Assembly: GCA_964016885.1 (NCBI GenBank)
Contig: OZ024753.1
Coordinates: 31,992,001 to 32,056,000 of the forward strand
From: Eledone cirrhosa
Taxonomy: Eukaryota
Length of the DNA: 64,000 bases
Reading direction: 5' to 3'
Each line of letters opens with the position of its first letter. Within the stretch, counting starts at the first letter, position 1. Below, piece by piece: positions 1 to 64,000 of this stretch. The position numbers and the translations under genes were made by a program. Below the pieces are notes generated by a model. That model ran no database searches. It was not told where the DNA came from and worked only from the letters and a program-made list of their open reading frames with translations.

Positions 1-515
1 TCAGACCATAAAGGACCGTAACTCTTTGCTGCAAAGAAGGCGTCACACCCTCTACCGATACTGCCAATCCACCAAATGATTCTAATATAAGCACAAGACC
101 AGAAAATGTTTGCGAGGGGTAATTTAATTAAACCAAACCAAGTACTTCACCGGTATTTATTTTATCGACATCGGAAGGATGAAAAGCAAAGTTGACATCG
201 GTGTTATTTGAGCTCACAATATAAAGAGCAAGAACAAACACTGCTAAGCATTTGTCTGACACTCATCGACTCTACCAATCCATCACCCTTTATCTATGGA
301 ATTAATGGTTTCTGATTTAGGCACAAGGTCAACAATTTTGTGGGGGAGAGGAAAGTCGATTAAATCGACCCCAACGTGTTATTAGTACTTTATTTCATCG
401 ACCCTGTAAGGATGAAAGGCAAAGCTAACCTCGGCGGGATTTGAACGTAGAACGTAAAAGGTTGTAACTATATGTTGCAAGGAATTGTGACCAATGCTTT
501 ACTGATACTGCCAAT
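1..515 (-). mobile_element. Three tandem tRNA-derived Nin-domain SINE copies (first one cut by the window edge)
   Basis: Reverse complement shows A-box-like TGGCAGTATC, B-box-like GTTCAAATCC and the central GCCTTTCATCCTT..GGGTCGAT.AAAT..AGTAC domain; same family recurs across the window. Confidence 0.85.
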
Positions 516-904
516 ATATAGTTGACATAGACATAAACGTGAGTACACACACACACATATACACGTTGATATGTTGTTATACAGGTAGATGTGTGAACAC
601 ACACACTGATGCATGGGTGCACAGGAAAACACATTTTTATATGCATACATGCGTTGTTTTCTCTCCTTTTCTCTTTTGCATCTAGTTATACACATACGCA
701 CACAACCAAATACACATCCAAACACACAACACACACTGACACACTCACGCACATAGACATGTAGATATGAATATAGACATATATACACCTTATAAGTGGT
801 GCTCGAATACACGTACACATACAGACACATATATACACACATATATACTGACAGAAATAATGCAGAATACGCTTATACGTAAACATAGATACACAACTAC
901 GGCC

Positions 905-1018
905 GTACACACACCAAGCTTGCGTGGTGGAGAAGGTGATTTTGGACACCCCGCGGATGAAAAAAAAAACCCGCCCAAGGGCGAATAAACTCAGTAGAGT
1001 CAACAGCCATCCAATAAA
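905..1018 (+). mobile_element. Diverged fragment of RTE-type 5' region
   Basis: GGAGAAGGTGATTTTGGACACCCCGCGG..AGAGTCAACAGCCATCCA aligns by eye to the reverse complement of 40105-40210. Confidence 0.6.
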
Positions 1019-1439
1019 GTAAATTTTTTTTTATCGTGGAGCGAGAAACATACAAACATATATACATACATACATGCACATACATACATGCATATACTTG
1101 CAAGCATATACTTACATACACACACATATAATACATACATCATATATACATATATATGTATGCACATATACATACGCACATGCACACACAAATCATGCAT
1201 GGTTGAAAAGATTACGGATCACTTCTTGTAGAAAAAAAAACACGTATAGAAAATCACAAACACACAGGTACACATACATACACACATGTACATACACATA
1301 TACGCATACATACATTCATACAACCATACGCCCACATCTACACACGCAAACACTCACAGAGCTACATATACATACACACAGAAAACATACATACACACAC
1401 ACTCAGCTACTCACACATAAACACACATACAAACACAGC

Positions 1440-2245
1440 TATACATACATACACATATTCAGAGTCATACACAAACAGGCACACACACACACACACACAC
1501 ACACAATCACACACATACAGACATATATACACAGCCATATACACAAAACCACACACACACACAGCCATACACAAACAGGCACACATACACACATACAGAC
1601 ATACATACACAGCCATACACACAAAACCACACACACACACAGCCATACACAAACAGGCACACACACACAGACATACATACACAGCCATACACAAAAAACC
1701 ACACACACACACAGCCATACACAAACAGGCACACACACACATACAGACATACATACGCACCCATACACACACAGCTATACACAAACAGGCACACACACAT
1801 ACAGACATACATACACACCCATACACACACAGCCATACACAAACAGGCACACACACACATACAGACATACATACACAGCCATACACACAAAACCGCACAC
1901 ACACACACACACAGCCATACACAAACAGGCACACACACACACAATCACACACATACAGACATACATACACATCCATACACACACACACCCACACAGCCCT
2001 ACAAAAACAGGCACACACACACACACACACACAGTCATACACACAAAACCACACACACACACAAACAGGCACACACACACACACACAATCACACACATAC
2101 AGACATACATACAGAGCCATACACACAAAACCGCACACACACAGCCATACACAAACAGGCGCACACACACACAATCACACACATACAGACATACATACAC
2201 ATCCATACACACAAAACTACACACACACACAGCCCTACAAAAACA

Positions 2246-2299
<54 letters not shown>

Positions 2300-2706
2300 C
2301 ATACACACAAAACCACACACACACACAAACAGGCACACACACACACACACAATCACACACATACAGACATACATACACAGCCATACACACAAAACCGCAC
2401 ACACACACACAGCCATACACAAACAGGCGCACACACACACAATCACACACATACAGACATACATACACATCCATACACACAAAACTACACACACACACAG
2501 CCCTACAAAAACAGACACACACACACACACACACACACACAGCCATACACACAAAACCACACACACACACAAAACCACACACATACACACACAAAACCAC
2601 ATACATACAGACATACACAGCCATACACACAAAACCACACACACACACAGCCATATACAAACAGGCACACACACACACACACACACACACAGCCATATAC
2701 AAACAG

Positions 2707-2764
<58 letters not shown>
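1440..2764. repeat. CA-rich minisatellite built from ACAGCCATACACAAACAGGC / ACAGACATACAT / CAAAACCAC modules
   Basis: Directly visible tandem modules. Confidence 0.9.
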
Positions 2765-2766
<2 letters not shown>

Positions 2767-2789
2767 AGAAGAAAATATCACCAGTTTTC

Positions 2790-3125
2790 ATGATGTTGTT
2801 GATGATGATAGCGGCGATGATGGTGGAGCTGGCGTTGATACCGTAGTTGTTGTTGTTGTTGTTGATCATGATGACAACGATGGTGGCGGTGTTGGTGTTG
2901 ATATAAATGGCGGCGATGATGCTGGAAGTGGTTATGATATCGTTGCTGTTGATGAAGATGATGATGATAATGCCGATAATAATATTGCTGTTGTTGATGA
3001 TGATGATAAAAGAGGCCATGACGTTGGTGGTGCTGACGATGATAACGATGGTGGGGTTGATAATGATAATAATATCTGCGATGATGGTGGTGTTGACGAC
3101 GATGATGATGATGATGGTGATGTCA
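2790..3125. repeat. Degenerate (GAT/GTT/GGT)n trinucleotide repeat
   Basis: Directly visible. Confidence 0.85.
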
Positions 3126-3298
3126 AATTACAAGTATCATAGTTAATTTTCTGTATTTCCTCCTGGGAATCTCACGGAATTGCTAGTATTGTTCCTTTAA
3201 TATCACCTAATTCTTTCTAATAGCTTCTAGAAAGAGATTAACATTGGTGTATGTATGTATATATGTAGTATGTATGTATATGTCTATGTGTGTATATT

Positions 3299-3359
<61 letters not shown>

Positions 3360-4497
3360 GGTTTTCCGAAGGGGATCTTGAAGAAACTACAGTCAAATAA
3401 GGTATTCAATACATTAGTTGAGAAAATACCTATTTATTTACTATAGAAATTACTTCTACAGGATTAGTATTTCATTTGTTTTAAATCATCATGATTTCAA
3501 ACAAATAAGACAGTTCTAGTCTTCTAGAATTCAGTCCTGTATGATATATATATGTATATGTATTAATTTTGGATATATATATGTATATATATATTAATTT
3601 TGGATATATATATATATATTTGGTTTCTGAATTTGTTTAGCAAGATTCTTTATCTGAAAACGTGTGTTGAAACCGATATTGTTATACTTTGAAGTGAAAG
3701 CAACTGGTGCGTGTGTTTCTTATTGGCAACATGACCCTCCCAAAGTATAATAATATAAATATATATATATATATCACGATAAATTAACGGAAGCATAGGC
3801 CCTCGCTATTCCCTGTAAATAATGTGCTCAAAGGAGAAGAAATCCTGAGCTCTTTAAAATACAATATGTTGAAAAGGTAACACACCAGAGAGAGATATAC
3901 AGTGCGCTATCAATAAAACAGGGGAAAAAACCACCAGTGTATGGAATCTATAACCTATGAAAGGCAGACTATAGACACGATAATTAAAAATATAAATTAA
4001 AGCGTAAATAAATACCTCTATAACTATATAACACACGTACAAATCCATACATATATATATATATATATAAAATGGAATAGAATGAAATAAAATTTCATTT
4101 CTCACTCTTAGTACGGCACTTACTTAAATGTAAGTATGTATGTATACGTACATACATATATGTATACAGACGTACAGTAGCATGTATATATATATATATA
4201 TGTATATATATATACATGCAGGCACACATATATACATGTACGTATCAGTTTAGCGGACATTTATTATAATGTCCGCTTTGTTCGTTTGTAAACAAACGGA
4301 CAGCCTGATTTATGCCGTACGGTGTTAAGGCAACCACGTCACCTTTTTGTTCAACACTGACACAGGAACGATGTACTAGTTTCAAGCTTGTTAGCTATCG
4401 TCAGCACCGTATACCCTTATGCCAGATGGTTGAACGTTCGAAAGTATATACTTTCCTTATGAAAATTAACGGCTGAGCAGCCTAATTTGCATATCGA

Positions 4498-5703
4498 GTG
4501 AGTTCAGTTCATGAAAGCTCCATAGACCTCATCATGTACTCTCGTTATGTAGACGATATCAATATAGTTATAAGAACACCCCCACTAGAGAGCACTAACA
4601 AGTTTGATTTAGAACGTAGCACGATGGAAAGCATCCAGCAGATAGCTAATTCCATACACCAGAGTATAACTGTAACTATCGACTTCCCTTCCAAACACCC
4701 TAACAATAGACTACCTGTATTAGACACAGAACTCTGGATTAACACTATAGACGAGAGAGCCCAAATTCTCCACTCACACTATGCTAAACCCATGGCCTCC
4801 AAATACCTGATACTCAAAAACTCAGCAATGTCCAGTAGTGCTAAGTTTAATATTCTGATCGCAGATTTGGTACGAGTGATGAAGAATGTGTCCCGCATGT
4901 GCGACCCAACAGAAATGGAAAGACACATCCAACACTTCATCAACCGCATGCAGTTCTCTGGCTACAACCAAAGAGACAGAGTCAGAGTATACGAAGGAGC
5001 CATGGAAAAGTATAAGACCCTCATAGAACTGGACATGAAAGGAATTTGCCCATTATACAGGAGCAAATCATGGAATAGCTTAGATAGGGCTAGACATAAG
5101 ATAGGGAAAGCCACATCATGGTACGACAACCAGAGATACCAGAGTGTCATGTTTGTGGACGCCACCCCTGGAGGGAAATTAGCTAACCAGTGTAGAAAGG
5201 CCCTGAGAAAGACCCACTTAAAAATAAAGGTGGTAGAAAAGCCAGGAACCACCATAAAATCCCTGATCAGCAAAACCTACCCTTTTAAGAAAACCCACTG
5301 TACCAATAGGAAATGTATCATATGTAAGGTGAACCCCCGGATAAACTGTAAAACTAGAAACGTAGTCTATAGCATAAGATGTACAGAGGGTACTTGCAGA
5401 AACATGACAACAACATACATAGGTGAGACAGCTCGTAGCATAGGTGAAAGGATAGACCAACACTGGGGGGAATTAAAAGGACGAAAAAACGGGTCAGTAC
5501 TATACGAACATGCTAGACAACAACATGACGGTAACATAGACAACATAGAAATTAGAATAATATCTAAACATAGAAATGACCCAGCAGATAGGCAAATCAG
5601 AGAGGCCAGTGAAATAGAAATTAGAAGACCAAAGCTAAACAGAAAGAATGAATGGAATAACAACAACACCCAAACAAACAACACTGACCTAAGAGAAGTA
5701 TAA
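4498..5703 (+). mobile_element. Penelope-like element, 5'-truncated ORF (RT C-terminal part + GIY-YIG endonuclease)
   Basis: RYVDDI RT motif, LPVLDT, Cx4Cx2C linker, VVY..C..YIGET.RS...R...H and terminal E...LNRK typical of PLE GIY-YIG; open frame for 401 codons. Confidence 0.93.
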
Positions 5704-5935
5704 ATAAGTAAATAAAATAAGATAAATAAATACATACACAAGCACAATAACAACAAGCACATAAACACACACTAGTCACCCATCACACAGCAAACATAAC
5801 ACTATACACACACGCAAGCGCATGCGCAAAGAGGACAACATAAAATAAACAAACAAGCAAATAAATAAATAAATATATAGACAGACTGAATAAAAAATGG
5901 CGTAGACATACAACACAACAGGAGGAAAATATAAC

Positions 5936-5977
5936 ACCACTGACGATGTTGCAGATGTGCAACGAAAGATTTATGAT
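5936..5977 (+). ncRNA. Type I minimal hammerhead ribozyme motif in PLE pseudo-LTR
   Basis: ACCA-CTGACGA-T-GTTGCA(gatg)TGCAAC-GAAA-GATT-TA-TGAT: intact core, 6-bp stem II, one mismatch in stem I. Confidence 0.8.
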
Positions 5978-6219
5978 AAACTATATATATGTGTTTGTGT
6001 CTATATTGTATCTGTATTATTTTTGACCGTCGGTCAGTCAATGGCAACATTGAGGACCGAGTAAGTTAGATTACCGATATAAAAGACAGCGAGAAGCGAA
6101 AACCAACCAAACAGTGAGTGTGTTCTGTTATTAATTCTGGCAATATTACACAAATATGACCCTCCCCAAGTATAACAATATTTGTTTCGACACACGATTT
6201 CATATAAAAAACCTCGCAA

Positions 6220-6270
<51 letters not shown>

Positions 6271-6344
6271 TATATATATATTCATAATTTAATTTTAATA
6301 TAATATATATAAATATTCATAATTTAATTTTACTCATAATGTTC

Positions 6345-6813
6345 AAGGAAACAACAAACAGAGGTAAAAAAAGTCTTATTAATTTCACGCCTCATGTGGA
6401 AAAGGGAAAAGAAAGTTCGACGTGTCGGGTTTTAGCCCTTCTTCACGAGTACAAAAACAGATACAATATCACAAAGGATACAGAAAATAAAGGTAGTCTA
6501 AGTAAAGAAAAGAAAATCAAAAATAAAGAGAGTGAACAAGACAAACCGTTAGGTCGTCTTGGTAATGATTTTGGAACGTAAAGTGAAGTGTGTGTGTATT
6601 AGTGTCAATATTATGTGAGAATGTAAGTGTATGTTTAAACGTGTGTGTTTTTAAGGGATATTTTATAAAGTATCAATGCTTGTGTGTGTTATGAGTCCAG
6701 TAAAATGATGATGCAATTGGACTCAAGTACACAACGTCATGTGTATACTTCCAAATGCGATTTGGGTGTCCAAGATTGATCATACGTGCAATGATGATAA
6801 TTACGAAGGCTAG
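6345..6813 (-). mobile_element. Probable PLE terminal fragment with degenerate hammerhead, flanked by a ~37-bp direct repeat
   Basis: Minus strand 6449-6416 reads CTC-GTGAAGA-AGGG(ctaaaa)CCC-GACA-CG-TC-GAA; ATATAAATATTCATAATTTA.TTTTACTCATAATGTTC lies on both sides. Confidence 0.55.
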
Positions 6814-7000
6814 ATATAAATATTCATAATTTATTTTTACTCATAATGTTCCGTAATGCATATTTCTCTGGCGCTAATGCTGCCATCATGCAACCAGTAA
6901 CACGTCTTCATCAGGCAGCATTTTAAGTAATAAGGATATTTAACCGAGGTTGGTCCTATTAGAGTCAGTCCCCTTTTATACACCCCCACCCCCACCCCAC

Positions 7001-7188
7001 ATATATATATATATATACATACATACACCCATGCACACATACATAGACATGTACATACATGTATATACTTATTTATATATACCTATATAATTATATATAT
7101 GTTTATATATATACACACACATATATATATATATACACACACATATATATATATATACACACATATATATACACATATATATACACAC

Positions 7189-7237
<49 letters not shown>

Positions 7238-7712
7238 TATATACACACACACATATATATACACATTTATATATTATATATATACATATATATATACACA
7301 CACATATATATATATATATATACACATATATACACACACATATATATATATATATACACATATATATATATATACACACATATATATATATATACACATA
7401 TATATATACACACACATATATATATATATACACATATATATATACACACACATATATATATATACACACACATATATATATATACACATATATATATATA
7501 CACACACACATATATATATACACACATATATATATATACACACATATATATATACACACATATATATATACACACATATATATATACACACATATATATA
7601 TACACACATATATATATATATATATAGACACCTATATATACACACACATAAATACACACACACATACATATATATATACACACACATATACACACAGACA
7701 CAGACACATACA
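7001..7712. repeat. (TA)n/(CA)n compound microsatellite
   Basis: Directly visible. Confidence 0.95.
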
Positions 7713-7767
7713 AATGAAATTTTATCGATTTGGCTATTATGAAAATAAACATCACAAATCATTTGCG

Positions 7768-7792
7768 CTACTACTACTACCACTACCACCAG

Positions 7793-7846
<54 letters not shown>

Positions 7847-7935
7847 GAGCACTACTACTACTACAACTACTATTACTACTACTAGAACTACTACTACCAC
7901 CTTTAGTTGAAGTAGTATTATAGTAGTAGTAGTAA
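7768..7935. repeat. (CTA)n microsatellite followed by a short inverted (TAG)n
   Basis: Directly visible. Confidence 0.9.
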
Positions 7936-8063
7936 TATTTAGCTAAGAATGTAAAATATGTCGACACATCAAAATATTATTAAGAATCGGAACATTGCGG
8001 TAAAATGTAACGAAAATAAACAAACAAACACCACCACCAAAAACAAAACATAAAGCAACATAA

Positions 8064-8263
8064 NNNNNNNNNNNNNNNNNNNNNNNNNNNNNNNNNNNNN
8101 NNNNNNNNNNNNNNNNNNNNNNNNNNNNNNNNNNNNNNNNNNNNNNNNNNNNNNNNNNNNNNNNNNNNNNNNNNNNNNNNNNNNNNNNNNNNNNNNNNNN
8201 NNNNNNNNNNNNNNNNNNNNNNNNNNNNNNNNNNNNNNNNNNNNNNNNNNNNNNNNNNNNNNN
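8064..8263. other. Assembly gap (200 N)
   Basis: Run of N. Confidence 1.
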
Positions 8264-11200
8264 AGTGTATGTCAGTGTCAGTGTATGTCAGTGTATGTCA
8301 GTGTATGTCTGTGTCAGTGTATGTCAGTGTCAGTGTATGTCTGTGTCAGTGTATCTCTGTGTCAGTGTATGTCTGTGTCAGTGTATGTCAGTGTCAGTGT
8401 ATGTCAGTGTCAGTGTATGTCAGTGTCTGTCTATGTCTGTATCTGTGTATGTCTGTGTCAGTATATGTCAGTGTCAGTGTATGTCAGTGTCAGTGTATGT
8501 CAGTGTCAGTGTATGTCAGTGTCAGTGTATGTCAGTGTATGTCAGTGTATGTCAGTGTCAGTATATGTCAGTGTCAGTGTATGTCTGTGTCAGTGTATGT
8601 ATGTGTCAGTGTATGTCAGTATCAGTGTATGTCAGTGTCAGTGTATGTCTGTGTCAGTGCATGTCAGTGTCAGTCTATGTCAGTGTCAGTGTATGTCAGT
8701 GTCAGTGTATGTCAGTGTCAGTGTATGTCAGTGTATGTCAGTGTATGTCTGTGTCAGTGTATGTCAGTGTCAGTGTATGTCTGTGTCAGTGTATCTCTGT
8801 GTCAGTGTATGTCTGTGTCAGTGTATGTCAGTGTCAGTGTATGTCAGTGTCAGTGTATGTCAGTGTCAGTGTATGTCTGTGTCAGTGCATGTCAGTGTCA
8901 GTGTATGTCAGTGTATGTCAGTGTCAGTGTATGTCAGTGTCAGTGTATGTCAGTGTCAGTGTATGTCTGTGTCAGTGCATGTCAGTGTCAGTGTATGTCC
9001 GTGTATGTCAGTATCAGTGTATGTCTGTGTCAGTGTATGTCTGTGTCAGTGTATGTCTGTGTCAGTGTATGTCAGTGTCAGTGTATATCTGTGTCAGTGT
9101 ATGTCAGTGTCAGTGTATGTCTGTGTCAGTGTATGTCTGTGTCAGTGTATGTCTATGTCAGTGTATGTCAGTGTCACTGTATGTCTGTGTCAGTGTATGT
9201 CTGTGTCAGTTTATGTCAGTGTCAGTGTATGTCAGTGGCAGTGTACGTCAGTGTCAGTGTATGTAAGTGTCAGTGTATGTCTGTGTCAGTGTATGTCAGT
9301 GTCAGTGTATGTCAGTGTATGTCAGTGTCAGTGTATGTCAGTGTCAGTGTATGTCTGTGTCAGTGTATGTCAGTGTCAGTGTATGTCAGTGTCAGTGTAT
9401 GTCTGTGTCAGTGTATGTCAGTGTACGTCAGTGTCAGTGTATGTCTGTGTCAGTGTATGTCAGTGTCAGTGTATGTCTGTGTCAGTGTATGTCAGTGTCA
9501 GTGTATGTCAGTGTCACTGTATGTCTGTGTCAGTGTATGTCTGTGTCAGTTTATGTCAGTGTCAGTGTATGTCAGTGGCAGTGTATGTCTGTGTCAGCGT
9601 ATGTCTGTGTCAGTGTATGTCAGTGTCAGTGTATGTCAGTGTCAGTGTATGTCTGTGTCAGTGTATGTCAGTGTACGTCAGTGTCAGTGTAAGTCAGTGT
9701 CAGTGTATGCCTGTGTCAGTGTATGTCAGTGTCAGTGTATGTCTGTGTCAGTGTATGTCAGTGTCAGTGTATGTCTGTATCTGTATATGTCAGTGTCAGC
9801 GTATGTCAGTGTCAGTCTATGTCTGTGTCAGTGTATGTCTGTGTCAGTGTATGTCTGTGACAATGTATGTCATTGTCAGTGTATGCCAGTGTCACTGTAT
9901 GTCTGTGTCAGTGTATGTCTGTGTATGACAGTGTCAGTGTATGTCAGTGTCAGTGTATGTCAGTGTCAGTGTATGTCTGTGTCAGTGTATGTCAGTGTCA
10001 GTGTATCTCTGTGTCAGTGTATGTCAGTGTCAGTGTATGTCTGTGTCAGTGTATGTCTGTATCTGTGTATGTCTGTGTCAGTATATGTCAGTGTCAGTGT
10101 ATGTCTGTGTCAGTGTATGTCAGTGTCAGTGTATGTCAGTGTCAGTGTATGTCAGTGTATGTCTGTGTCAGTGTATGTCAGTGTCAGTGTATATCAATGT
10201 CAGTGAATGTCTGTGTCAGTGTATGCTGTGTCAGTGCATGACAGTGGCAGTGTATGTCTGAGTCAGTGTATGTCTGTGTCAGTCTATGTCTATGTCAGTG
10301 TATGTCAGTGTCAGTGTGTGTCAGTGTATGGCAGTGTCAGTGTATGTCTGTGTCAGTGTATGTCAGTGTCAGTGTATGTCAGTGTCAGTGTATGTCTGTG
10401 TCAGTGTATGTCAGTGTCAGTGTATGTTAGTGTCAATGTATGTGTCAGTGTCAGTGTATGTCAGTCTCAGTATATGTCTGTGTCAGTGTATGTCAGTGTC
10501 AGTGTATGTCTATATCAGTGTATGTCAGTGTATGTCAGTGTATGTCAGTGTCAGTGTATGTCAATGTCAGTGTATGTCAGTGTATGTCTGTGTCAGTGTA
10601 TATCAGTGTCAGTGTATGTCAGAGTCAGTGTATGTCTGTGTCAGTTTATGTCTGTCTCAGTGTATGTCTATATCAGTGTATGTCAGTGTCTGTGTATGTC
10701 TGTGTCAGTGTATGTCAGTGTCAGTGTATGTCAGTGTCAGTGTATGTCTGTGTCAGTGTATGTCTGTGTATGACAGTGTCAGTGTATGTCAGTGTCAGTG
10801 TATGTCAGTGTCAGTGTATGTCTGTGTCAGTGTATGTCAGTGTCAGTGTATGTCTGTGTCAGTGTATGTCAGTGTCAGTGTATGTCAGTGTCAGTGTATG
10901 TCTGTGTCAGTGTATGTCAGTGTATGTCTGTGTCAGTGTATACCTGTGTCAGTGTTTGTCAGTGTCACTGTATGTCTGTGTCAGTGTATGTCAGTGTCTG
11001 TCTATGTCTGTATCTGTGTATGTCTGTGTCAGTATATGTCAGTGTATGTCAGTGTCAGTGTATGTCAGTGTCAGTGTATGTCAGTGTCAGTGTATGTCAG
11101 TGTATGTCAGTGTCAGTATATGTCAGTGTCAGTGTATGTCTGTGTCAGTGTATGTATGTGTCAGTGTATGTCAGTATCAGTGTATGTCAGTGTCAGTGTA

Positions 11201-14200
11201 TGTCTGTGTCAGTGCATGTCAGTCTATGTCAGTGTCAGTGTATGTCAGTGTCAGTGTATGTCAGTGTATGTCAGTGTATGTCTGTGTCAGTGTATGTCAG
11301 TGTCAGTGTATGTCTGTGTCAGTGTATCTCTGTGTCAGTGTATGTCTGTGTCAGTGTATGTCAGTGTCAGTGTATGTCAGTGTCAGTGTATGTCAGTGTC
11401 TGTCTATGTCTGTATCTGTGTATGTCTGTGTCAGTATATGTCAGTGTCAGTGTATGTCAGTGTCAGTGTATGTCAGTGTCAGTGTATGTCAGTGTCAGTG
11501 TATGTCAGTGTATGTCAGTGTATGTCAGTGTCAGTATATGTCAGTGTCAGTGTATGTCTGTGTCAGTGTATGTATGTGTCAGTGTATGTCAGTATCAGTG
11601 TATGTCAGTGTCAGTGTATGTCTGTGTCAGTGCATGTCAGTGTCAGTCTATGTCAGTGTCAGTGTATGTCAGTGTCAGTGTATGTCAGTGTCAGTGTATG
11701 TCAGTGTATGTCAGTGTATGTCTGTGTCAGTGTATGTCAGTGTCAGTGTATGTCTGTGTCAGTGTATCTCTGTGTCAGTGTATGTCTGTGTCAGTGTATG
11801 TCAGTGTCAGTGTATGTCAGTGTCAGTGTATGTCAGTGTCAGTGTATGTCTGTGTCAGTGCATGTCAGTGTCAGTGTATGTCAGTGTATGTCAGTGTCAG
11901 TGTATGTCAGTGTCAGTGTATGTCAGTGTCAGTGTATGTCTGTGTCAGTGCATGTCAGTGTCAGTGTATGTCCGTGTATGTCAGTATCAGTGTATGTCTG
12001 TGTCAGTGTATGTCTGTGTCAGTGTATGTCTGTGTCAGTGTATGTCAGTGTCAGTGTATATCTGTGTCAGTGTATGTCAGTGTCAGTGTATGTCTGTGTC
12101 AGTGTATGTCTGTGTCAGTGTATGTCTATGTCAGTGTATGTCAGTGTCACTGTATGTCTGTGTCAGTGTATGTCTGTGTCAGTTTATGTCAGTGTCAGTG
12201 TATGTCAGTGGCAGTGTACGTCAGTGTCAGTGTATGTAAGTGTCAGTGTATGTCTGTGTCAGTGTATGTCAGTGTCAGTGTATGTCAGTGTATGTCAGTG
12301 TCAGTGTATGTCAGTGTCAGTGTATGTCTGTGTCAGTGTATGTCAGTGTCAGTGTATGTCAGTGTCAGTGTATGTCTGTGTCAGTGTATGTCAGTGTACG
12401 TCAGTGTCAGTGTATGTCTGTGTCAGTGTATGTCAGTGTCAGTGTATGTCTGTGTCAGTGTATGTCAGTGTCAGTGTATGTCAGTGTCACTGTATGTCTG
12501 TGTCAGTGTATGTCTGTGTCAGTTTATGTCAGTGTCAGTGTATGTCAGTGGCAGTGTATGTCTGTGTCAGCGTATGTCTGTGTCAGTGTATGTCAGTGTC
12601 AGTGTATGTCAGTGTCAGTGTATGTCTGTGTCAGTGTATGTCAGTGTACGTCAGTGTCAGTGTAAGTCAGTGTCAGTGTATGCCTGTGTCAGTGTATGTC
12701 AGTGTCAGTGTATGTCTGTGTCAGTGTATGTCAGTGTCAGTGTATGTCTGTATCTGTATATGTCAGTGTCAGCGTATGTCAGTGTCAGTCTATGTCTGTG
12801 TCAGTGTATGTCTGTGTCAGTGTATGTCTGTGACAATGTATGTCATTGTCAGTGTATGCCAGTGTCACTGTATGTCTGTGTCAGTGTATGTCTGTGTATG
12901 ACAGTGTCAGTGTATGTCAGTGTCAGTGTATGTCAGTGTCAGTGTATGTCTGTGTCAGTGTATGTCAGTGTCAGTGTATTTCTGTGTCAGTGTATGTCAG
13001 TGTCAGTGTATGTCTGTGTCAGTGTATGTCTGTATCTGTGTATGTCTGTGTCAGTATATGTCAGTGTCAGTGTATGTCTGTGTCAGTGTATGTCAGTGTC
13101 AGTGTATGTCAGTGTCAGTGTATGTCAGTGTATGTCTGTGTCAGTGTATGTCAGTGTCAGTGTATATCAATGTCAGTGAATGTCTGTGTCAGTGTATGCT
13201 GTGTCAGTGCATGACAGTGGCAGTGTATGTCTGAGTCAGTGTATGTCTGTGTCAGTCTATGTCTATGTCAGTGTATGTCAGTGTCAGTGTGTGTCAGTGT
13301 ATGGCAGTGTCAGTGTATGTCTGTGTCAGTGTATGTCAGTGTCAGTGTATGTCAGTGTCAGTGTATGTCTGTGTCAGTGTATGTCAGTGTCAGTGTATGT
13401 TAGTGTCAATGTATGTGTCAGTGTCAGTGTATGTCAGTCTCAGTATATGTCTGTGTCAGTGTATGTCAGTGTCAGTGTATGTCTATATCAGTGTATGTCA
13501 GTGTATGTCAGTGTATGTCAGTGTCAGTGTATGTCAATGTCAGTGTATGTCAGTGTATGTCTGTGTCAGTGTATATCAGTGTCAGTGTATGTCAGAGTCA
13601 GTGTATGTCTGTGTCAGTTTATGTCTGTCTCAGTGTATGTCTATATCAGTGTATGTCAGTGTCTGTGTATGTCTGTGTCAGTGTATGTCAGTGTCAGTGT
13701 ATGTCAGTGTCAGTGTATGTCTGTGTCAGTGTATGTCAGTGTCAGTGTATGTCTATGTCAGTGTATGTCAGTGTCAGTGTATGTCTGTGTCAGTGTATGT
13801 CTGTCTCGGTGTATGTCTGTGTCAGTGTATGTCAGTGTAAGTGTATGTCTGTCTCAGTGTATGTCTGTGTCAGTGTATGTCTGTGTCAGTTTTTATCTGT
13901 GTCAGTGTATGTCTGTGTCAGGTAACGTCAGTGTCAGTGTATGTCTGTGTCAGTGTATGTCTGTTTCTGTGTATGTCTGTGTCAGTGTATGTCAGTGTCA
14001 GTGTATGTCAGTGTCAGTGTATGTCTGTGTCATTGTATGTCAGTGTCAGTGTATGTATGTGTCAGTGTATGTCTGTGGCAGTGTCAGTGTCAGTGTATGT
14101 CTGTGTCAGTATATATCAGTGTCAGAGTATGTCTGTGTCTGTGACTGTCAATGTATGTCTGTGTCAGTGTATGTCTGTGTCAGTGTATGTCAGTGTCAGT

Positions 14201-15519
14201 GTATGTCTATGTCAGTGTATGTCAGTGTCAGTGTATGTCTGTGTCAGTGTATGTCTGTCTCAGTGTATGTCTGTGTCAGTGTATGTCAGTGTAAGTGTAT
14301 GTCTGTCTCAGTGTATGTCTGTGTCAGTGTATGTCTGTGTCAGTTTTTATCTGTGTCAGTGTATGTCTGTGTCAGGTAACGTCAGTGTCAGTGTATGTCT
14401 GTGTCAGTGTATGTCTGTGTCTGTGTATGTCTGTGTCAGTGTATGTCAGTGTCAGTGTATGTCAGTGTCAGTGTATGTCTGTGTCATTGTATGTCAGTGT
14501 CAGTGTATGTATGTGTCAGTGTATGTCTGTGGCAGTGTCAGTGTCAGTGTATGTCTGTGTCAGTATATATCAGTGTCAGAGTATGTCTGTGTCTGTGACT
14601 GTCAATGTATGTCTGTGTCAGTGTATGTCTGTGTCAGTGTATGTCAGTATCAGTGTGTGTGTCAGTGTCAGTGTATATCAGTGTCAGTGTATGTCAGTGT
14701 CAGTGTATGTCAGTGTCAGCGTATGTCAGTCTCAGTTTATGTCTGTGTCAGTGTATGTCTATGTCAGTATAAGTCTGTGTCAGCGTATGTCTATGTCAGT
14801 GTATATCTGTGTCAGTGTATGACAGTGTCAGTGTATACCGGTGTCAGTGTATGTCAGTGTCAGTGTATGTCAGTGTCAGTCTATGTCTGTGTCAGTGTAT
14901 GTCTCTGTCAGTGTATGTCAGTGTATGTCAGTGTCAGTGTATGTCAGTGTCAGTGTATGTCTGTGTCAGTGTATGCCAGTGTCAGTGTATGTCTGTGTAA
15001 GTGTATGTCAGTATCAGTGTATATCACGTCAGTACATGTCTCTGTCAGTGTATCTCAGTGTATGTCAGTGTATGTCTGTGTCAGTGTATGTTTGTGTCAG
15101 TGTATGTCTGTGTCAGTGTATGTCAGTGTCACTGTATGTCTGTGTCAGTATATGTCTGTGTCAGTGTATGTCAGTGTCAGTGTATGTCTCTGTCAGTGTA
15201 TGTCAGTGTCAGTGTATGTCTGTCTCAGTGTATCCCAGTGTCAGTGTATGTCTGTGTAAGTGTATGTCAGTGTAAGTGTATGTCAGTGTCACTGTATGTC
15301 AGTGTATGTCAGTGTCAGTGTATGTCTGTGTTAGTGTATGTCAGTGTCAGTGTATGTCTGTGTCAGTGTATGTCAGTGTCAGTGTATGTCTGTGTCAGTG
15401 TATGTCAGTGTCAGTGTATGTGTCAGTGTCAGTGTATGTCAGTATCAGTGTATGTCAGTGTCAGTGTATGTCTGTGTCAGTGTATGTCTGTGTCAGTGTA
15501 TGTCAGTGTCAGTGTATGT
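8264..15519. repeat. Satellite of GTCAGT / GTCTGT / GTAT units (16-bp GTCAGTGTCAGTGTAT and 10-bp variants) with higher-order repeats
   Basis: Directly visible; rare variants and ORF-track entries recur at offsets 2973 (9267/12240, 9867/12840) and 454 (13841/14295, 13941/14395). Confidence 0.97.
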
Positions 15520-15802
15520 GTTGTCCAAGAAACCCAGTCCCAGTCAATACCACAATAAATTAGAACTATCCAGAATATAAAACCACCACAGTCGTAGTAG
15601 TATGTACCAATGCACATCTACCGTTTGGTCGTCATTTCTTATGGCACGGGGCCAGCTAGTCTTGGTATAATATCCTTATCGTCCTCTGGTTCTTTCAGTT
15701 AAAATATTCGAGGGTATTAGTATTATCTATAAATCTATTATAATATTTCTGTATTAATGATTTTTAAACTCACTTATAGAAAAATTATTATGCTTTTCAA
15801 TT

Positions 15803-15820
15803 GTGTGTGGGTGTGTGTGT

Positions 15821-15899
<79 letters not shown>
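15803..15899. repeat. (TG)n microsatellite
   Basis: Directly visible. Confidence 0.95.
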
Positions 15900-15901
<2 letters not shown>

Positions 15902-15913
15902 CGCGCGCGTGTC

Positions 15914-16103
15914 GATTGGCAGTATCAGAGGCGGTTCGGTCGCCATGCTTTGCAGCATAGTGTTACGATCCTTTACGGTCTGTGTTCAAATCCCGCCGAA
16001 GTTAACTTCGCCTTTCATCCTTACGGGGGGGTCGATAAAATTATGTACTAGTAATGCACTGGAGTAATTGCTGGTCTTGTGCCAAAAGTAGAAACAATTA
16101 TTA
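15914..16103 (+). mobile_element. Nin-domain SINE
   Basis: TGGCAGTATC, GTTCAAATCCC, GCCTTTCATCCTTACGGGGGGTCGATAAAATT and tail GCCAAAAGTAGAAACAATTATT. Confidence 0.85.
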
Positions 16104-16510
16104 ATCCTTTCGTCTGAAGACTACCACCCTATGCATACCATAATATGTCGTCCGCCTCGTGGTCGCGGACAACAGGATGAAGTAGACATTCTCCTTGGAG
16201 GACGGCGAGAGACCCAATGGAACAGCGATGGAGCCACCTCACGGGGCTCGCACCTACAAGAAGCCAACTCCAATCCGATATCAATAAGTAGAGATGTGGT
16301 CCGGGGGCCAAGAACGCCGGACTGTTTCTTCCCCCTTGCATGACTTGGATCCTTTGTGTGATCACTCGACCTACTAAATATAGCAGTCCTATTTATTTTT
16401 AAATAGAACAATGCGTCTCAGTCACCCATCCTCCGGGGAAACACCTTCTCTATTCTGTCCGCCGGGACCAAGGGCCAGCCAGCGCTTGGGTTTCCATTTG
16501 CACATAATAG

Positions 16511-16700
16511 TTGTTTCTACTTTTGGCACAAGGCCAGCAATTATCCCCAGTGTATTACTGGTACTTTATTTTATTGACCCTCGTAAGGATGAAAGGCAAA
16601 GTTAACCTCGGCGGGATTTGAACTCAGAATTGCAAGGGCCGTAACTCTATGCGTCAAAGCATGGCGTCCGACCCTCTACCGATACTGCCAATCCACTCGC
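16511..16700 (-). mobile_element. Nin-domain SINE with target-site duplication
   Basis: Full SINE on minus strand flanked by CCATTTGCA(C/T)ATAATAGT on both sides. Confidence 0.88.
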
Positions 16701-17097
16701 CATTTGCATATAATAGTGAGAGATGGAGAAAGCGAGCGTATAAAGTAACTCGATGATCGTACGTTAATGCGACAAAATGGCAGTTTCGTTAAATCATTAG
16801 ATTAAATAAATGCCTTGCTATTTGTTCTGGTTCTCTACGTTCTGTGTTTAAACCTCGCCGAAGTCAACTTCGCTTTTCATCTTTTCATGGTCAATAAAAT
16901 AAAGTACCAGTCAAATACTAGGGTTGGTCCTCTAATCTCCGCTACAAAAGTAAGATATCTCTATATCATAAATCAATCGAAGCCGCCATTGCTATCTCAT
17001 TGCCGAGTTAATATATTCTCCATATCTCTTCATAACCTCCATTTTTATCAACTCTATTTACTTCATCCTTCCATCTTAAATGGTGTCATCTACTGTT

Positions 17098-17160
<63 letters not shown>

Positions 17161-17260
17161 GTAATAATAATAAATGTGAAGACTAAAATCCAAAGAGGGC
17201 TCGATAAGGATAAATATATATCAAATATATAAGGACCCTAGAGCAAATATTTATTAAAAT

Positions 17261-17350
17261 AACAGATTAAAGTTTAAGCAAAGAATCGTTGCTTTCACCC
17301 TTAACGTTAAGGGTGAAAGCAACGATTCTTTGCTTAAACTTTTATCTGTT
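17261..17350. repeat. 90-bp near-perfect palindrome with no spacer
   Basis: Symmetric about TTAAC|GTTAA at 17305/17306; related sequence at 32660-32795. Confidence 0.92.
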
Positions 17351-17438
17351 CTTTTAATTTTTTTAAATATATATATATATAGTGCAAATTTATACGGGAA
17401 CAGAACAGAGAGGCAGACAAATAAAGGTTTATTAGGTT

Positions 17439-17505
<67 letters not shown>

Positions 17506-17506
<1 letters not shown>

Positions 17507-18477
17507 TAGCTGTACTAGACACAGAGCTCTGGTTAGATACCATTAATAACAAAAAACAAATCCTCCATTCCCATTATGCCAAACCCATGACTTCCAAACA
17601 TCTGATCCACCGAAACTCGGCCGTTTCGGACCATACCAAAATCAACATACTGATTGCGGATTTGGTACGGGTGATGAGAAACGTATCCCGCATGTGCAAC
17701 CCCGAAGAACTAGAGAGACATATACAACACTTCATCCACCGTATGCAGTTCTCTGGCTACAATCAGAGAGATAAAATCAGAGTGTATAGAGGAGCCAGAA
17801 CCAAATGGGAAAAAATGGTAAATAATGACATAAATGGGACCTGCCCCTTGTATAGGAGCAAATTTTGGAATAGAATAGAAAGAACTAGGAACAAGGCTAA
17901 TAGAATAAACTTATGGTATGATAGCAATAAATACCAGAGTGTAATGTTCATCGATACAACCCCTAGAGGTGAATTAGCTTACAAATTTAGAAGGGCCCTA
18001 AATAAACATAAACTCAATATTAAGATAGTAGAAAGACCAGGTACCTCCGTAAAAACACTTATTAGCAAGACATACCCTTTTCAAAGACCCTCATGTATAG
18101 ATAAGAAATGTATAACCTGTAAAATAAACCCCCATATTAACTGTAAAACTAGAAATGTAGTGTATAGCATAAGATGTACTGAAGGACAATGTAGAGACAA
18201 AAATATAGTGTACATAGGTGAGACAGCTCGTAGTGTAGGGGAATGGATAAATGAACACTGGCGAGACCTTCAAGATAGTAAAGAATCATCTGTACTCTAC
18301 CAACATGCTAAAATAGAACACAAGGGTAAATTAGAGAACATAGAAATAAAAATAGAATCTACACACAGAAAAGACGCAATGTTTAGACAAATTACAGAGG
18401 CAATAAACATAAAAGAATTACAACCAAAATTAAATAGAAAATATGAGTGGAACAGCAACATCACAACTTACAATTAA
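17506..18477 (+). mobile_element. Second Penelope-like element, 5'-truncated (RT thumb/linker + GIY-YIG)
   Basis: Starts right after (TA)n at LAVLDTELW; collinear with 4498-5703 (NILIADLVRVM, MQFSGYNQRD, CKTRNVVYSIRCTEG, YIGETARS, LNRK.EW). Confidence 0.93.
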
Positions 18478-18678
18478 GGACAAAATGAAAACACACACAC
18501 ACATAGAACAAACAACCAACCAGTAACATGTAAATAAACAAATAAATAAATGAACATAAACACACACAGACACCCGGATGTGGCGCATGCGCAGACTGAG
18601 CACACAACACACACACAGAAACAAAATAGCGTAGGACAGAACAAAGGAGAGGCACAGAAACAAAGAAAGGAATCCCCA

Positions 18679-18721
18679 GTCACTGAAGAGGTCACAGAGT
18701 GTGTGACGAAAGAACTATGAC
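18679..18721 (+). ncRNA. Type I minimal hammerhead ribozyme motif in PLE pseudo-LTR
   Basis: GTCA-CTGAAGA-G-GTCACA(gagtg)TGTGAC-GAAA-GAAC-TA-TGAC: core, stem I and stem II all intact. Confidence 0.88.
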
Positions 18722-18870
18722 AATATATAAACAACTATCTGGTTGTGGAACCAACCAACCAACCAGAAATTTATAAATTTATAAATTTATTATAAATTTA
18801 TTATAATAAATTGAAGTGAAAGCAACTGGTGCGTGTGTTTCTTATTGGCAACATGACCCTCCCAAAGTAT

Positions 18871-19000
<130 letters not shown>

Positions 19001-19263
19001 GTTTCTTTTATTTGCCACCAGGGCATCAAAAGTGGGACAAGTACAATGGGGGGAGTTTACAAAACAAGGCGTCCTCAATAAGGAGGAGGCAATAACAATA
19101 TATAAAAATAAAATAAAATATAACAAAAATAAAATTTATAACAAAGTCCTCAATAGAGAGGAGGCGCCTTGGGGGGTCGCACACCCCCCCGAAAAAAGTG
19201 TGCAACCCTTTCCCCTCAGGAGCACAGAGAAGGGGTGCTCCCTTGGTCTTTCATCTTCCTCAC

Positions 19264-22200
19264 CTATAGTCTGATGTAGAGTGAAGGCCCATTCACACGG
19301 GCCATTCTCGCCACTTTCACCCATCTTTCATAGAAACGGCTGGGGTGCAGCACCTCTCTCTCCATCCTGATCCTTCTTCCGAAATGATATCGGAAGAAAC
19401 GGACCAGTTGTTGGCCAGAGAGAAAGGTGTCTGACCTCAGTCCTTTCAGACGCGTCCACCATACAACCTCTTTCGCCATGGCTATTACGCACTGAAACAC
19501 CGCCTCTCCTTCGTTTTTGAAGAGGGGAGGCGGCTTGATCGTTACAATAGACTCGGTGGTCAACCGGATCGGTCCCACCCTTGACAGCAGTTGTTCGACA
19601 TAGCCCCACAGATCGGCAATGCCCGAGCAGTGTACCAATGCGTGTGCAACGGTTTCCTCGTCGCACACGCATCTGGGACAGATCTTTTTCGATGGGTCCC
19701 TACCCGGGTGCCCGTGTCTGTAGAGCCTTTCTCGAATGGGCAGAGCCCTTCTGTAGCATTGCCAGGCCAGGGACCTCTGGAAGTTATCCATGGGTCCCGG
19801 GCTGAATGTCCTACCGAACAGGTTGGCCAGTTCGTCTTCCTCCATGCCTAGGGCTTCTCCGAGGGTGTCGTCGCACCTGCTAACCACCAGCCCTCTATAG
19901 AATGACGAGGTGGATTCTCCACTGACAGCCGGGTCCGCCTGCCAGAGAGCCGTGAGCGCCTGGGCACACTCGGTGTGCCAGGCGCCCAGTTTTCTCGGTC
20001 TTTGCTTGACCCAGGATTGCAGCTCGGTGAGTGAGACGAGTCTGGGAAAGGCTCGCCTCACAAACGGGGCCCACACCGGTTGACCGGAGAGGAATACCTG
20101 AAGGTGCCGTAGCCTTAATGCGTGTTTACGTATCATTAGCCACGGCATCCCCAGCCCTCCTTTCGAAGGGTGTTGACAGCAGATGGATCTCCTCACCATA
20201 GGAGCCCGCTTCTTCTAAAGGAATTGGAAGAGTGCGCGCTCCATTTTGGCGAGCGTTTCCCTTGGGCAAGGCACGACGGTCAGGCGGTAGTAGATGACGG
20301 ACGCTATATAAGTGTTCGCCACCTCCGCCCGACCTTTCAGGGACAGTTTGCACTCGGCCCACTTCTGGGTCAGTGCAAACACCCTGTTCGTCACCTCACC
20401 CCAGTTCTTCTCCACCTGGAGGTCTGGTCCGAACCAGACCCCGAGCAACTTCACCGGGCCCTCCGTCCAGCGCCCGACGACGCCATCGGAGGGCATCGAT
20501 TTGCCCCTCCACGTGCCGAGTTGCAGACCGATCGACTTGTCCCGGTTCAGCTTAGCCCCTGTAAACCTTTCGTACTCCTCCAGTAAGGTGCCGATCGCCC
20601 CGATTTCCGAGGCCGTCGACACCATTACTGTTACGTCATCGGCGTAGGCTGACACCGCTTTCCGCAATCCCGGTTCCAACGGGATGCCCTGCAACAACTC
20701 CAATTTCCGCAGCAGTGGCTCTAGAGTCATTACATACAGAAGGGAGGAGAGAGGGCACCCCTGTCGGATGGACCGCGCGATTTCGAACGGCTCCGAGAGG
20801 TAGCCGTTCACCTTGACCCTAGAGCAGATGCGGCTGCTGTGCATGGCATTGATCCAGCCCCTCAAAACGGTTCCGAAGCCTGCCGCCGCTAGCACCGCAT
20901 CCAGGTAACCATGGTCGACCCTATCGAATGCCTTAGATTGATCTAAGTTGATCAGGGCCCCACCAAAGCCGGGTTCGTTCCCAACCCTCTCTATGATGTA
21001 TCGCATGAGGTGGATTTTATCGTGGATGGACCTGGACGGGATAGCACATGTCTGCGCATCTCCCACCAGGTTGCCCACGACAAGCGTCAACCTCTTTGCT
21101 AGCACCTTGGCCAAAATCTGTAACTCTGTATTTAGCAGAGTTATGGGCCTGAAATTATTTATATCGTCCCCCTTGTTCTCGTCCTTCCTCACTAGCGTGA
21201 CTACGCCCTTGGTCACAGCACAGGGAATTCTCCCGTTCTGTTGCCAGTTGCAGTAGACCGCCTCGAGGAGATCGGGGAACAAGTCCGGCATAGCTAGATA
21301 TAGTTCGTATGGAAGACCATCGAGACCCGGGGATTTGCGTTTGCCGCATTGGCTCAGCACGTCCTCTATCTCAGCGGCTGAAATCGGCTCCTCGCAGGAC
21401 TTCGCCTCCCTGTCCGAGAGACGCGGCAGGCCGTCGAGGTATGGACCGAAGTCCACGTCCCCAACCGGCCCCCCGTCCCTTCCGAACAATCCGGCAAAGT
21501 GCTTTTGAAAAGCCTCGCACATCTGCTTAGGTTCAAAGATCACCCGTCCATCCTGGTCTCGCAAAGACCGGATAATGGATCTGCTCCATCTTTTGGCTTC
21601 TGTCACGCGGGCCCAGCTAACAGCTTTGGTCCCCTCGTTTCCCAGAGCACGTATTTTGCTTCGGACGATGCAGCCTTCGTGTTTCGCGTCGAAGAACTGG
21701 CCCAGGGCCGTTCTCGACGCTAGCACTCTGGCCACGTCGCCGCTTCTAATTGCCTCTTCTACACTATCTACCAACTCCCTTTCCTTCCTGTTTCTATTGG
21801 AGGCTAACTCCTTACTAAATTCTATAGAGACTACTCTAATCTCTCTTTTGAGAGATCCCCACCACCTGCTGTTGACGATTGCGCCCGTCAACCGCTCCCT
21901 AACTAAGGTGCTAATCCGGTCCCTGTAAGCCTTACTTGCCGGTAAGGACAAGTTGAGCTTCCAGTAACCGGGTCCCTGTCTATGAGTTCTGTCAAGGTTG
22001 ATCATGCAGGTCACTAACTTGTGGTCTGAATAGCCAACCATGCGCATTTTTGGACAACTTAAAAAGTTCTTATCCTTAATTCTAACTAAGAACCTATCTA
22101 GGTACGACCTAGATGATCCGCTACGATTTGCCCAAGTCCAGATTGGCGCAGTCGGAAAATCTAGTCGATATCTATCGGCCAGGTCAAATCGACCGATTAA

Positions 22201-22701
22201 CCCTTTGAGGCTATTACACCCCTCTCTATCGGGACAGGCCCCTACGTAGTCCCAGCGTGCATCTAGGATACCATTCCAGTCCCCCACTAATAGCAAGGAG
22301 CGGGACGTCCCTAGAAAAGTCTTCAGACGATGGAAGAAGTCCGGCCGCATTGACCCGAAAGGGCCGTAGGCGGCTACCAACCTAAACGCTCCGCCTTTAC
22401 CACTGCCAAGGTCCAGAACCACTAGTCGACCCTCCGGGTCCAAATGTACCATCTGTGTTGCGAGACCCAGATGTTTTTGCAGCAGAACGACAACTCCACC
22501 CCCACCTCCGGGCTGACAGAGAGATGCGTGCATCTCAAAGTCATCAAAGGTGGGGGCCAGCTGTCGCACGTTGCTGATCCGGGCCTCGCAAATAACCATC
22601 ACATCTATACGTTGTGACCTGAGGTCATTTAGAAGCATTGCTTGCTTCCAAGTTGAGCCCAGGCCACACGCATTTAAACAGCCTACTCTTAGCATAGCCA
22701 T
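19264..22701 (-). pseudogene. Tx1 ORF2 (APE endonuclease-RT-zinc knuckle) with one nonsense codon at 20215-20217
   Basis: VGDWN, YLDRF, SDH; FRPITLLN, DQSKAFDRV, QGCPLS, YADD; CPRC..ETVAHALVHC. TAG replaces the TGG (FLWK) of copy B. Confidence 0.93.
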
Positions 22702-22725
22702 GTTGGTGGTGAAGAGAAAAGGCAC

Positions 22726-24513
22726 TTACCTCTCTGCGTCCCGGGTATCGGGCTGCACAATTTCCATTAGGGTGGGGGATGGGTTGTTGGGTGGGGTGGT
22801 GGTTTGTGGAAGTGTAGGGGCATCAGTGTGTTGTGTGGTTGGGGAGCTTTGAGTTGTGTGGGTGTTTGGGGAGGGGGTGGGATAGTTTTTTAGGAGGACG
22901 CGGTTAATGGGCCCGGCGCAGGGGGGACCCACGTCCTCTTTAAAATTGTTTTTTAAAGTTTTATAGGTGTCCTGTGGGGCCTTAATCATTTTGAGGTGGG
23001 GGAAATCCCCTGCCTGGGTGAAGTTAGGCCCTTGTGTTTTTATTAGATTGTTGTTGTACACAATGTTTAACAGTTTTTTGTTTCTTGTATTTATGTATGT
23101 GTATGCATGTTTTTGTTTTTGTGTGGTTTTTTTTGTTTGCTGTTGTTGTGAGCTCTTTTGTGTTGGTGTCAGTGTTATGTTTTGGGGAGGGGTTGTTTTC
23201 ATTTGTGTGTCTGAGGTGTGTTTTCTTTTTTTTCTTTTGATTGTGTGGAAGTGCTCCTCCTCGTCTGACGACGAACTAGGGTCATCTTCCGCGTTGGAGG
23301 GGAGGGGTATATTTTCGGGTTGTGTTTGCGGTACGGGTGTTTTGGAAATTGTTTTTGTTTTTTGAGTGGAGGGGATGGGTTGGACATTGTTTTGTTTTGG
23401 TTTGAGCTGTGGTGGTTGTTTTTGTAGTGGTAGTTGTGGTGATTGTGTTGGTTGTGCAGTTGTTGGTGGTGTAGGCAGGATTGGGGCTTTCTTATTAAGT
23501 TGGGGACAGACAGCCCTCAGGTGACCTCTGGTTCCGCAGAGGTAACACGAGGGCCGTCTACCCTCAACGGTAATGTTGATGAAGGTTAGATCATCCAGTA
23601 TGACGCGTTCAGGGATCTGGGCGATCCTTTCGGGCCTCATTTGAACTACAAGTTCGAGGCTCGTTCCACTGAACGCGTCACCCGATGCCTTTCCCATGGA
23701 CACCAGCATGTCATCCTCCAGGTCCAGAAAACCTGTCAAAACCCACCATATGTCCATAATCGGCAGGATGGTGTGGATTTTTATTTTTTGTGTTCTTCTA
23801 CCCATGTACGTAGGGTAGAATGTGTATGCGGTGGGTGTGATTGGTTTGATGGACAGTTTCACTGCTGTGTCCCTGTCCTTCATGAGAATGGATAGACTCC
23901 CGTAGAGTCTATCCTTCTGAATGAAGATGATGTCCTTCATGACGTCTTTTAAAACCAGCTCTATCTCACTCTGTGATGGTTGAGCTGGTTTTTTACTTTT
24001 GTTCGAGATTGTCCTAAACATGACCGTGTTTAGGAGTCTCTGGCTTTTTAGTTCCGGTGGGGAATGGATTGTGAATGAACCATTTTCTCCGTACACTATA
24101 TATTTTTTCGCATCCGCCAGTAGCTCCTTCGCTTTTGTTATATCTACTGGCAGATAGTCGAGGGTTTTCCTTGTCGTCTCGGCGAAGGAGAAATTTTGTT
24201 TGTTTGTGTTGTTGTTGTCGTTGGTGGTGTTGTTGTTATCATTGTTGTTGTTGTCACCGTTATTGGTCTTGTTGTTGTTGTTATTGTTATTGGTGTTGTT
24301 TTCGTCCGTCGCATTGTTGTTGTTGTTGCTGTTGCTGCTGGTTCTTTGGGTTGTTGCCATGGCAACGTCAAGTTGTCGGTTAACAGGTGGAGAGAATTCT
24401 TCCTCTGGCTGACCTTTCTTCTTGACCTCTGCTACTGTGACAGTGGCAGGGGGAAGCTGTAAGTTTATCTTCCCCTTTCCTCCTTCGAATTTTGGTGAAG
24501 AAGCTTCGGCCAT
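22726..24513 (-). CDS. Tx1 ORF1 (gag-like nucleic-acid-binding protein), copy A
   Basis: 595 aa; CCHC knuckle CYLCGTRGHLRAVC, poly-Asn tract, P/Q/T-rich region, basic KRKKRK. Confidence 0.9.
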   Translation of the reverse strand: MAEASSPKFEGGKGKINLQLPPATVTVAEVKKKGQPEEEFSPPVNRQLDVAMATTQRTSSNSNNNNNATDENNTNNNNNNNKTNNGDNNNNDNNNTTNDNNNTNKQNFSFAETTRKTLDYLPVDITKAKELLADAKKYIVYGENGSFTIHSPPELKSQRLLNTVMFRTISNKSKKPAQPSQSEIELVLKDVMKDIIFIQKDRLYGSLSILMKDRDTAVKLSIKPITPTAYTFYPTYMGRRTQKIKIHTILPIMDIWWVLTGFLDLEDDMLVSMGKASGDAFSGTSLELVVQMRPERIAQIPERVILDDLTFINITVEGRRPSCYLCGTRGHLRAVCPQLNKKAPILPTPPTTAQPTQSPQLPLQKQPPQLKPKQNNVQPIPSTQKTKTISKTPVPQTQPENIPLPSNAEDDPSSSSDEEEHFHTIKRKKRKHTSDTQMKTTPPQNITLTPTQKSSQQQQTKKTTQKQKHAYTYINTRNKKLLNIVYNNNLIKTQGPNFTQAGDFPHLKMIKAPQDTYKTLKNNFKEDVGPPCAGPINRVLLKNYPTPSPNTHTTQSSPTTQHTDAPTLPQTTTPPNNPSPTLMEIVQPDTRDAER

Positions 24514-24732
24514 TTAAAAAAAATATTGACTTTTCAACAAGAAAAAACTTTTTTTTTGTTTAACTATTTCGCCTAAAGGCGTAGAATATTTTGAGAGACT
24601 GACCAGATCAAAGTTTGACCTGGCAGTCCCTCTACAAAATGGTACAAAAATTAAGGTTATCAGACAAGAATTTCTATAGAAATTTAAACAGAACTTACTC
24701 AGCAAGTTATACGCGTGTGTCCATCCCAGAGA

Positions 24733-24763
24733 TAATAGATAGATAGATAGATAGATAGATAGT

Positions 24764-24841
<78 letters not shown>
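24733..24841. repeat. (GATA)n spacer between Tx1 copies A and B
   Basis: About 27 units, directly visible. Confidence 0.97.
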
Positions 24842-24842
<1 letters not shown>

Positions 24843-25105
24843 GTTTCTTTTATTTGCCACTAGGGCATCAAAAGTGGGACAAGTACAAAGGGGGGAGTTT
24901 ACACAAAAAGGCGTCCTCAATAAGGAGGAGGCAATAACAAAATATAAAAATAAAATAAGATATAACAAAAAATAAAATTTTTAACAAAATCCTCAATAGA
25001 GAGGAGGCGCCTTGGGGGGTCGCACACACCCCCGAAAAAAGTGTGCAACCCTTTTCCTCAGGAGCACAGAGAGGGGGTGCTCCCTCGTTCCTTCCTCTTT
25101 TCCAC

Positions 25106-28100
25106 CTACAGGCTTATGTAAAGAGAAGGCCCATTCACACGGGCCATTCTCGCCACTTTCACCCACCTTTCATAAAAACGACTGGGGTGCAGCACCTCTC
25201 TCTCCATCCTGATCCTTCTTCCGAAATGATATCGGAAGAAACGGACCAGTTGTTGGCCAGAGAGAAAGGTGCCTGACCTCAGTCCTTTCAGACGCGTCCA
25301 CCATACAACCTCTTTCGCCATGGCTATTACGCACAGAAACACCGCCTCTGCTTCATCTTTGAAGGGGGGAGGCGGCTTGATCATTACAATAGACTCGGTG
25401 GTCAACCGGATCGGTCCCACCCTTGACAGCAGTTGTTCGACATAGCCCCACAGATCGGCTACGCCCGAGCAGTGTACCAATGCGTGTGCAACGGTTTCCT
25501 CGTCGCACACGCATCTGGGACAGATCTTTTTGGCGGGGTCCCTACCCGGGCGCCCGTGTCTGTAGAGCCTTTCTCGAACGGGTAAAGCCCCTCGGTAGCA
25601 CTGCCAGGCCAGGGACTTCTGGAAGTTGTCCATAGGTCCCGGGCTGAATGTCCTACCGAACAGGCTGGCCAGTTCGTCCTCCTCCATGTCTAGGGCTTCT
25701 CCGAGGGCGTCGTCGCACCTGCTGCGTACCAGCCCTCTATAGAATGTTGCGGTGGAGTCTCCACTGATAACCGGATCCGCCTGCCAGAGGGCGGTGAGCG
25801 CCTGGGCACACTCAGTGTGCCAGGCGCCCAGTTTTCTCGGTCTTTGCTTGACCCAGGATTGCAGCTCGGTGAGTGAGACGAGTCTGGGAAAGGTTCGTCT
25901 CACAAACGAGGCCCACACCGGTTGTCCGGTGAGGAATACGTAGAGGTGCCGTAGCCTTAATGCGTGTTTACGCATCATTAGCCACGGCATCCCCAGCCCT
26001 CCTTTCGAAGGGTGTTGACAGCAGATGGATCTCCTCACCATAGGAGCCCGCCTCTTCCAAAGGAATTGGAAGAGCGCGCGCTCCATCTTGGTGAGGGTTT
26101 CCCTTGGGCAGGGCACTACGGTCAGGCGGTAGTAGATGACGGACGCTATATAAGTGTTCGCCACCTCCGCCCGACCTTTCAGGGATAGTTTGCAATTGGC
26201 CCACTTCTGGGTCAGTGCAAACACCCTGTTCGTAACCTCCGCCCAGTTTTTCTCCACCTGGAGGTCCGGTCCGAACCAGACCCCGAGCAACTTCACCGGG
26301 CCCTCCGTCCAGCGTCCGACGACGCCATCAGAGGGCATCGGTCTGCCCCTCCACGTGCCGAGTTGCAAACCGATTGACTTGCCCCGGTTCAGCTTAGCCC
26401 CTGTGAACTTTTCGTACTCCTCCAGTAAGGTGCCGACCGCCTCGATTTCGGAGGCCGTCGACACCATTACTGTCACATCATCGGCGTAGGCTGACACCGC
26501 TTTCCGCAATCCCGGTTCCAAAGGGATGCCCTGCAACAACTCCAACTTCCGCAGTAGTGGCTCGAGAGTCAACACATACAGAAGGGAGGAGAGAGGGCAC
26601 CCTTGTCGGATGGACCGCGCGATTTTGAACGGCTCCGAGAGGTAGCCGTTCACCTTGACCCTAGAGCCGATGCGGCTGCTGTGCATAGCAGTGATCCAGC
26701 CCCTGAAAACGGGTCCGAAGCCTGCCGCCGCTAGCACCGCATCCAGGTAACCATGGTCGACCCTATCGAACGCCTTTGATTGATCCAAGTTGATCAGAGC
26801 CCCACCAAAGCCGGGTTCGTTCCCAACCCTCTCTATGATGTATCGCATGAGGTGGAGGTTGTCATGGATGGACCTGGACGGGATAGCGCATGTCTGCGCA
26901 TCTCCCACCAGGTTGCCCACGACAAGCGCCAACCTCTTTGCTAGCACCTTGGCCAAAATCTGTAACTCTGTATTTAGCAGAGTTATGGGCCTGAAGTTAC
27001 TTATTTCGTCCCCCTTGTTCTCGTCCTTCCTCACTAGCGTGACTACGCCCTTGGTCACAGTACAGGGAATTCTCCCGTTCTGTTGCCAGTTGCAGTAGAC
27101 CGCCTCGAGGAGATCGGGGAACAAGTCCGGCATAGCTAGATATAATTCGTAAGGAAGACCATCGAGACCCGGGGATTTGCGTTTGCCGCATTGGCCCAGC
27201 ACGTCCTCTATCTCAGCGGCCGAAATCGGCTCCTCGCAAGACTTCGCCTCCCTGTCCGAGAGGCGCGGCAGGCCGTCGAGGTATGGACCGAAGTCCACGT
27301 TTCCAACCGGCTCCCCGCCCCTCCCGAACAGTCGGGCAAAGTGCCTTTGAAAGGCCTCACACATCTGCTTAGGCTCAAGAATCGCCCGTCCATCCAGGTC
27401 TCGCAAAGACCGGATGGTGGATTTAGTTCCACTGTTGGCCTCTGTCACGCGGGCCCAGCTAACAGCTTTGGCCCCCTCGTTCCCTAGAGCACGTATTTTA
27501 CTTCGGACAACGCAGCCTTCGTGCTTCGCGTCGAAAAACTGGCTCAAAGCCGTTCTCGACGCTAGCACTCTGGCCACGTCGCCGCTTCTAATTGCCTCTT
27601 CTACTCTATCTATTAGCTCCCTTTCCTTCCTATTCCTATCCGCAGCTAGAACCTTACTAAATTCAATCGAGACTACTCTAATCTCTCTCTTTAGAGATAC
27701 CCACCACCTGCTGTTGACGATCGCTCCAGTCAACCGTTCCTTAACTAACGTACTAATCCGATTCCTGTAGGCTCTACTTGCCGGCAAGGACAAGTTGAGC
27801 TTCCAGTAACCGGGGCCCTGTCTATGCGTTCTATCAAGGTTGACCATGCAGGTCACCAACTTGTGGTCTGAATAGCCAACCATGAGCATTTCTGGACAAC
27901 TTAAAAAGTCCCTGTCCTTATTTCTAACTAAAAATCTATCTAGGTACGATCTAGATGATCCGCTGCGATTTGACCAAGACCAGGTTGGCACCGTCGGAAA
28001 ATCTAGTCGAAATCTATCGGCCAGGTCAAATCGGCCGAGTAACCCCTTGAGGCTGTTGCACCCCTCTCTATCGGGACATGCCCCTGCATAGTCCCAACGT

Positions 28101-28543
28101 GCATCCAGGATACCATTCCAATCCCCCACTAAAAGCAGGGAACGGGACGTCCCTAGAAAAGACTCCAGACGCTGGAAAAAGTCGGGCCGCTCTGTCCCAA
28201 AAGGGGCATATGCGGCTATCAGCCTAAAGGCTCTACCTTCACCACTGCCAAGGTCCAGCACCACCAGTCGACCCCCTGGGTCCACGTGAACTATCTGTGT
28301 TGCAAGGCCCATATGTTTTTGCAGCAGAACGACAACCCCACCCCCACCTCCGGGCTGACAGAGAGATGCGTGCATCTCAAAGTCGTCAAAGGTGGGGGCT
28401 AGCTGTCGCATGCTGCTGATCCGGGCCTCGCAGATAACCATCACATTTATAGATTGTGACCTGAGGTCATTTAGAAGCATTGCTTGCTTCCAAGACGAGC
28501 CCAGGCCACGCGCATTTAGACACCCTACTCTTAGCACAGCCAT
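25106..28543 (-). CDS. Tx1 ORF2 (APE endonuclease, reverse transcriptase, C-terminal zinc knuckle), intact
   Basis: LNARGL, ICE, VGDWN, SDH; SPGLDG, KAFDRV, RQGCPLS, AYADD; CPRC..H...C; first ATG at 28543. Confidence 0.95.
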   Translation of the reverse strand: MAVLRVGCLNARGLGSSWKQAMLLNDLRSQSINVMVICEARISSMRQLAPTFDDFEMHASLCQPGGGGGVVVLLQKHMGLATQIVHVDPGGRLVVLDLGSGEGRAFRLIAAYAPFGTERPDFFQRLESFLGTSRSLLLVGDWNGILDARWDYAGACPDREGCNSLKGLLGRFDLADRFRLDFPTVPTWSWSNRSGSSRSYLDRFLVRNKDRDFLSCPEMLMVGYSDHKLVTCMVNLDRTHRQGPGYWKLNLSLPASRAYRNRISTLVKERLTGAIVNSRWWVSLKREIRVVSIEFSKVLAADRNRKERELIDRVEEAIRSGDVARVLASRTALSQFFDAKHEGCVVRSKIRALGNEGAKAVSWARVTEANSGTKSTIRSLRDLDGRAILEPKQMCEAFQRHFARLFGRGGEPVGNVDFGPYLDGLPRLSDREAKSCEEPISAAEIEDVLGQCGKRKSPGLDGLPYELYLAMPDLFPDLLEAVYCNWQQNGRIPCTVTKGVVTLVRKDENKGDEISNFRPITLLNTELQILAKVLAKRLALVVGNLVGDAQTCAIPSRSIHDNLHLMRYIIERVGNEPGFGGALINLDQSKAFDRVDHGYLDAVLAAAGFGPVFRGWITAMHSSRIGSRVKVNGYLSEPFKIARSIRQGCPLSSLLYVLTLEPLLRKLELLQGIPLEPGLRKAVSAYADDVTVMVSTASEIEAVGTLLEEYEKFTGAKLNRGKSIGLQLGTWRGRPMPSDGVVGRWTEGPVKLLGVWFGPDLQVEKNWAEVTNRVFALTQKWANCKLSLKGRAEVANTYIASVIYYRLTVVPCPRETLTKMERALFQFLWKRRAPMVRRSICCQHPSKGGLGMPWLMMRKHALRLRHLYVFLTGQPVWASFVRRTFPRLVSLTELQSWVKQRPRKLGAWHTECAQALTALWQADPVISGDSTATFYRGLVRSRCDDALGEALDMEEDELASLFGRTFSPGPMDNFQKSLAWQCYRGALPVRERLYRHGRPGRDPAKKICPRCVCDEETVAHALVHCSGVADLWGYVEQLLSRVGPIRLTTESIVMIKPPPPFKDEAEAVFLCVIAMAKEVVWWTRLKGLRSGTFLSGQQLVRFFRYHFGRRIRMEREVLHPSRFYERWVKVARMARVNGPSLYISL

Positions 28544-28567
28544 GTTGGTGGTAAAGAGAAAAGGCAC

Positions 28568-30210
28568 TTACCTCTCTGCGTCCCGGGAAACGGGCCGCTC
28601 AATTTCCATGCTGGTTGGGGATGGGTTGTTGGGTGGGGTTGTGGTTTGTGGAAGTGAAGGGGCATCGGTGTGTTGTGGGGTTGGGGTGTTTGTCGTTGAG
28701 TGGGTGTCTGGGTGAGGTGGGGGGGTGAAATTTTTTAGGAGGACGCGGTTGATTGGTTTGGCGCAGGGGGGGCCCACGTCCTCCGTGAAATTTATTTTCA
28801 GTGTTTTGTACAAGTGCATTGGGACTTTTATCATTTTCAAATGAGGTAGTCCCACAGCAGTTATAAAGTTTGGCCCTTCGGTTTGGACCGAAGGGTTTGC
28901 TGAAATTGTTTTCCGTAATTCTTTGTTGTCTGTGTTCATGTATGTGTATTGTAATGTCTTTTTTTGTGTAGCAGTTAGTGTTGTGTGACAGGGAGGGGTG
29001 GTTTGTGTGTAGTTTGTGTTCTCTTGGGGGGGATTAAAGTTAACATGTGTGTCTGTGGTGCGTCTCCTCTTCTTTCTTTTTACTTGTTGGAAGGGATCTT
29101 TTTCGTCTTGCGACGAAAGAGGTTCGTCTTCCTTGTTGGGTGGGAGGGGTATGTTTTCTGGTAGTGTTTGCGGTGTGCGTGTTTTTGTATTTGTTTTGGG
29201 TGGGGAGGGATTGGGTGGGACAGTATTCTGTGTTATTTTTTCACGTGTTTGTTGTTGTTGTTGTTGTGGTGGTGGTGGTGGGGTTGTTGGTTTTTGTTGT
29301 TGTTGTGGTTGTTTTTGTTGTTGTAGTTGGGGTGGTGTTGGTGTTGGTAGCAGTGTTTTTTTCTGTGTGAGCTGGGGACAGGCAGCCCTCAGGTGACCTC
29401 TATTGCCACAGAGGTAACAGGAGGGACGCCTACCCTCCACAATAATGTTGAGGTGGGTACGGTCATCCAGCATGACGCGCTCAGGGATTTGGGCGATGCG
29501 TTCTGGCCTTATTTGGGTCAGAACTTCGATGCTCGTTCCACTGAACGCGTCGCCGGATGCCTTCCCTATTGAGATGAGGTTGTCCTCGTCTAAATTGAGG
29601 AAACCGGTTAGTAACCACCAGTAGTTTATGTTTGGGGTGATGGTGGTTATCCATATCCTCTGGGTTTTTTTACCCATGTAGGTAGGGAAGAAGGTGTAGT
29701 GTGTGGACCGAATTGGCGACACAGAGTATTTTTTTGCCGCCAATTCGTCTTTCATCAATATGGATAAACTCCCATAGAGTTTATCCTTTTGTATGAAAGT
29801 GATGTCTCTCATCGCGTCTTTCAAGACTAACTGAGTTTCCGCTTGAGATGGTTGCGCTGGTTTCTTTGTTTTATTTAAAATTGTTCGGAATACGACAGTT
29901 CGTAATTCCGTCTGTCTTTTTAGCTCCGGAGGTGAATGTATAGAAAACGATCCGTTTTCACCAAAAGACACATATTTCTTGGCTTTTTCCAGCATTTCTT
30001 TTGCTTTTGAAATATCTTCCAGCACATAAGCGACTGATAATTTAGCCGTTTGTGCAAAAGATATTTTGTTTTCGTTTTGGATATTAGTATTGTTTTGTTT
30101 CTCGTCGTTTGAGTTGTTTTCATCTTTGTTGTTGTTGTTGTCTTTCTCGTTTCGTGTGTGGATACTTGTGACGTTTGTGTTGTTGTTGTTTTTGTTGTCT
30201 TTATTGTTGC

Positions 30211-30241
<31 letters not shown>

Positions 30242-30418
30242 GTTTTCAAATTCTTGTGTAGTTGTGGCTACATCTAGTGGTCGGTCAACAGGTGAAGACA
30301 ATTCTTCCTCTCTCTGACCTCTGCCTTTGGCATCTGCTGCTGTGACAGTGGCAGGGGGAAGCTGTGAGTATAACTTCCCCTTTCCTTCTTTGATTGATGG
30401 TGAAGATGATTCAGCCAT
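28568..30418 (-). CDS. Tx1 ORF1, copy B
   Basis: CYLCGNRGHLRAAC knuckle; collinear with copy A ORF1; first ATG at 30418. Confidence 0.9.
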
Positions 30419-30648
30419 TTTTCTCAAAATAGGGTTTTTCGAAGTTTTTCGAAAGATAAAATGTTCACAATACTATTTCGCCCAAAGGCGCAGAATATTT
30501 TGAGAGACCGACCAGATCAAAATTTGACCTGGCAGTCCCTCTACAAAATGATACAAAAATGAAAGTTTACAGTTTACAATTTCCGTATGAATTTAAACAA
30601 AAACTTACCGAGCGAGCTCAGCACATGTGTCCATCGTAGATTAGATAA

Positions 30649-30760
30649 CTTTCTTTTTATTTGCCACCAGGGCATCAAAAAGTGGGACAAGTACAATGGG
30701 GGGAGTTTACATGAAAAGGCGTCCTCAATAAGGAGGAGGCAATAACAAAATATAAAAATA
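30649..30760 (-). mobile_element. 3'-terminal stub (copy C) of the same Tx1 family
   Basis: Near-identical to 19001-19110; bounded by (GATA)n(GA)n on one side and a short TATC-like spacer on the other. Confidence 0.9.
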
Positions 30761-30774
30761 GATAGATAGATAGA

Positions 30775-30817
<43 letters not shown>

Positions 30818-31365
30818 AGAGAGGGGGGGGGGCAGAGAGAGAGAGAGAGAGAGAGAGTCGACCCCGCCACTGAGCATATTCTTTTGATATCACCCTGGAA
30901 ATGATGAAAAGCAAAATTGACGTCTGTGAAATCTGAACTCAGAGCGCAGAAACGAATATCACAAACCATTCTATTCTATTGACTGTCTGAATTCGCCACT
31001 GTGCTATTCTATAGAGAAAGGTATAAAATGATATATTTTAACACGGTAGCATATATAACGATGCAAAAATATATATACCTTATCTTTTTGTGTTTGCATA
31101 CACATTTTTTTTATCTTTCCGAAATATTTTGCTTTCTTCCTGTGGTGTGAGTTATGTGGTATGTATTTTATATGTTTGAGAGTATTGGCAGAGGCGACCT
31201 GTGTGTATCGATAATGCTTTGATGCATAGTAACTGGAGAGATTTCTCTCTCGTTGCCATAGTGGTGACTAGGGATGATTTGAATATGGTACTTAAGGAAC
31301 TGATGAAAATCGAACAAAACAATACAAAACGATGTTATTCTTTGTGTAGATGTAGTTCTACCATC

Positions 31366-31428
<63 letters not shown>

Positions 31429-31813
31429 GATATATATACTAGCAAGAGAGACTTTGTCACAGCCCCTCCGACCGCAAATAATCAATGTATGTATAGGACT
31501 GTAGTAAACGTATATCGTGTGTTTAGGGATGACGTTTGCTATATAGTTTTAGGAAATTCTGTAAAGAGCTACTGTTGTTTTCGGCGTGCTTTAGCTATGT
31601 TACCATTGATCTGACTATATTGATTCATCAAACTATTCCAAGTAAAATACTCTTAGTGTGATATATTTGTCTATCCTATTTACTATATCATAGGTACAGG
31701 ATTCAAGTGGCGAAAGTTTCTCTTCACTTGTAGCAATAATATGTATCAGTGTTAATACATCTACATCCTTACAAACATACATATACAAACAAACAGAGAG
31801 AGAGAGAGAGAGA

Positions 31814-31879
<66 letters not shown>

Positions 31880-31885
<6 letters not shown>

Positions 31886-32003
31886 GGACCAAACGTCGTG
31901 ATACATAGGATGTAAATTAGAAAAGAACACGTTAAAAATAAATATGGAAACTTTTTAAAATGTAGTTATTTTTCATATGTATTACGACTTTTGGTCCACC
32001 CTG
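31880..32003. mobile_element. 124-bp Tc1/mariner-type MITE
   Basis: TIRs (T)AGGGTGGACCAAACGTCGTGATACATA / TATGTATTACGACTTTTGGTCCACCCTG, flanked by TA. Confidence 0.8.
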
Positions 32004-32165
32004 TATGTATGTATGTATATATATATATATATATATAATGTAGGAGGTGAGTTTTATTGTAGTACAATAAAGCAATGCAGATATCGGATAAGAAGCACTC
32101 TACAGTTTGTAGGACTGGAGTATACATAATATAAGATCAAAAGATGGTTAAAGGAGTTCCATGTA

Positions 32166-32232
32166 TTTTATTATGCGCATTTCAAAAACAAACATCATCA
32201 TGCAATAATATTTGTGTTTTCATCAGATAAAA
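32166..32232 (-). ncRNA. Type I hammerhead ribozyme motif (inverted copy)
   Basis: Exact reverse complement of 32333-32399. Confidence 0.82.
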
Positions 32233-32332
32233 CAGGAGAACATGATATGAAGGCTAAAAAACACTTGTGGATAGTGCAGTTTTAAATCAACATATGTTGA
32301 TATCATGATAGCCTTCATATCATGTTCTCCTG

Positions 32333-32399
32333 TTTTATCTGATGAAAACACAAATATTATTGCATGATGATGTTTGTTTTTGAAATGCGCATAATAAAA
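32333..32399 (+). ncRNA. Type I hammerhead ribozyme motif with palindromic stem III
   Basis: TTTTAT-CTGATGA-AAACACAAATAT...ATGTTTGTTTTT-GAAA-TGCGCA-TA-ATAAAA. Confidence 0.82.
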
Positions 32400-32429
32400 T
32401 ACATGGAACTCCTTTAACCATCTTTTGAT

Positions 32430-32476
<47 letters not shown>

Positions 32477-32614
32477 CTGTGGGAATCCTAGATACAGTAA
32501 TGATTGTAACAATAGACGTTCGCTAAAAATAATATCCTGTAAACGGAGAAAGTATCCAACAGTCGCAACGAAGAAGCAAACTCTGTATCTCTCGGAAGTA
32601 TGTCTAAATTACAG

Positions 32615-32648
<34 letters not shown>

Positions 32649-32802
32649 ATAGTAATAATAAATACAAAGAGCAAATTCCAGTGAGGACTCGATAAGGGTT
32701 GTATATATAAGTATATATAAAGCTGTAGAGCAAATATTTATTATTAATAGAGATTAGGGTGAAAGCAGAAATTCCTTGCTTAAACTTTTAATCTGCACCA
32801 AA

Positions 32803-33191
32803 AATTGTTTCTACTTTTGGCACAAGGCCAGCAATTAGTGTATTACTGGTACTTTATTTTATCGGCCCCGTAAGGATGAAAGGCAAAGTTAAGATCGGCG
32901 GGATTTGAACTCAGATCATAAAGGGACGTAACTCTTTGCTGCAAAGCATGGCGTCCGACCCTCTACCGGTACTGCCAATCCAACGCCCTTTAATCTTCAC
33001 TAATAATGTTTTCTTATATAGGCACAAGGCCAGTAATTTTTGGGAAGGGGAAAGTCGATTAAATCGACCCCAGTACGTTACTGGTGCTTTATTTTAACGA
33101 CCCCGTAAGGATGAAAGGCAAAGTCAACCTCGGCGGATTTGAACTCAGATCGTCAAGTCAAACTCCACCGATACTGCCAATCCACCGCCCT
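32803..33191 (-). mobile_element. Two tandem Nin-domain SINEs
   Basis: Two full SINE bodies; TTAATCT.CAC.AA.AAT occurs before, between and after them. Confidence 0.88.
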
Positions 33192-33234
33192 TTAATCTGC
33201 ACTAATAATAACTCTGGTTATGAATCTTGGTTAA

Positions 33235-33570
33235 TGACCGTCAGAATATGATCACGAATACAACTAGTCGAAATGGGATTCGTCCGAAGGGTCTTTGGAC
33301 TAACGTTACTCGATAGGATGCGTTGTAGGTCCAAATGGATATCATAGCTTAGAATGTCTAAGAGAAGAATCACTGGACAAATTTTACGGGCAAAGGCAGC
33401 CGACAGGAGAAACAGAGGTTGAGAACGAGCAAGGGACCTAGATAATATCAATGAGCTTGGTTGGTCTCACTTGGGGCTCCTGCTGGATCAATGGGAGACA
33501 GTTGCTTCTGACAGGACCCTGGAAGGCCTGCCTGAGGACTATACCAACACGAACCTCTCAGGAATAATAA
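33235..33570 (+). mobile_element. Degraded LINE 3' end (RTE-like)
   Basis: One frame reads LRMSKRRITGQILRAK..RRNRG*ERAR...QWETVASDRT, resembling RTE C-termini, with stops. Confidence 0.55.
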
Positions 33571-33672
33571 CAAGATGAAGAAGGATTAACTATAAGAACT
33601 TATTGGATGTTTGGTGTTTTACAGAAAAAAACGGCGTCTATGATGTTTACAACACAGACACATACCCCTCCC

Positions 33673-33753
<81 letters not shown>

Positions 33754-33884
33754 TATAGATATATAGATATATATTTGCCTTGTACGTTTGAAGCAAATAC
33801 TCTTTCATCCATCAGATGAGTGTGTGTGTATTTGTATATACGCCGTGGGAGTGTGATTGTGTGTGTGACTAAGTCTGAGTTTCG

Positions 33885-33922
<38 letters not shown>

Positions 33923-35225
33923 TTGATAGATAGATAGATGTGTGTGTTATAAGTTACAAGAGCTAACGACACAAAAAAGTTTTCAGTGAATCTTAGGTTA
34001 TTTGCTGCCCTTTGCTAAGTAAGGATTGTGATAAATATCAAAGTTCTTTAACAAAACCACGAAGATAACACTAATAACTGTTTTACAGAAGCAAAGGCCT
34101 GTGGCTTTACTTTTATCTTTGACATTTATCACCTCATATTTCTTTCTTGCTTTTTCCTATTATATATATATATATATATATACAGATAGATACACAAACA
34201 CGCACGCGAACACACAATCCCACGAAAAAAACAACATAGAAATCAAAACACATGGGACGAACAAATAAAAGCATCCAACTTACTCGTCAGCCACAAACAC
34301 ATACATATATAAATACATACACACACTCACATACACATACGCATGCATAAGTACGCCTTTGGTTTTTGGTTTTTACACATTTCCCCTATCTTTTTTCTGC
34401 ATCTCGTCTCTTTTTCATTGAGATTCTGTCTTCTGTTGATCTAAGTCTCCCTTTTATCTTTCCCCATCCCATCAATGTTTTGAGCGCCGTATTGATAGCG
34501 AGTCAGCTGCAGACTTGAGTTCGCCATAAGTAGGAAATAATTATTTATTTACATTTTCCTATTAAAGTTCACCTAGGCGAAATTTGAAATTCAGAGCGCA
34601 GACAGCTGTACGAAATACTATGAAATCTTTTTATCTGGCACCCGAACGACTTTGCCTAGTCGTTACCATAATATACACATCATAAAAATTGTAATTTGTC
34701 AGTGGTTTTGCTTTCGACATTCCAGTAAATATGGCCTTATTTATTGGAATAATAATTAGAAAGGAAAAAAACCCGAATCAAAAAAAGAAAAGGAAAATAG
34801 ATAAATAAAACTAACAAAAAAAAAAGGGGGATATAAACCAATATTACAATAATTTCTGTTTTATTTATAAAGTTTATATCTCTAAAGTCCTATACTTCAT
34901 TAAGACAGAATTGCCATTTTTTCCTATTTGCACACAAAACCAACCAACCCACCAAACCAAAATCAAGTAAAACTACAGCTCACAAATGGCAAGAATTAAT
35001 AACTATTTTAAATTGAAACTTAATGAAATGAGAAATGTAATCTGATGGAATGAATATAGTATGAAGAAGATGTAAAATAAATATAAAAGAAAAGAAGATA
35101 AAATAATAAGAAACATTGTCGATAGACATAGATATATGTATTTTCCTGGAAGGTATTTCTGATGGAAAATTCTGATAAAAATCTACCAAAGATTTCCCAA
35201 AGAAAATTATAAATATGAAAGAAAT

Positions 35226-37702
<2,477 letters not shown>

Positions 37703-38261
37703 GGTGGCTGCCAACTCGTTTTCGAGTACGGCCATTACTTTATATCCATGTAGGAGAACCCCTACCGATGCGCTGAACGAGTGTGACTTTTTAGTCCAGC
37801 CAGCGACTTGAAAACTCTGGTACAAACACTACACTTGTGACAATTATTGACACATAGTGCTGGGCCCATGGTACCATGTGACGACAAGTGCAGAGAGATC
37901 TCCAGATATAAAGCAATGCCTGTGCCGTGAAGCTTTTATAGTGAGCAAAGGCACTGCACAAAGCCAGTCCCACTCTCTTAACCAAGATGATATTTACCAA
38001 AAAGAAGAACAAGTCAACATCATTGGATACCATCAGGGTTGCAGGTGTTATATCAGAGTTTTCCTTCTCCTAGAATTCTGCCTTGACAAAGGCTAAGGGG
38101 TCATCTCTCCCGGTGATTTTGGATGGCCATTGACTCTTAAGAGCTCCTTTGCCCTTTGACAGGTTTTGTTTTTAGTCCTGCAGGATGTCCAAAGTCACCT
38201 GTCTCATGGTCGGGTCGTTGGCGACTAAACTGGCAACCCCACCAAGGTTTCTTGGTGAGGA
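37703..38261 (-). mobile_element. RTE-clade 5' fragment with inverted terminal segment
   Basis: Minus strand has CTAGGAGAAGGAAAACTCTGA, a motif I recognise from RTE 5' UTRs; near-identical to 39688-40295 except that about 38200-38261 is inverted. Confidence 0.7.
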
Positions 38262-39318
<1,057 letters not shown>

Positions 39319-39505
39319 CTAAGGCGGGTAAAATTCCCGAGATCCATGGACGAGTTCTCTCCAGCGGTCTCTGTCCCTCATTATCGCTGCCATGTCCTGC
39401 GTCTCCAACAGACCAGTGTCTGTCCTTAGGGCATCAACATATGTTAACCTTGGTCTTCCTCTTCCAGTGTGTCCATGTAGGGGCTCCCAAAGGAGCACTG
39501 AGTGC
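39319..39505 (-). mobile_element. RTE LINE 3' end
   Basis: [24 protein letters not shown]...[11 protein letters not shown] is a typical RTE ORF C-terminus. Confidence 0.85.
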
Positions 39506-39687
39506 ATATATATATACATACATATATATAAACATACATATATATATATACATATATATATATACATATATAAAAATACATATATATACATATATACATA
39601 CAAATATATATATATATACATATATATATACATATATATACATATATACATATATACATATATATATATACATATACACATATATAT

Positions 39688-40295
39688 GGTGGCTGCCAAC
39701 TCGTTTTCGAGTACGGCCACTACTTTATATCCATGTAGGAGAACCCCTACCAATGCGCTGAACGAGTGTGACTTTTTAGTCCAGCCAGCGACTTGAAAAC
39801 TCTGGTACAAACACTACACTTGTAACAATTATTGACACATAGTGCTGGGCCCATGGTACCATGTGACGACAAGTGCAGAGAGATCTCCAGATACAAAGCA
39901 ATGCCTGTGCCGTGATGCTTTTATAGTGAGAAAAGGCACTGCACAAAGCCAGTCCCACTCTCTTAACCAAGATGATATTTACCAAAAAGAAGAACAAGTC
40001 ATCATCATTAGATACCATCAGGGTTGCAGGTGTTATATCAGAGTTTTCCTTCTCCTTGAATTCTGCCTTGACAAAGGCTAAGGGGTCAGCTCTCCCGGTG
40101 ATTATGGATGGCCATTGACTCTTAAGAGCTCCTTTGCCCTTTGACAGGTTTTGTTTTTAGTCCTGCAGGATGTCCAAAGTCACCCTCCTCACCAAGAAAC
40201 CTTGGTGGGGTTGCCAGTTTAGTCGCCAACGACCCGACCATGGGACAGGTTGTACTGGGATACATGTTACCAGTAGCACCAACTGGTGACCTGAC
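39688..40295 (-). mobile_element. RTE-clade 5' fragment, second copy
   Basis: Duplicate of 37703-38200 with the same breakpoint GGTGGCTGCC, extending further 5'. Confidence 0.7.
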
Positions 40296-40466
40296 ATACA
40301 TATATATATATACATATATACATATAGATATATACTTATATATATACATATATATATATACTTATATATATATATATATATACATATAGATATATACATA
40401 TATATATACATATTTATATATACATATTACATATATATATATACATATATACATATAGATATATAC

Positions 40467-40497
<31 letters not shown>

Positions 40498-40540
40498 CAT
40501 ATATATATATACATATATATATATACATATATATATATAC

Positions 40541-40621
<81 letters not shown>

Positions 40622-41120
40622 CGCGAGTCCTTTGCTCCGTCATTTTTCCTTGATATTTGCTCCTTGCGCTCTCTCTGCTGTTGAGCACCATAAAGTGAAC
40701 AGTATAGGCTGCCATTTCTAGCAGCTTGTTCTGCTCATGCCACCGGTTACTGCCCGGTGCACACATTTCTCTTATGTCTACACGTGCGAACGTTGGTTTA
40801 CTTTAGTTCCCTCTAGTAGTGCGGACAATATCGACCTTCCACATGCTGATGACCCACCGTGCCGTATTGGAACCCACTAAAGTGGCGAAACATGCTCCTG
40901 GTGAGTGTGTACATGTGTGAGTGTGTGTAAGTGTGTACATGTGTAAGTGTGTACATGTGTGAGTGTGTACATGTGTGATTGAGGTGCGGATGGTTTATCA
41001 TTTCAATTTTATACTTTTAATTTTAATGTTTTACCAATGCCTCTAGTAGCTTATATTATCTTCACACTGGTGGTTTGAAATTCCTGTAATGAAAAACACA
41101 CTCTTCTCTGTCTTTCCCCT

Positions 41121-41127
41121 CTATATG

Positions 41128-41206
<79 letters not shown>

Positions 41207-41368
41207 CATATATGTATATACATATATATATATACATATATATATATACATATATATATATACATATATATATATACATATATGTATATACATATATATA
41301 TATACATATATGTATATACATATATATATATACATATATATATATACATATATGTATATACATATATG

Positions 41369-41402
<34 letters not shown>

Positions 41403-41417
41403 CATATATATATATAC

Positions 41418-41482
<65 letters not shown>

Positions 41483-41519
41483 CATATATATATATACATA
41501 TATATATATATGTATATAC

Positions 41520-41566
<47 letters not shown>

Positions 41567-41843
41567 TGTATATACATATATATATATACATATATGTACA
41601 TATATATATATATACATATATGTACATATATATATATATACATATATGTACATATATATATATATATACATATATGTACATATATATATATATACATATA
41701 TGTACATATATATATATATACATATATGTATATATATACATATATGTACATATATATACATATATATACATATACATACATATATATACATATATACATA
41801 TATATACATATATACATATATATACATATACATATACATATAC

Positions 41844-41886
<43 letters not shown>

Positions 41887-41991
41887 TATACATATATATA
41901 CATATATATACATATACATATATACATATATATACACATATATACATATATATACATATATATACATATATATATACACATATATATATAC

Positions 41992-42022
<31 letters not shown>

Positions 42023-42040
42023 CATATATATATATGTATT

Positions 42041-42073
<33 letters not shown>

Positions 42074-42097
42074 ATAATCTGTATATATATATATACA
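41121..42097. repeat. (TA)n/TACA array
   Basis: Directly visible. Confidence 0.97.
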
Positions 42098-42901
42098 TCA
42101 TTTATGAGAAGAAAGACATGATATAAAAGATGTAAAGACATGGAAATATGAGTCGACAAATGATTGGAATAATAATGACAACATAGATATAGATATATAT
42201 TAAATATAGATTTTCACCGATAAGAACGCAGGATTTCGAAGAATCGTGAAGGGAAAAATTAAATAGACAAAACAGTTAATGACAAAGAAGCAATTAAATA
42301 TATCAACTTTTCTAACGAGATGTCTTCAGGGAGGAGGCGCAGGAAAATAAAGAGTAGTAGTAGCAGTGGCAGTAGTAGTAGTAGTGGCAATAGTAGTAGT
42401 ATTGGTGGTGGTGGTAGTAGTAGTGGTTGTGGTAGTAAAACAACAGCAGGAACCACAACGACGATAATAAAAATAAGAAGAAAATACGATAAAGAATAAG
42501 ATAAAGAAAGAAAAGGATGCCGAAGAAGACGATGAAGAAATAATAAAAGAAAAAATTTAAAAAGAAGAAAAGAAGACGAAAAAGAAGAAAACTATAGAAG
42601 ATGAGAAGACGACGAATATGAAATAGAAGAAGAATTAGAGAGTAAAGGAAAAAGAAGAAAAAAGAAGAAGAAAAAAGAGGAAGAAGAAGAAAAAGAATAT
42701 AAAGGGAAAAAAGAGGGAAAAAAGAGGCAGAAAAGCAAAAGAAATACGACTCCTTCGCCCCCAAAATACCCAAGAAAACCAGGTCGTTATTGTCCATAGT
42801 CAAGATTAAAGACAATTGCTCCCTCTTGAAATAACGTAATGAACTTTTACTTAACACTTCATTGAATTAATATGGCCAAGTTTGTTGTAATTATTATTAA
42901 T

Positions 42902-43090
42902 CGGTGGATTGGCAGAATCGGTAGAGCGTCGGACACACTGCTTCGCAGCCTAGAGTTACGTCCCTTTATGTTCTGAGTTCAAATCCCGCCGAGGTTAAGT
43001 TTAGTTTTCATCCTTACGGGGTTGATAAAATAAAGTACCAGTAATACACTGGGATAATTATTGGCCTTGTGCCCAAAATAGAAACAATCT
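42902..43090 (+). mobile_element. Nin-domain SINE
   Basis: TGGCAGAATCGG A box, GAGTTCAAATCC B box, Nin core and tail. Confidence 0.88.
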
Positions 43091-43292
43091 AGACTATAAT
43101 AAGGTAAGGAGTGCGGGACAGCGTCCAAATTATTTTTTTTTTATCCCGTTTGTAAAATAGGTTGGATTACTTTGAATAAATAATGAATGAATATTACATA
43201 ATTTATCTACTAAATTTCGTTATTCTTGATTTAAATATAAATCATTGTGTCGCTTATTTTAGACCGAAGGGGGATTTTTTCTGTTAGTTATT

Positions 43293-43676
43293 AATAATTG
43301 TTTCTACTTTAGGCACAAGGCCAGCAATTACCCAGTGCATTACTGGTACTTTATTTTATCGACCCCGTAAGGATGAAAGGCAAAGTCAACCTCGGCGGGA
43401 TTTGAACTCAGATCGTAAATGGACATAACTATGCTGGAAAGTATGGCGTCCGACCCTCTACCAATACTGCCAATATTTCTGATTTATGCACAAGGCCAAC
43501 ACTTTTCATGGGGGGAAGGAGCAAGAGCAAGCCGATTAAATCACCCCAGTGCGTTACTGATACTTTATTTTATCGATCCTATAAGGAAAGCGGGATTTGA
43601 ACTTAGAAAGGACCGTAATTTTCTGCCGGGAAGTTGGGTGTCCGGCGCTCTACCGACACTGCTAATCCACCGCCCT
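43293..43676 (-). mobile_element. Two tandem Nin-domain SINEs
   Basis: Two SINE bodies on minus strand. Confidence 0.82.
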
Positions 43677-43690
43677 TATTATATAATGAT

Positions 43691-44046
43691 TTCTTTATTA
43701 ACCACAAGGGTTTACATAAAGTAGACATTAAGGACAATACAGGATGGTACAAATGGACATTTCTGCGTGTAAAAACAAAAACAGAAGATGTAACAAAAAA
43801 TAACAATGTAAAATTCCCCAATAGGGGGGAGACTTCCGAGGGACATTTGTGGAGAAAGCCCAGTAAAAGGCCACAGTGACCCTGACCACCAAGGCAAGTG
43901 CCCTCTCCCAGTTTTCCACCTTTAATTTACAGATACGTACTCAGAGTAGGCCCATTCACTCGGGCCATTCTTGCTTCTCTCACCCATCTTTCAACAAAAT
44001 GCTGGGAAGAGAGCACTTCCCTCTCTACTCTGATTTTCCTTTTCAA
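43691..44046 (-). mobile_element. 5'-truncated Tx1 relative with 22-bp TSD
   Basis: KRKIRVEREVLSSQHFVERWVREARMARVNGPTL matches the ORF2 C-terminus; ACCGCCCTTATTATATAATGAT at 43669-43690 and 44047-44068. Confidence 0.9.
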
Positions 44047-44077
44047 ACCGCCCTTATTATATAATGATAACAATTTA

Positions 44078-44232
44078 TGGCGGTGGATTGGCAGTATCGG
44101 TCGAGCGTTAGATATGTTTTGCAGCATATAATTACGATAAAATAAAGTCCCAGTAATACACTGGCTCAATTTAATCGACTTCCCCCACCCAAACAATTAT
44201 TGGCCTTGTGGCTAAATCTGAAAATATTATTG
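44078..44232 (+). mobile_element. Internally deleted Nin-domain SINE
   Basis: Head and tail present, middle missing. Confidence 0.7.
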
Positions 44233-45726
44233 ATAATGATGATGGAGGGTGAACGTCAGACAACGTGCTTTGCGGCATATAGTTACTGCCCTGTATGTTC
44301 CGAGTTCAAACTAAAATCAATTTAGAGGTTGACATAATTTTATTTGAGAGAGAGAGAGGGTGGAAGGGGGGGGGGGGTAGAGAGAGATGTATGGAAGGAG
44401 GAAAAGCAAAGGGGACTTCAGCGGAATATAAACTCATAGCCTAGAGAGCAGGAACAATTATTCAGCAGTTTAACAACTCTGCCAAATCAACGACTTCGGT
44501 GGAACACGGTGATAATTCACTTCAAGTTGAAGATTAGTTGAAAATTAGAGACTTTTATACTTTTTTCAAAGGAATGACCACTTGCATTGTACATTAAAAT
44601 GAGAACCGATTCTGATGTGATTAAAGAAAACGTCGTTTAGTTAGAGTTTCAATGCATATTTTGTATATAAACTCGTTATTTATTATTGCTATGTTGAAGC
44701 GAAGTTAAACGAAGATAACAGTAATTTATAGTACATAAGCCCTCCACTGAGAAGTCTTTGTGATTAATTAAAATAAAGTTGCATTAGACCGAGATAAATA
44801 ACAAATAACATGGTGGGTTAGGTGGTTGCGATAAAACAGATAAGAAACTGTATATAGTATCTGGGTCAAGAGAGAAGGGCGAATAAAAACAAATCAACAA
44901 ACAATTGCTATTTGTTTAAATATATTCAAATGCAAGGACGGTTGTATGATTAACGAGTTTTGCTTTTGATTTCGATGGGATGAGAGCACAGAGCTCAGAG
45001 AGCAAGAACAGATATTTAACATTCTAGTGAGTCTACCAAATCGATTGCATCGACAAGGTGATAATTCGTTTTAAGTGATGAATGTCACTTGAAAATTACA
45101 GGAATGACCACTAACACTAGCCATTAAAAGGAGAGCAGAATCTGGTGTGATTAAAGCACGAGTTGTTTATTTAAAGGTTTAATGCATTTTTAGTATATAG
45201 ATTGTATTTTCTCTTTTCATTACGTTGAAGTGAAGTTGAACTAAGATAACTGTAATTTACAGCACATAAAAAAACACAGAAACCTTAGAGATTAATTAAA
45301 ATAAAGTTGTTTTATGCCGAGATAAAAGAAGACATTATAGAGAGGTTGATGTATGTAATAAAAACAGATAAGAAATCGCAGATGTATTGTCGTTACTGGG
45401 TCAATAGAGAAATACAAATTTTCAAACGCAAGCATGTTTGTGAAGGTAAGGATCTCGCTTTGCAACTACATGGTTTTAAGTTCATATATACACGCATAGG
45501 TAATCTTGAGCCAATCATACGCGAAATGCGCGTAACAGGTCGATACTCTATAAAAACATAAATATATGTAAACAAAATTTCATCGTTTTTCCTTATATAT
45601 ATATAGTGGTAGAACACTGGAAGGTAATATCCGTAGTGGTAGAGCACTCAGTCCATGGGACGAGTTAGGTAGAAGTGGTAACACAACAGGTACTTCACCA
45701 TACCGAGAACAATTGTTTGACCTTAG

Positions 45727-45764
45727 CGAGCTGAGGATCCGTTAAGGTGAAACAATTGTTTTCG
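45727..45764 (+). ncRNA. Type I hammerhead motif at the centre of foldback 45670-45798
   Basis: CGAG-CTGAGGA-TCC(gttaa)GGT-GAAA-CAATTG-TT-TTCG; palindromic stem III, weak stem II. Confidence 0.7.
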
Positions 45765-45793
45765 GTATGGTGAACTAACTGTTGTGTAACCAC

Positions 45794-45852
<59 letters not shown>

Positions 45853-46784
45853 CGTATTATTGACGAATATGAGAAAAAGTACTCAATAGTGAAATACAGT
45901 TTACATATTCATTTATTATAGCTTAGTGATGAGCCTTGTTACTCTGGAATTGCACCTGCGCACTCGTAAGATCACCAGACAATATAATGTGTGTGTGTGT
46001 GTGTGTGTATGTACTTATAGTGTGCATCTATCATTATGTGTGTGTCAGTTTTTATGTCCCGTGACCTAGCGGTTCAACAAAAAAAAAAGAGATTGATAGA
46101 ATAAGAACGAAACTTGAAAACCATAAATATCAAGAACGATGTGATAAACTAAATCATTTCAAGGCGGTGCCCCAGAAGGGCCACGATCTGCTGGCTGGAA
46201 CAACAAAAGAATACTCTTGTATTATGTACATCAACCACACACTATTTTCACCTCAGCTTTTCAGGCCATCTCATTATTGCTTTGAGTCCAATAGTCGAGG
46301 CAGTTACAAATCACTTTATTTCAAATAGGGTTCAGAGACAATATATAAGTGAAGCCCGCCACCAACACCACCTCCCTCCTCCACCAAAGCCACCTCTCAT
46401 TTGAGTAGCAAACGTCTTCTAGTTAAGTAATTCAGTTACATTCAAAAATCTAATTCTACATTGAGAGAGAGAGAGAAAGAGAAAAAAACTTCTCAGACGA
46501 GATAAATCAACAGGAATCCACACAAACAAATATTTTAGTGGATAAACGGGAGATTAGGGTGGAAATATCGGTGGTAACTGATTTATTAATACAATATGTT
46601 TTTTCTCCTTCCTTTCAAAAGAAACGAAAAATAAAATGGGTGTTTTGTATTCGAATATTTATAAAATGATTTATGAGTAAAAGTAATAGACATTTTGCTT
46701 GGTATACGATATATTGTCAAATAGCTTTCACTATCAAATACAATATCTGAACTACTTTAGCTAGATGACTGATTTCTCTATATA

Positions 46785-46846
<62 letters not shown>

Positions 46847-46858
46847 GTGTGTGTAGAC

Positions 46859-46918
<60 letters not shown>

Positions 46919-46997
46919 ATACATATATATATTTATATGTGTGTGTAGACATATACATATATATATGTATGTGTGTGTAGACATATACATATACATA

Positions 46998-47158
46998 TAC
47001 ATGGACACACTGGAAGAGGAAGACCAAGGTTAACGTATGTTGATGCCCTAAGGACAGACACTGCTCTGTTGGAGACGCAGGACATGGCAGCGATAATGAG
47101 GGACAGAGACCGCTGGAGAGAACTCGTCCATGGATCTCGGGAATTTTACCTGCCCTAG
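46998..47158 (+). mobile_element. RTE LINE 3' end embedded in (TA)n
   Basis: [39 protein letters not shown]; near-identical to 39319-39478. Confidence 0.85.
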
Positions 47159-47272
47159 AAAATATATATATATATGTGTGTGTGTGTAAAAGGAAAACAG
47201 AAATAACAAATCAAGCGACGCCGTACAATATATACACACCAATCTATCTACCTATTTTTCTATCTATATAGA

Positions 47273-47838
47273 CTATTGTCGCGGGTGGGACCAATCCGGT
47301 TGACCAACGATCTAACAGTCATGATCTAACAGCCACCCTCCTTCAAAAACGAAGCAGAGGCGGTTTTCCTTTGTGTGATAGCTATGGCGAAAGAGGTTGT
47401 ATGGTGGACAAGGTTGAAAGGGCTGAGGTCAGACACCTTTCTCTCCGGCCAACAACTGATTCTTTTTTTCAAATACCACTTTGGAAGAAGAATCAGGATG
47501 GAGAGAGAGGTGCTGCACCCCAGCAAGTTTTATGAAAGGTGGGTGAAAGTGGCGAGAATGGCCCGAGTGAATGGGCCTTCTCTCTATATCAGCCTTTTAG
47601 GTTGAGGAAAAGGAGGAGGAGAGGAAAGGAGTACAAACTCTTCGTACTCCTGGAGATGATGGTTGCACATTTTTTCGGGGGTCTGTGTTACCCATATGAA
47701 CTGTCTCTCCATTTTGGGGAAAATCGACTAATTTTTTAAATTACATTTGTGATAACATTTTACACGTGTTTATTGTATGTAAACTTTCCCCTTTGTATTT
47801 GTCCCCTTCTTTTGTGCCCCTGTGGCTAATAAAGAAAC
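47273..47838 (+). mobile_element. 5'-truncated Tx1 copy (ORF2 C-terminus + 3' UTR)
   Basis: LLSRVGPIRLT...AMAKEVVWWTRLKGLRSDTFLSGQQL; ends AATAAAGAAAC; preceded by degenerate TATC repeats. Confidence 0.9.
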
Positions 47839-48479
47839 ACGCTTACAAACACAGACACACACGTTTGTATAGGAATACGCTCGTAAATTTATACGTACAT
47901 AAAGGAACACGTACATAGAAATATACACATAAACGTACATATGTATAAGCACACACATACATGTACACACACAATATATTCACGTATATACAAATATATA
48001 CACACATATGTGTATACGTTATATAGACATATACATACGCATTAGATATTTTGCCTAAAATTGCAATAAACAAACTGTTTTCACCCTCTAACAATATTCT
48101 AGTGTCATGTTGGTTAAGTGGATAATTGTGTTGAGACTGAGATTCAAATACAAATAAGTTTTACCAAATACAGTAGGTGCCAATGTATACACGCACACAC
48201 ACACATATGTGTGTGTGTATGCGCGTGCGTGTATATATATCTAAGTATACAGAAATACATATATATGTGTATATATTAAATCATATATATATATATATAT
48301 AATTTATCGGTCTTTTACTACATATATATACTTAGAAATATGACACGTTCGCTTTCTTAAAAGTCTGTGGACAGAAATCCAGTGTTTATGTATAATAAAC
48401 ATACGAGAGTCTTGCTATGAATTTCATACACAAAAACCATATAGGCTTTATTCTAAGTATTTTGTCTCAGCAAAGTGTC

Positions 48480-48808
48480 AATAAACCCTTTAGTCACGAA
48501 TGACTTGCATCTAGAAAGTTCATTCACCGAAGTACAAGTCCGTGCAAGGTTGTTTGTGGAAAAGCAACAGCCGCCCATACAAACCAGTCTCTTCTCACCA
48601 CGCCATCAGCATTGTCTAAGAGAAAGGCAAACGTTATACATCTTGGCACCAGTGAATGTCGCAATTCATTTCTACAACTGAGTAAGGTGGAGCAACATGA
48701 AATAAAGTGCCTTGCTCAAGGACAGAACACACCGTCCCCTTATCGAACTCGAACTCAAAATTGCACGATTGTAAGCACAACACTCTGACCACTAAGCTAT
48801 ATGCCTTT
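48480..48808 (-). mobile_element. tRNA-derived SINE, second family
   Basis: Minus strand: TAGCTTAGTGG A box, GAGTTCGA B box, CCTTGAGCAAGGCACTT core; 3' boundary uncertain. Confidence 0.65.
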
Positions 48809-49116
48809 TCTTAGTAGCGATGGAATACCTAGCTCGACTTCTAAATTTTAGACTGGTATTCGCCTTCAGTTACATAGAGGGAGAGGAGTGGAGAACGACG
48901 CTAGCAAACGTACCTTCAGTAATTAAAGTTGCTAGAGAAACAAACGAGTAGAACACGTATAAAGCAAAAACAAAAGGAAGAAAAACAATAAACCAAAATA
49001 AAATTTCGAGTTAATAAAGTCAGTGGGATTTGATTAATTCGTGAAAAGAATGGGGAAATCAAAATAAGAAACCTGGTGGAGAAGAATCTTCAGTGTGGTA
49101 AATAAACAGGAGGCAT

Positions 49117-49170
<54 letters not shown>

Positions 49171-50004
49171 GTATGTATATATATAATTACAGACACACAC
49201 GCATATATATATATATATATATATATATACTTAGAAATATAGGTTCACATGCTTATATATATATTATGCACGCATACATAATACACATAAATACACACAC
49301 ACATATATATATTGTTTCAAACTTCCAGCATATAATTTTGTAATCATAAATAACACTATAAAATACAAATATTGTTTAGTAAAAAGATAGAAAAACAAAA
49401 TGGTGGCAATATAGGATGTTTTGTCAGTCTAATTATATTCAGCTTCTGAAACAGTGTTTTGTCTATTTTCACTTGTTTTAATCAATATACATTAGTTATA
49501 ACTTTAACTTCAGCTCCATTAATGTTTCTATGGTTGGATGTAGAGGAAAATTTGGTGACAAACAATCGAGTATTTTAGTAGCTGAATATAGAGCAGCATT
49601 TTATCAGCATTTTCTAAACTAATAGATAATAGATATCTTTAACTGTCTCTCTCACACACATATACATATATATATATATATATATATATGCTGCTGAGGT
49701 TCAATATATAATGTGTTTTTGCCTTGGCTGGGATTAACTAGTAGTGCTATTGGTAATATCATTGTTCTATCATTGATCTATATTGCGGGCGGAAATAAAT
49801 TGCGTTCTTCAGTAAAGAACCTTGTATTTGCATTTTAACCAACGTCCCAATTTTGCACTGATTTGTAAACTATTCTAAACTCAGTTAACAATAAATGGCT
49901 ACATTACATTTCTCATCTTGACGCTACATTTGTTTTGTTTCCCCACGAAATTCCTTCAAAATAATAAACTTAGTTAAGGTGTTATACAGTAAAAATCAAG
50001 ACAC

Positions 50005-50220
50005 TAGATTGACAGAGTCGTTACGGCGTCAAACAAAAGGCTTTGCGATATCTAGCTACTATTTTCTGCGTTCTGAGATGAAATTTTGCCGAGGTCAACT
50101 TTGCCTTTCATCATTCCGAGGTCGATAAAATAAAGTACCAATCGCATACTGATGTTGATGTAATCGACTTTCCCCGCCTCACAATTTGCTGGCCTTATGC
50201 CATCGCTAAAAACAATTATA
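50005..50220 (+). mobile_element. Diverged Nin-domain SINE
   Basis: GCCTTTCATCATTCCGAGGTCGATAAAATAAAGTACC core and tail. Confidence 0.8.
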
Positions 50221-51349
50221 CAACGCAAATCTAATCTTGTATTTTTACAACCTTTATTTGCTTCTACCTAAAAATATTGAAAGCGGCAAAGTAGTCTTTG
50301 ATTGTAAAAAAGCTGCCCTGAATTAGTATCATTTTTGTTTGTATAATAAATTTATAATTTCATTTTTACATTTCATTGCAAATTAACTTTGTAGTAGCGA
50401 CCTTCGATTTCGCAGTGAAATGCTTTATGGTTAACAGTAACATGTTTTCTCCATTTATCATAAAATATCATGACAATCAAGTAATTAACGATATAAAAAA
50501 TAGCACAGCAAATAATGTATTTTTTTTCCCGTCATAGAAACCATTCATTAGAGAGTTGGGGAAATAGCAATCATATTTTTCAACCAAATTTATTAGTAAT
50601 CTTTCAAAATATTATTTCTATTATTTTTTAACGAAACATGAAATAAAATATTTGTAATTTTAAAAATGTTGGGTAAAGTAAAGGGGTAATAGAATTATAA
50701 ATTATTCATTCTTTCTTTCTCCCACCTTTCGTAACGCTTTCATTCATTCACATATTTATTCCAACACCAGCAGCAAAACGTCTAACATGTTATTCTGTTT
50801 TGATATTATTTTGATATCTCGCCGTCCTGTTATGTTATTTTATCACATTACTGTAAACCACACATAAATGCAATTACTAAAATATTCAAAATACCTAGTT
50901 TTCCACTTTGTTTTTGTCTCTGTTTATTTTTGTCATCTATCTCTTCCAACTCAAAGTGTCATCCATTAAACTTATTTTTTATCTCCATAACTTCATTCGT
51001 TTTTAGAGACAAAATAGTTGACAGGATAAGGATAGAAACTAAGACATATGATTAACCCACATTAGTATTATCGAATACGAAAGCCATGACAAGTCAACGT
51101 TGATAACATCTACAAAGAATGGTATAAAAACTCATATCGCTAAGAGAGACAAATAATAATATAACTAACCCATAATCTTGTTGACTAAGAAAGACATGAT
51201 TATCCAAAATATCATTTTCTTCACAAAATATAAAAAACTTGTAGCAACTGCAACTACCTCCCTCAAAACAGTAACAGCATGATTAAATAATAATTCACCG
51301 AAGTTTATTGATTTCAACAACGAGAAAAACACTCACAATGGAATATAGA

Positions 51350-51700
51350 TGCGCACATGACCATATGGTGAAGGAGTTCCTTTAGAAACCAGGTGGTTTC
51401 GGGGTTAGTCACTCCGTGGCACCTTGGGCAAGTGTCTTCTACTATAGCCTCGGGTTGGTTGTCCAATGCTTTTTGCGTGAGATTCGGTAGCCGGAAACCG
51501 TGATATATATATATATAATGCGTGTGCGTAAGTATATATATGTGTGAGTACATGTCTGTGTTTATGCCAGTAATATAAAAGAAAGAGTTCGATCAAATAT
51601 GTACCAGGTTTGAAAAAGAAAATAAATGAATGATCGACTAAACCCATTGAAGGTAATGTCCCAGCATGACCGCAGACTAATGACTGAAAACAATAATAAA
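51350..51700 (+). mobile_element. CORE-type tRNA-derived SINE with internal microsatellite
   Basis: ACCTTGGGCAAGTGTCTTCTACTATAGCCTCGGG core; tail resembles 46060-46210. Confidence 0.7.
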
Positions 51701-52517
51701 ATAATAGATGAACATCTACTAAACAGAAATATGGCGCCTACTTTATTGTTCTTGTGAAATATAATAAAACCTTACAATAGATTCAGCAAAGAATACAAGC
51801 TTGGCAGCTTCAGTGTACGATTACTATTTTAAAAGTTACACTGCTGAGGACATAACAATTATTACTAAATAGAATTTCATGTTTAATTTCCATAGTATGA
51901 TAAAACAAAAAAAATGTTTCTTAGTTCTACATGAAACAGTTTGATTTATTGAATGTTAAAAGAAATATTTCTTAGCATGAATTCAGTTTTCTTTAACCAT
52001 TTTGGTACCAGCCTGACTATAATCCAGCTGTGATTCTATGGGATAAAACCACCCAATTTAAAGCGTTCCTATTTCATTTAAAATCTTCCAACATAAATTT
52101 GATTAAGAGCCATATGTGAAGTTACTATCTTAGCAATGGAACTAATAATTTCAGTAAGTCTTCTATATCATTTACAAAGCAACCAAAGAAAATAAAACAA
52201 AGTTTAATTGATTGATTGGTTGGTTCTTCCAAACCGTCTGTGTTAAAAGAGGAAAGATAGAATTGTTTTGAAGTACTATATACGTATATTCTGGCGGCGA
52301 ATATGCAGAGCCGTTAGAACTTCGGATAGAGTACTTTGTGGTTTTCGATCCTGCTCTTAGTTACCTATTTACTCACTGAGTAAATAGGTAAATATTTCTT
52401 TATCTTATTTACGTTTCCCAAATACATTTTTTAATGCTCTGAATAATTGACTTTTATTAATTCTCTCATCGAGTCAAACTTGTATTTGTCGGAGCCCCTC
52501 ATCTATATGTATATACT

Positions 52518-52574
<57 letters not shown>

Positions 52575-52888
52575 GTATATATAATGTATACAAACATACA
52601 CACACATATATGACTATATATATATATTTACGTTTGCTGTTTGATTATGTTCCGTAGCATAGCAGTTCGATGAAAATAAATCAATTAAAATGCTGAACTT
52701 CAGAAAAATAAATATAAGTACTGGCTTTGGATTTGATCGAATGAATAGGTTCAGGCTAATGTCTCAATGATGGAAACCAGTAAAATAATAAAGGAACGGA
52801 AAGGTGCTTTCCATTGATGAAGAAATACTTTAAAAATAAAGATAAAAAATTGAAAATTAGAAAGAAAATGTAAGTAGATGCAACTTAC

Positions 52889-52993
52889 TTGCAAACTGCC
52901 TTTGGGGCAGTATTCAGTAAGAATAGATTGGTTTGGTAAGTCGAGGCAGACTCCCACAAAACGTACGATATGGTCATTGACGACATCCTTAAT
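52889..52993 (-). CDS. Internal exon of a receptor guanylyl cyclase (natriuretic peptide receptor-like), kinase-homology domain
   Basis: [35 protein letters not shown]; acceptor TCTTCTTTTATTTCAG, donor GTAAGT; 105 bp, phase 0-0. Confidence 0.93.
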
Positions 52994-55900
52994 CTGAAAT
53001 AAAAGAAGATAAATACGGGAATAAGTTGATAGCAGAAACAAAGATACAGAAACAACAAACTCAGAAATATATAGCTCACGTCTATGTAAATCAAGTTTAT
53101 TTCCTACAATTTTCCATCGTAGGAGATCTCATTGTTTTAAGGATAGCGGCCCGAATCCTGTCATGAAAAGTGTCGTGAAATGAGCATGCCACACTGAAAA
53201 ACATAACGCACCACAATAATTACAACATAAACACCGTTTTAGGAACGAAAAGCAGTCTACTATGTTAGGATTTGAACTCACGACTGAAAAACTGAATACT
53301 GGAAGACAATTTATAAAGTACTATTTCAAGGCTACCATTCACCACTATTTTGACATTTACGCATTAAATATTTAGCAATGAACCATTTTATTGATTCAAT
53401 AGAAGACCCGAACCTGTCAGTAGAACATATCTTTATTATAGCCTTTCCAGCACATCTTTATTATAGTCTTTCCAGCACATCTTTATAGCGTATCTTATAG
53501 GTCTTTATATACAGCGTAACAGCGTATCATTACTGAGTATCATTATAATATATTTTTTATAGCATATCTTTACACGTATTTAATAGCCTATATTTATAGA
53601 TTTGATAGAGTATCTTTATAGAGTAACTTCTCTATATCTTCCAATTACTGCGTATTATCTTTCTCCTAAATGATTAAAGAAATATATAGTTGCTTTTCAT
53701 TCTTTCATTTATTTTGAAAAATATCATTAAGTCTAAACTATTGTTTTTGACATAAAACAACAACAAAAACAGCAAGAACAGCAGTAAATTATTATTATTA
53801 TTATTATTATTATTAATAAAAACAACAACGCTTGCAAAATTAATTAATCTTACTTTTCCAACATACAACTCTTTAATTATATTGTCCAGATTTCATGTTC
53901 TTTGCCATTCATTTTCAATGGCGGTCGTTTAAAATGAAAGGCCTATTATTATGCAACGTATATTGATAATAGAGGTTTTTTTCTCTCTATTGTACTGTAT
54001 TTTCAAGATGTTATTTAAAGTAATGTTGAAAATACTATTTGGTATGAAGACAATAGCGCGAAAGTGTAAGGTCGCTCGAGTATTTATTATGAATATAGGA
54101 TAGAGTTGTCAGTTTAGGTTATAACAAGGAGAGCGATAAACAGTAACAAATTAATAAAAAAAAACAGCCCAAACTAAAACAAACGCTACCAAAACAAATT
54201 GTTTACGATCTGCTTGACAAATGTCATGTTTGAAATGATAGGTTCTCATTAAAACCGGTATTAAAATGACATCTCTCCACCTCATCTCTTTTGTTGCCTA
54301 AACAACTAAAATCGCCAATGGTTTTAGGATATAAAGCTGTTTATATTAACGCATTTATGTTCATATAAAAACCCTCACATCATAATTTTATGGAAGAAGC
54401 TTTGTTAATAATGTGAAAATTATATTACTAAATCCGTCTAAATTCACGATTATTTTCAAAATTATTTTAAAATCATTGTCAGTGGTTTTCATTAGAAATG
54501 TGTTAATGAAAGGGTTAAAGGTGAAATAAAGCAAAGTGTAAAACAAGGTTAAGATACAAACAAAACAAACAAAACACAGCCAGAAATACAAATACACACA
54601 CAATAACGTGTGATAATTTACGCAAGTATGTATATGTTTGCGTGTCTCTGCTTGCGCGCGCATTCATCTCACCATATTACAGATTTGCCAAAAGCTACAC
54701 TGAATCTTCAATCGTTTCTGTACAGTATTGTAAACTGGAATCTCATTATTGTCCAACGTGTATAAAGACAGCGGGATGTACTTCCGGCTGGTCTACTGTT
54801 GATTGCCACCATTATCACTACCTCCTCCTTCTCTAACTATATATAATTATATATTATATATGAACATTAGAATATTATACATAAACACTAGAATCTGTTA
54901 TTCAAATAACTCTTCTCTTTTACACCTTTCACTTTTTGCTACATAATTGTTTCTTATATAGGCACAATGCCAACAATGTTGAGAGAGGGGAAAGTCGATT
55001 AAATAGACCCCAGTGCGCCACTTTATATAATCGAGCAAAAAGTGAAAGGTGTAAAAGAGAAGAGTTATTTGAACAGATTCTAGTGTAGTTGTTTACATAT
55101 AATATATAATTATATATAACTCTTCTCTTTTACACCTTTCACTTTTTGTTACATAATGACTTTGACATTGGTTCAAAGGCCACAGATTAACGAGTGGGAG
55201 GGGATTAATTACTTGAATCAATAACGCCAGTCCTGACTGGTAGAAGTTTTAACGAGGATCAAGGTCACAATGCACAGACAGGTCAAGGAATCAAATCTAT
55301 GACGTTGATAAGATGTTGCATTTCATGTTGCCTCAGTCCGTTCATATGAAAAAAGGAGTACCAGCAAGAACCGTAGGGAAGGGTGTTCTAAATCATACAA
55401 CGGGACAGTGTCCCGGGTTTTCCTGATAGAACTGAGGACCCCATAATTAAAACTCTCGGGAAAACTATGTGATGCTACACCGTAGCATGCCAACTAAACC
55501 CATACAGGGTGGTGGTGGGTGGTGGGAGATTTAACAATAACGTATTTATCAGACACCAATTGTTCTTCTACAAAACTACGGTCAACTAGGGTTACTGAGT
55601 CTGTCTGTTGACATTTAATACTTATATGCAATCGTTCATTCAATGTAGAAGATAATTGACTTTGTGTCTTGTGAAGAACAACTTTGTCTCTTTAAAGTGT
55701 TGGTACTATTCAATAACAGAGAATAATCGATTAGTTCGGAATATAATCAGGTAAAATGCAATTTCCAATTTTAAAGTTTAAAGTTTAAAATTCAAAGTTC
55801 AAGTACTTTTGACAGGGTGGTCTCTTAAATGCCTGTTGAGATTTTTGAACGTTCAGGATAGATTGATATTTTTTAATAGAATTATCAATTGGTATTTAGC

Positions 55901-56245
55901 GAGACAAATAGAGAAGGAATAAAATATTGACAGCATTGGTTCGCCATAGGCCAACAATTATTGAACACAGCAACAGTTAGTATTTCAACAATTGAGTCTT
56001 TATTGGTTTGGTAAAAGACCACACAAACACACACAAATATATATATATATATATATATTGTTACTTGTACTTTAATTTTCGTCTTTCTATTCTTTCTTGT
56101 TAATTGCAATATTTTTACACATAATTAATTACAAAATTAAGAATTGTTAATATTGACCAATTAACAACTATCCACTAATGTGACAATAGAAATAATCTCA
56201 CCTTTAGTTTTAGTGTAAAGCATGTGTGTGTGGAAGGATATTGAA

Positions 56246-56880
56246 ATAATTGTTTCTGCTTTTAGCACAAGGCAAGCCATCTAACATGGAGAGGGAAGTC
56301 GATTAAATCGACTCCAATACTTGACTGATTCTTTTATGTCGACTCCATGACGAAAGACAGAGCTAACCTCGGTGTGATTTCAACTCAAAACGTAAAGGTT
56401 CCGTAACTAAATGCTGCTGAGCAATTTGTCCGACGCTCTAACGATTCTGCCAATTCATGCTCAGGGAACATTGAAATAATAGTTTCTGATATAGACACAA
56501 GGCCAAAAATGTTTTGGTGGATGGAAAAGTACGTTACTGCTACTTCATTTTATCGACCCTATAAGGATGAAAGGTAAAGCTCATATCGGTGGGATTTAAG
56601 CTCAGATCGTAAAACGCCGTAATAAAATGCTGTAAAGCATTTTGTCCGACGCTCTAACGATTCTGCCAATCCATGCCCTGAAAATATTGAAATAATTGGT
56701 TCTACTTTTGGCACAAGGCCAGCAATTATCCGAGAGTTTTACTGGTACTTTATTTTATCGATCCCGTAAGAATGAAAGGCAAAGTTAACCTCGGCGGGAT
56801 TTGAACTCAGAATGGCAAGGGCCGTAACTCTTTGCTGCAAAGCATGGCGTCCGACCCTCTACCGATACCGCCAATCCACG
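56246..56880 (-). mobile_element. Three tandem Nin-domain SINEs
   Basis: Three bodies, each preceded on + by ATTGAAATAAT. Confidence 0.85.
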
Positions 56881-57334
56881 AAATAATAATGATTTATTAG
56901 TTATAATTTGGGCAAAATTCTTAATAACACAGTATAGTTGAAAGGAGAAATACAGGACTATGGCAAATATTGAAATGTGAAGTTGGTCAGTTACGACTTA
57001 GGAGAAAAAAATAAGAAAATACTCTACATATTCTAAAATAATAACTGACCTAATTTAAGCTGAAAATATCTATTATTAAATGAAGTAACATTATATTATA
57101 CATTTTAAGGATATTAAATGTTGTTAATAAAAATAGTGTTAATGGCTGGCAGCAGATTTAGGATATAAATGTCTCTGGAGAAATGAAGTAGATTTTATTA
57201 CAGCTTTTAGATAATGAAATGCAGTTAATCATCATCACTAGGGTATCTCGTTGTTGAGATTTTGATTTTATTGGATTATTTATCGATGTGATGTAAAATG
57301 GCTGGTTGTCTAAGCCTATTTTTGACCTAACACG

Positions 57335-57490
57335 AACCCTGGCGACGAAGACACAAGTATTAGAGTGTGAGCCAGGTTTAAGTGTTGTCACCTTCCTTTC
57401 CTCGCTGTCGACTTCTCCGTTCTTCAGATTCCACTTTATGGTTACTTTCATAGAAGTCACGACCTCTTTTTCTAAACGCACACTTGCCAA
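57335..57490 (+). mobile_element. Old, highly diverged Tx1 ORF2 3' fragment
   Basis: GLSVVTFLSSLSTSPFFRFHF aligns to GLRSDTFLSGQQLVRFFRYHF. Confidence 0.45.
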
Positions 57491-57626
57491 GAATTGCGCT
57501 GATAGCGATGACAACGATGACATGGATGATGTCATGGATGATGACGATGACGGCGATGATCAAGATGATGTTGACAACATTGATCGATGATGATGAAAGT
57601 AATAATGATGACGATGATCATGACGA

Positions 57627-57830
57627 TAATAATTTTTTCATTTTGGCACGAGACCAGCAAATGTTTTGAATGGGGAGAGATATATCGATTATACCGACCC
57701 AGTACATTACTGTTACTTTATTTATTGACCCTCAAAAGGATGAAAGGTAAATTTGACCTCGGTGGGATTTGAAACCAGAACGTAAAGGAATATTGCAAAG
57801 CATGTAAACCAACTTACTAAGGGTTCTGCC
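57627..57830 (-). mobile_element. Diverged Nin-domain SINE
   Basis: AAGGATGAAAGGTAAATTTGACCTCGGTGGGATTTGAA. Confidence 0.75.
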
Positions 57831-58497
57831 TATAATGGTGATGATAATTATCTAGTACTCATTCCTCACTGGCGTCGTTTAGTTCTTATTGTTTTATTGT
57901 CGTTGTTGTTATTTAACCCTAGGCTAGTCTCTCCTAATCAAGCTGCCTTGTGATAAAAAAAACCTTCATGTTCCAGGTATTACTATTTCATAGATTTAGC
58001 TAAAAATATATAATAAATCAAGGCCCACTTTATCCAATGTCCTTCATTTATGAATTATCTTTCATTTGTAAAATATAGTAGGATGTGATTTGGGAGCGAC
58101 TTTAGCTGCTATCTCAAGCAGGTCAAGCCACCGCATAGCGAATTAAAGACTTTCTTTCTTCATAAAAAAATAATAACTAAAACTATAAAGAACATCAGCT
58201 ATAAAATTATATATAGGATTTTTTTTTGTTCTTTCTATTTTAATAATGGCTTACACTTTGCTGTGATTTTACATTTAACTCTGTCATAAATATATCAATC
58301 AAATAATCTGTTTTTATGTCATCCACTACTTAACAGTAGTCTAATAAATTGTACATCATAGAAACATCTGACAAAATCTTGATTGTATATACTTAGAATT
58401 CTCCCCCCACCTCTCTGTATCTCATATATCTATATATATATATATACACACATACAAAGTTCAAACGACCAAAACCCAGAGAGAAATCGATAAATGT

Positions 58498-58535
<38 letters not shown>

Positions 58536-58562
58536 CCCTCCAAACAAACAGACAGACACACG

Positions 58563-58645
<83 letters not shown>

Positions 58646-58649
<4 letters not shown>

Positions 58650-58850
58650 AGGAGGTGAGTTTTATTGTAGTACAATAAAGCAATGCAGATATCGGATAAG
58701 AAGCACTCTACAGTTCTGTAGGACTGGAGTATACATAATATATAAGATCAAAAAATGGTTAAAAGAGTTCCATGTATTTTTTTTTGAAATGCGCATAATA
58801 AAATACATGGAACTCTTTTAACCATCTTTTGATCTTATATATTATGTATA
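58646..58850. mobile_element. Shorter foldback copy of the 32039-32434 family
   Basis: Same lead sequence and terminus; only the GAAATGCGCATA half of the hammerhead is retained. Confidence 0.8.
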
Positions 58851-61504
58851 TATATATATACGTTATTCCGGGTTGAATCTCATCTATATTATAACTTATA
58901 TATATACCAAGGTGTCGTTTATTTAAATGAACTTTCATTGGGTCCCCAGACATTTAGAAATATCTGCCTACAGGGTTTGCGGATGCAGGATGGTAACCGT
59001 TACGCTAGAATAATGATTTCAACGAAATATGGCTGCTATATCTAATACATTGACCAACTACGCTGAAAGTACGTATATATGGATTTACAGATATAAATTT
59101 CGATAAAGTTAGTTATTCAGTTCTAAAGAGTTGCTTGTTTACCATTTCAAATCCTCTTCTGTTTTGACTAGCAGCTAATTCATTTTGAAATATTGACAGC
59201 TATTATTTTATGATACAAAACAATTCTAATATGTCTCAGATTTAGATTTTTTCAGGTCTCCATTCATACTCATCCTCTAAGGCTATTGAAATATTTATCG
59301 TAACTTTTGCCGTTATTCTTTTCTAAACAACAACAAAAAAATATTCTTTCAAGGAAAAAAAAATATAATATTTTTGTTACCCACCCCCTCTCAATTGAGA
59401 ATTTTTACTTCAAGATAGATGCCACGTGGTGAAACATAATGTAGAATGTTTTTTTTTCTCTTCAACTGCCTTTTTGCTCATCTATCAGATTTCGATATCT
59501 TCGTCATGTTTTGTGTTCTGGCGCCAAACACCACGCCTGACGCTCGCAGGCTTAAGACACTGATAAAGATGGAGATCAATGTGTGTGTTGAGAATTATAT
59601 TTTACACTAAACATTATTTATTTATTGATAAATTTATTTATTTTAACTTAATTCAATTTGAATTAGTTGGATTTTATTCTTGCCGAGAGTTGCATTTTTT
59701 AATTATAGCTATGTTTCATATTTCGTAGTAATATGGCGATTTATCTTGGTTTTTAATCAAATAGAATTGTGAGAATCGAATTTTCAAACAGATATCTGGT
59801 TTCAAACGTATGATGGAATCTAGTAAGAGGGGAGAATTCCAAAAGCACCGAGAGAAAGAGAGAGGTGGCGGTTGCCGGAAGCTTCATTAATAAGCGAGGT
59901 CAGTAATGTTAAATTTTATCAGCAATGAGATGAACTACTGGCAAACAATGTGTGACATACTCTATGTAGTCACTCGACTTTCTAAGGTTTAGATGGAGAA
60001 GTTTAGATGCTATAAACTGAAAAGTAAGGCAACACCGTAACCTTCGTACCCATCATTTCCACCACTGTTCGTATGTTTACTTACAACGCATTGCACGGTC
60101 CAGAAATCGACTTCACAACGTTACGATCATGAACCAAGCGCTTTTACTTCACACAATAATTATATAAATAAACACCACAACAAGATAACGACTATATTTC
60201 TTCTTGCAAAGGACTTTCTATTGCTAATTTCTGAAAATAAAAACCCTTTCATTGTAAAATTCTGGTACAAAAAGACCATATTCAAAGTTTGGGACTTTCG
60301 GCTGTTTATTGCAGTGGTTTATATATATATATCGAATGTTTGAGATATATTAAGTTCTACACTATAAGACTACTACTAACATGTATAATACCAGTAACTT
60401 TCTCCAATTGATCTCTATTTTGGTTGTTGAGAACGGCGTCACCGTACCCATGCCCTCTAGTTAAATATGTATCGAGCAGTAAAGCCTGTCTGAATCATAT
60501 ATGTATCGTAATCACAAACGGCGCTTTAAACCTGACGGAACTCATCCCTGTCAATGTCTGAACAAAGCCGATTTCTTCAAGAGATAATGTGATATAGAAG
60601 AAGTCAGGAGAAGTGAGAAAGAGAGAGAGAGAGAGAGCAAGAACAGACCATTTGTTATATATTATCATATTATTGTATTAAACTTGAATTGATTCATTAT
60701 TTTTATTGGTCAATTTGCTAGAAATGTACACTAAGAAATATTCTTGCTATATTTAACGAGCTATTTATTTCTCTCAACACAATCACACACACACACACAC
60801 ACACACACAGACAGACATATATACATATATACATATATATACACATACTTATACACATTTACTCATACATATACACACACATATATATTATCGATGTGTA
60901 TGTATGTGTGTGTGTGTGTGCGCGCGTATGTGGATGTGTGAGTGCGTATGAAGGAAGATCTAAACGTGTTTATTCAACAACAGAACAATTAAATAGCATG
61001 GATTAGAATAGAATTTACAGCTCAGCTACAGAAGAACTGAACAGAAGCAAGAAAAATGTACATAAGAACTGAAATCTTTATGGAGATTTTATAGACAGCG
61101 AGTCGCACGTCTTTCCAATGTTTCGTTCTGAACGGGTAATAACATTCCATTCCATGAGTGAAATGTTGTTTATAGAAGCTGTATTGTTTTTCTATATTGA
61201 TTGTTGTAGGGTTTTCTATCGTATTATAGTTGAAATGTGAATAAGTGGTTAAACAAATTAAATCAAAATAGTTGTGCCGCTTTTGTGTTTAAAAGTGATA
61301 TAATTTATTTATCCCTTTCGTTTCACGTCTAGAAGATACTGATGTCGTTTGAAATACATCTGCTTCAAGACACGTGTGTGTATGTATATCTATCTATCTC
61401 TCTCTATATATATACACGAATACATAATGTATAATGTAGGATGTATATACATATATATATATGTGTTGGATCAATAACAGTCTTATTTACGTATATATAT
61501 ATAT

Positions 61505-61710
61505 ATATAATAAATGTAATCTGAGTTTTTCGAATATTAATAATAAGATTCGATTCGTTTGCAATTATGCAAACAAGCCTCATTTCTAAAGCCATGTCAG
61601 TAGAATGAACCCTTCATTCTACTGACATGGCGTTAAAAATGAGGCTTGTTTGCATAATTCCGAACGAATCGAATCTAATAAACGAAAAACTCAGATTACA
61701 TTTATTGTAT
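61505..61710. repeat. ~100-bp-arm inverted repeat with 3-nt loop
   Basis: Centre GTCAGTAGAATGAA-CCC-TTCATTCTACTGAC. Confidence 0.9.
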
Positions 61711-61744
61711 TCAGCCATGTAGAACATTTTATAATAATAATAAT

Positions 61745-61816
<72 letters not shown>

Positions 61817-62447
61817 CTGATTGTTTTTAATTTTCATGAGTGAATGCTCACATCAACCATCAGCGGTAAATCTGGAAAGCATCTTAATTCTAAAAGCCCT
61901 GAAAATATTTTGGTAAATTTCTCTTTCTTTTCAGAAGAAAAAGAACAAGAGAGAGAGAAAAAAAAAAGATCTTTGATTTCTCAGGAGGAAACCTTTGAGA
62001 TAAACTTCAGGATATGGACTGGAATTGGCCCCAGGAAAAATAAAAAAAGAGTGTGTTGTTGTCAAATAGTTATAGAAATAAACGGGACATATCTATATAT
62101 AAAAAAAATAAATAGTATTCACAAGTGTGCCGAGGCACAAAAAATTTGGTTTAGATTCACAGTTGTAATAAAATATATATTACCTCACTCAGGTTTTGAC
62201 GTTAGTTTCTGCTTTTCTACATATATACAGACACAGGCAAATACACACAGCTACATACAAACAAATGCACAGACAGAAACACACATATATGACCATTGAG
62301 AATGTTACCAATTAATTTCGATTGTGTGAATTTAGTTTCAGATAGACAGATCGAAGAGGGAAAACACCATACAAAATAAATTACATGTTGACGCCTCGGG
62401 TGTCAATATGAAACAAATTTACATAAATGAAAAAATAAAAATAAAAT

Positions 62448-62494
<47 letters not shown>

Positions 62495-62613
62495 CCACCA
62501 CCTATATATATATATATGCAGAACAAACACAGTTAAATAGAATCTCACGCCTACGCACGGATCTTTTGAACAGCCAGAAAGTTTGGTTAAAATAATGTTA
62601 TATTCTGTTATTA

Positions 62614-62802
62614 TTGGTGGATTGGCAGTATCGGTAGAGGGTCGGACACCATGCTTTCCAGCATAGTTACGTCCCTTTACGATCTGAGTTCAAATCCCGC
62701 CGAGGTTGACTTTGCCTTTCATCCTTACGGGGTCGATAAAATAAAGTACCAGTAATGCACTGGGTAATTGCTGGCCTTGTGCCTAAAGTAGAAACAATTA
62801 TT
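62614..62802 (+). mobile_element. Young Nin-domain SINE
   Basis: Near-identical to the reverse complement of 43293-43473. Confidence 0.9.
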
Positions 62803-63085
62803 TCTAAAAAACGAATTCCCTTAAGTAAACGAAGACTTAATATCTTCGTATTTAAATAACAAGTGAAACACAGAAGAAATACTGCATTGTTGAGGTGAGA
62901 AGATACAGAGTTGTTAATCCTCAGAAATGTGATTTGTAGTTTGTAATAAATGTTTTAAGGCTGTAAGTGCAGAAATAGCTTTATATTAAGATTCCTGCTT
63001 AGGGACCATATTAAGGTGAGGGTGGAACGAACATTGAAAGAAAAATTAATACACGTCTTCTGAAGAATCTTTATACACAAGACAA

Positions 63086-63120
<35 letters not shown>

Positions 63121-63126
<6 letters not shown>

Positions 63127-63416
63127 ATAAAAAACGGAGAATAAGTGTTGCGACGAATAACATTTATCATATTACAATCGTTTCTCTGGCGACCAGCTCA
63201 AGGCACGATCGATGCAATGATCGAACCTGACCCTGAAATCATAAGGTCGTCAGATACGTCTCGATTCTACGAAGCAGAGTTTCCAAATGTACGATTTCAG
63301 AGTCAGGTTCGATCATTGCATCGATCATACTTCGAGCTGGTCGCCAGAGAAACGATTGTAATATGTCTAATACATTTTATTCGTCGCAACACTGATTCTC
63401 CGTTTCTTATGTGATA
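63121..63416. repeat. ~125-bp-arm imperfect inverted repeat
   Basis: TATCACATAA.AAACGGAGAAT.AGTGTTGCGACGAATAA ... TTATTCGTCGCAACACTGATTCTCCGTTTCTTATGTGATA. Confidence 0.9.
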
Positions 63417-63490
63417 TTATACTCTTCTTTGTAAGAGCATCGAGTGCTCAAACGACTTACCGCTTACGGACGCTTTAAGCATCCCACACC

Positions 63491-63547
<57 letters not shown>

Positions 63548-63770
63548 TGTGTGTGTGTAATTACTGACTGATAATTTACAGAAAGTCGGAACATTGTGGT
63601 AGAAATATATAAACGGCAAAAGATGACAAATAAAACAAAACAAAGTAATGCCTTATCCACTCTCTTTTCAAATGTAAAACGAAAACGACTCAAAACAGAA
63701 CGAAAGATATATGCGAGATTTCCAAATATTACACACCAGGTAGTTTATCAATTAGTTGTCGAAATGGCAA

Positions 63771-63968
63771 GAGCTCAACCGTCGGAGCCCGACGGCTGAG
63801 CTCTTATATATTCATTTATATTAAGGTTAAAAAGTGAACCTCTTTACTCTGGAGTTACAAGTTAAACAGACGAAACTCCAGAGTAACAAGACTCACTTTT
63901 TCGCCTTAATATAAATGAATATTAAAACTCTATTTCGGTATTGAGTACTCCTTTCTCTCAGCCGTCAA
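63771..63968. repeat. Short GC hairpin plus foldback, related to 45858-45955
   Basis: GAGCTCAACCGTCGG(agc)CCGACGGCTGAGCTC; arms ATATTCATTTATATTAAGG...CCTTAATATAAATGAATAT. Confidence 0.75.
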
Positions 63969-64000
63969 CCACATGTACATATATATATATCTATCTATCT

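Follow-up and report, generated by a model that had tools for sequence, protein, structure and literature searches.

A perfect 5' splice-site sequence at the ORF1 stop codon of two related LINE families, and its possible role in making ORF1-only RNA

The stop codon that ends ORF1 in a LINE of Eledone cirrhosa lies inside a perfect 5' splice-site sequence, AG/GTAAGT (the slash marks the donor boundary), and the same donor stands 1 nt past the ORF1 stop of a distantly related sister family. In the reading that fits best, this donor, called D2 here, would be functional: splicing from it would take out ORF2 and yield an ORF1-only RNA, and the unspliced RNA would give ORF2 by reinitiation. The probability of this reading is put at roughly 0.45, from comparison of the sequences.

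Results

The window contains two tandem copies of an L1-group LINE. The window is the whole stretch of DNA analysed, 64,000 nucleotides of contig OZ024753.1. It is rich in microsatellites and animal-like, and the junction and both LINE copies are on its minus strand (Table 1). Copy c2 is followed head to tail by copy c1, with (TATC)n between them, and a fragment holding only a 3' end precedes c2. The element has no LTRs, its 3' end carries AATAAA and a simple-repeat tail, and 5'-truncated copies exist. Within ORF2, Pfam places PF03372 at 33-227 and PF00078 at 512-755, so the APE domain is N-terminal to the reverse transcriptase; the cysteine motif matches PF13966 at E 4e-5, below the curated cut-off. 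Among solved proteins the best match is human LINE-1 ORF2p, to positions 8-881 of which the ORF2 profile aligns with E 6e-104, and the match to R2 is weaker (E 6e-35). Both copies are L1-group APE LINEs (L1/Tx1 clades).

Table 1. Positions of the LINE copies and of their coding and candidate splicing features in the window
Feature	Position	Strand	Remark
LINE copy c2, full length	24840..30636	-	ORF1 and ORF2 open
LINE copy c1, full length	18990..24726	-	directly downstream of c2; ORF2 broken
Third copy, 3'-end-only fragment	30642..30760	-	directly upstream of c2
(TATC)n/(GATA)n microsatellite separating c1 and c2	24730..24841	.	likely target or tail
c2 ORF1, 616 aa	28568..30418	-	CCHC knuckle; PF00098 E 0.003, below curated cut-off
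c2 ORF2, 1145 aa	25106..28543	-	APE endonuclease, reverse transcriptase, C-terminal cysteine motif
c1 ORF1, 595 aa	22726..24513	-
c1 ORF2	19264..22701	-	in-frame stop at 20214-20212
AATAAA, c2 3' end	24849..24854	-
AATAAA, c1 3' end	19007..19012	-
D2 donor AG/GTAAGT containing ORF1 stop, c2	28566..28573	-	donor G at 28571
D2 donor AG/GTAAGT containing ORF1 stop, c1	22724..22731	-	donor G at 22729
Inter-ORF spacer, c2, 24 nt	28544..28567	-	pyrimidine-rich, without AG
Inter-ORF spacer, c1, 24 nt	22702..22725	-
Candidate 68-nt 5' UTR intron, c2	30541..30608	-	predicted; D1 (GTAAGT) to acceptor A1 (TTTTGTAG)
Candidate 67-nt 5' UTR intron, c1	24632..24698	-	predicted; D1 to A1

Older relatives and other repeats are also present. 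At 47277-47838 (plus strand) and 43943-44025 (minus strand) are two relatives of this LINE that lack its 5' part and are about 80-83% identical to it. TATC-like sequence flanks the first of these on its 5' side, as well as c1, c2 and one contig loose end, which are few sites; the arrays of the sister family described below have no (TATC)n-like repeat at their flanks. A 7.3-kb satellite with a 16-bp unit (about 460 copies) occupies 8264-15519. Two related open frames on the plus strand, 4486-5703 and 17425-18477, end in a region containing YIGET and have no Pfam match; we take them to resemble the reverse transcriptase end and GIY-YIG nuclease of Penelope-like elements.

The single TAA closing ORF1 sits inside a perfect donor in both copies, and ORF2 continues in the same frame. 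Each junction reads GAG AG/G TAA GT, and the 24-nt spacer (CCTTTTCTCTTYACCACCAAC) leads to the ATG of ORF2 at 22701 (c1) or 28543 (c2). An earlier sequence-only reading of this DNA had described such an arrangement, and it is confirmed here for c1 and c2 on the minus strand. An in-frame pair of ORFs is ordinary in itself, since human L1 is also described with an in-frame spacer, one of 63 nt with two in-frame stops (PMC5860796). The spacer is better conserved between c1 and c2 than nearby silent sites: one of its 24 bases differs, compared with 32 of the 127 four-fold sites that lie within ORF2 codons 1-300 and 73 of 512 across the whole of ORF2.

It is the position of D2 that exceeds chance, judging from its comparison with the independent family B below, and not its count. 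The window holds AGGTAAGT twice, against 2.6 expected from shuffles, which is not above chance, and c1 and c2 count as one family rather than as two independent cases. Each copy has exactly two sense GTAAGT hexamers, namely D2 and a second donor, D1, about 28 nt from the 5' end. A U-rich stretch is found directly 3' of most donors, and it would fit a TIA-1-type downstream enhancer of U1 recruitment, as such enhancers are described (PMC4027183, PMC2964331), better than a 3' tract. Folding of the junction and of the 5' UTR intron gave no structure beyond that of shuffled sequences (junction z -0.88 to +0.37), and the idea of a hairpin masking the donor was dropped on this account. When four of six contig-only runs were aligned to c2, none of the 15 joints listed among 361 began at 28571 or 30608, and none of the 40 variant rows listed among 1,594 fell in the spacer; these two results carry no weight either way.

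The best acceptor of the window's element is in the 5' UTR, upstream of D2. With a crude home-made score, not trained on this host, this site, A1, takes the top place among 369 AGs in c2 and shares it in c1. A strong conserved acceptor downstream of D2 was not found in the element. In simulated D2-A1 joins the tails of c1 and c2 are not alike, and joining D2 to the AG at the ORF2 stop ends ORF1 exactly in c1 and not in c2; neither is counted as support. The c1 ORF2 stop (19262-19264, minus strand) is followed by GTGAGG, a fair donor, which is not so in c2.

Several features of the 5' UTR deserve mention in their own right. The candidate intron between D1 and A1 has ends that are conserved between c1 and c2 and a middle that has diverged, and an intron retained in a LINE 5' UTR is odd in itself. 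Both copies start with an upstream ATG (ATGGACAC), at 30634 and 24724 on the minus strand. Its reading frame is 5-9 codons long without splicing, and D1-A1 splicing would lengthen it to 33 codons in c2 only. The approximately 70 nt past A1 (about 30540-30470 and 24631-24560) are far better conserved between the copies than the flanking UTR or ORF1, and they are possibly a promoter or an RNA element. The sequence-only reading had overlooked both the second GTAAGT in each 5' UTR and the in-frame stop in c1 ORF2.

A sister family carries the same donor in a different arrangement. A scan of prokaryote assemblies yielded 65 related LINE loci (L001-L065) in two metagenome-assembled genomes, G001 and G002. 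Contigs C3-C19 of G001 have arrays of up to about ten head-to-tail copies with a period of 6.4-6.8 kb, and contig C16 of G002 has decayed dispersed copies. These contigs bear microsatellites and are eukaryote-like, and they are likely mis-binned host DNA. The family, B, is 40% identical to the window's family (A) in ORF2 and about 25% in the ORF1 core, and its PF00098 match in ORF1 is above the curated cut-off. Its junction reads GAG TAA G/GTAAGT, then 7 nt to the ATG, with a 14-nt spacer. The donor lies 1 nt after the ORF1 stop, and ORF1 and ORF2 are out of frame.

The donor is retained in all intact genomic copies seen. AG/GTAAGT is kept 1 nt past the ORF1 stop at 64 of the 65 family B loci, which are arrays in two assemblies and not independent events; the exception is decayed and dispersed. 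The base right after the GTAAGT hexamer varies among these loci, and the 43 loci compared comprise 11 subfamilies below 93% 3' UTR identity. Four dispersed copies in G002 include one diverged copy that keeps a perfect donor with a different stop and spacing, and three that are damaged.

The more distant LINEs compared lack the donor at this place. Controls were drawn from 81 such loci. Automatic assignment found both the start of the endonuclease and an ORF upstream of it in 34 of them, and the remaining 47 were dropped. In all 34, AGGTAAGT is missing between -5 and +20 of the ORF1 stop. As a background, the AG/GTAAGT 8-mer is found in 7 of 9,440 stop-triplet windows, and a donor score of at least 8 out of 9 in 83 of them. 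Two outgroup loci come near: L112 has a near-consensus donor at its ORF1 stop, and L093 has GAG/GTAAGT 160 nt into a long inter-ORF spacer.

The distribution of D2 within the clade is uneven. In trees made up mostly of unnamed sequences, families A and B belong to one clade with support of 1.0, and they straddle its deepest split (FastTree supports 0.999-1.0). Family C (L155) is in the same clade; instead of a perfect D2 it shows an overlap of stop and start, TAATG, at L155:12622-12626. D2 is therefore present in two of the three clade families for which DNA was available, and by sequence comparison it may either have been ancestral and lost in family C or have been gained twice. The conservation of GTAAGT in relatives, which the sequence-only reading had named as a check, holds for family B and fails for family C. 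The ORF2 proteins of several families start with methionine at about the same place.

Other searches added little. Scans of metagenome and viral contigs with an endonuclease alignment gave no loci, and a scan with a reverse transcriptase alignment gave one distant match in the viral collection. Searches of the genomes around G001 (49 genomes) and G002 (14 genomes) added no usable new family, and a weak extra match, L169 in G022, has no recognisable ORF2 start. The last residues of 24 ORF1 homologues were compared and were not informative.

Donors recur at two further places in the related families. D1 is also found in the 5' UTR of nine of the 11 family B subfamily representatives, in some of which it is followed by the same TGTTTAAATT as D1 of c1 and c2. 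A third donor, D3, lies just 3' of the ORF2 stop in all 13 aligned family B sequences, alternating between GTAAGT and GTGAGT. One family B subfamily has its ORF2 stop inside D3, just as the ORF1 stop is inside D2 in the window. Family C has CAG/GTAAGT 40 nt past its ORF2 stop, and a conserved D3 was not found in the window's family. In family B a pyrimidine-TAG acceptor about 240 nt 3' of D3 is kept in the subfamilies. Candidate 3' UTR introns (donor/acceptor L022:7486/7736, L041:7486/7728 and L155:9573/9717, with spacing of 140-250 nt) are retained in all intact copies of families B and C that were seen.

All of the D2 and D3 donors are close to stop codons. Counted from the first base of the stop in question, every one falls between -1 and +43 nt. 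In mammals, a junction within 50-55 nt of the stop is described as not triggering nonsense-mediated decay (PMC10045457), and D2 and D3 are all inside this decay-avoiding zone, although the mammalian rule is perhaps not that of the host.

Spliced copies are absent from the genomic DNA searched. The 64 junctions in G001 are all unspliced and the one match in G002 is an unspliced mutant, and joins of D3 to an acceptor number zero in G001 and G002; the arrays searched are near-identical and few in origin.

Discussion

D2 looks selected, since it is kept in family B, is absent at this place from all 34 distant LINEs compared and is rare in the background. LINEs copy themselves through RNA, so that any working intron in them should disappear, and a splice site in a LINE is usually regarded as a liability. 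In the preferred reading, U1 snRNP would recognise D2. Some transcripts would then lose ORF2 by splicing between D2 and a distal acceptor and become ORF1-only mRNA. The unspliced RNA would give ORF2 by reinitiation at its own AUG. It would also be the template for new copies, and for this reason genomic copies would keep their donors. Such splicing would serve to make ORF1 protein in excess of ORF2 protein. Distal splicing that leaves an ORF1-only RNA was one of several routes offered by the sequence-only reading, and reinitiation was another. The two together agree best with the comparisons made here. Against them stand the lack of a strong downstream acceptor in the window's element, the lack of spliced DNA copies, which human L1 does leave, the missing D2 of family C and the damaged junctions of three of four dispersed family B copies.

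The predicted acceptor differs between the families. In family B it would be the conserved 3' UTR site, shared with D3. In the window's family the candidates would be A1 of the tandem copy that follows, A1 of the element itself (by back-splicing), the weak YAG where ORF2 stops, or an acceptor in host sequence. The strongest partner in the window would be A1, which would belong either to the next copy, with a 3.9-kb intron, or to the same copy in a back-splice. A more ambitious and rather speculative scheme is that the clade runs retrovirus-like splicing. ORF1 would be an exon from the 5' UTR acceptor to D2, donors would flank both stops, and ORF2 would be excised onto the next tandem copy or by back-splicing, which would give a circular RNA of about 1.97 kb that codes for ORF1. 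Reverse transcription would be confined to unspliced RNA, so the introns would survive.

It is doubtful that the D2 motif results from chance or convergence or has a role unrelated to U1, for example as a reinitiation element, with ORF2 made by termination and reinitiation and no splicing at all. In the window's family TAA itself gives three of the eight bases of the donor, but in family B a perfect donor lies past the stop and borrows only its last A. The count of the motif in the window equals expectation, yet the background frequency at stop triplets is low (7 of 9,440 windows). Chance would be in keeping with a motif carried by two families only and missing in family C; it does not explain why D1 and D3 recur as well, varying along the splice consensus. 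Reinitiation as a route to LINE ORF2 is reported as established for SART1 and L1 (PMC5972666).

A second alternative, rather unlikely on present evidence, is that D2 binds U1 snRNP and is rarely spliced. It would then suppress premature cleavage and polyadenylation near the A-rich end of ORF1, or govern the fate of the full-length RNA. This would account both for a donor that is conserved while the window's family offers it no partner acceptor and for the absence of spliced DNA copies. AATAAA or ATTAAA is found about 200-400 nt upstream of D2 in c1, c2, L022, L041 and L048, and D1 is about 50-160 nt past the AATAAA of the preceding tandem copy. U1 is described as having a second role of this kind in the Copia element EVD (PMC5580714). 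However, the poly(A)-like hexamers of ORF1 are at non-homologous places, even between c1 and c2, and that of L001 is 790 nt away. Binding of U1 also leaves unexplained why donors hug stop codons and why family B has kept its 3' UTR acceptor. It is compatible with the splicing of ORF1-only RNA, and the two are not exclusive.

Removal of a 42-nt micro-intron to fuse ORF1 to the ORF2 endonuclease, as the sequence-only reading had suggested, is very improbable. The join itself is reproduced in both copies: cutting from D2 to the first AG gives an in-frame ...DAER-VGCLN, and the spacer is pyrimidine-rich and conserved. The AG at +42 ranks only 203 of 369 acceptors in c2 and 210 of 369 in c1, by the crude score, and the pyrimidine tract adjoins the donor rather than this AG. 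The splice would also delete M-A-V-L, that is, the start methionine of ORF2 itself and Leu4, which is nearly invariant among 11 aligned ORF2s and aligns with Ile8 at the start of the human L1 endonuclease. Fusion by splicing from D2 is impossible in family B, where the ORF1 stop comes before the donor; the two reading frames also differ there. Among the 150 ORF1 homologues listed of 3,210, none carries an APE or reverse transcriptase domain, although spliced fusions would not show in such databases, and the closest 44 ORF2 homologues are at most 1,158 aa long. Least credible is readthrough or RNA editing of the TAA to make an ORF1-ORF2 polyprotein, which the single stop and shared frame of c1 and c2 would permit, but the junction folds no better than shuffles, the frame is not kept in families B or C, and a G directly after TAA makes for efficient termination.

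The preferred reading, ORF1-only RNA made by splicing at D2, would have several consequences. If D2 is truly kept across families that are 40% alike, these would be LINEs that use the host spliceosome or U1 on purpose. Splicing would be a second answer, beside reinitiation, to the question of how ORF1 protein can far exceed ORF2 protein, and it would represent convergence on a strategy of plant Copia elements. It would also raise the question of how unspliced RNA is chosen for reverse transcription.

Comparison with known elements

The literature that could be searched, short of most subscription journals and Repbase, gave no account of a LINE with a conserved donor where ORF1 stops. In general organization the window's element resembles the other L1-group LINEs, including human LINE-1 and Tx1-clade elements such as Kibi and Koshi. 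These have the same two ORFs, with APE, reverse transcriptase and cysteine motif in ORF2, and a short spacer between the ORFs. Tx1-clade elements are described as tandem copies in microsatellites, like c1 and c2, and Kibi and Koshi as microsatellite-targeting members of the clade (PMC4494074). Human L1 is reported to have splice sites in its 5' UTR and ORF1 that produce deleted or ORF2-only RNAs, and to leave spliced genomic copies that are dead ends (PMC5860796, PMC2896524). The window's element is unlike human L1 in having a perfect donor at the ORF1 stop that is common to families 40% alike.

Family C has the arrangement of SART1, in which a UAAUG stop-start overlap is described as serving translational coupling (PMC5972666). 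The TAATG of family C thus supports reinitiation as the route to ORF2 in this clade. Unlike SART1, the window's family and family B have no overlap, with spacers of 24 nt and 14 nt.

The closest likeness in working is to plant Ty1/Copia elements. These elements, among them Arabidopsis EVD, are described as producing a GAG-only RNA by splicing at a conserved site where GAG ends, and U1 as also blocking early termination there (PMC5580714). Families A and B, and not C, likewise keep a 5' splice-site sequence where their structural ORF ends; an RNA for the structural protein alone is predicted here, and unspliced RNA would keep the catalytic ORF. Copia elements have LTRs and a single GAG-POL frame; their short intron spans the protease, and early termination is coupled. 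The window's element is non-LTR with two separate ORFs, its predicted intron would be all of ORF2, and ORF2 is free of AATAAA in each of seven copies checked. The resemblance to the short GAG RNA of Copia can thus be only one of working and not of kind, with two unlike elements perhaps using a donor at the end of the structural ORF in the same way.

Follow-up and report, generated by a model that had tools for sequence, protein, structure and literature searches.

Background

Splice signals in the 5' untranslated region (5'UTR) have been described in several retroelements. In human L1, a donor about 46 My old and acceptors are conserved in the 5'UTR, most transcripts evade splicing, about 1.8% of the copies are spliced (SpIREs), and cis preference of the element has been described (PMC5860796). 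Introns have been reported in transcripts of L1, Tad, kangaroo-1 and TART (PMC1636488). An earlier note on the DNA studied here held that retrotransposition should purge introns and that their retention is typical of Penelope-like elements and not of L1/Tx1; as human L1 keeps 5'UTR splice sites and introns have been reported in L1, this premise is partly wrong. L1-Tx1 families are reported to have been recently active in Octopus vulgaris (PMC13282606), and the available part of a Chlamydomonas paper (PMC8226300) contains nothing on LINE introns.

We analysed the window, i.e. a whole stretch of 64,000 nucleotides from Eledone cirrhosa, in which two LINEs carry an intron-like cassette in their 5'UTRs. 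Like the human L1 donor G98U99, its donor belongs to an L1-group element, is long-conserved and lies near the 5' end inside the internal-promoter region; in both systems most RNA escapes splicing, as far as can be inferred here from the retained copies, and structure is proposed as a mask (PMC5860796). Unlike L1, where the acceptors lie 500-900 nt from the donor and about 1.8% of the copies are spliced, the AG here is 66-69 nt away and no spliced copy was found among about 1,720, and a cassette with its donor at about +30 persists across unalignable UTRs (PMC5860796). Penelope and Chlamys-3_cRei likewise have a short intron-type segment in the 5'UTR (75 bp in Penelope) over an internal promoter, which genomic copies retain; these elements have GIY-YIG domains, pLTRs and described introns, whereas ours are APE/RT LINEs in which the segment is seen only retained (PMC8557442). 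As in Drosophila TART, where short introns (53-104 nt, one of 489) occur in non-LTR UTRs, size and spacing are kept despite divergence, but the TART introns are antisense and have been shown to be spliced, whereas the segment here is sense and seen only retained (PMC1636488). The Tx1-clade elements Kibi and Koshi are APE-type non-LTR elements that insert in simple repeats, namely, (TC)n and (TTC)n, as ours do, but the targets here are (TATC)n in families A-E and (ATT)n in families F-J; a 5'UTR intron is not mentioned in the available parts of the Kibi and Koshi accounts (PMC4494074, PMC3812793). By analogy, the cassette would act most like the conserved but seldom used donor in the L1 5'UTR; in appearance, the 75-bp intron of Penelope comes closest. 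The cassette was not found in the literature outside Repbase reports, subscription journals and supplements.

Results

Two tandem LINE elements in the window

The two elements are arranged in tandem on the minus strand, and the following features were located:

24843..30639, minus strand, ends approximate: element A, a full-length two-ORF LINE of sublineage A1
28568..30418, minus strand: ORF1 of A, 616 aa, with an N/Q-rich start and one CCHC-like motif
25106..28543, minus strand: ORF2 of A, 1145 aa, with APE-type endonuclease, RT and zf-RVT
19001..24729, minus strand, ends approximate: element B, a full-length LINE of sublineage B1, whose insertion site is the (TATC)n tail of A
22726..24513, minus strand: ORF1 of B, 595 aa, 56.5% identity to ORF1 of A
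24731..24842, minus strand: (TATC)n microsatellite, the tail of A and the target of B
30650..30765, minus strand: fragment with the 3' end of a third copy, immediately upstream of A

The earlier note called both copies full-length, which holds for B in extent, yet its ORF2 is interrupted by a TAG at 20215-20217. ORF1 of A has no Pfam match at E<=0.001, and no homologue of it was found among 916 candidates. In ORF2, Pfam detects PF03372, PF00078 and PF13966 (the last below its own cut-off, E 4e-5); among solved sequences, human L1 ORF2p is the nearest (E 1e-48, residues 7-857), as compared with 1e-18 for R2, and ORF2 is 62.5% identical to the Argonauta hians protein P0057, which points to an octopod host. 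Thus, as in L1-group non-LTR elements, an ORF2 with APE, RT and a C-terminal cysteine-rich domain lies behind ORF1, and with two ORFs and an APE domain the elements differ from Penelope-like elements, which have a GIY-YIG domain, a single ORF and a pLTR. The simple-repeat targets, (TATC)n for A-E and (ATT)n for F-J, are a Tx1-like trait; at 60 loci, chosen as best hits, (TATC)n lies upstream of the A and B 5' ends and is often the tail of another copy. Assignment of A and B to Tx1 is tentative and draws on architecture, targeting and the label in the earlier note.

Between an assembly gap (N at 8064-8263) and the 5' end of element A, the window shares 22,384 bp (positions 8264-30647) with G000:C28:97955577-97977960 at 99.987% identity. 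The likely cause is either mis-joining across the near-identical A element or duplication in the very recent past. Accordingly, the A and B pair in the window is not independent of that locus. Positions 8264-15500 hold about 7 kb of degenerate satellite made of CAGTGT/ATGT words. Two related ORFs at 4534-5703 and 17587-18477, both on the plus strand, have a Y(I/V)GET-type motif near the C-terminus and no Pfam match at E<=0.001; they resemble RT/GIY-YIG ends of Penelope-like elements.

An intron-like segment near the 5' end of both elements

Each 5'UTR begins with a short leader followed by the segment:

30609..30639, minus strand: would-be exon 1 of A, a 5' leader with GCTCGCTCG at its end
30541..30608, minus strand: 68-nt intron-like segment of A, with donor GTAAGT at 30608-30603, T-rich tract, TTCAT at about -20 and TTTGTAG
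24699..24729, minus strand: 5' leader of B (would-be exon 1)
24632..24698, minus strand: 67-nt intron-like segment of B, with donor GTAAGT at 24698-24693, TTAAT at about -20 and TTTGTAG

The GT-AG segments that the earlier note had placed at 24698-24632 (67 nt) and 30608-30541 (68 nt) are correct in coordinates and length, and so is the distance of 26 nt from ATG to GTAAGT in both copies, counted from the A of the ATG in GATGGACAC. GATGGACAC itself had been described as 5'-terminal; it does lie near the 5' end, but 3-5 further shared bases precede it, reading TAC/CTAC in A and TGG/CTGG in B between the (TATC)n target and GATGGACAC. The segment of B runs from GTAAGT at 24698 to ...CATTTTGTAG at 24632, with CATTTTGTAG common to A and B, and that of A contains no AG between the donor and the segment end. 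The middle, described earlier as diverged, is no more so than the leader between the two lineages: A1 and B1 match in 29 of the 41 columns of +7..-21, as compared with 18 of 27 in the leader. When the UTR was dinucleotide-shuffled 3,000 times, a 6/6 GTRAGT fell within +25..+50 in 0.6% of the shuffles for A and 1.3% for B. Removal of the segment would neither delete the upstream ATG nor fuse the ATG frame to ORF1. AATAAA sites lie 435 and 765 nt from the start of A and 945 nt from that of B.

Splice signals are conserved across thirteen sublineages

We aligned copies from the element's own 3.0-Gb genome and sorted 143 rows by diagnostic words into 13 sublineages, A1-E3, using for the lineage count 137 of the 152 de-duplicated copies; copies L205-L219, chosen for a changed +1 base, were left out of this count, the A1 and B1 rows are best hits to the window, and two of the 13 lineages are single copies. 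In the majority letters of all 13 sublineages, GT, the AGT of +4..+6 and AG are invariant, only A or G occurs at +3, and the commonest segment length is 67-69 nt. The splice-critical columns are invariant in 7 of 7 cases versus 29 of 94 leader-plus-segment columns (P 1.5e-4); restricted to the 72 columns common to A1 and B1 the value is P 0.001, and for GT/AG alone P 0.023, all of these being generous as neither columns nor lineages are independent. Between A1 and E1, 23 of the 41 columns of the segment interior are alike. As to the conservation of GT and AG that the earlier note had proposed to check, both are invariant across the 13 sublineages where most leader-plus-segment columns are not. 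Judged from these alignments, the splice-signal anatomy of the segment is more than chance and deeply conserved.

Donor-like sites recur in families with weakly alignable UTRs

Families F-J were recovered with a foreign ORF2 query (P0017) or a neighbouring 3'-end query, i.e., with splice signals ignored. They are (ATT)n-targeted, their ORF2 is about 62-70% identical to that of A, and their first 100 nt are weakly alignable to A (z 1.4-6.0, compared with 19-22 for B and C). In all five families, a donor-like site is present close to the 5' end, within +29 to +48 (a slash marks the would-be splice junction):

Family F, +44: AAG/GTTTGT
Family G, +33: CC/GTGAGT
Family H, +32: CA/GTAAGT
Family I, +44: AAG/GTTCGT
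Family J, +31: CT/GTAAGG

Two single copies met by chance have AAG/GTTGGT and TC/GTAAGT at +37, and one related copy among the matches listed has ATGAGT at the donor place. GTRAGT is matched 6/6 in A-E, G, H, I2 and L, and all 11 UTRs scored match 6-8 of the 9 positions of the customary U1 consensus. The exonic AAG is perfect where the intronic six are weak (F, I and K), and the exonic part is poor where the intronic part is perfect. Such a trade-off is expected for U1 pairing and not for the DNA site of a protein. Combined over the held-out families E-J, the shuffle P values are 5e-5 (6-mer) and 8e-4 (9-mer), which are optimistic given shared descent. Single families give modest 9-mer values of 0.01 to 0.27, those of B, G and J being 0.18-0.27, and several families have 9-mers that match as well or better at other places of the UTR or in early ORF1. 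A GCTC-like motif just precedes the donor in most families, and a T-rich tract follows it in all of them.

A scan of metagenomes for relatives returned distant ones only, with best segments of 25-42%. At least five (ATT)n-targeting families were encountered (L316-L335, L338-L351, L356-L402) beside A-E on (TATC)n; given the ORF2 identity across the two groups, we interpret the difference as a change of target inside a single lineage, which could help to map the specificity of the endonuclease. In family F (L224:4900-4870 region and related loci), the spacer between ORF1 and ORF2 reads ...GAAGTAAGGTAAGTGG..., another strong donor-like site just before ORF2. In L233 / L326 (G000:C28:51287971-51293555), an H-type 5'UTR and ORF1 start are combined with an ORF2 100% identical to that of family G, a mosaic whose sequence suggests recombination or 5'UTR/ORF1 swapping between families.

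The acceptor is variable and adjoins a hairpin

The acceptor is TTGTAG at about 67 nt in A-D and J, in the latter being the first AG beyond 40 nt, AAG at 69 nt in most E copies, and TAAG at 66-70 nt in F, G, H and L; in the last three, further AGs close by are candidates too. An AG at 66 nt in family I is present in three of the five copies read and absent from the scored one. The AG distance is 66-69 nt in A-E, F, G (from the second GT), H, J, L and the three I copies. TTNAT, a candidate branch point but a common word in T-rich DNA, lies at about -20 before AG in A-D and is shifted by one column in E. Downstream of the AG, we found the following structures:

30502..30541, minus strand: conserved 40-nt hairpin of A, its first pair formed by the G of the acceptor AG
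24593..24632, minus strand: conserved hairpin of B, 40 nt long, in which the G of the acceptor AG is the first base
30479..30490, minus strand: small GC hairpin of A, also present in C and E in a shifted register

In all six copies folded, the 100 nt surrounding and following the AG fold far better than shuffles (z -2.75 to -6.16), whereas the leader plus segment do not (z -0.3 to 1.1); the whole-UTR folds have z -3.7 and -3.85. Three compensatory hairpin pairs distinguish A-D from E and amount to one event on the A-D/E branch, and the RNAalifold consensus on the hairpin alignment is weak (-1.48 kcal/mol) owing to a register shift of the inner stem. Pairing of the acceptor G is predicted in 5 of 5 UTRs folded (P 0.87-0.99), and at the hairpin foot this G is paired in 23 of the 24 aligned copies, as compared with 8 of 24 for the A of AG. 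The donor is predicted to be mostly paired in A, B and C, which would hinder U1. Strong downstream hairpins occur in G, H, I and J, and F scored none in the interval used for that family.

Two other structural candidates were dropped: an HDV-like fold of the 5'UTR, since the fold signal is confined to the part after AG and Rfam (E<=10, 24300-31000) returned seven matches, none in either 5'UTR and none a ribozyme; and a long-range pairing of GATGG with the tract end, which fails in C and D (39 sequences).

Genomic copies and a probable RNA run retain the segment

The earlier note had also proposed looking for copies lacking exactly the segment. None was found: 711 A/B-type 5' ends, 126 family J 5' ends and 883 G/H-type 5' ends (a few of these by chance) have the segment, and spliced forms number zero in each group, for G/H among the 24 short-gap matches read. 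Overall, there are 0 spliced copies versus about 1,720 matches with the segment (95% upper bound 0.17%), while about 31 would be expected at the 1.8% rate of human L1, so the copies that mark a SpIRE former are missing here. Among 15 matches with a non-G after the leader, 10 retain the segment (with a point change or small deletion), three are chance matches, two run into unrelated DNA, and none joins the leader to the element's acceptor. A wider pattern gave 228 matches, and the 100 listed among them, nearly all an ORF2 look-alike, included no spliced UTR.

Two loci, L210 and L211, keep only the 5' leader, with unrelated DNA beginning right at the donor position; they may stem from splicing of the leader to host sequence followed by retrotransposition. 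At L133:1600-1700, the UTR hairpin is joined directly to mid-ORF1.

X4 is one of four sequencing runs, none of them on record as RNA; it is unstranded and kept as contigs, from which rare variants are dropped. Judged from its depth profile alone, X4 is probably RNA: the depth reaches 6,500 in the 3'UTR versus 0-3 in the A-type UTR, where the three large runs X1-X3 give a roughly tenfold ratio at the shared hairpin. A 368-nt contig of X4 (depth 31.5) covers 24364-24730, differs from B by 2 letters and 3 gaps, and retains the segment through into ORF1. No joint of leader and acceptor occurs in the contigs of this probably-RNA run, in which rare forms are dropped. X4 holds at depth only the youngest B1 5'UTR, the A1 UTR being without cover despite many identical genomic copies; this gap over the A segment was given no weight as to splicing. 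A depth-2 contig across the acceptor was rejected as evidence on splicing, since it matches L132, a copy that lost the donor.

Discussion

The cassette is lineage-wide, and all the retrotransposed copies that we examined have retained it, with its donor at about +30, T-rich tract, AG and hairpin. We favour the reading that it is a promoter-proximal U1 site within a normally retained intron-like segment, to which we assign a probability of roughly 0.5. If the 5' end of the element is its transcription start, the donor near +30 would recruit U1 snRNP beside the internal promoter without splicing, and U1 pairing could aid transcription or guard the A-rich transcript from early cleavage at the AATAAA sites of ORF1. 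Protection of transcripts by U1 from premature cleavage is known as telescripting. The acceptor, which is AAG in several families and has its G paired at the hairpin foot, would be kept weak, so that the full-length RNA with its promoter is copied; rare splicing may still occur. That the donor varies only as U1 pairing allows, with A or G at +3 and GT and AGT fixed, favours this reading. However, the fixed distance of 66-69 nt to the AG needs another reason if U1 binding is all that matters, and a real short intron fits it at least as well; likewise, the partly conserved interior (23 of 41 columns between A1 and E1) is promoter-like behaviour and counts against U1 binding as the only function.

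Alternatively, the segment could be a genuine short intron under regulation, whose splicing in certain tissues or at certain stages would give a translated or dead-end mRNA, with only the unspliced RNA reverse-transcribed. The GT...AG spacing of 67-69 nt in 13 of 13 A-E sublineages and of 67 nt in J, the TTNAT about 20 nt before AG in A-D and the precedent of the 75-bp Penelope 5'UTR intron over an internal promoter (PMC8557442) agree with this, and the RNA evidence is limited to one run of one unspecified tissue. Yet zero spliced copies versus about 1,720 (upper bound 0.17%) is far from the 31 or so expected at L1's 1.8%, and the element's proteins would have to avoid their own spliced mRNA, contrary to L1-type cis preference (PMC5860796). 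Splicing would leave both ORFs and the 3' end in the mRNA, so that dead spliced copies would be expected under such a preference, which we infer to apply here. Moreover, the X4 contig shows retention, most E copies and families F, G and I have AAG as the acceptor, which in G and H is also ambiguous, and removal of the segment leaves the upstream ATG and opens no frame into ORF1. We thus regard a regulated intron as doubtful. A more specific form, in which a short intron over the internal promoter has a hairpin-gated acceptor and its spliced RNA is made in some cells and never copied back, seems rather improbable to us; if true, it would let the element sort template from message and escape L1-type cis preference. 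The proposal in the earlier note that splicing separates an unspliced template from a spliced mRNA therefore finds no support in the genomic copies (0 versus about 1,720) or in the X4 contig, which retains the segment, whereas the splice-signal anatomy on which it was built is real and wider than first seen.

It is unlikely that the signals are internal-promoter DNA elements (a GCTC..GT(A/G)AG box near +30 and an A/T tract) that merely resemble splice sites. In favour, the position is fixed relative to the 5' end, most families have GCTC ahead of the donor, part of the interior is conserved, no spliced product was seen, and the L1 donor has been proposed to sit in a RUNX3 site (PMC5860796). 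Against this, the GTAAGT, GTGAGT, GTAAGG and AAG/GT(T or A)NGT forms keep 6-8 of 9 U1 matches and share no single DNA word, and the AG distance is constant. Still less probable, in our judgement very much so, is that the whole 5'UTR is one RNA structure, such as a ribozyme or protein-binding signal, in which GT and AG are kept only through pairing. The z values of the whole UTR (-3.7 and -3.85) and the acceptor G paired in 23 of 24 aligned copies speak for structure, but the fold signal comes from the part after AG (leader plus segment z about 0-1), neither UTR has an Rfam match at E<=10, the pairing of GATGG with the tract end fails in C and D, the A of AG is paired in 8 of 24 copies only, and the donor in unalignable UTRs is left unexplained.

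LINEs often replace their 5'UTRs. Given such frequent replacement, the survival of the cassette across barely alignable UTRs suggests that it is genuinely needed. Should the donor recruit U1 with no splicing, these young and abundant elements would form a compact natural system in which to test what U1 does close to promoters in an invertebrate, and the retention of the L1 donor could be explained otherwise than by RUNX3. If instead the segment is spliced, for which the would-be junction is fixed and common to hundreds of identical copies, a LINE would be shown to separate its message from its template.
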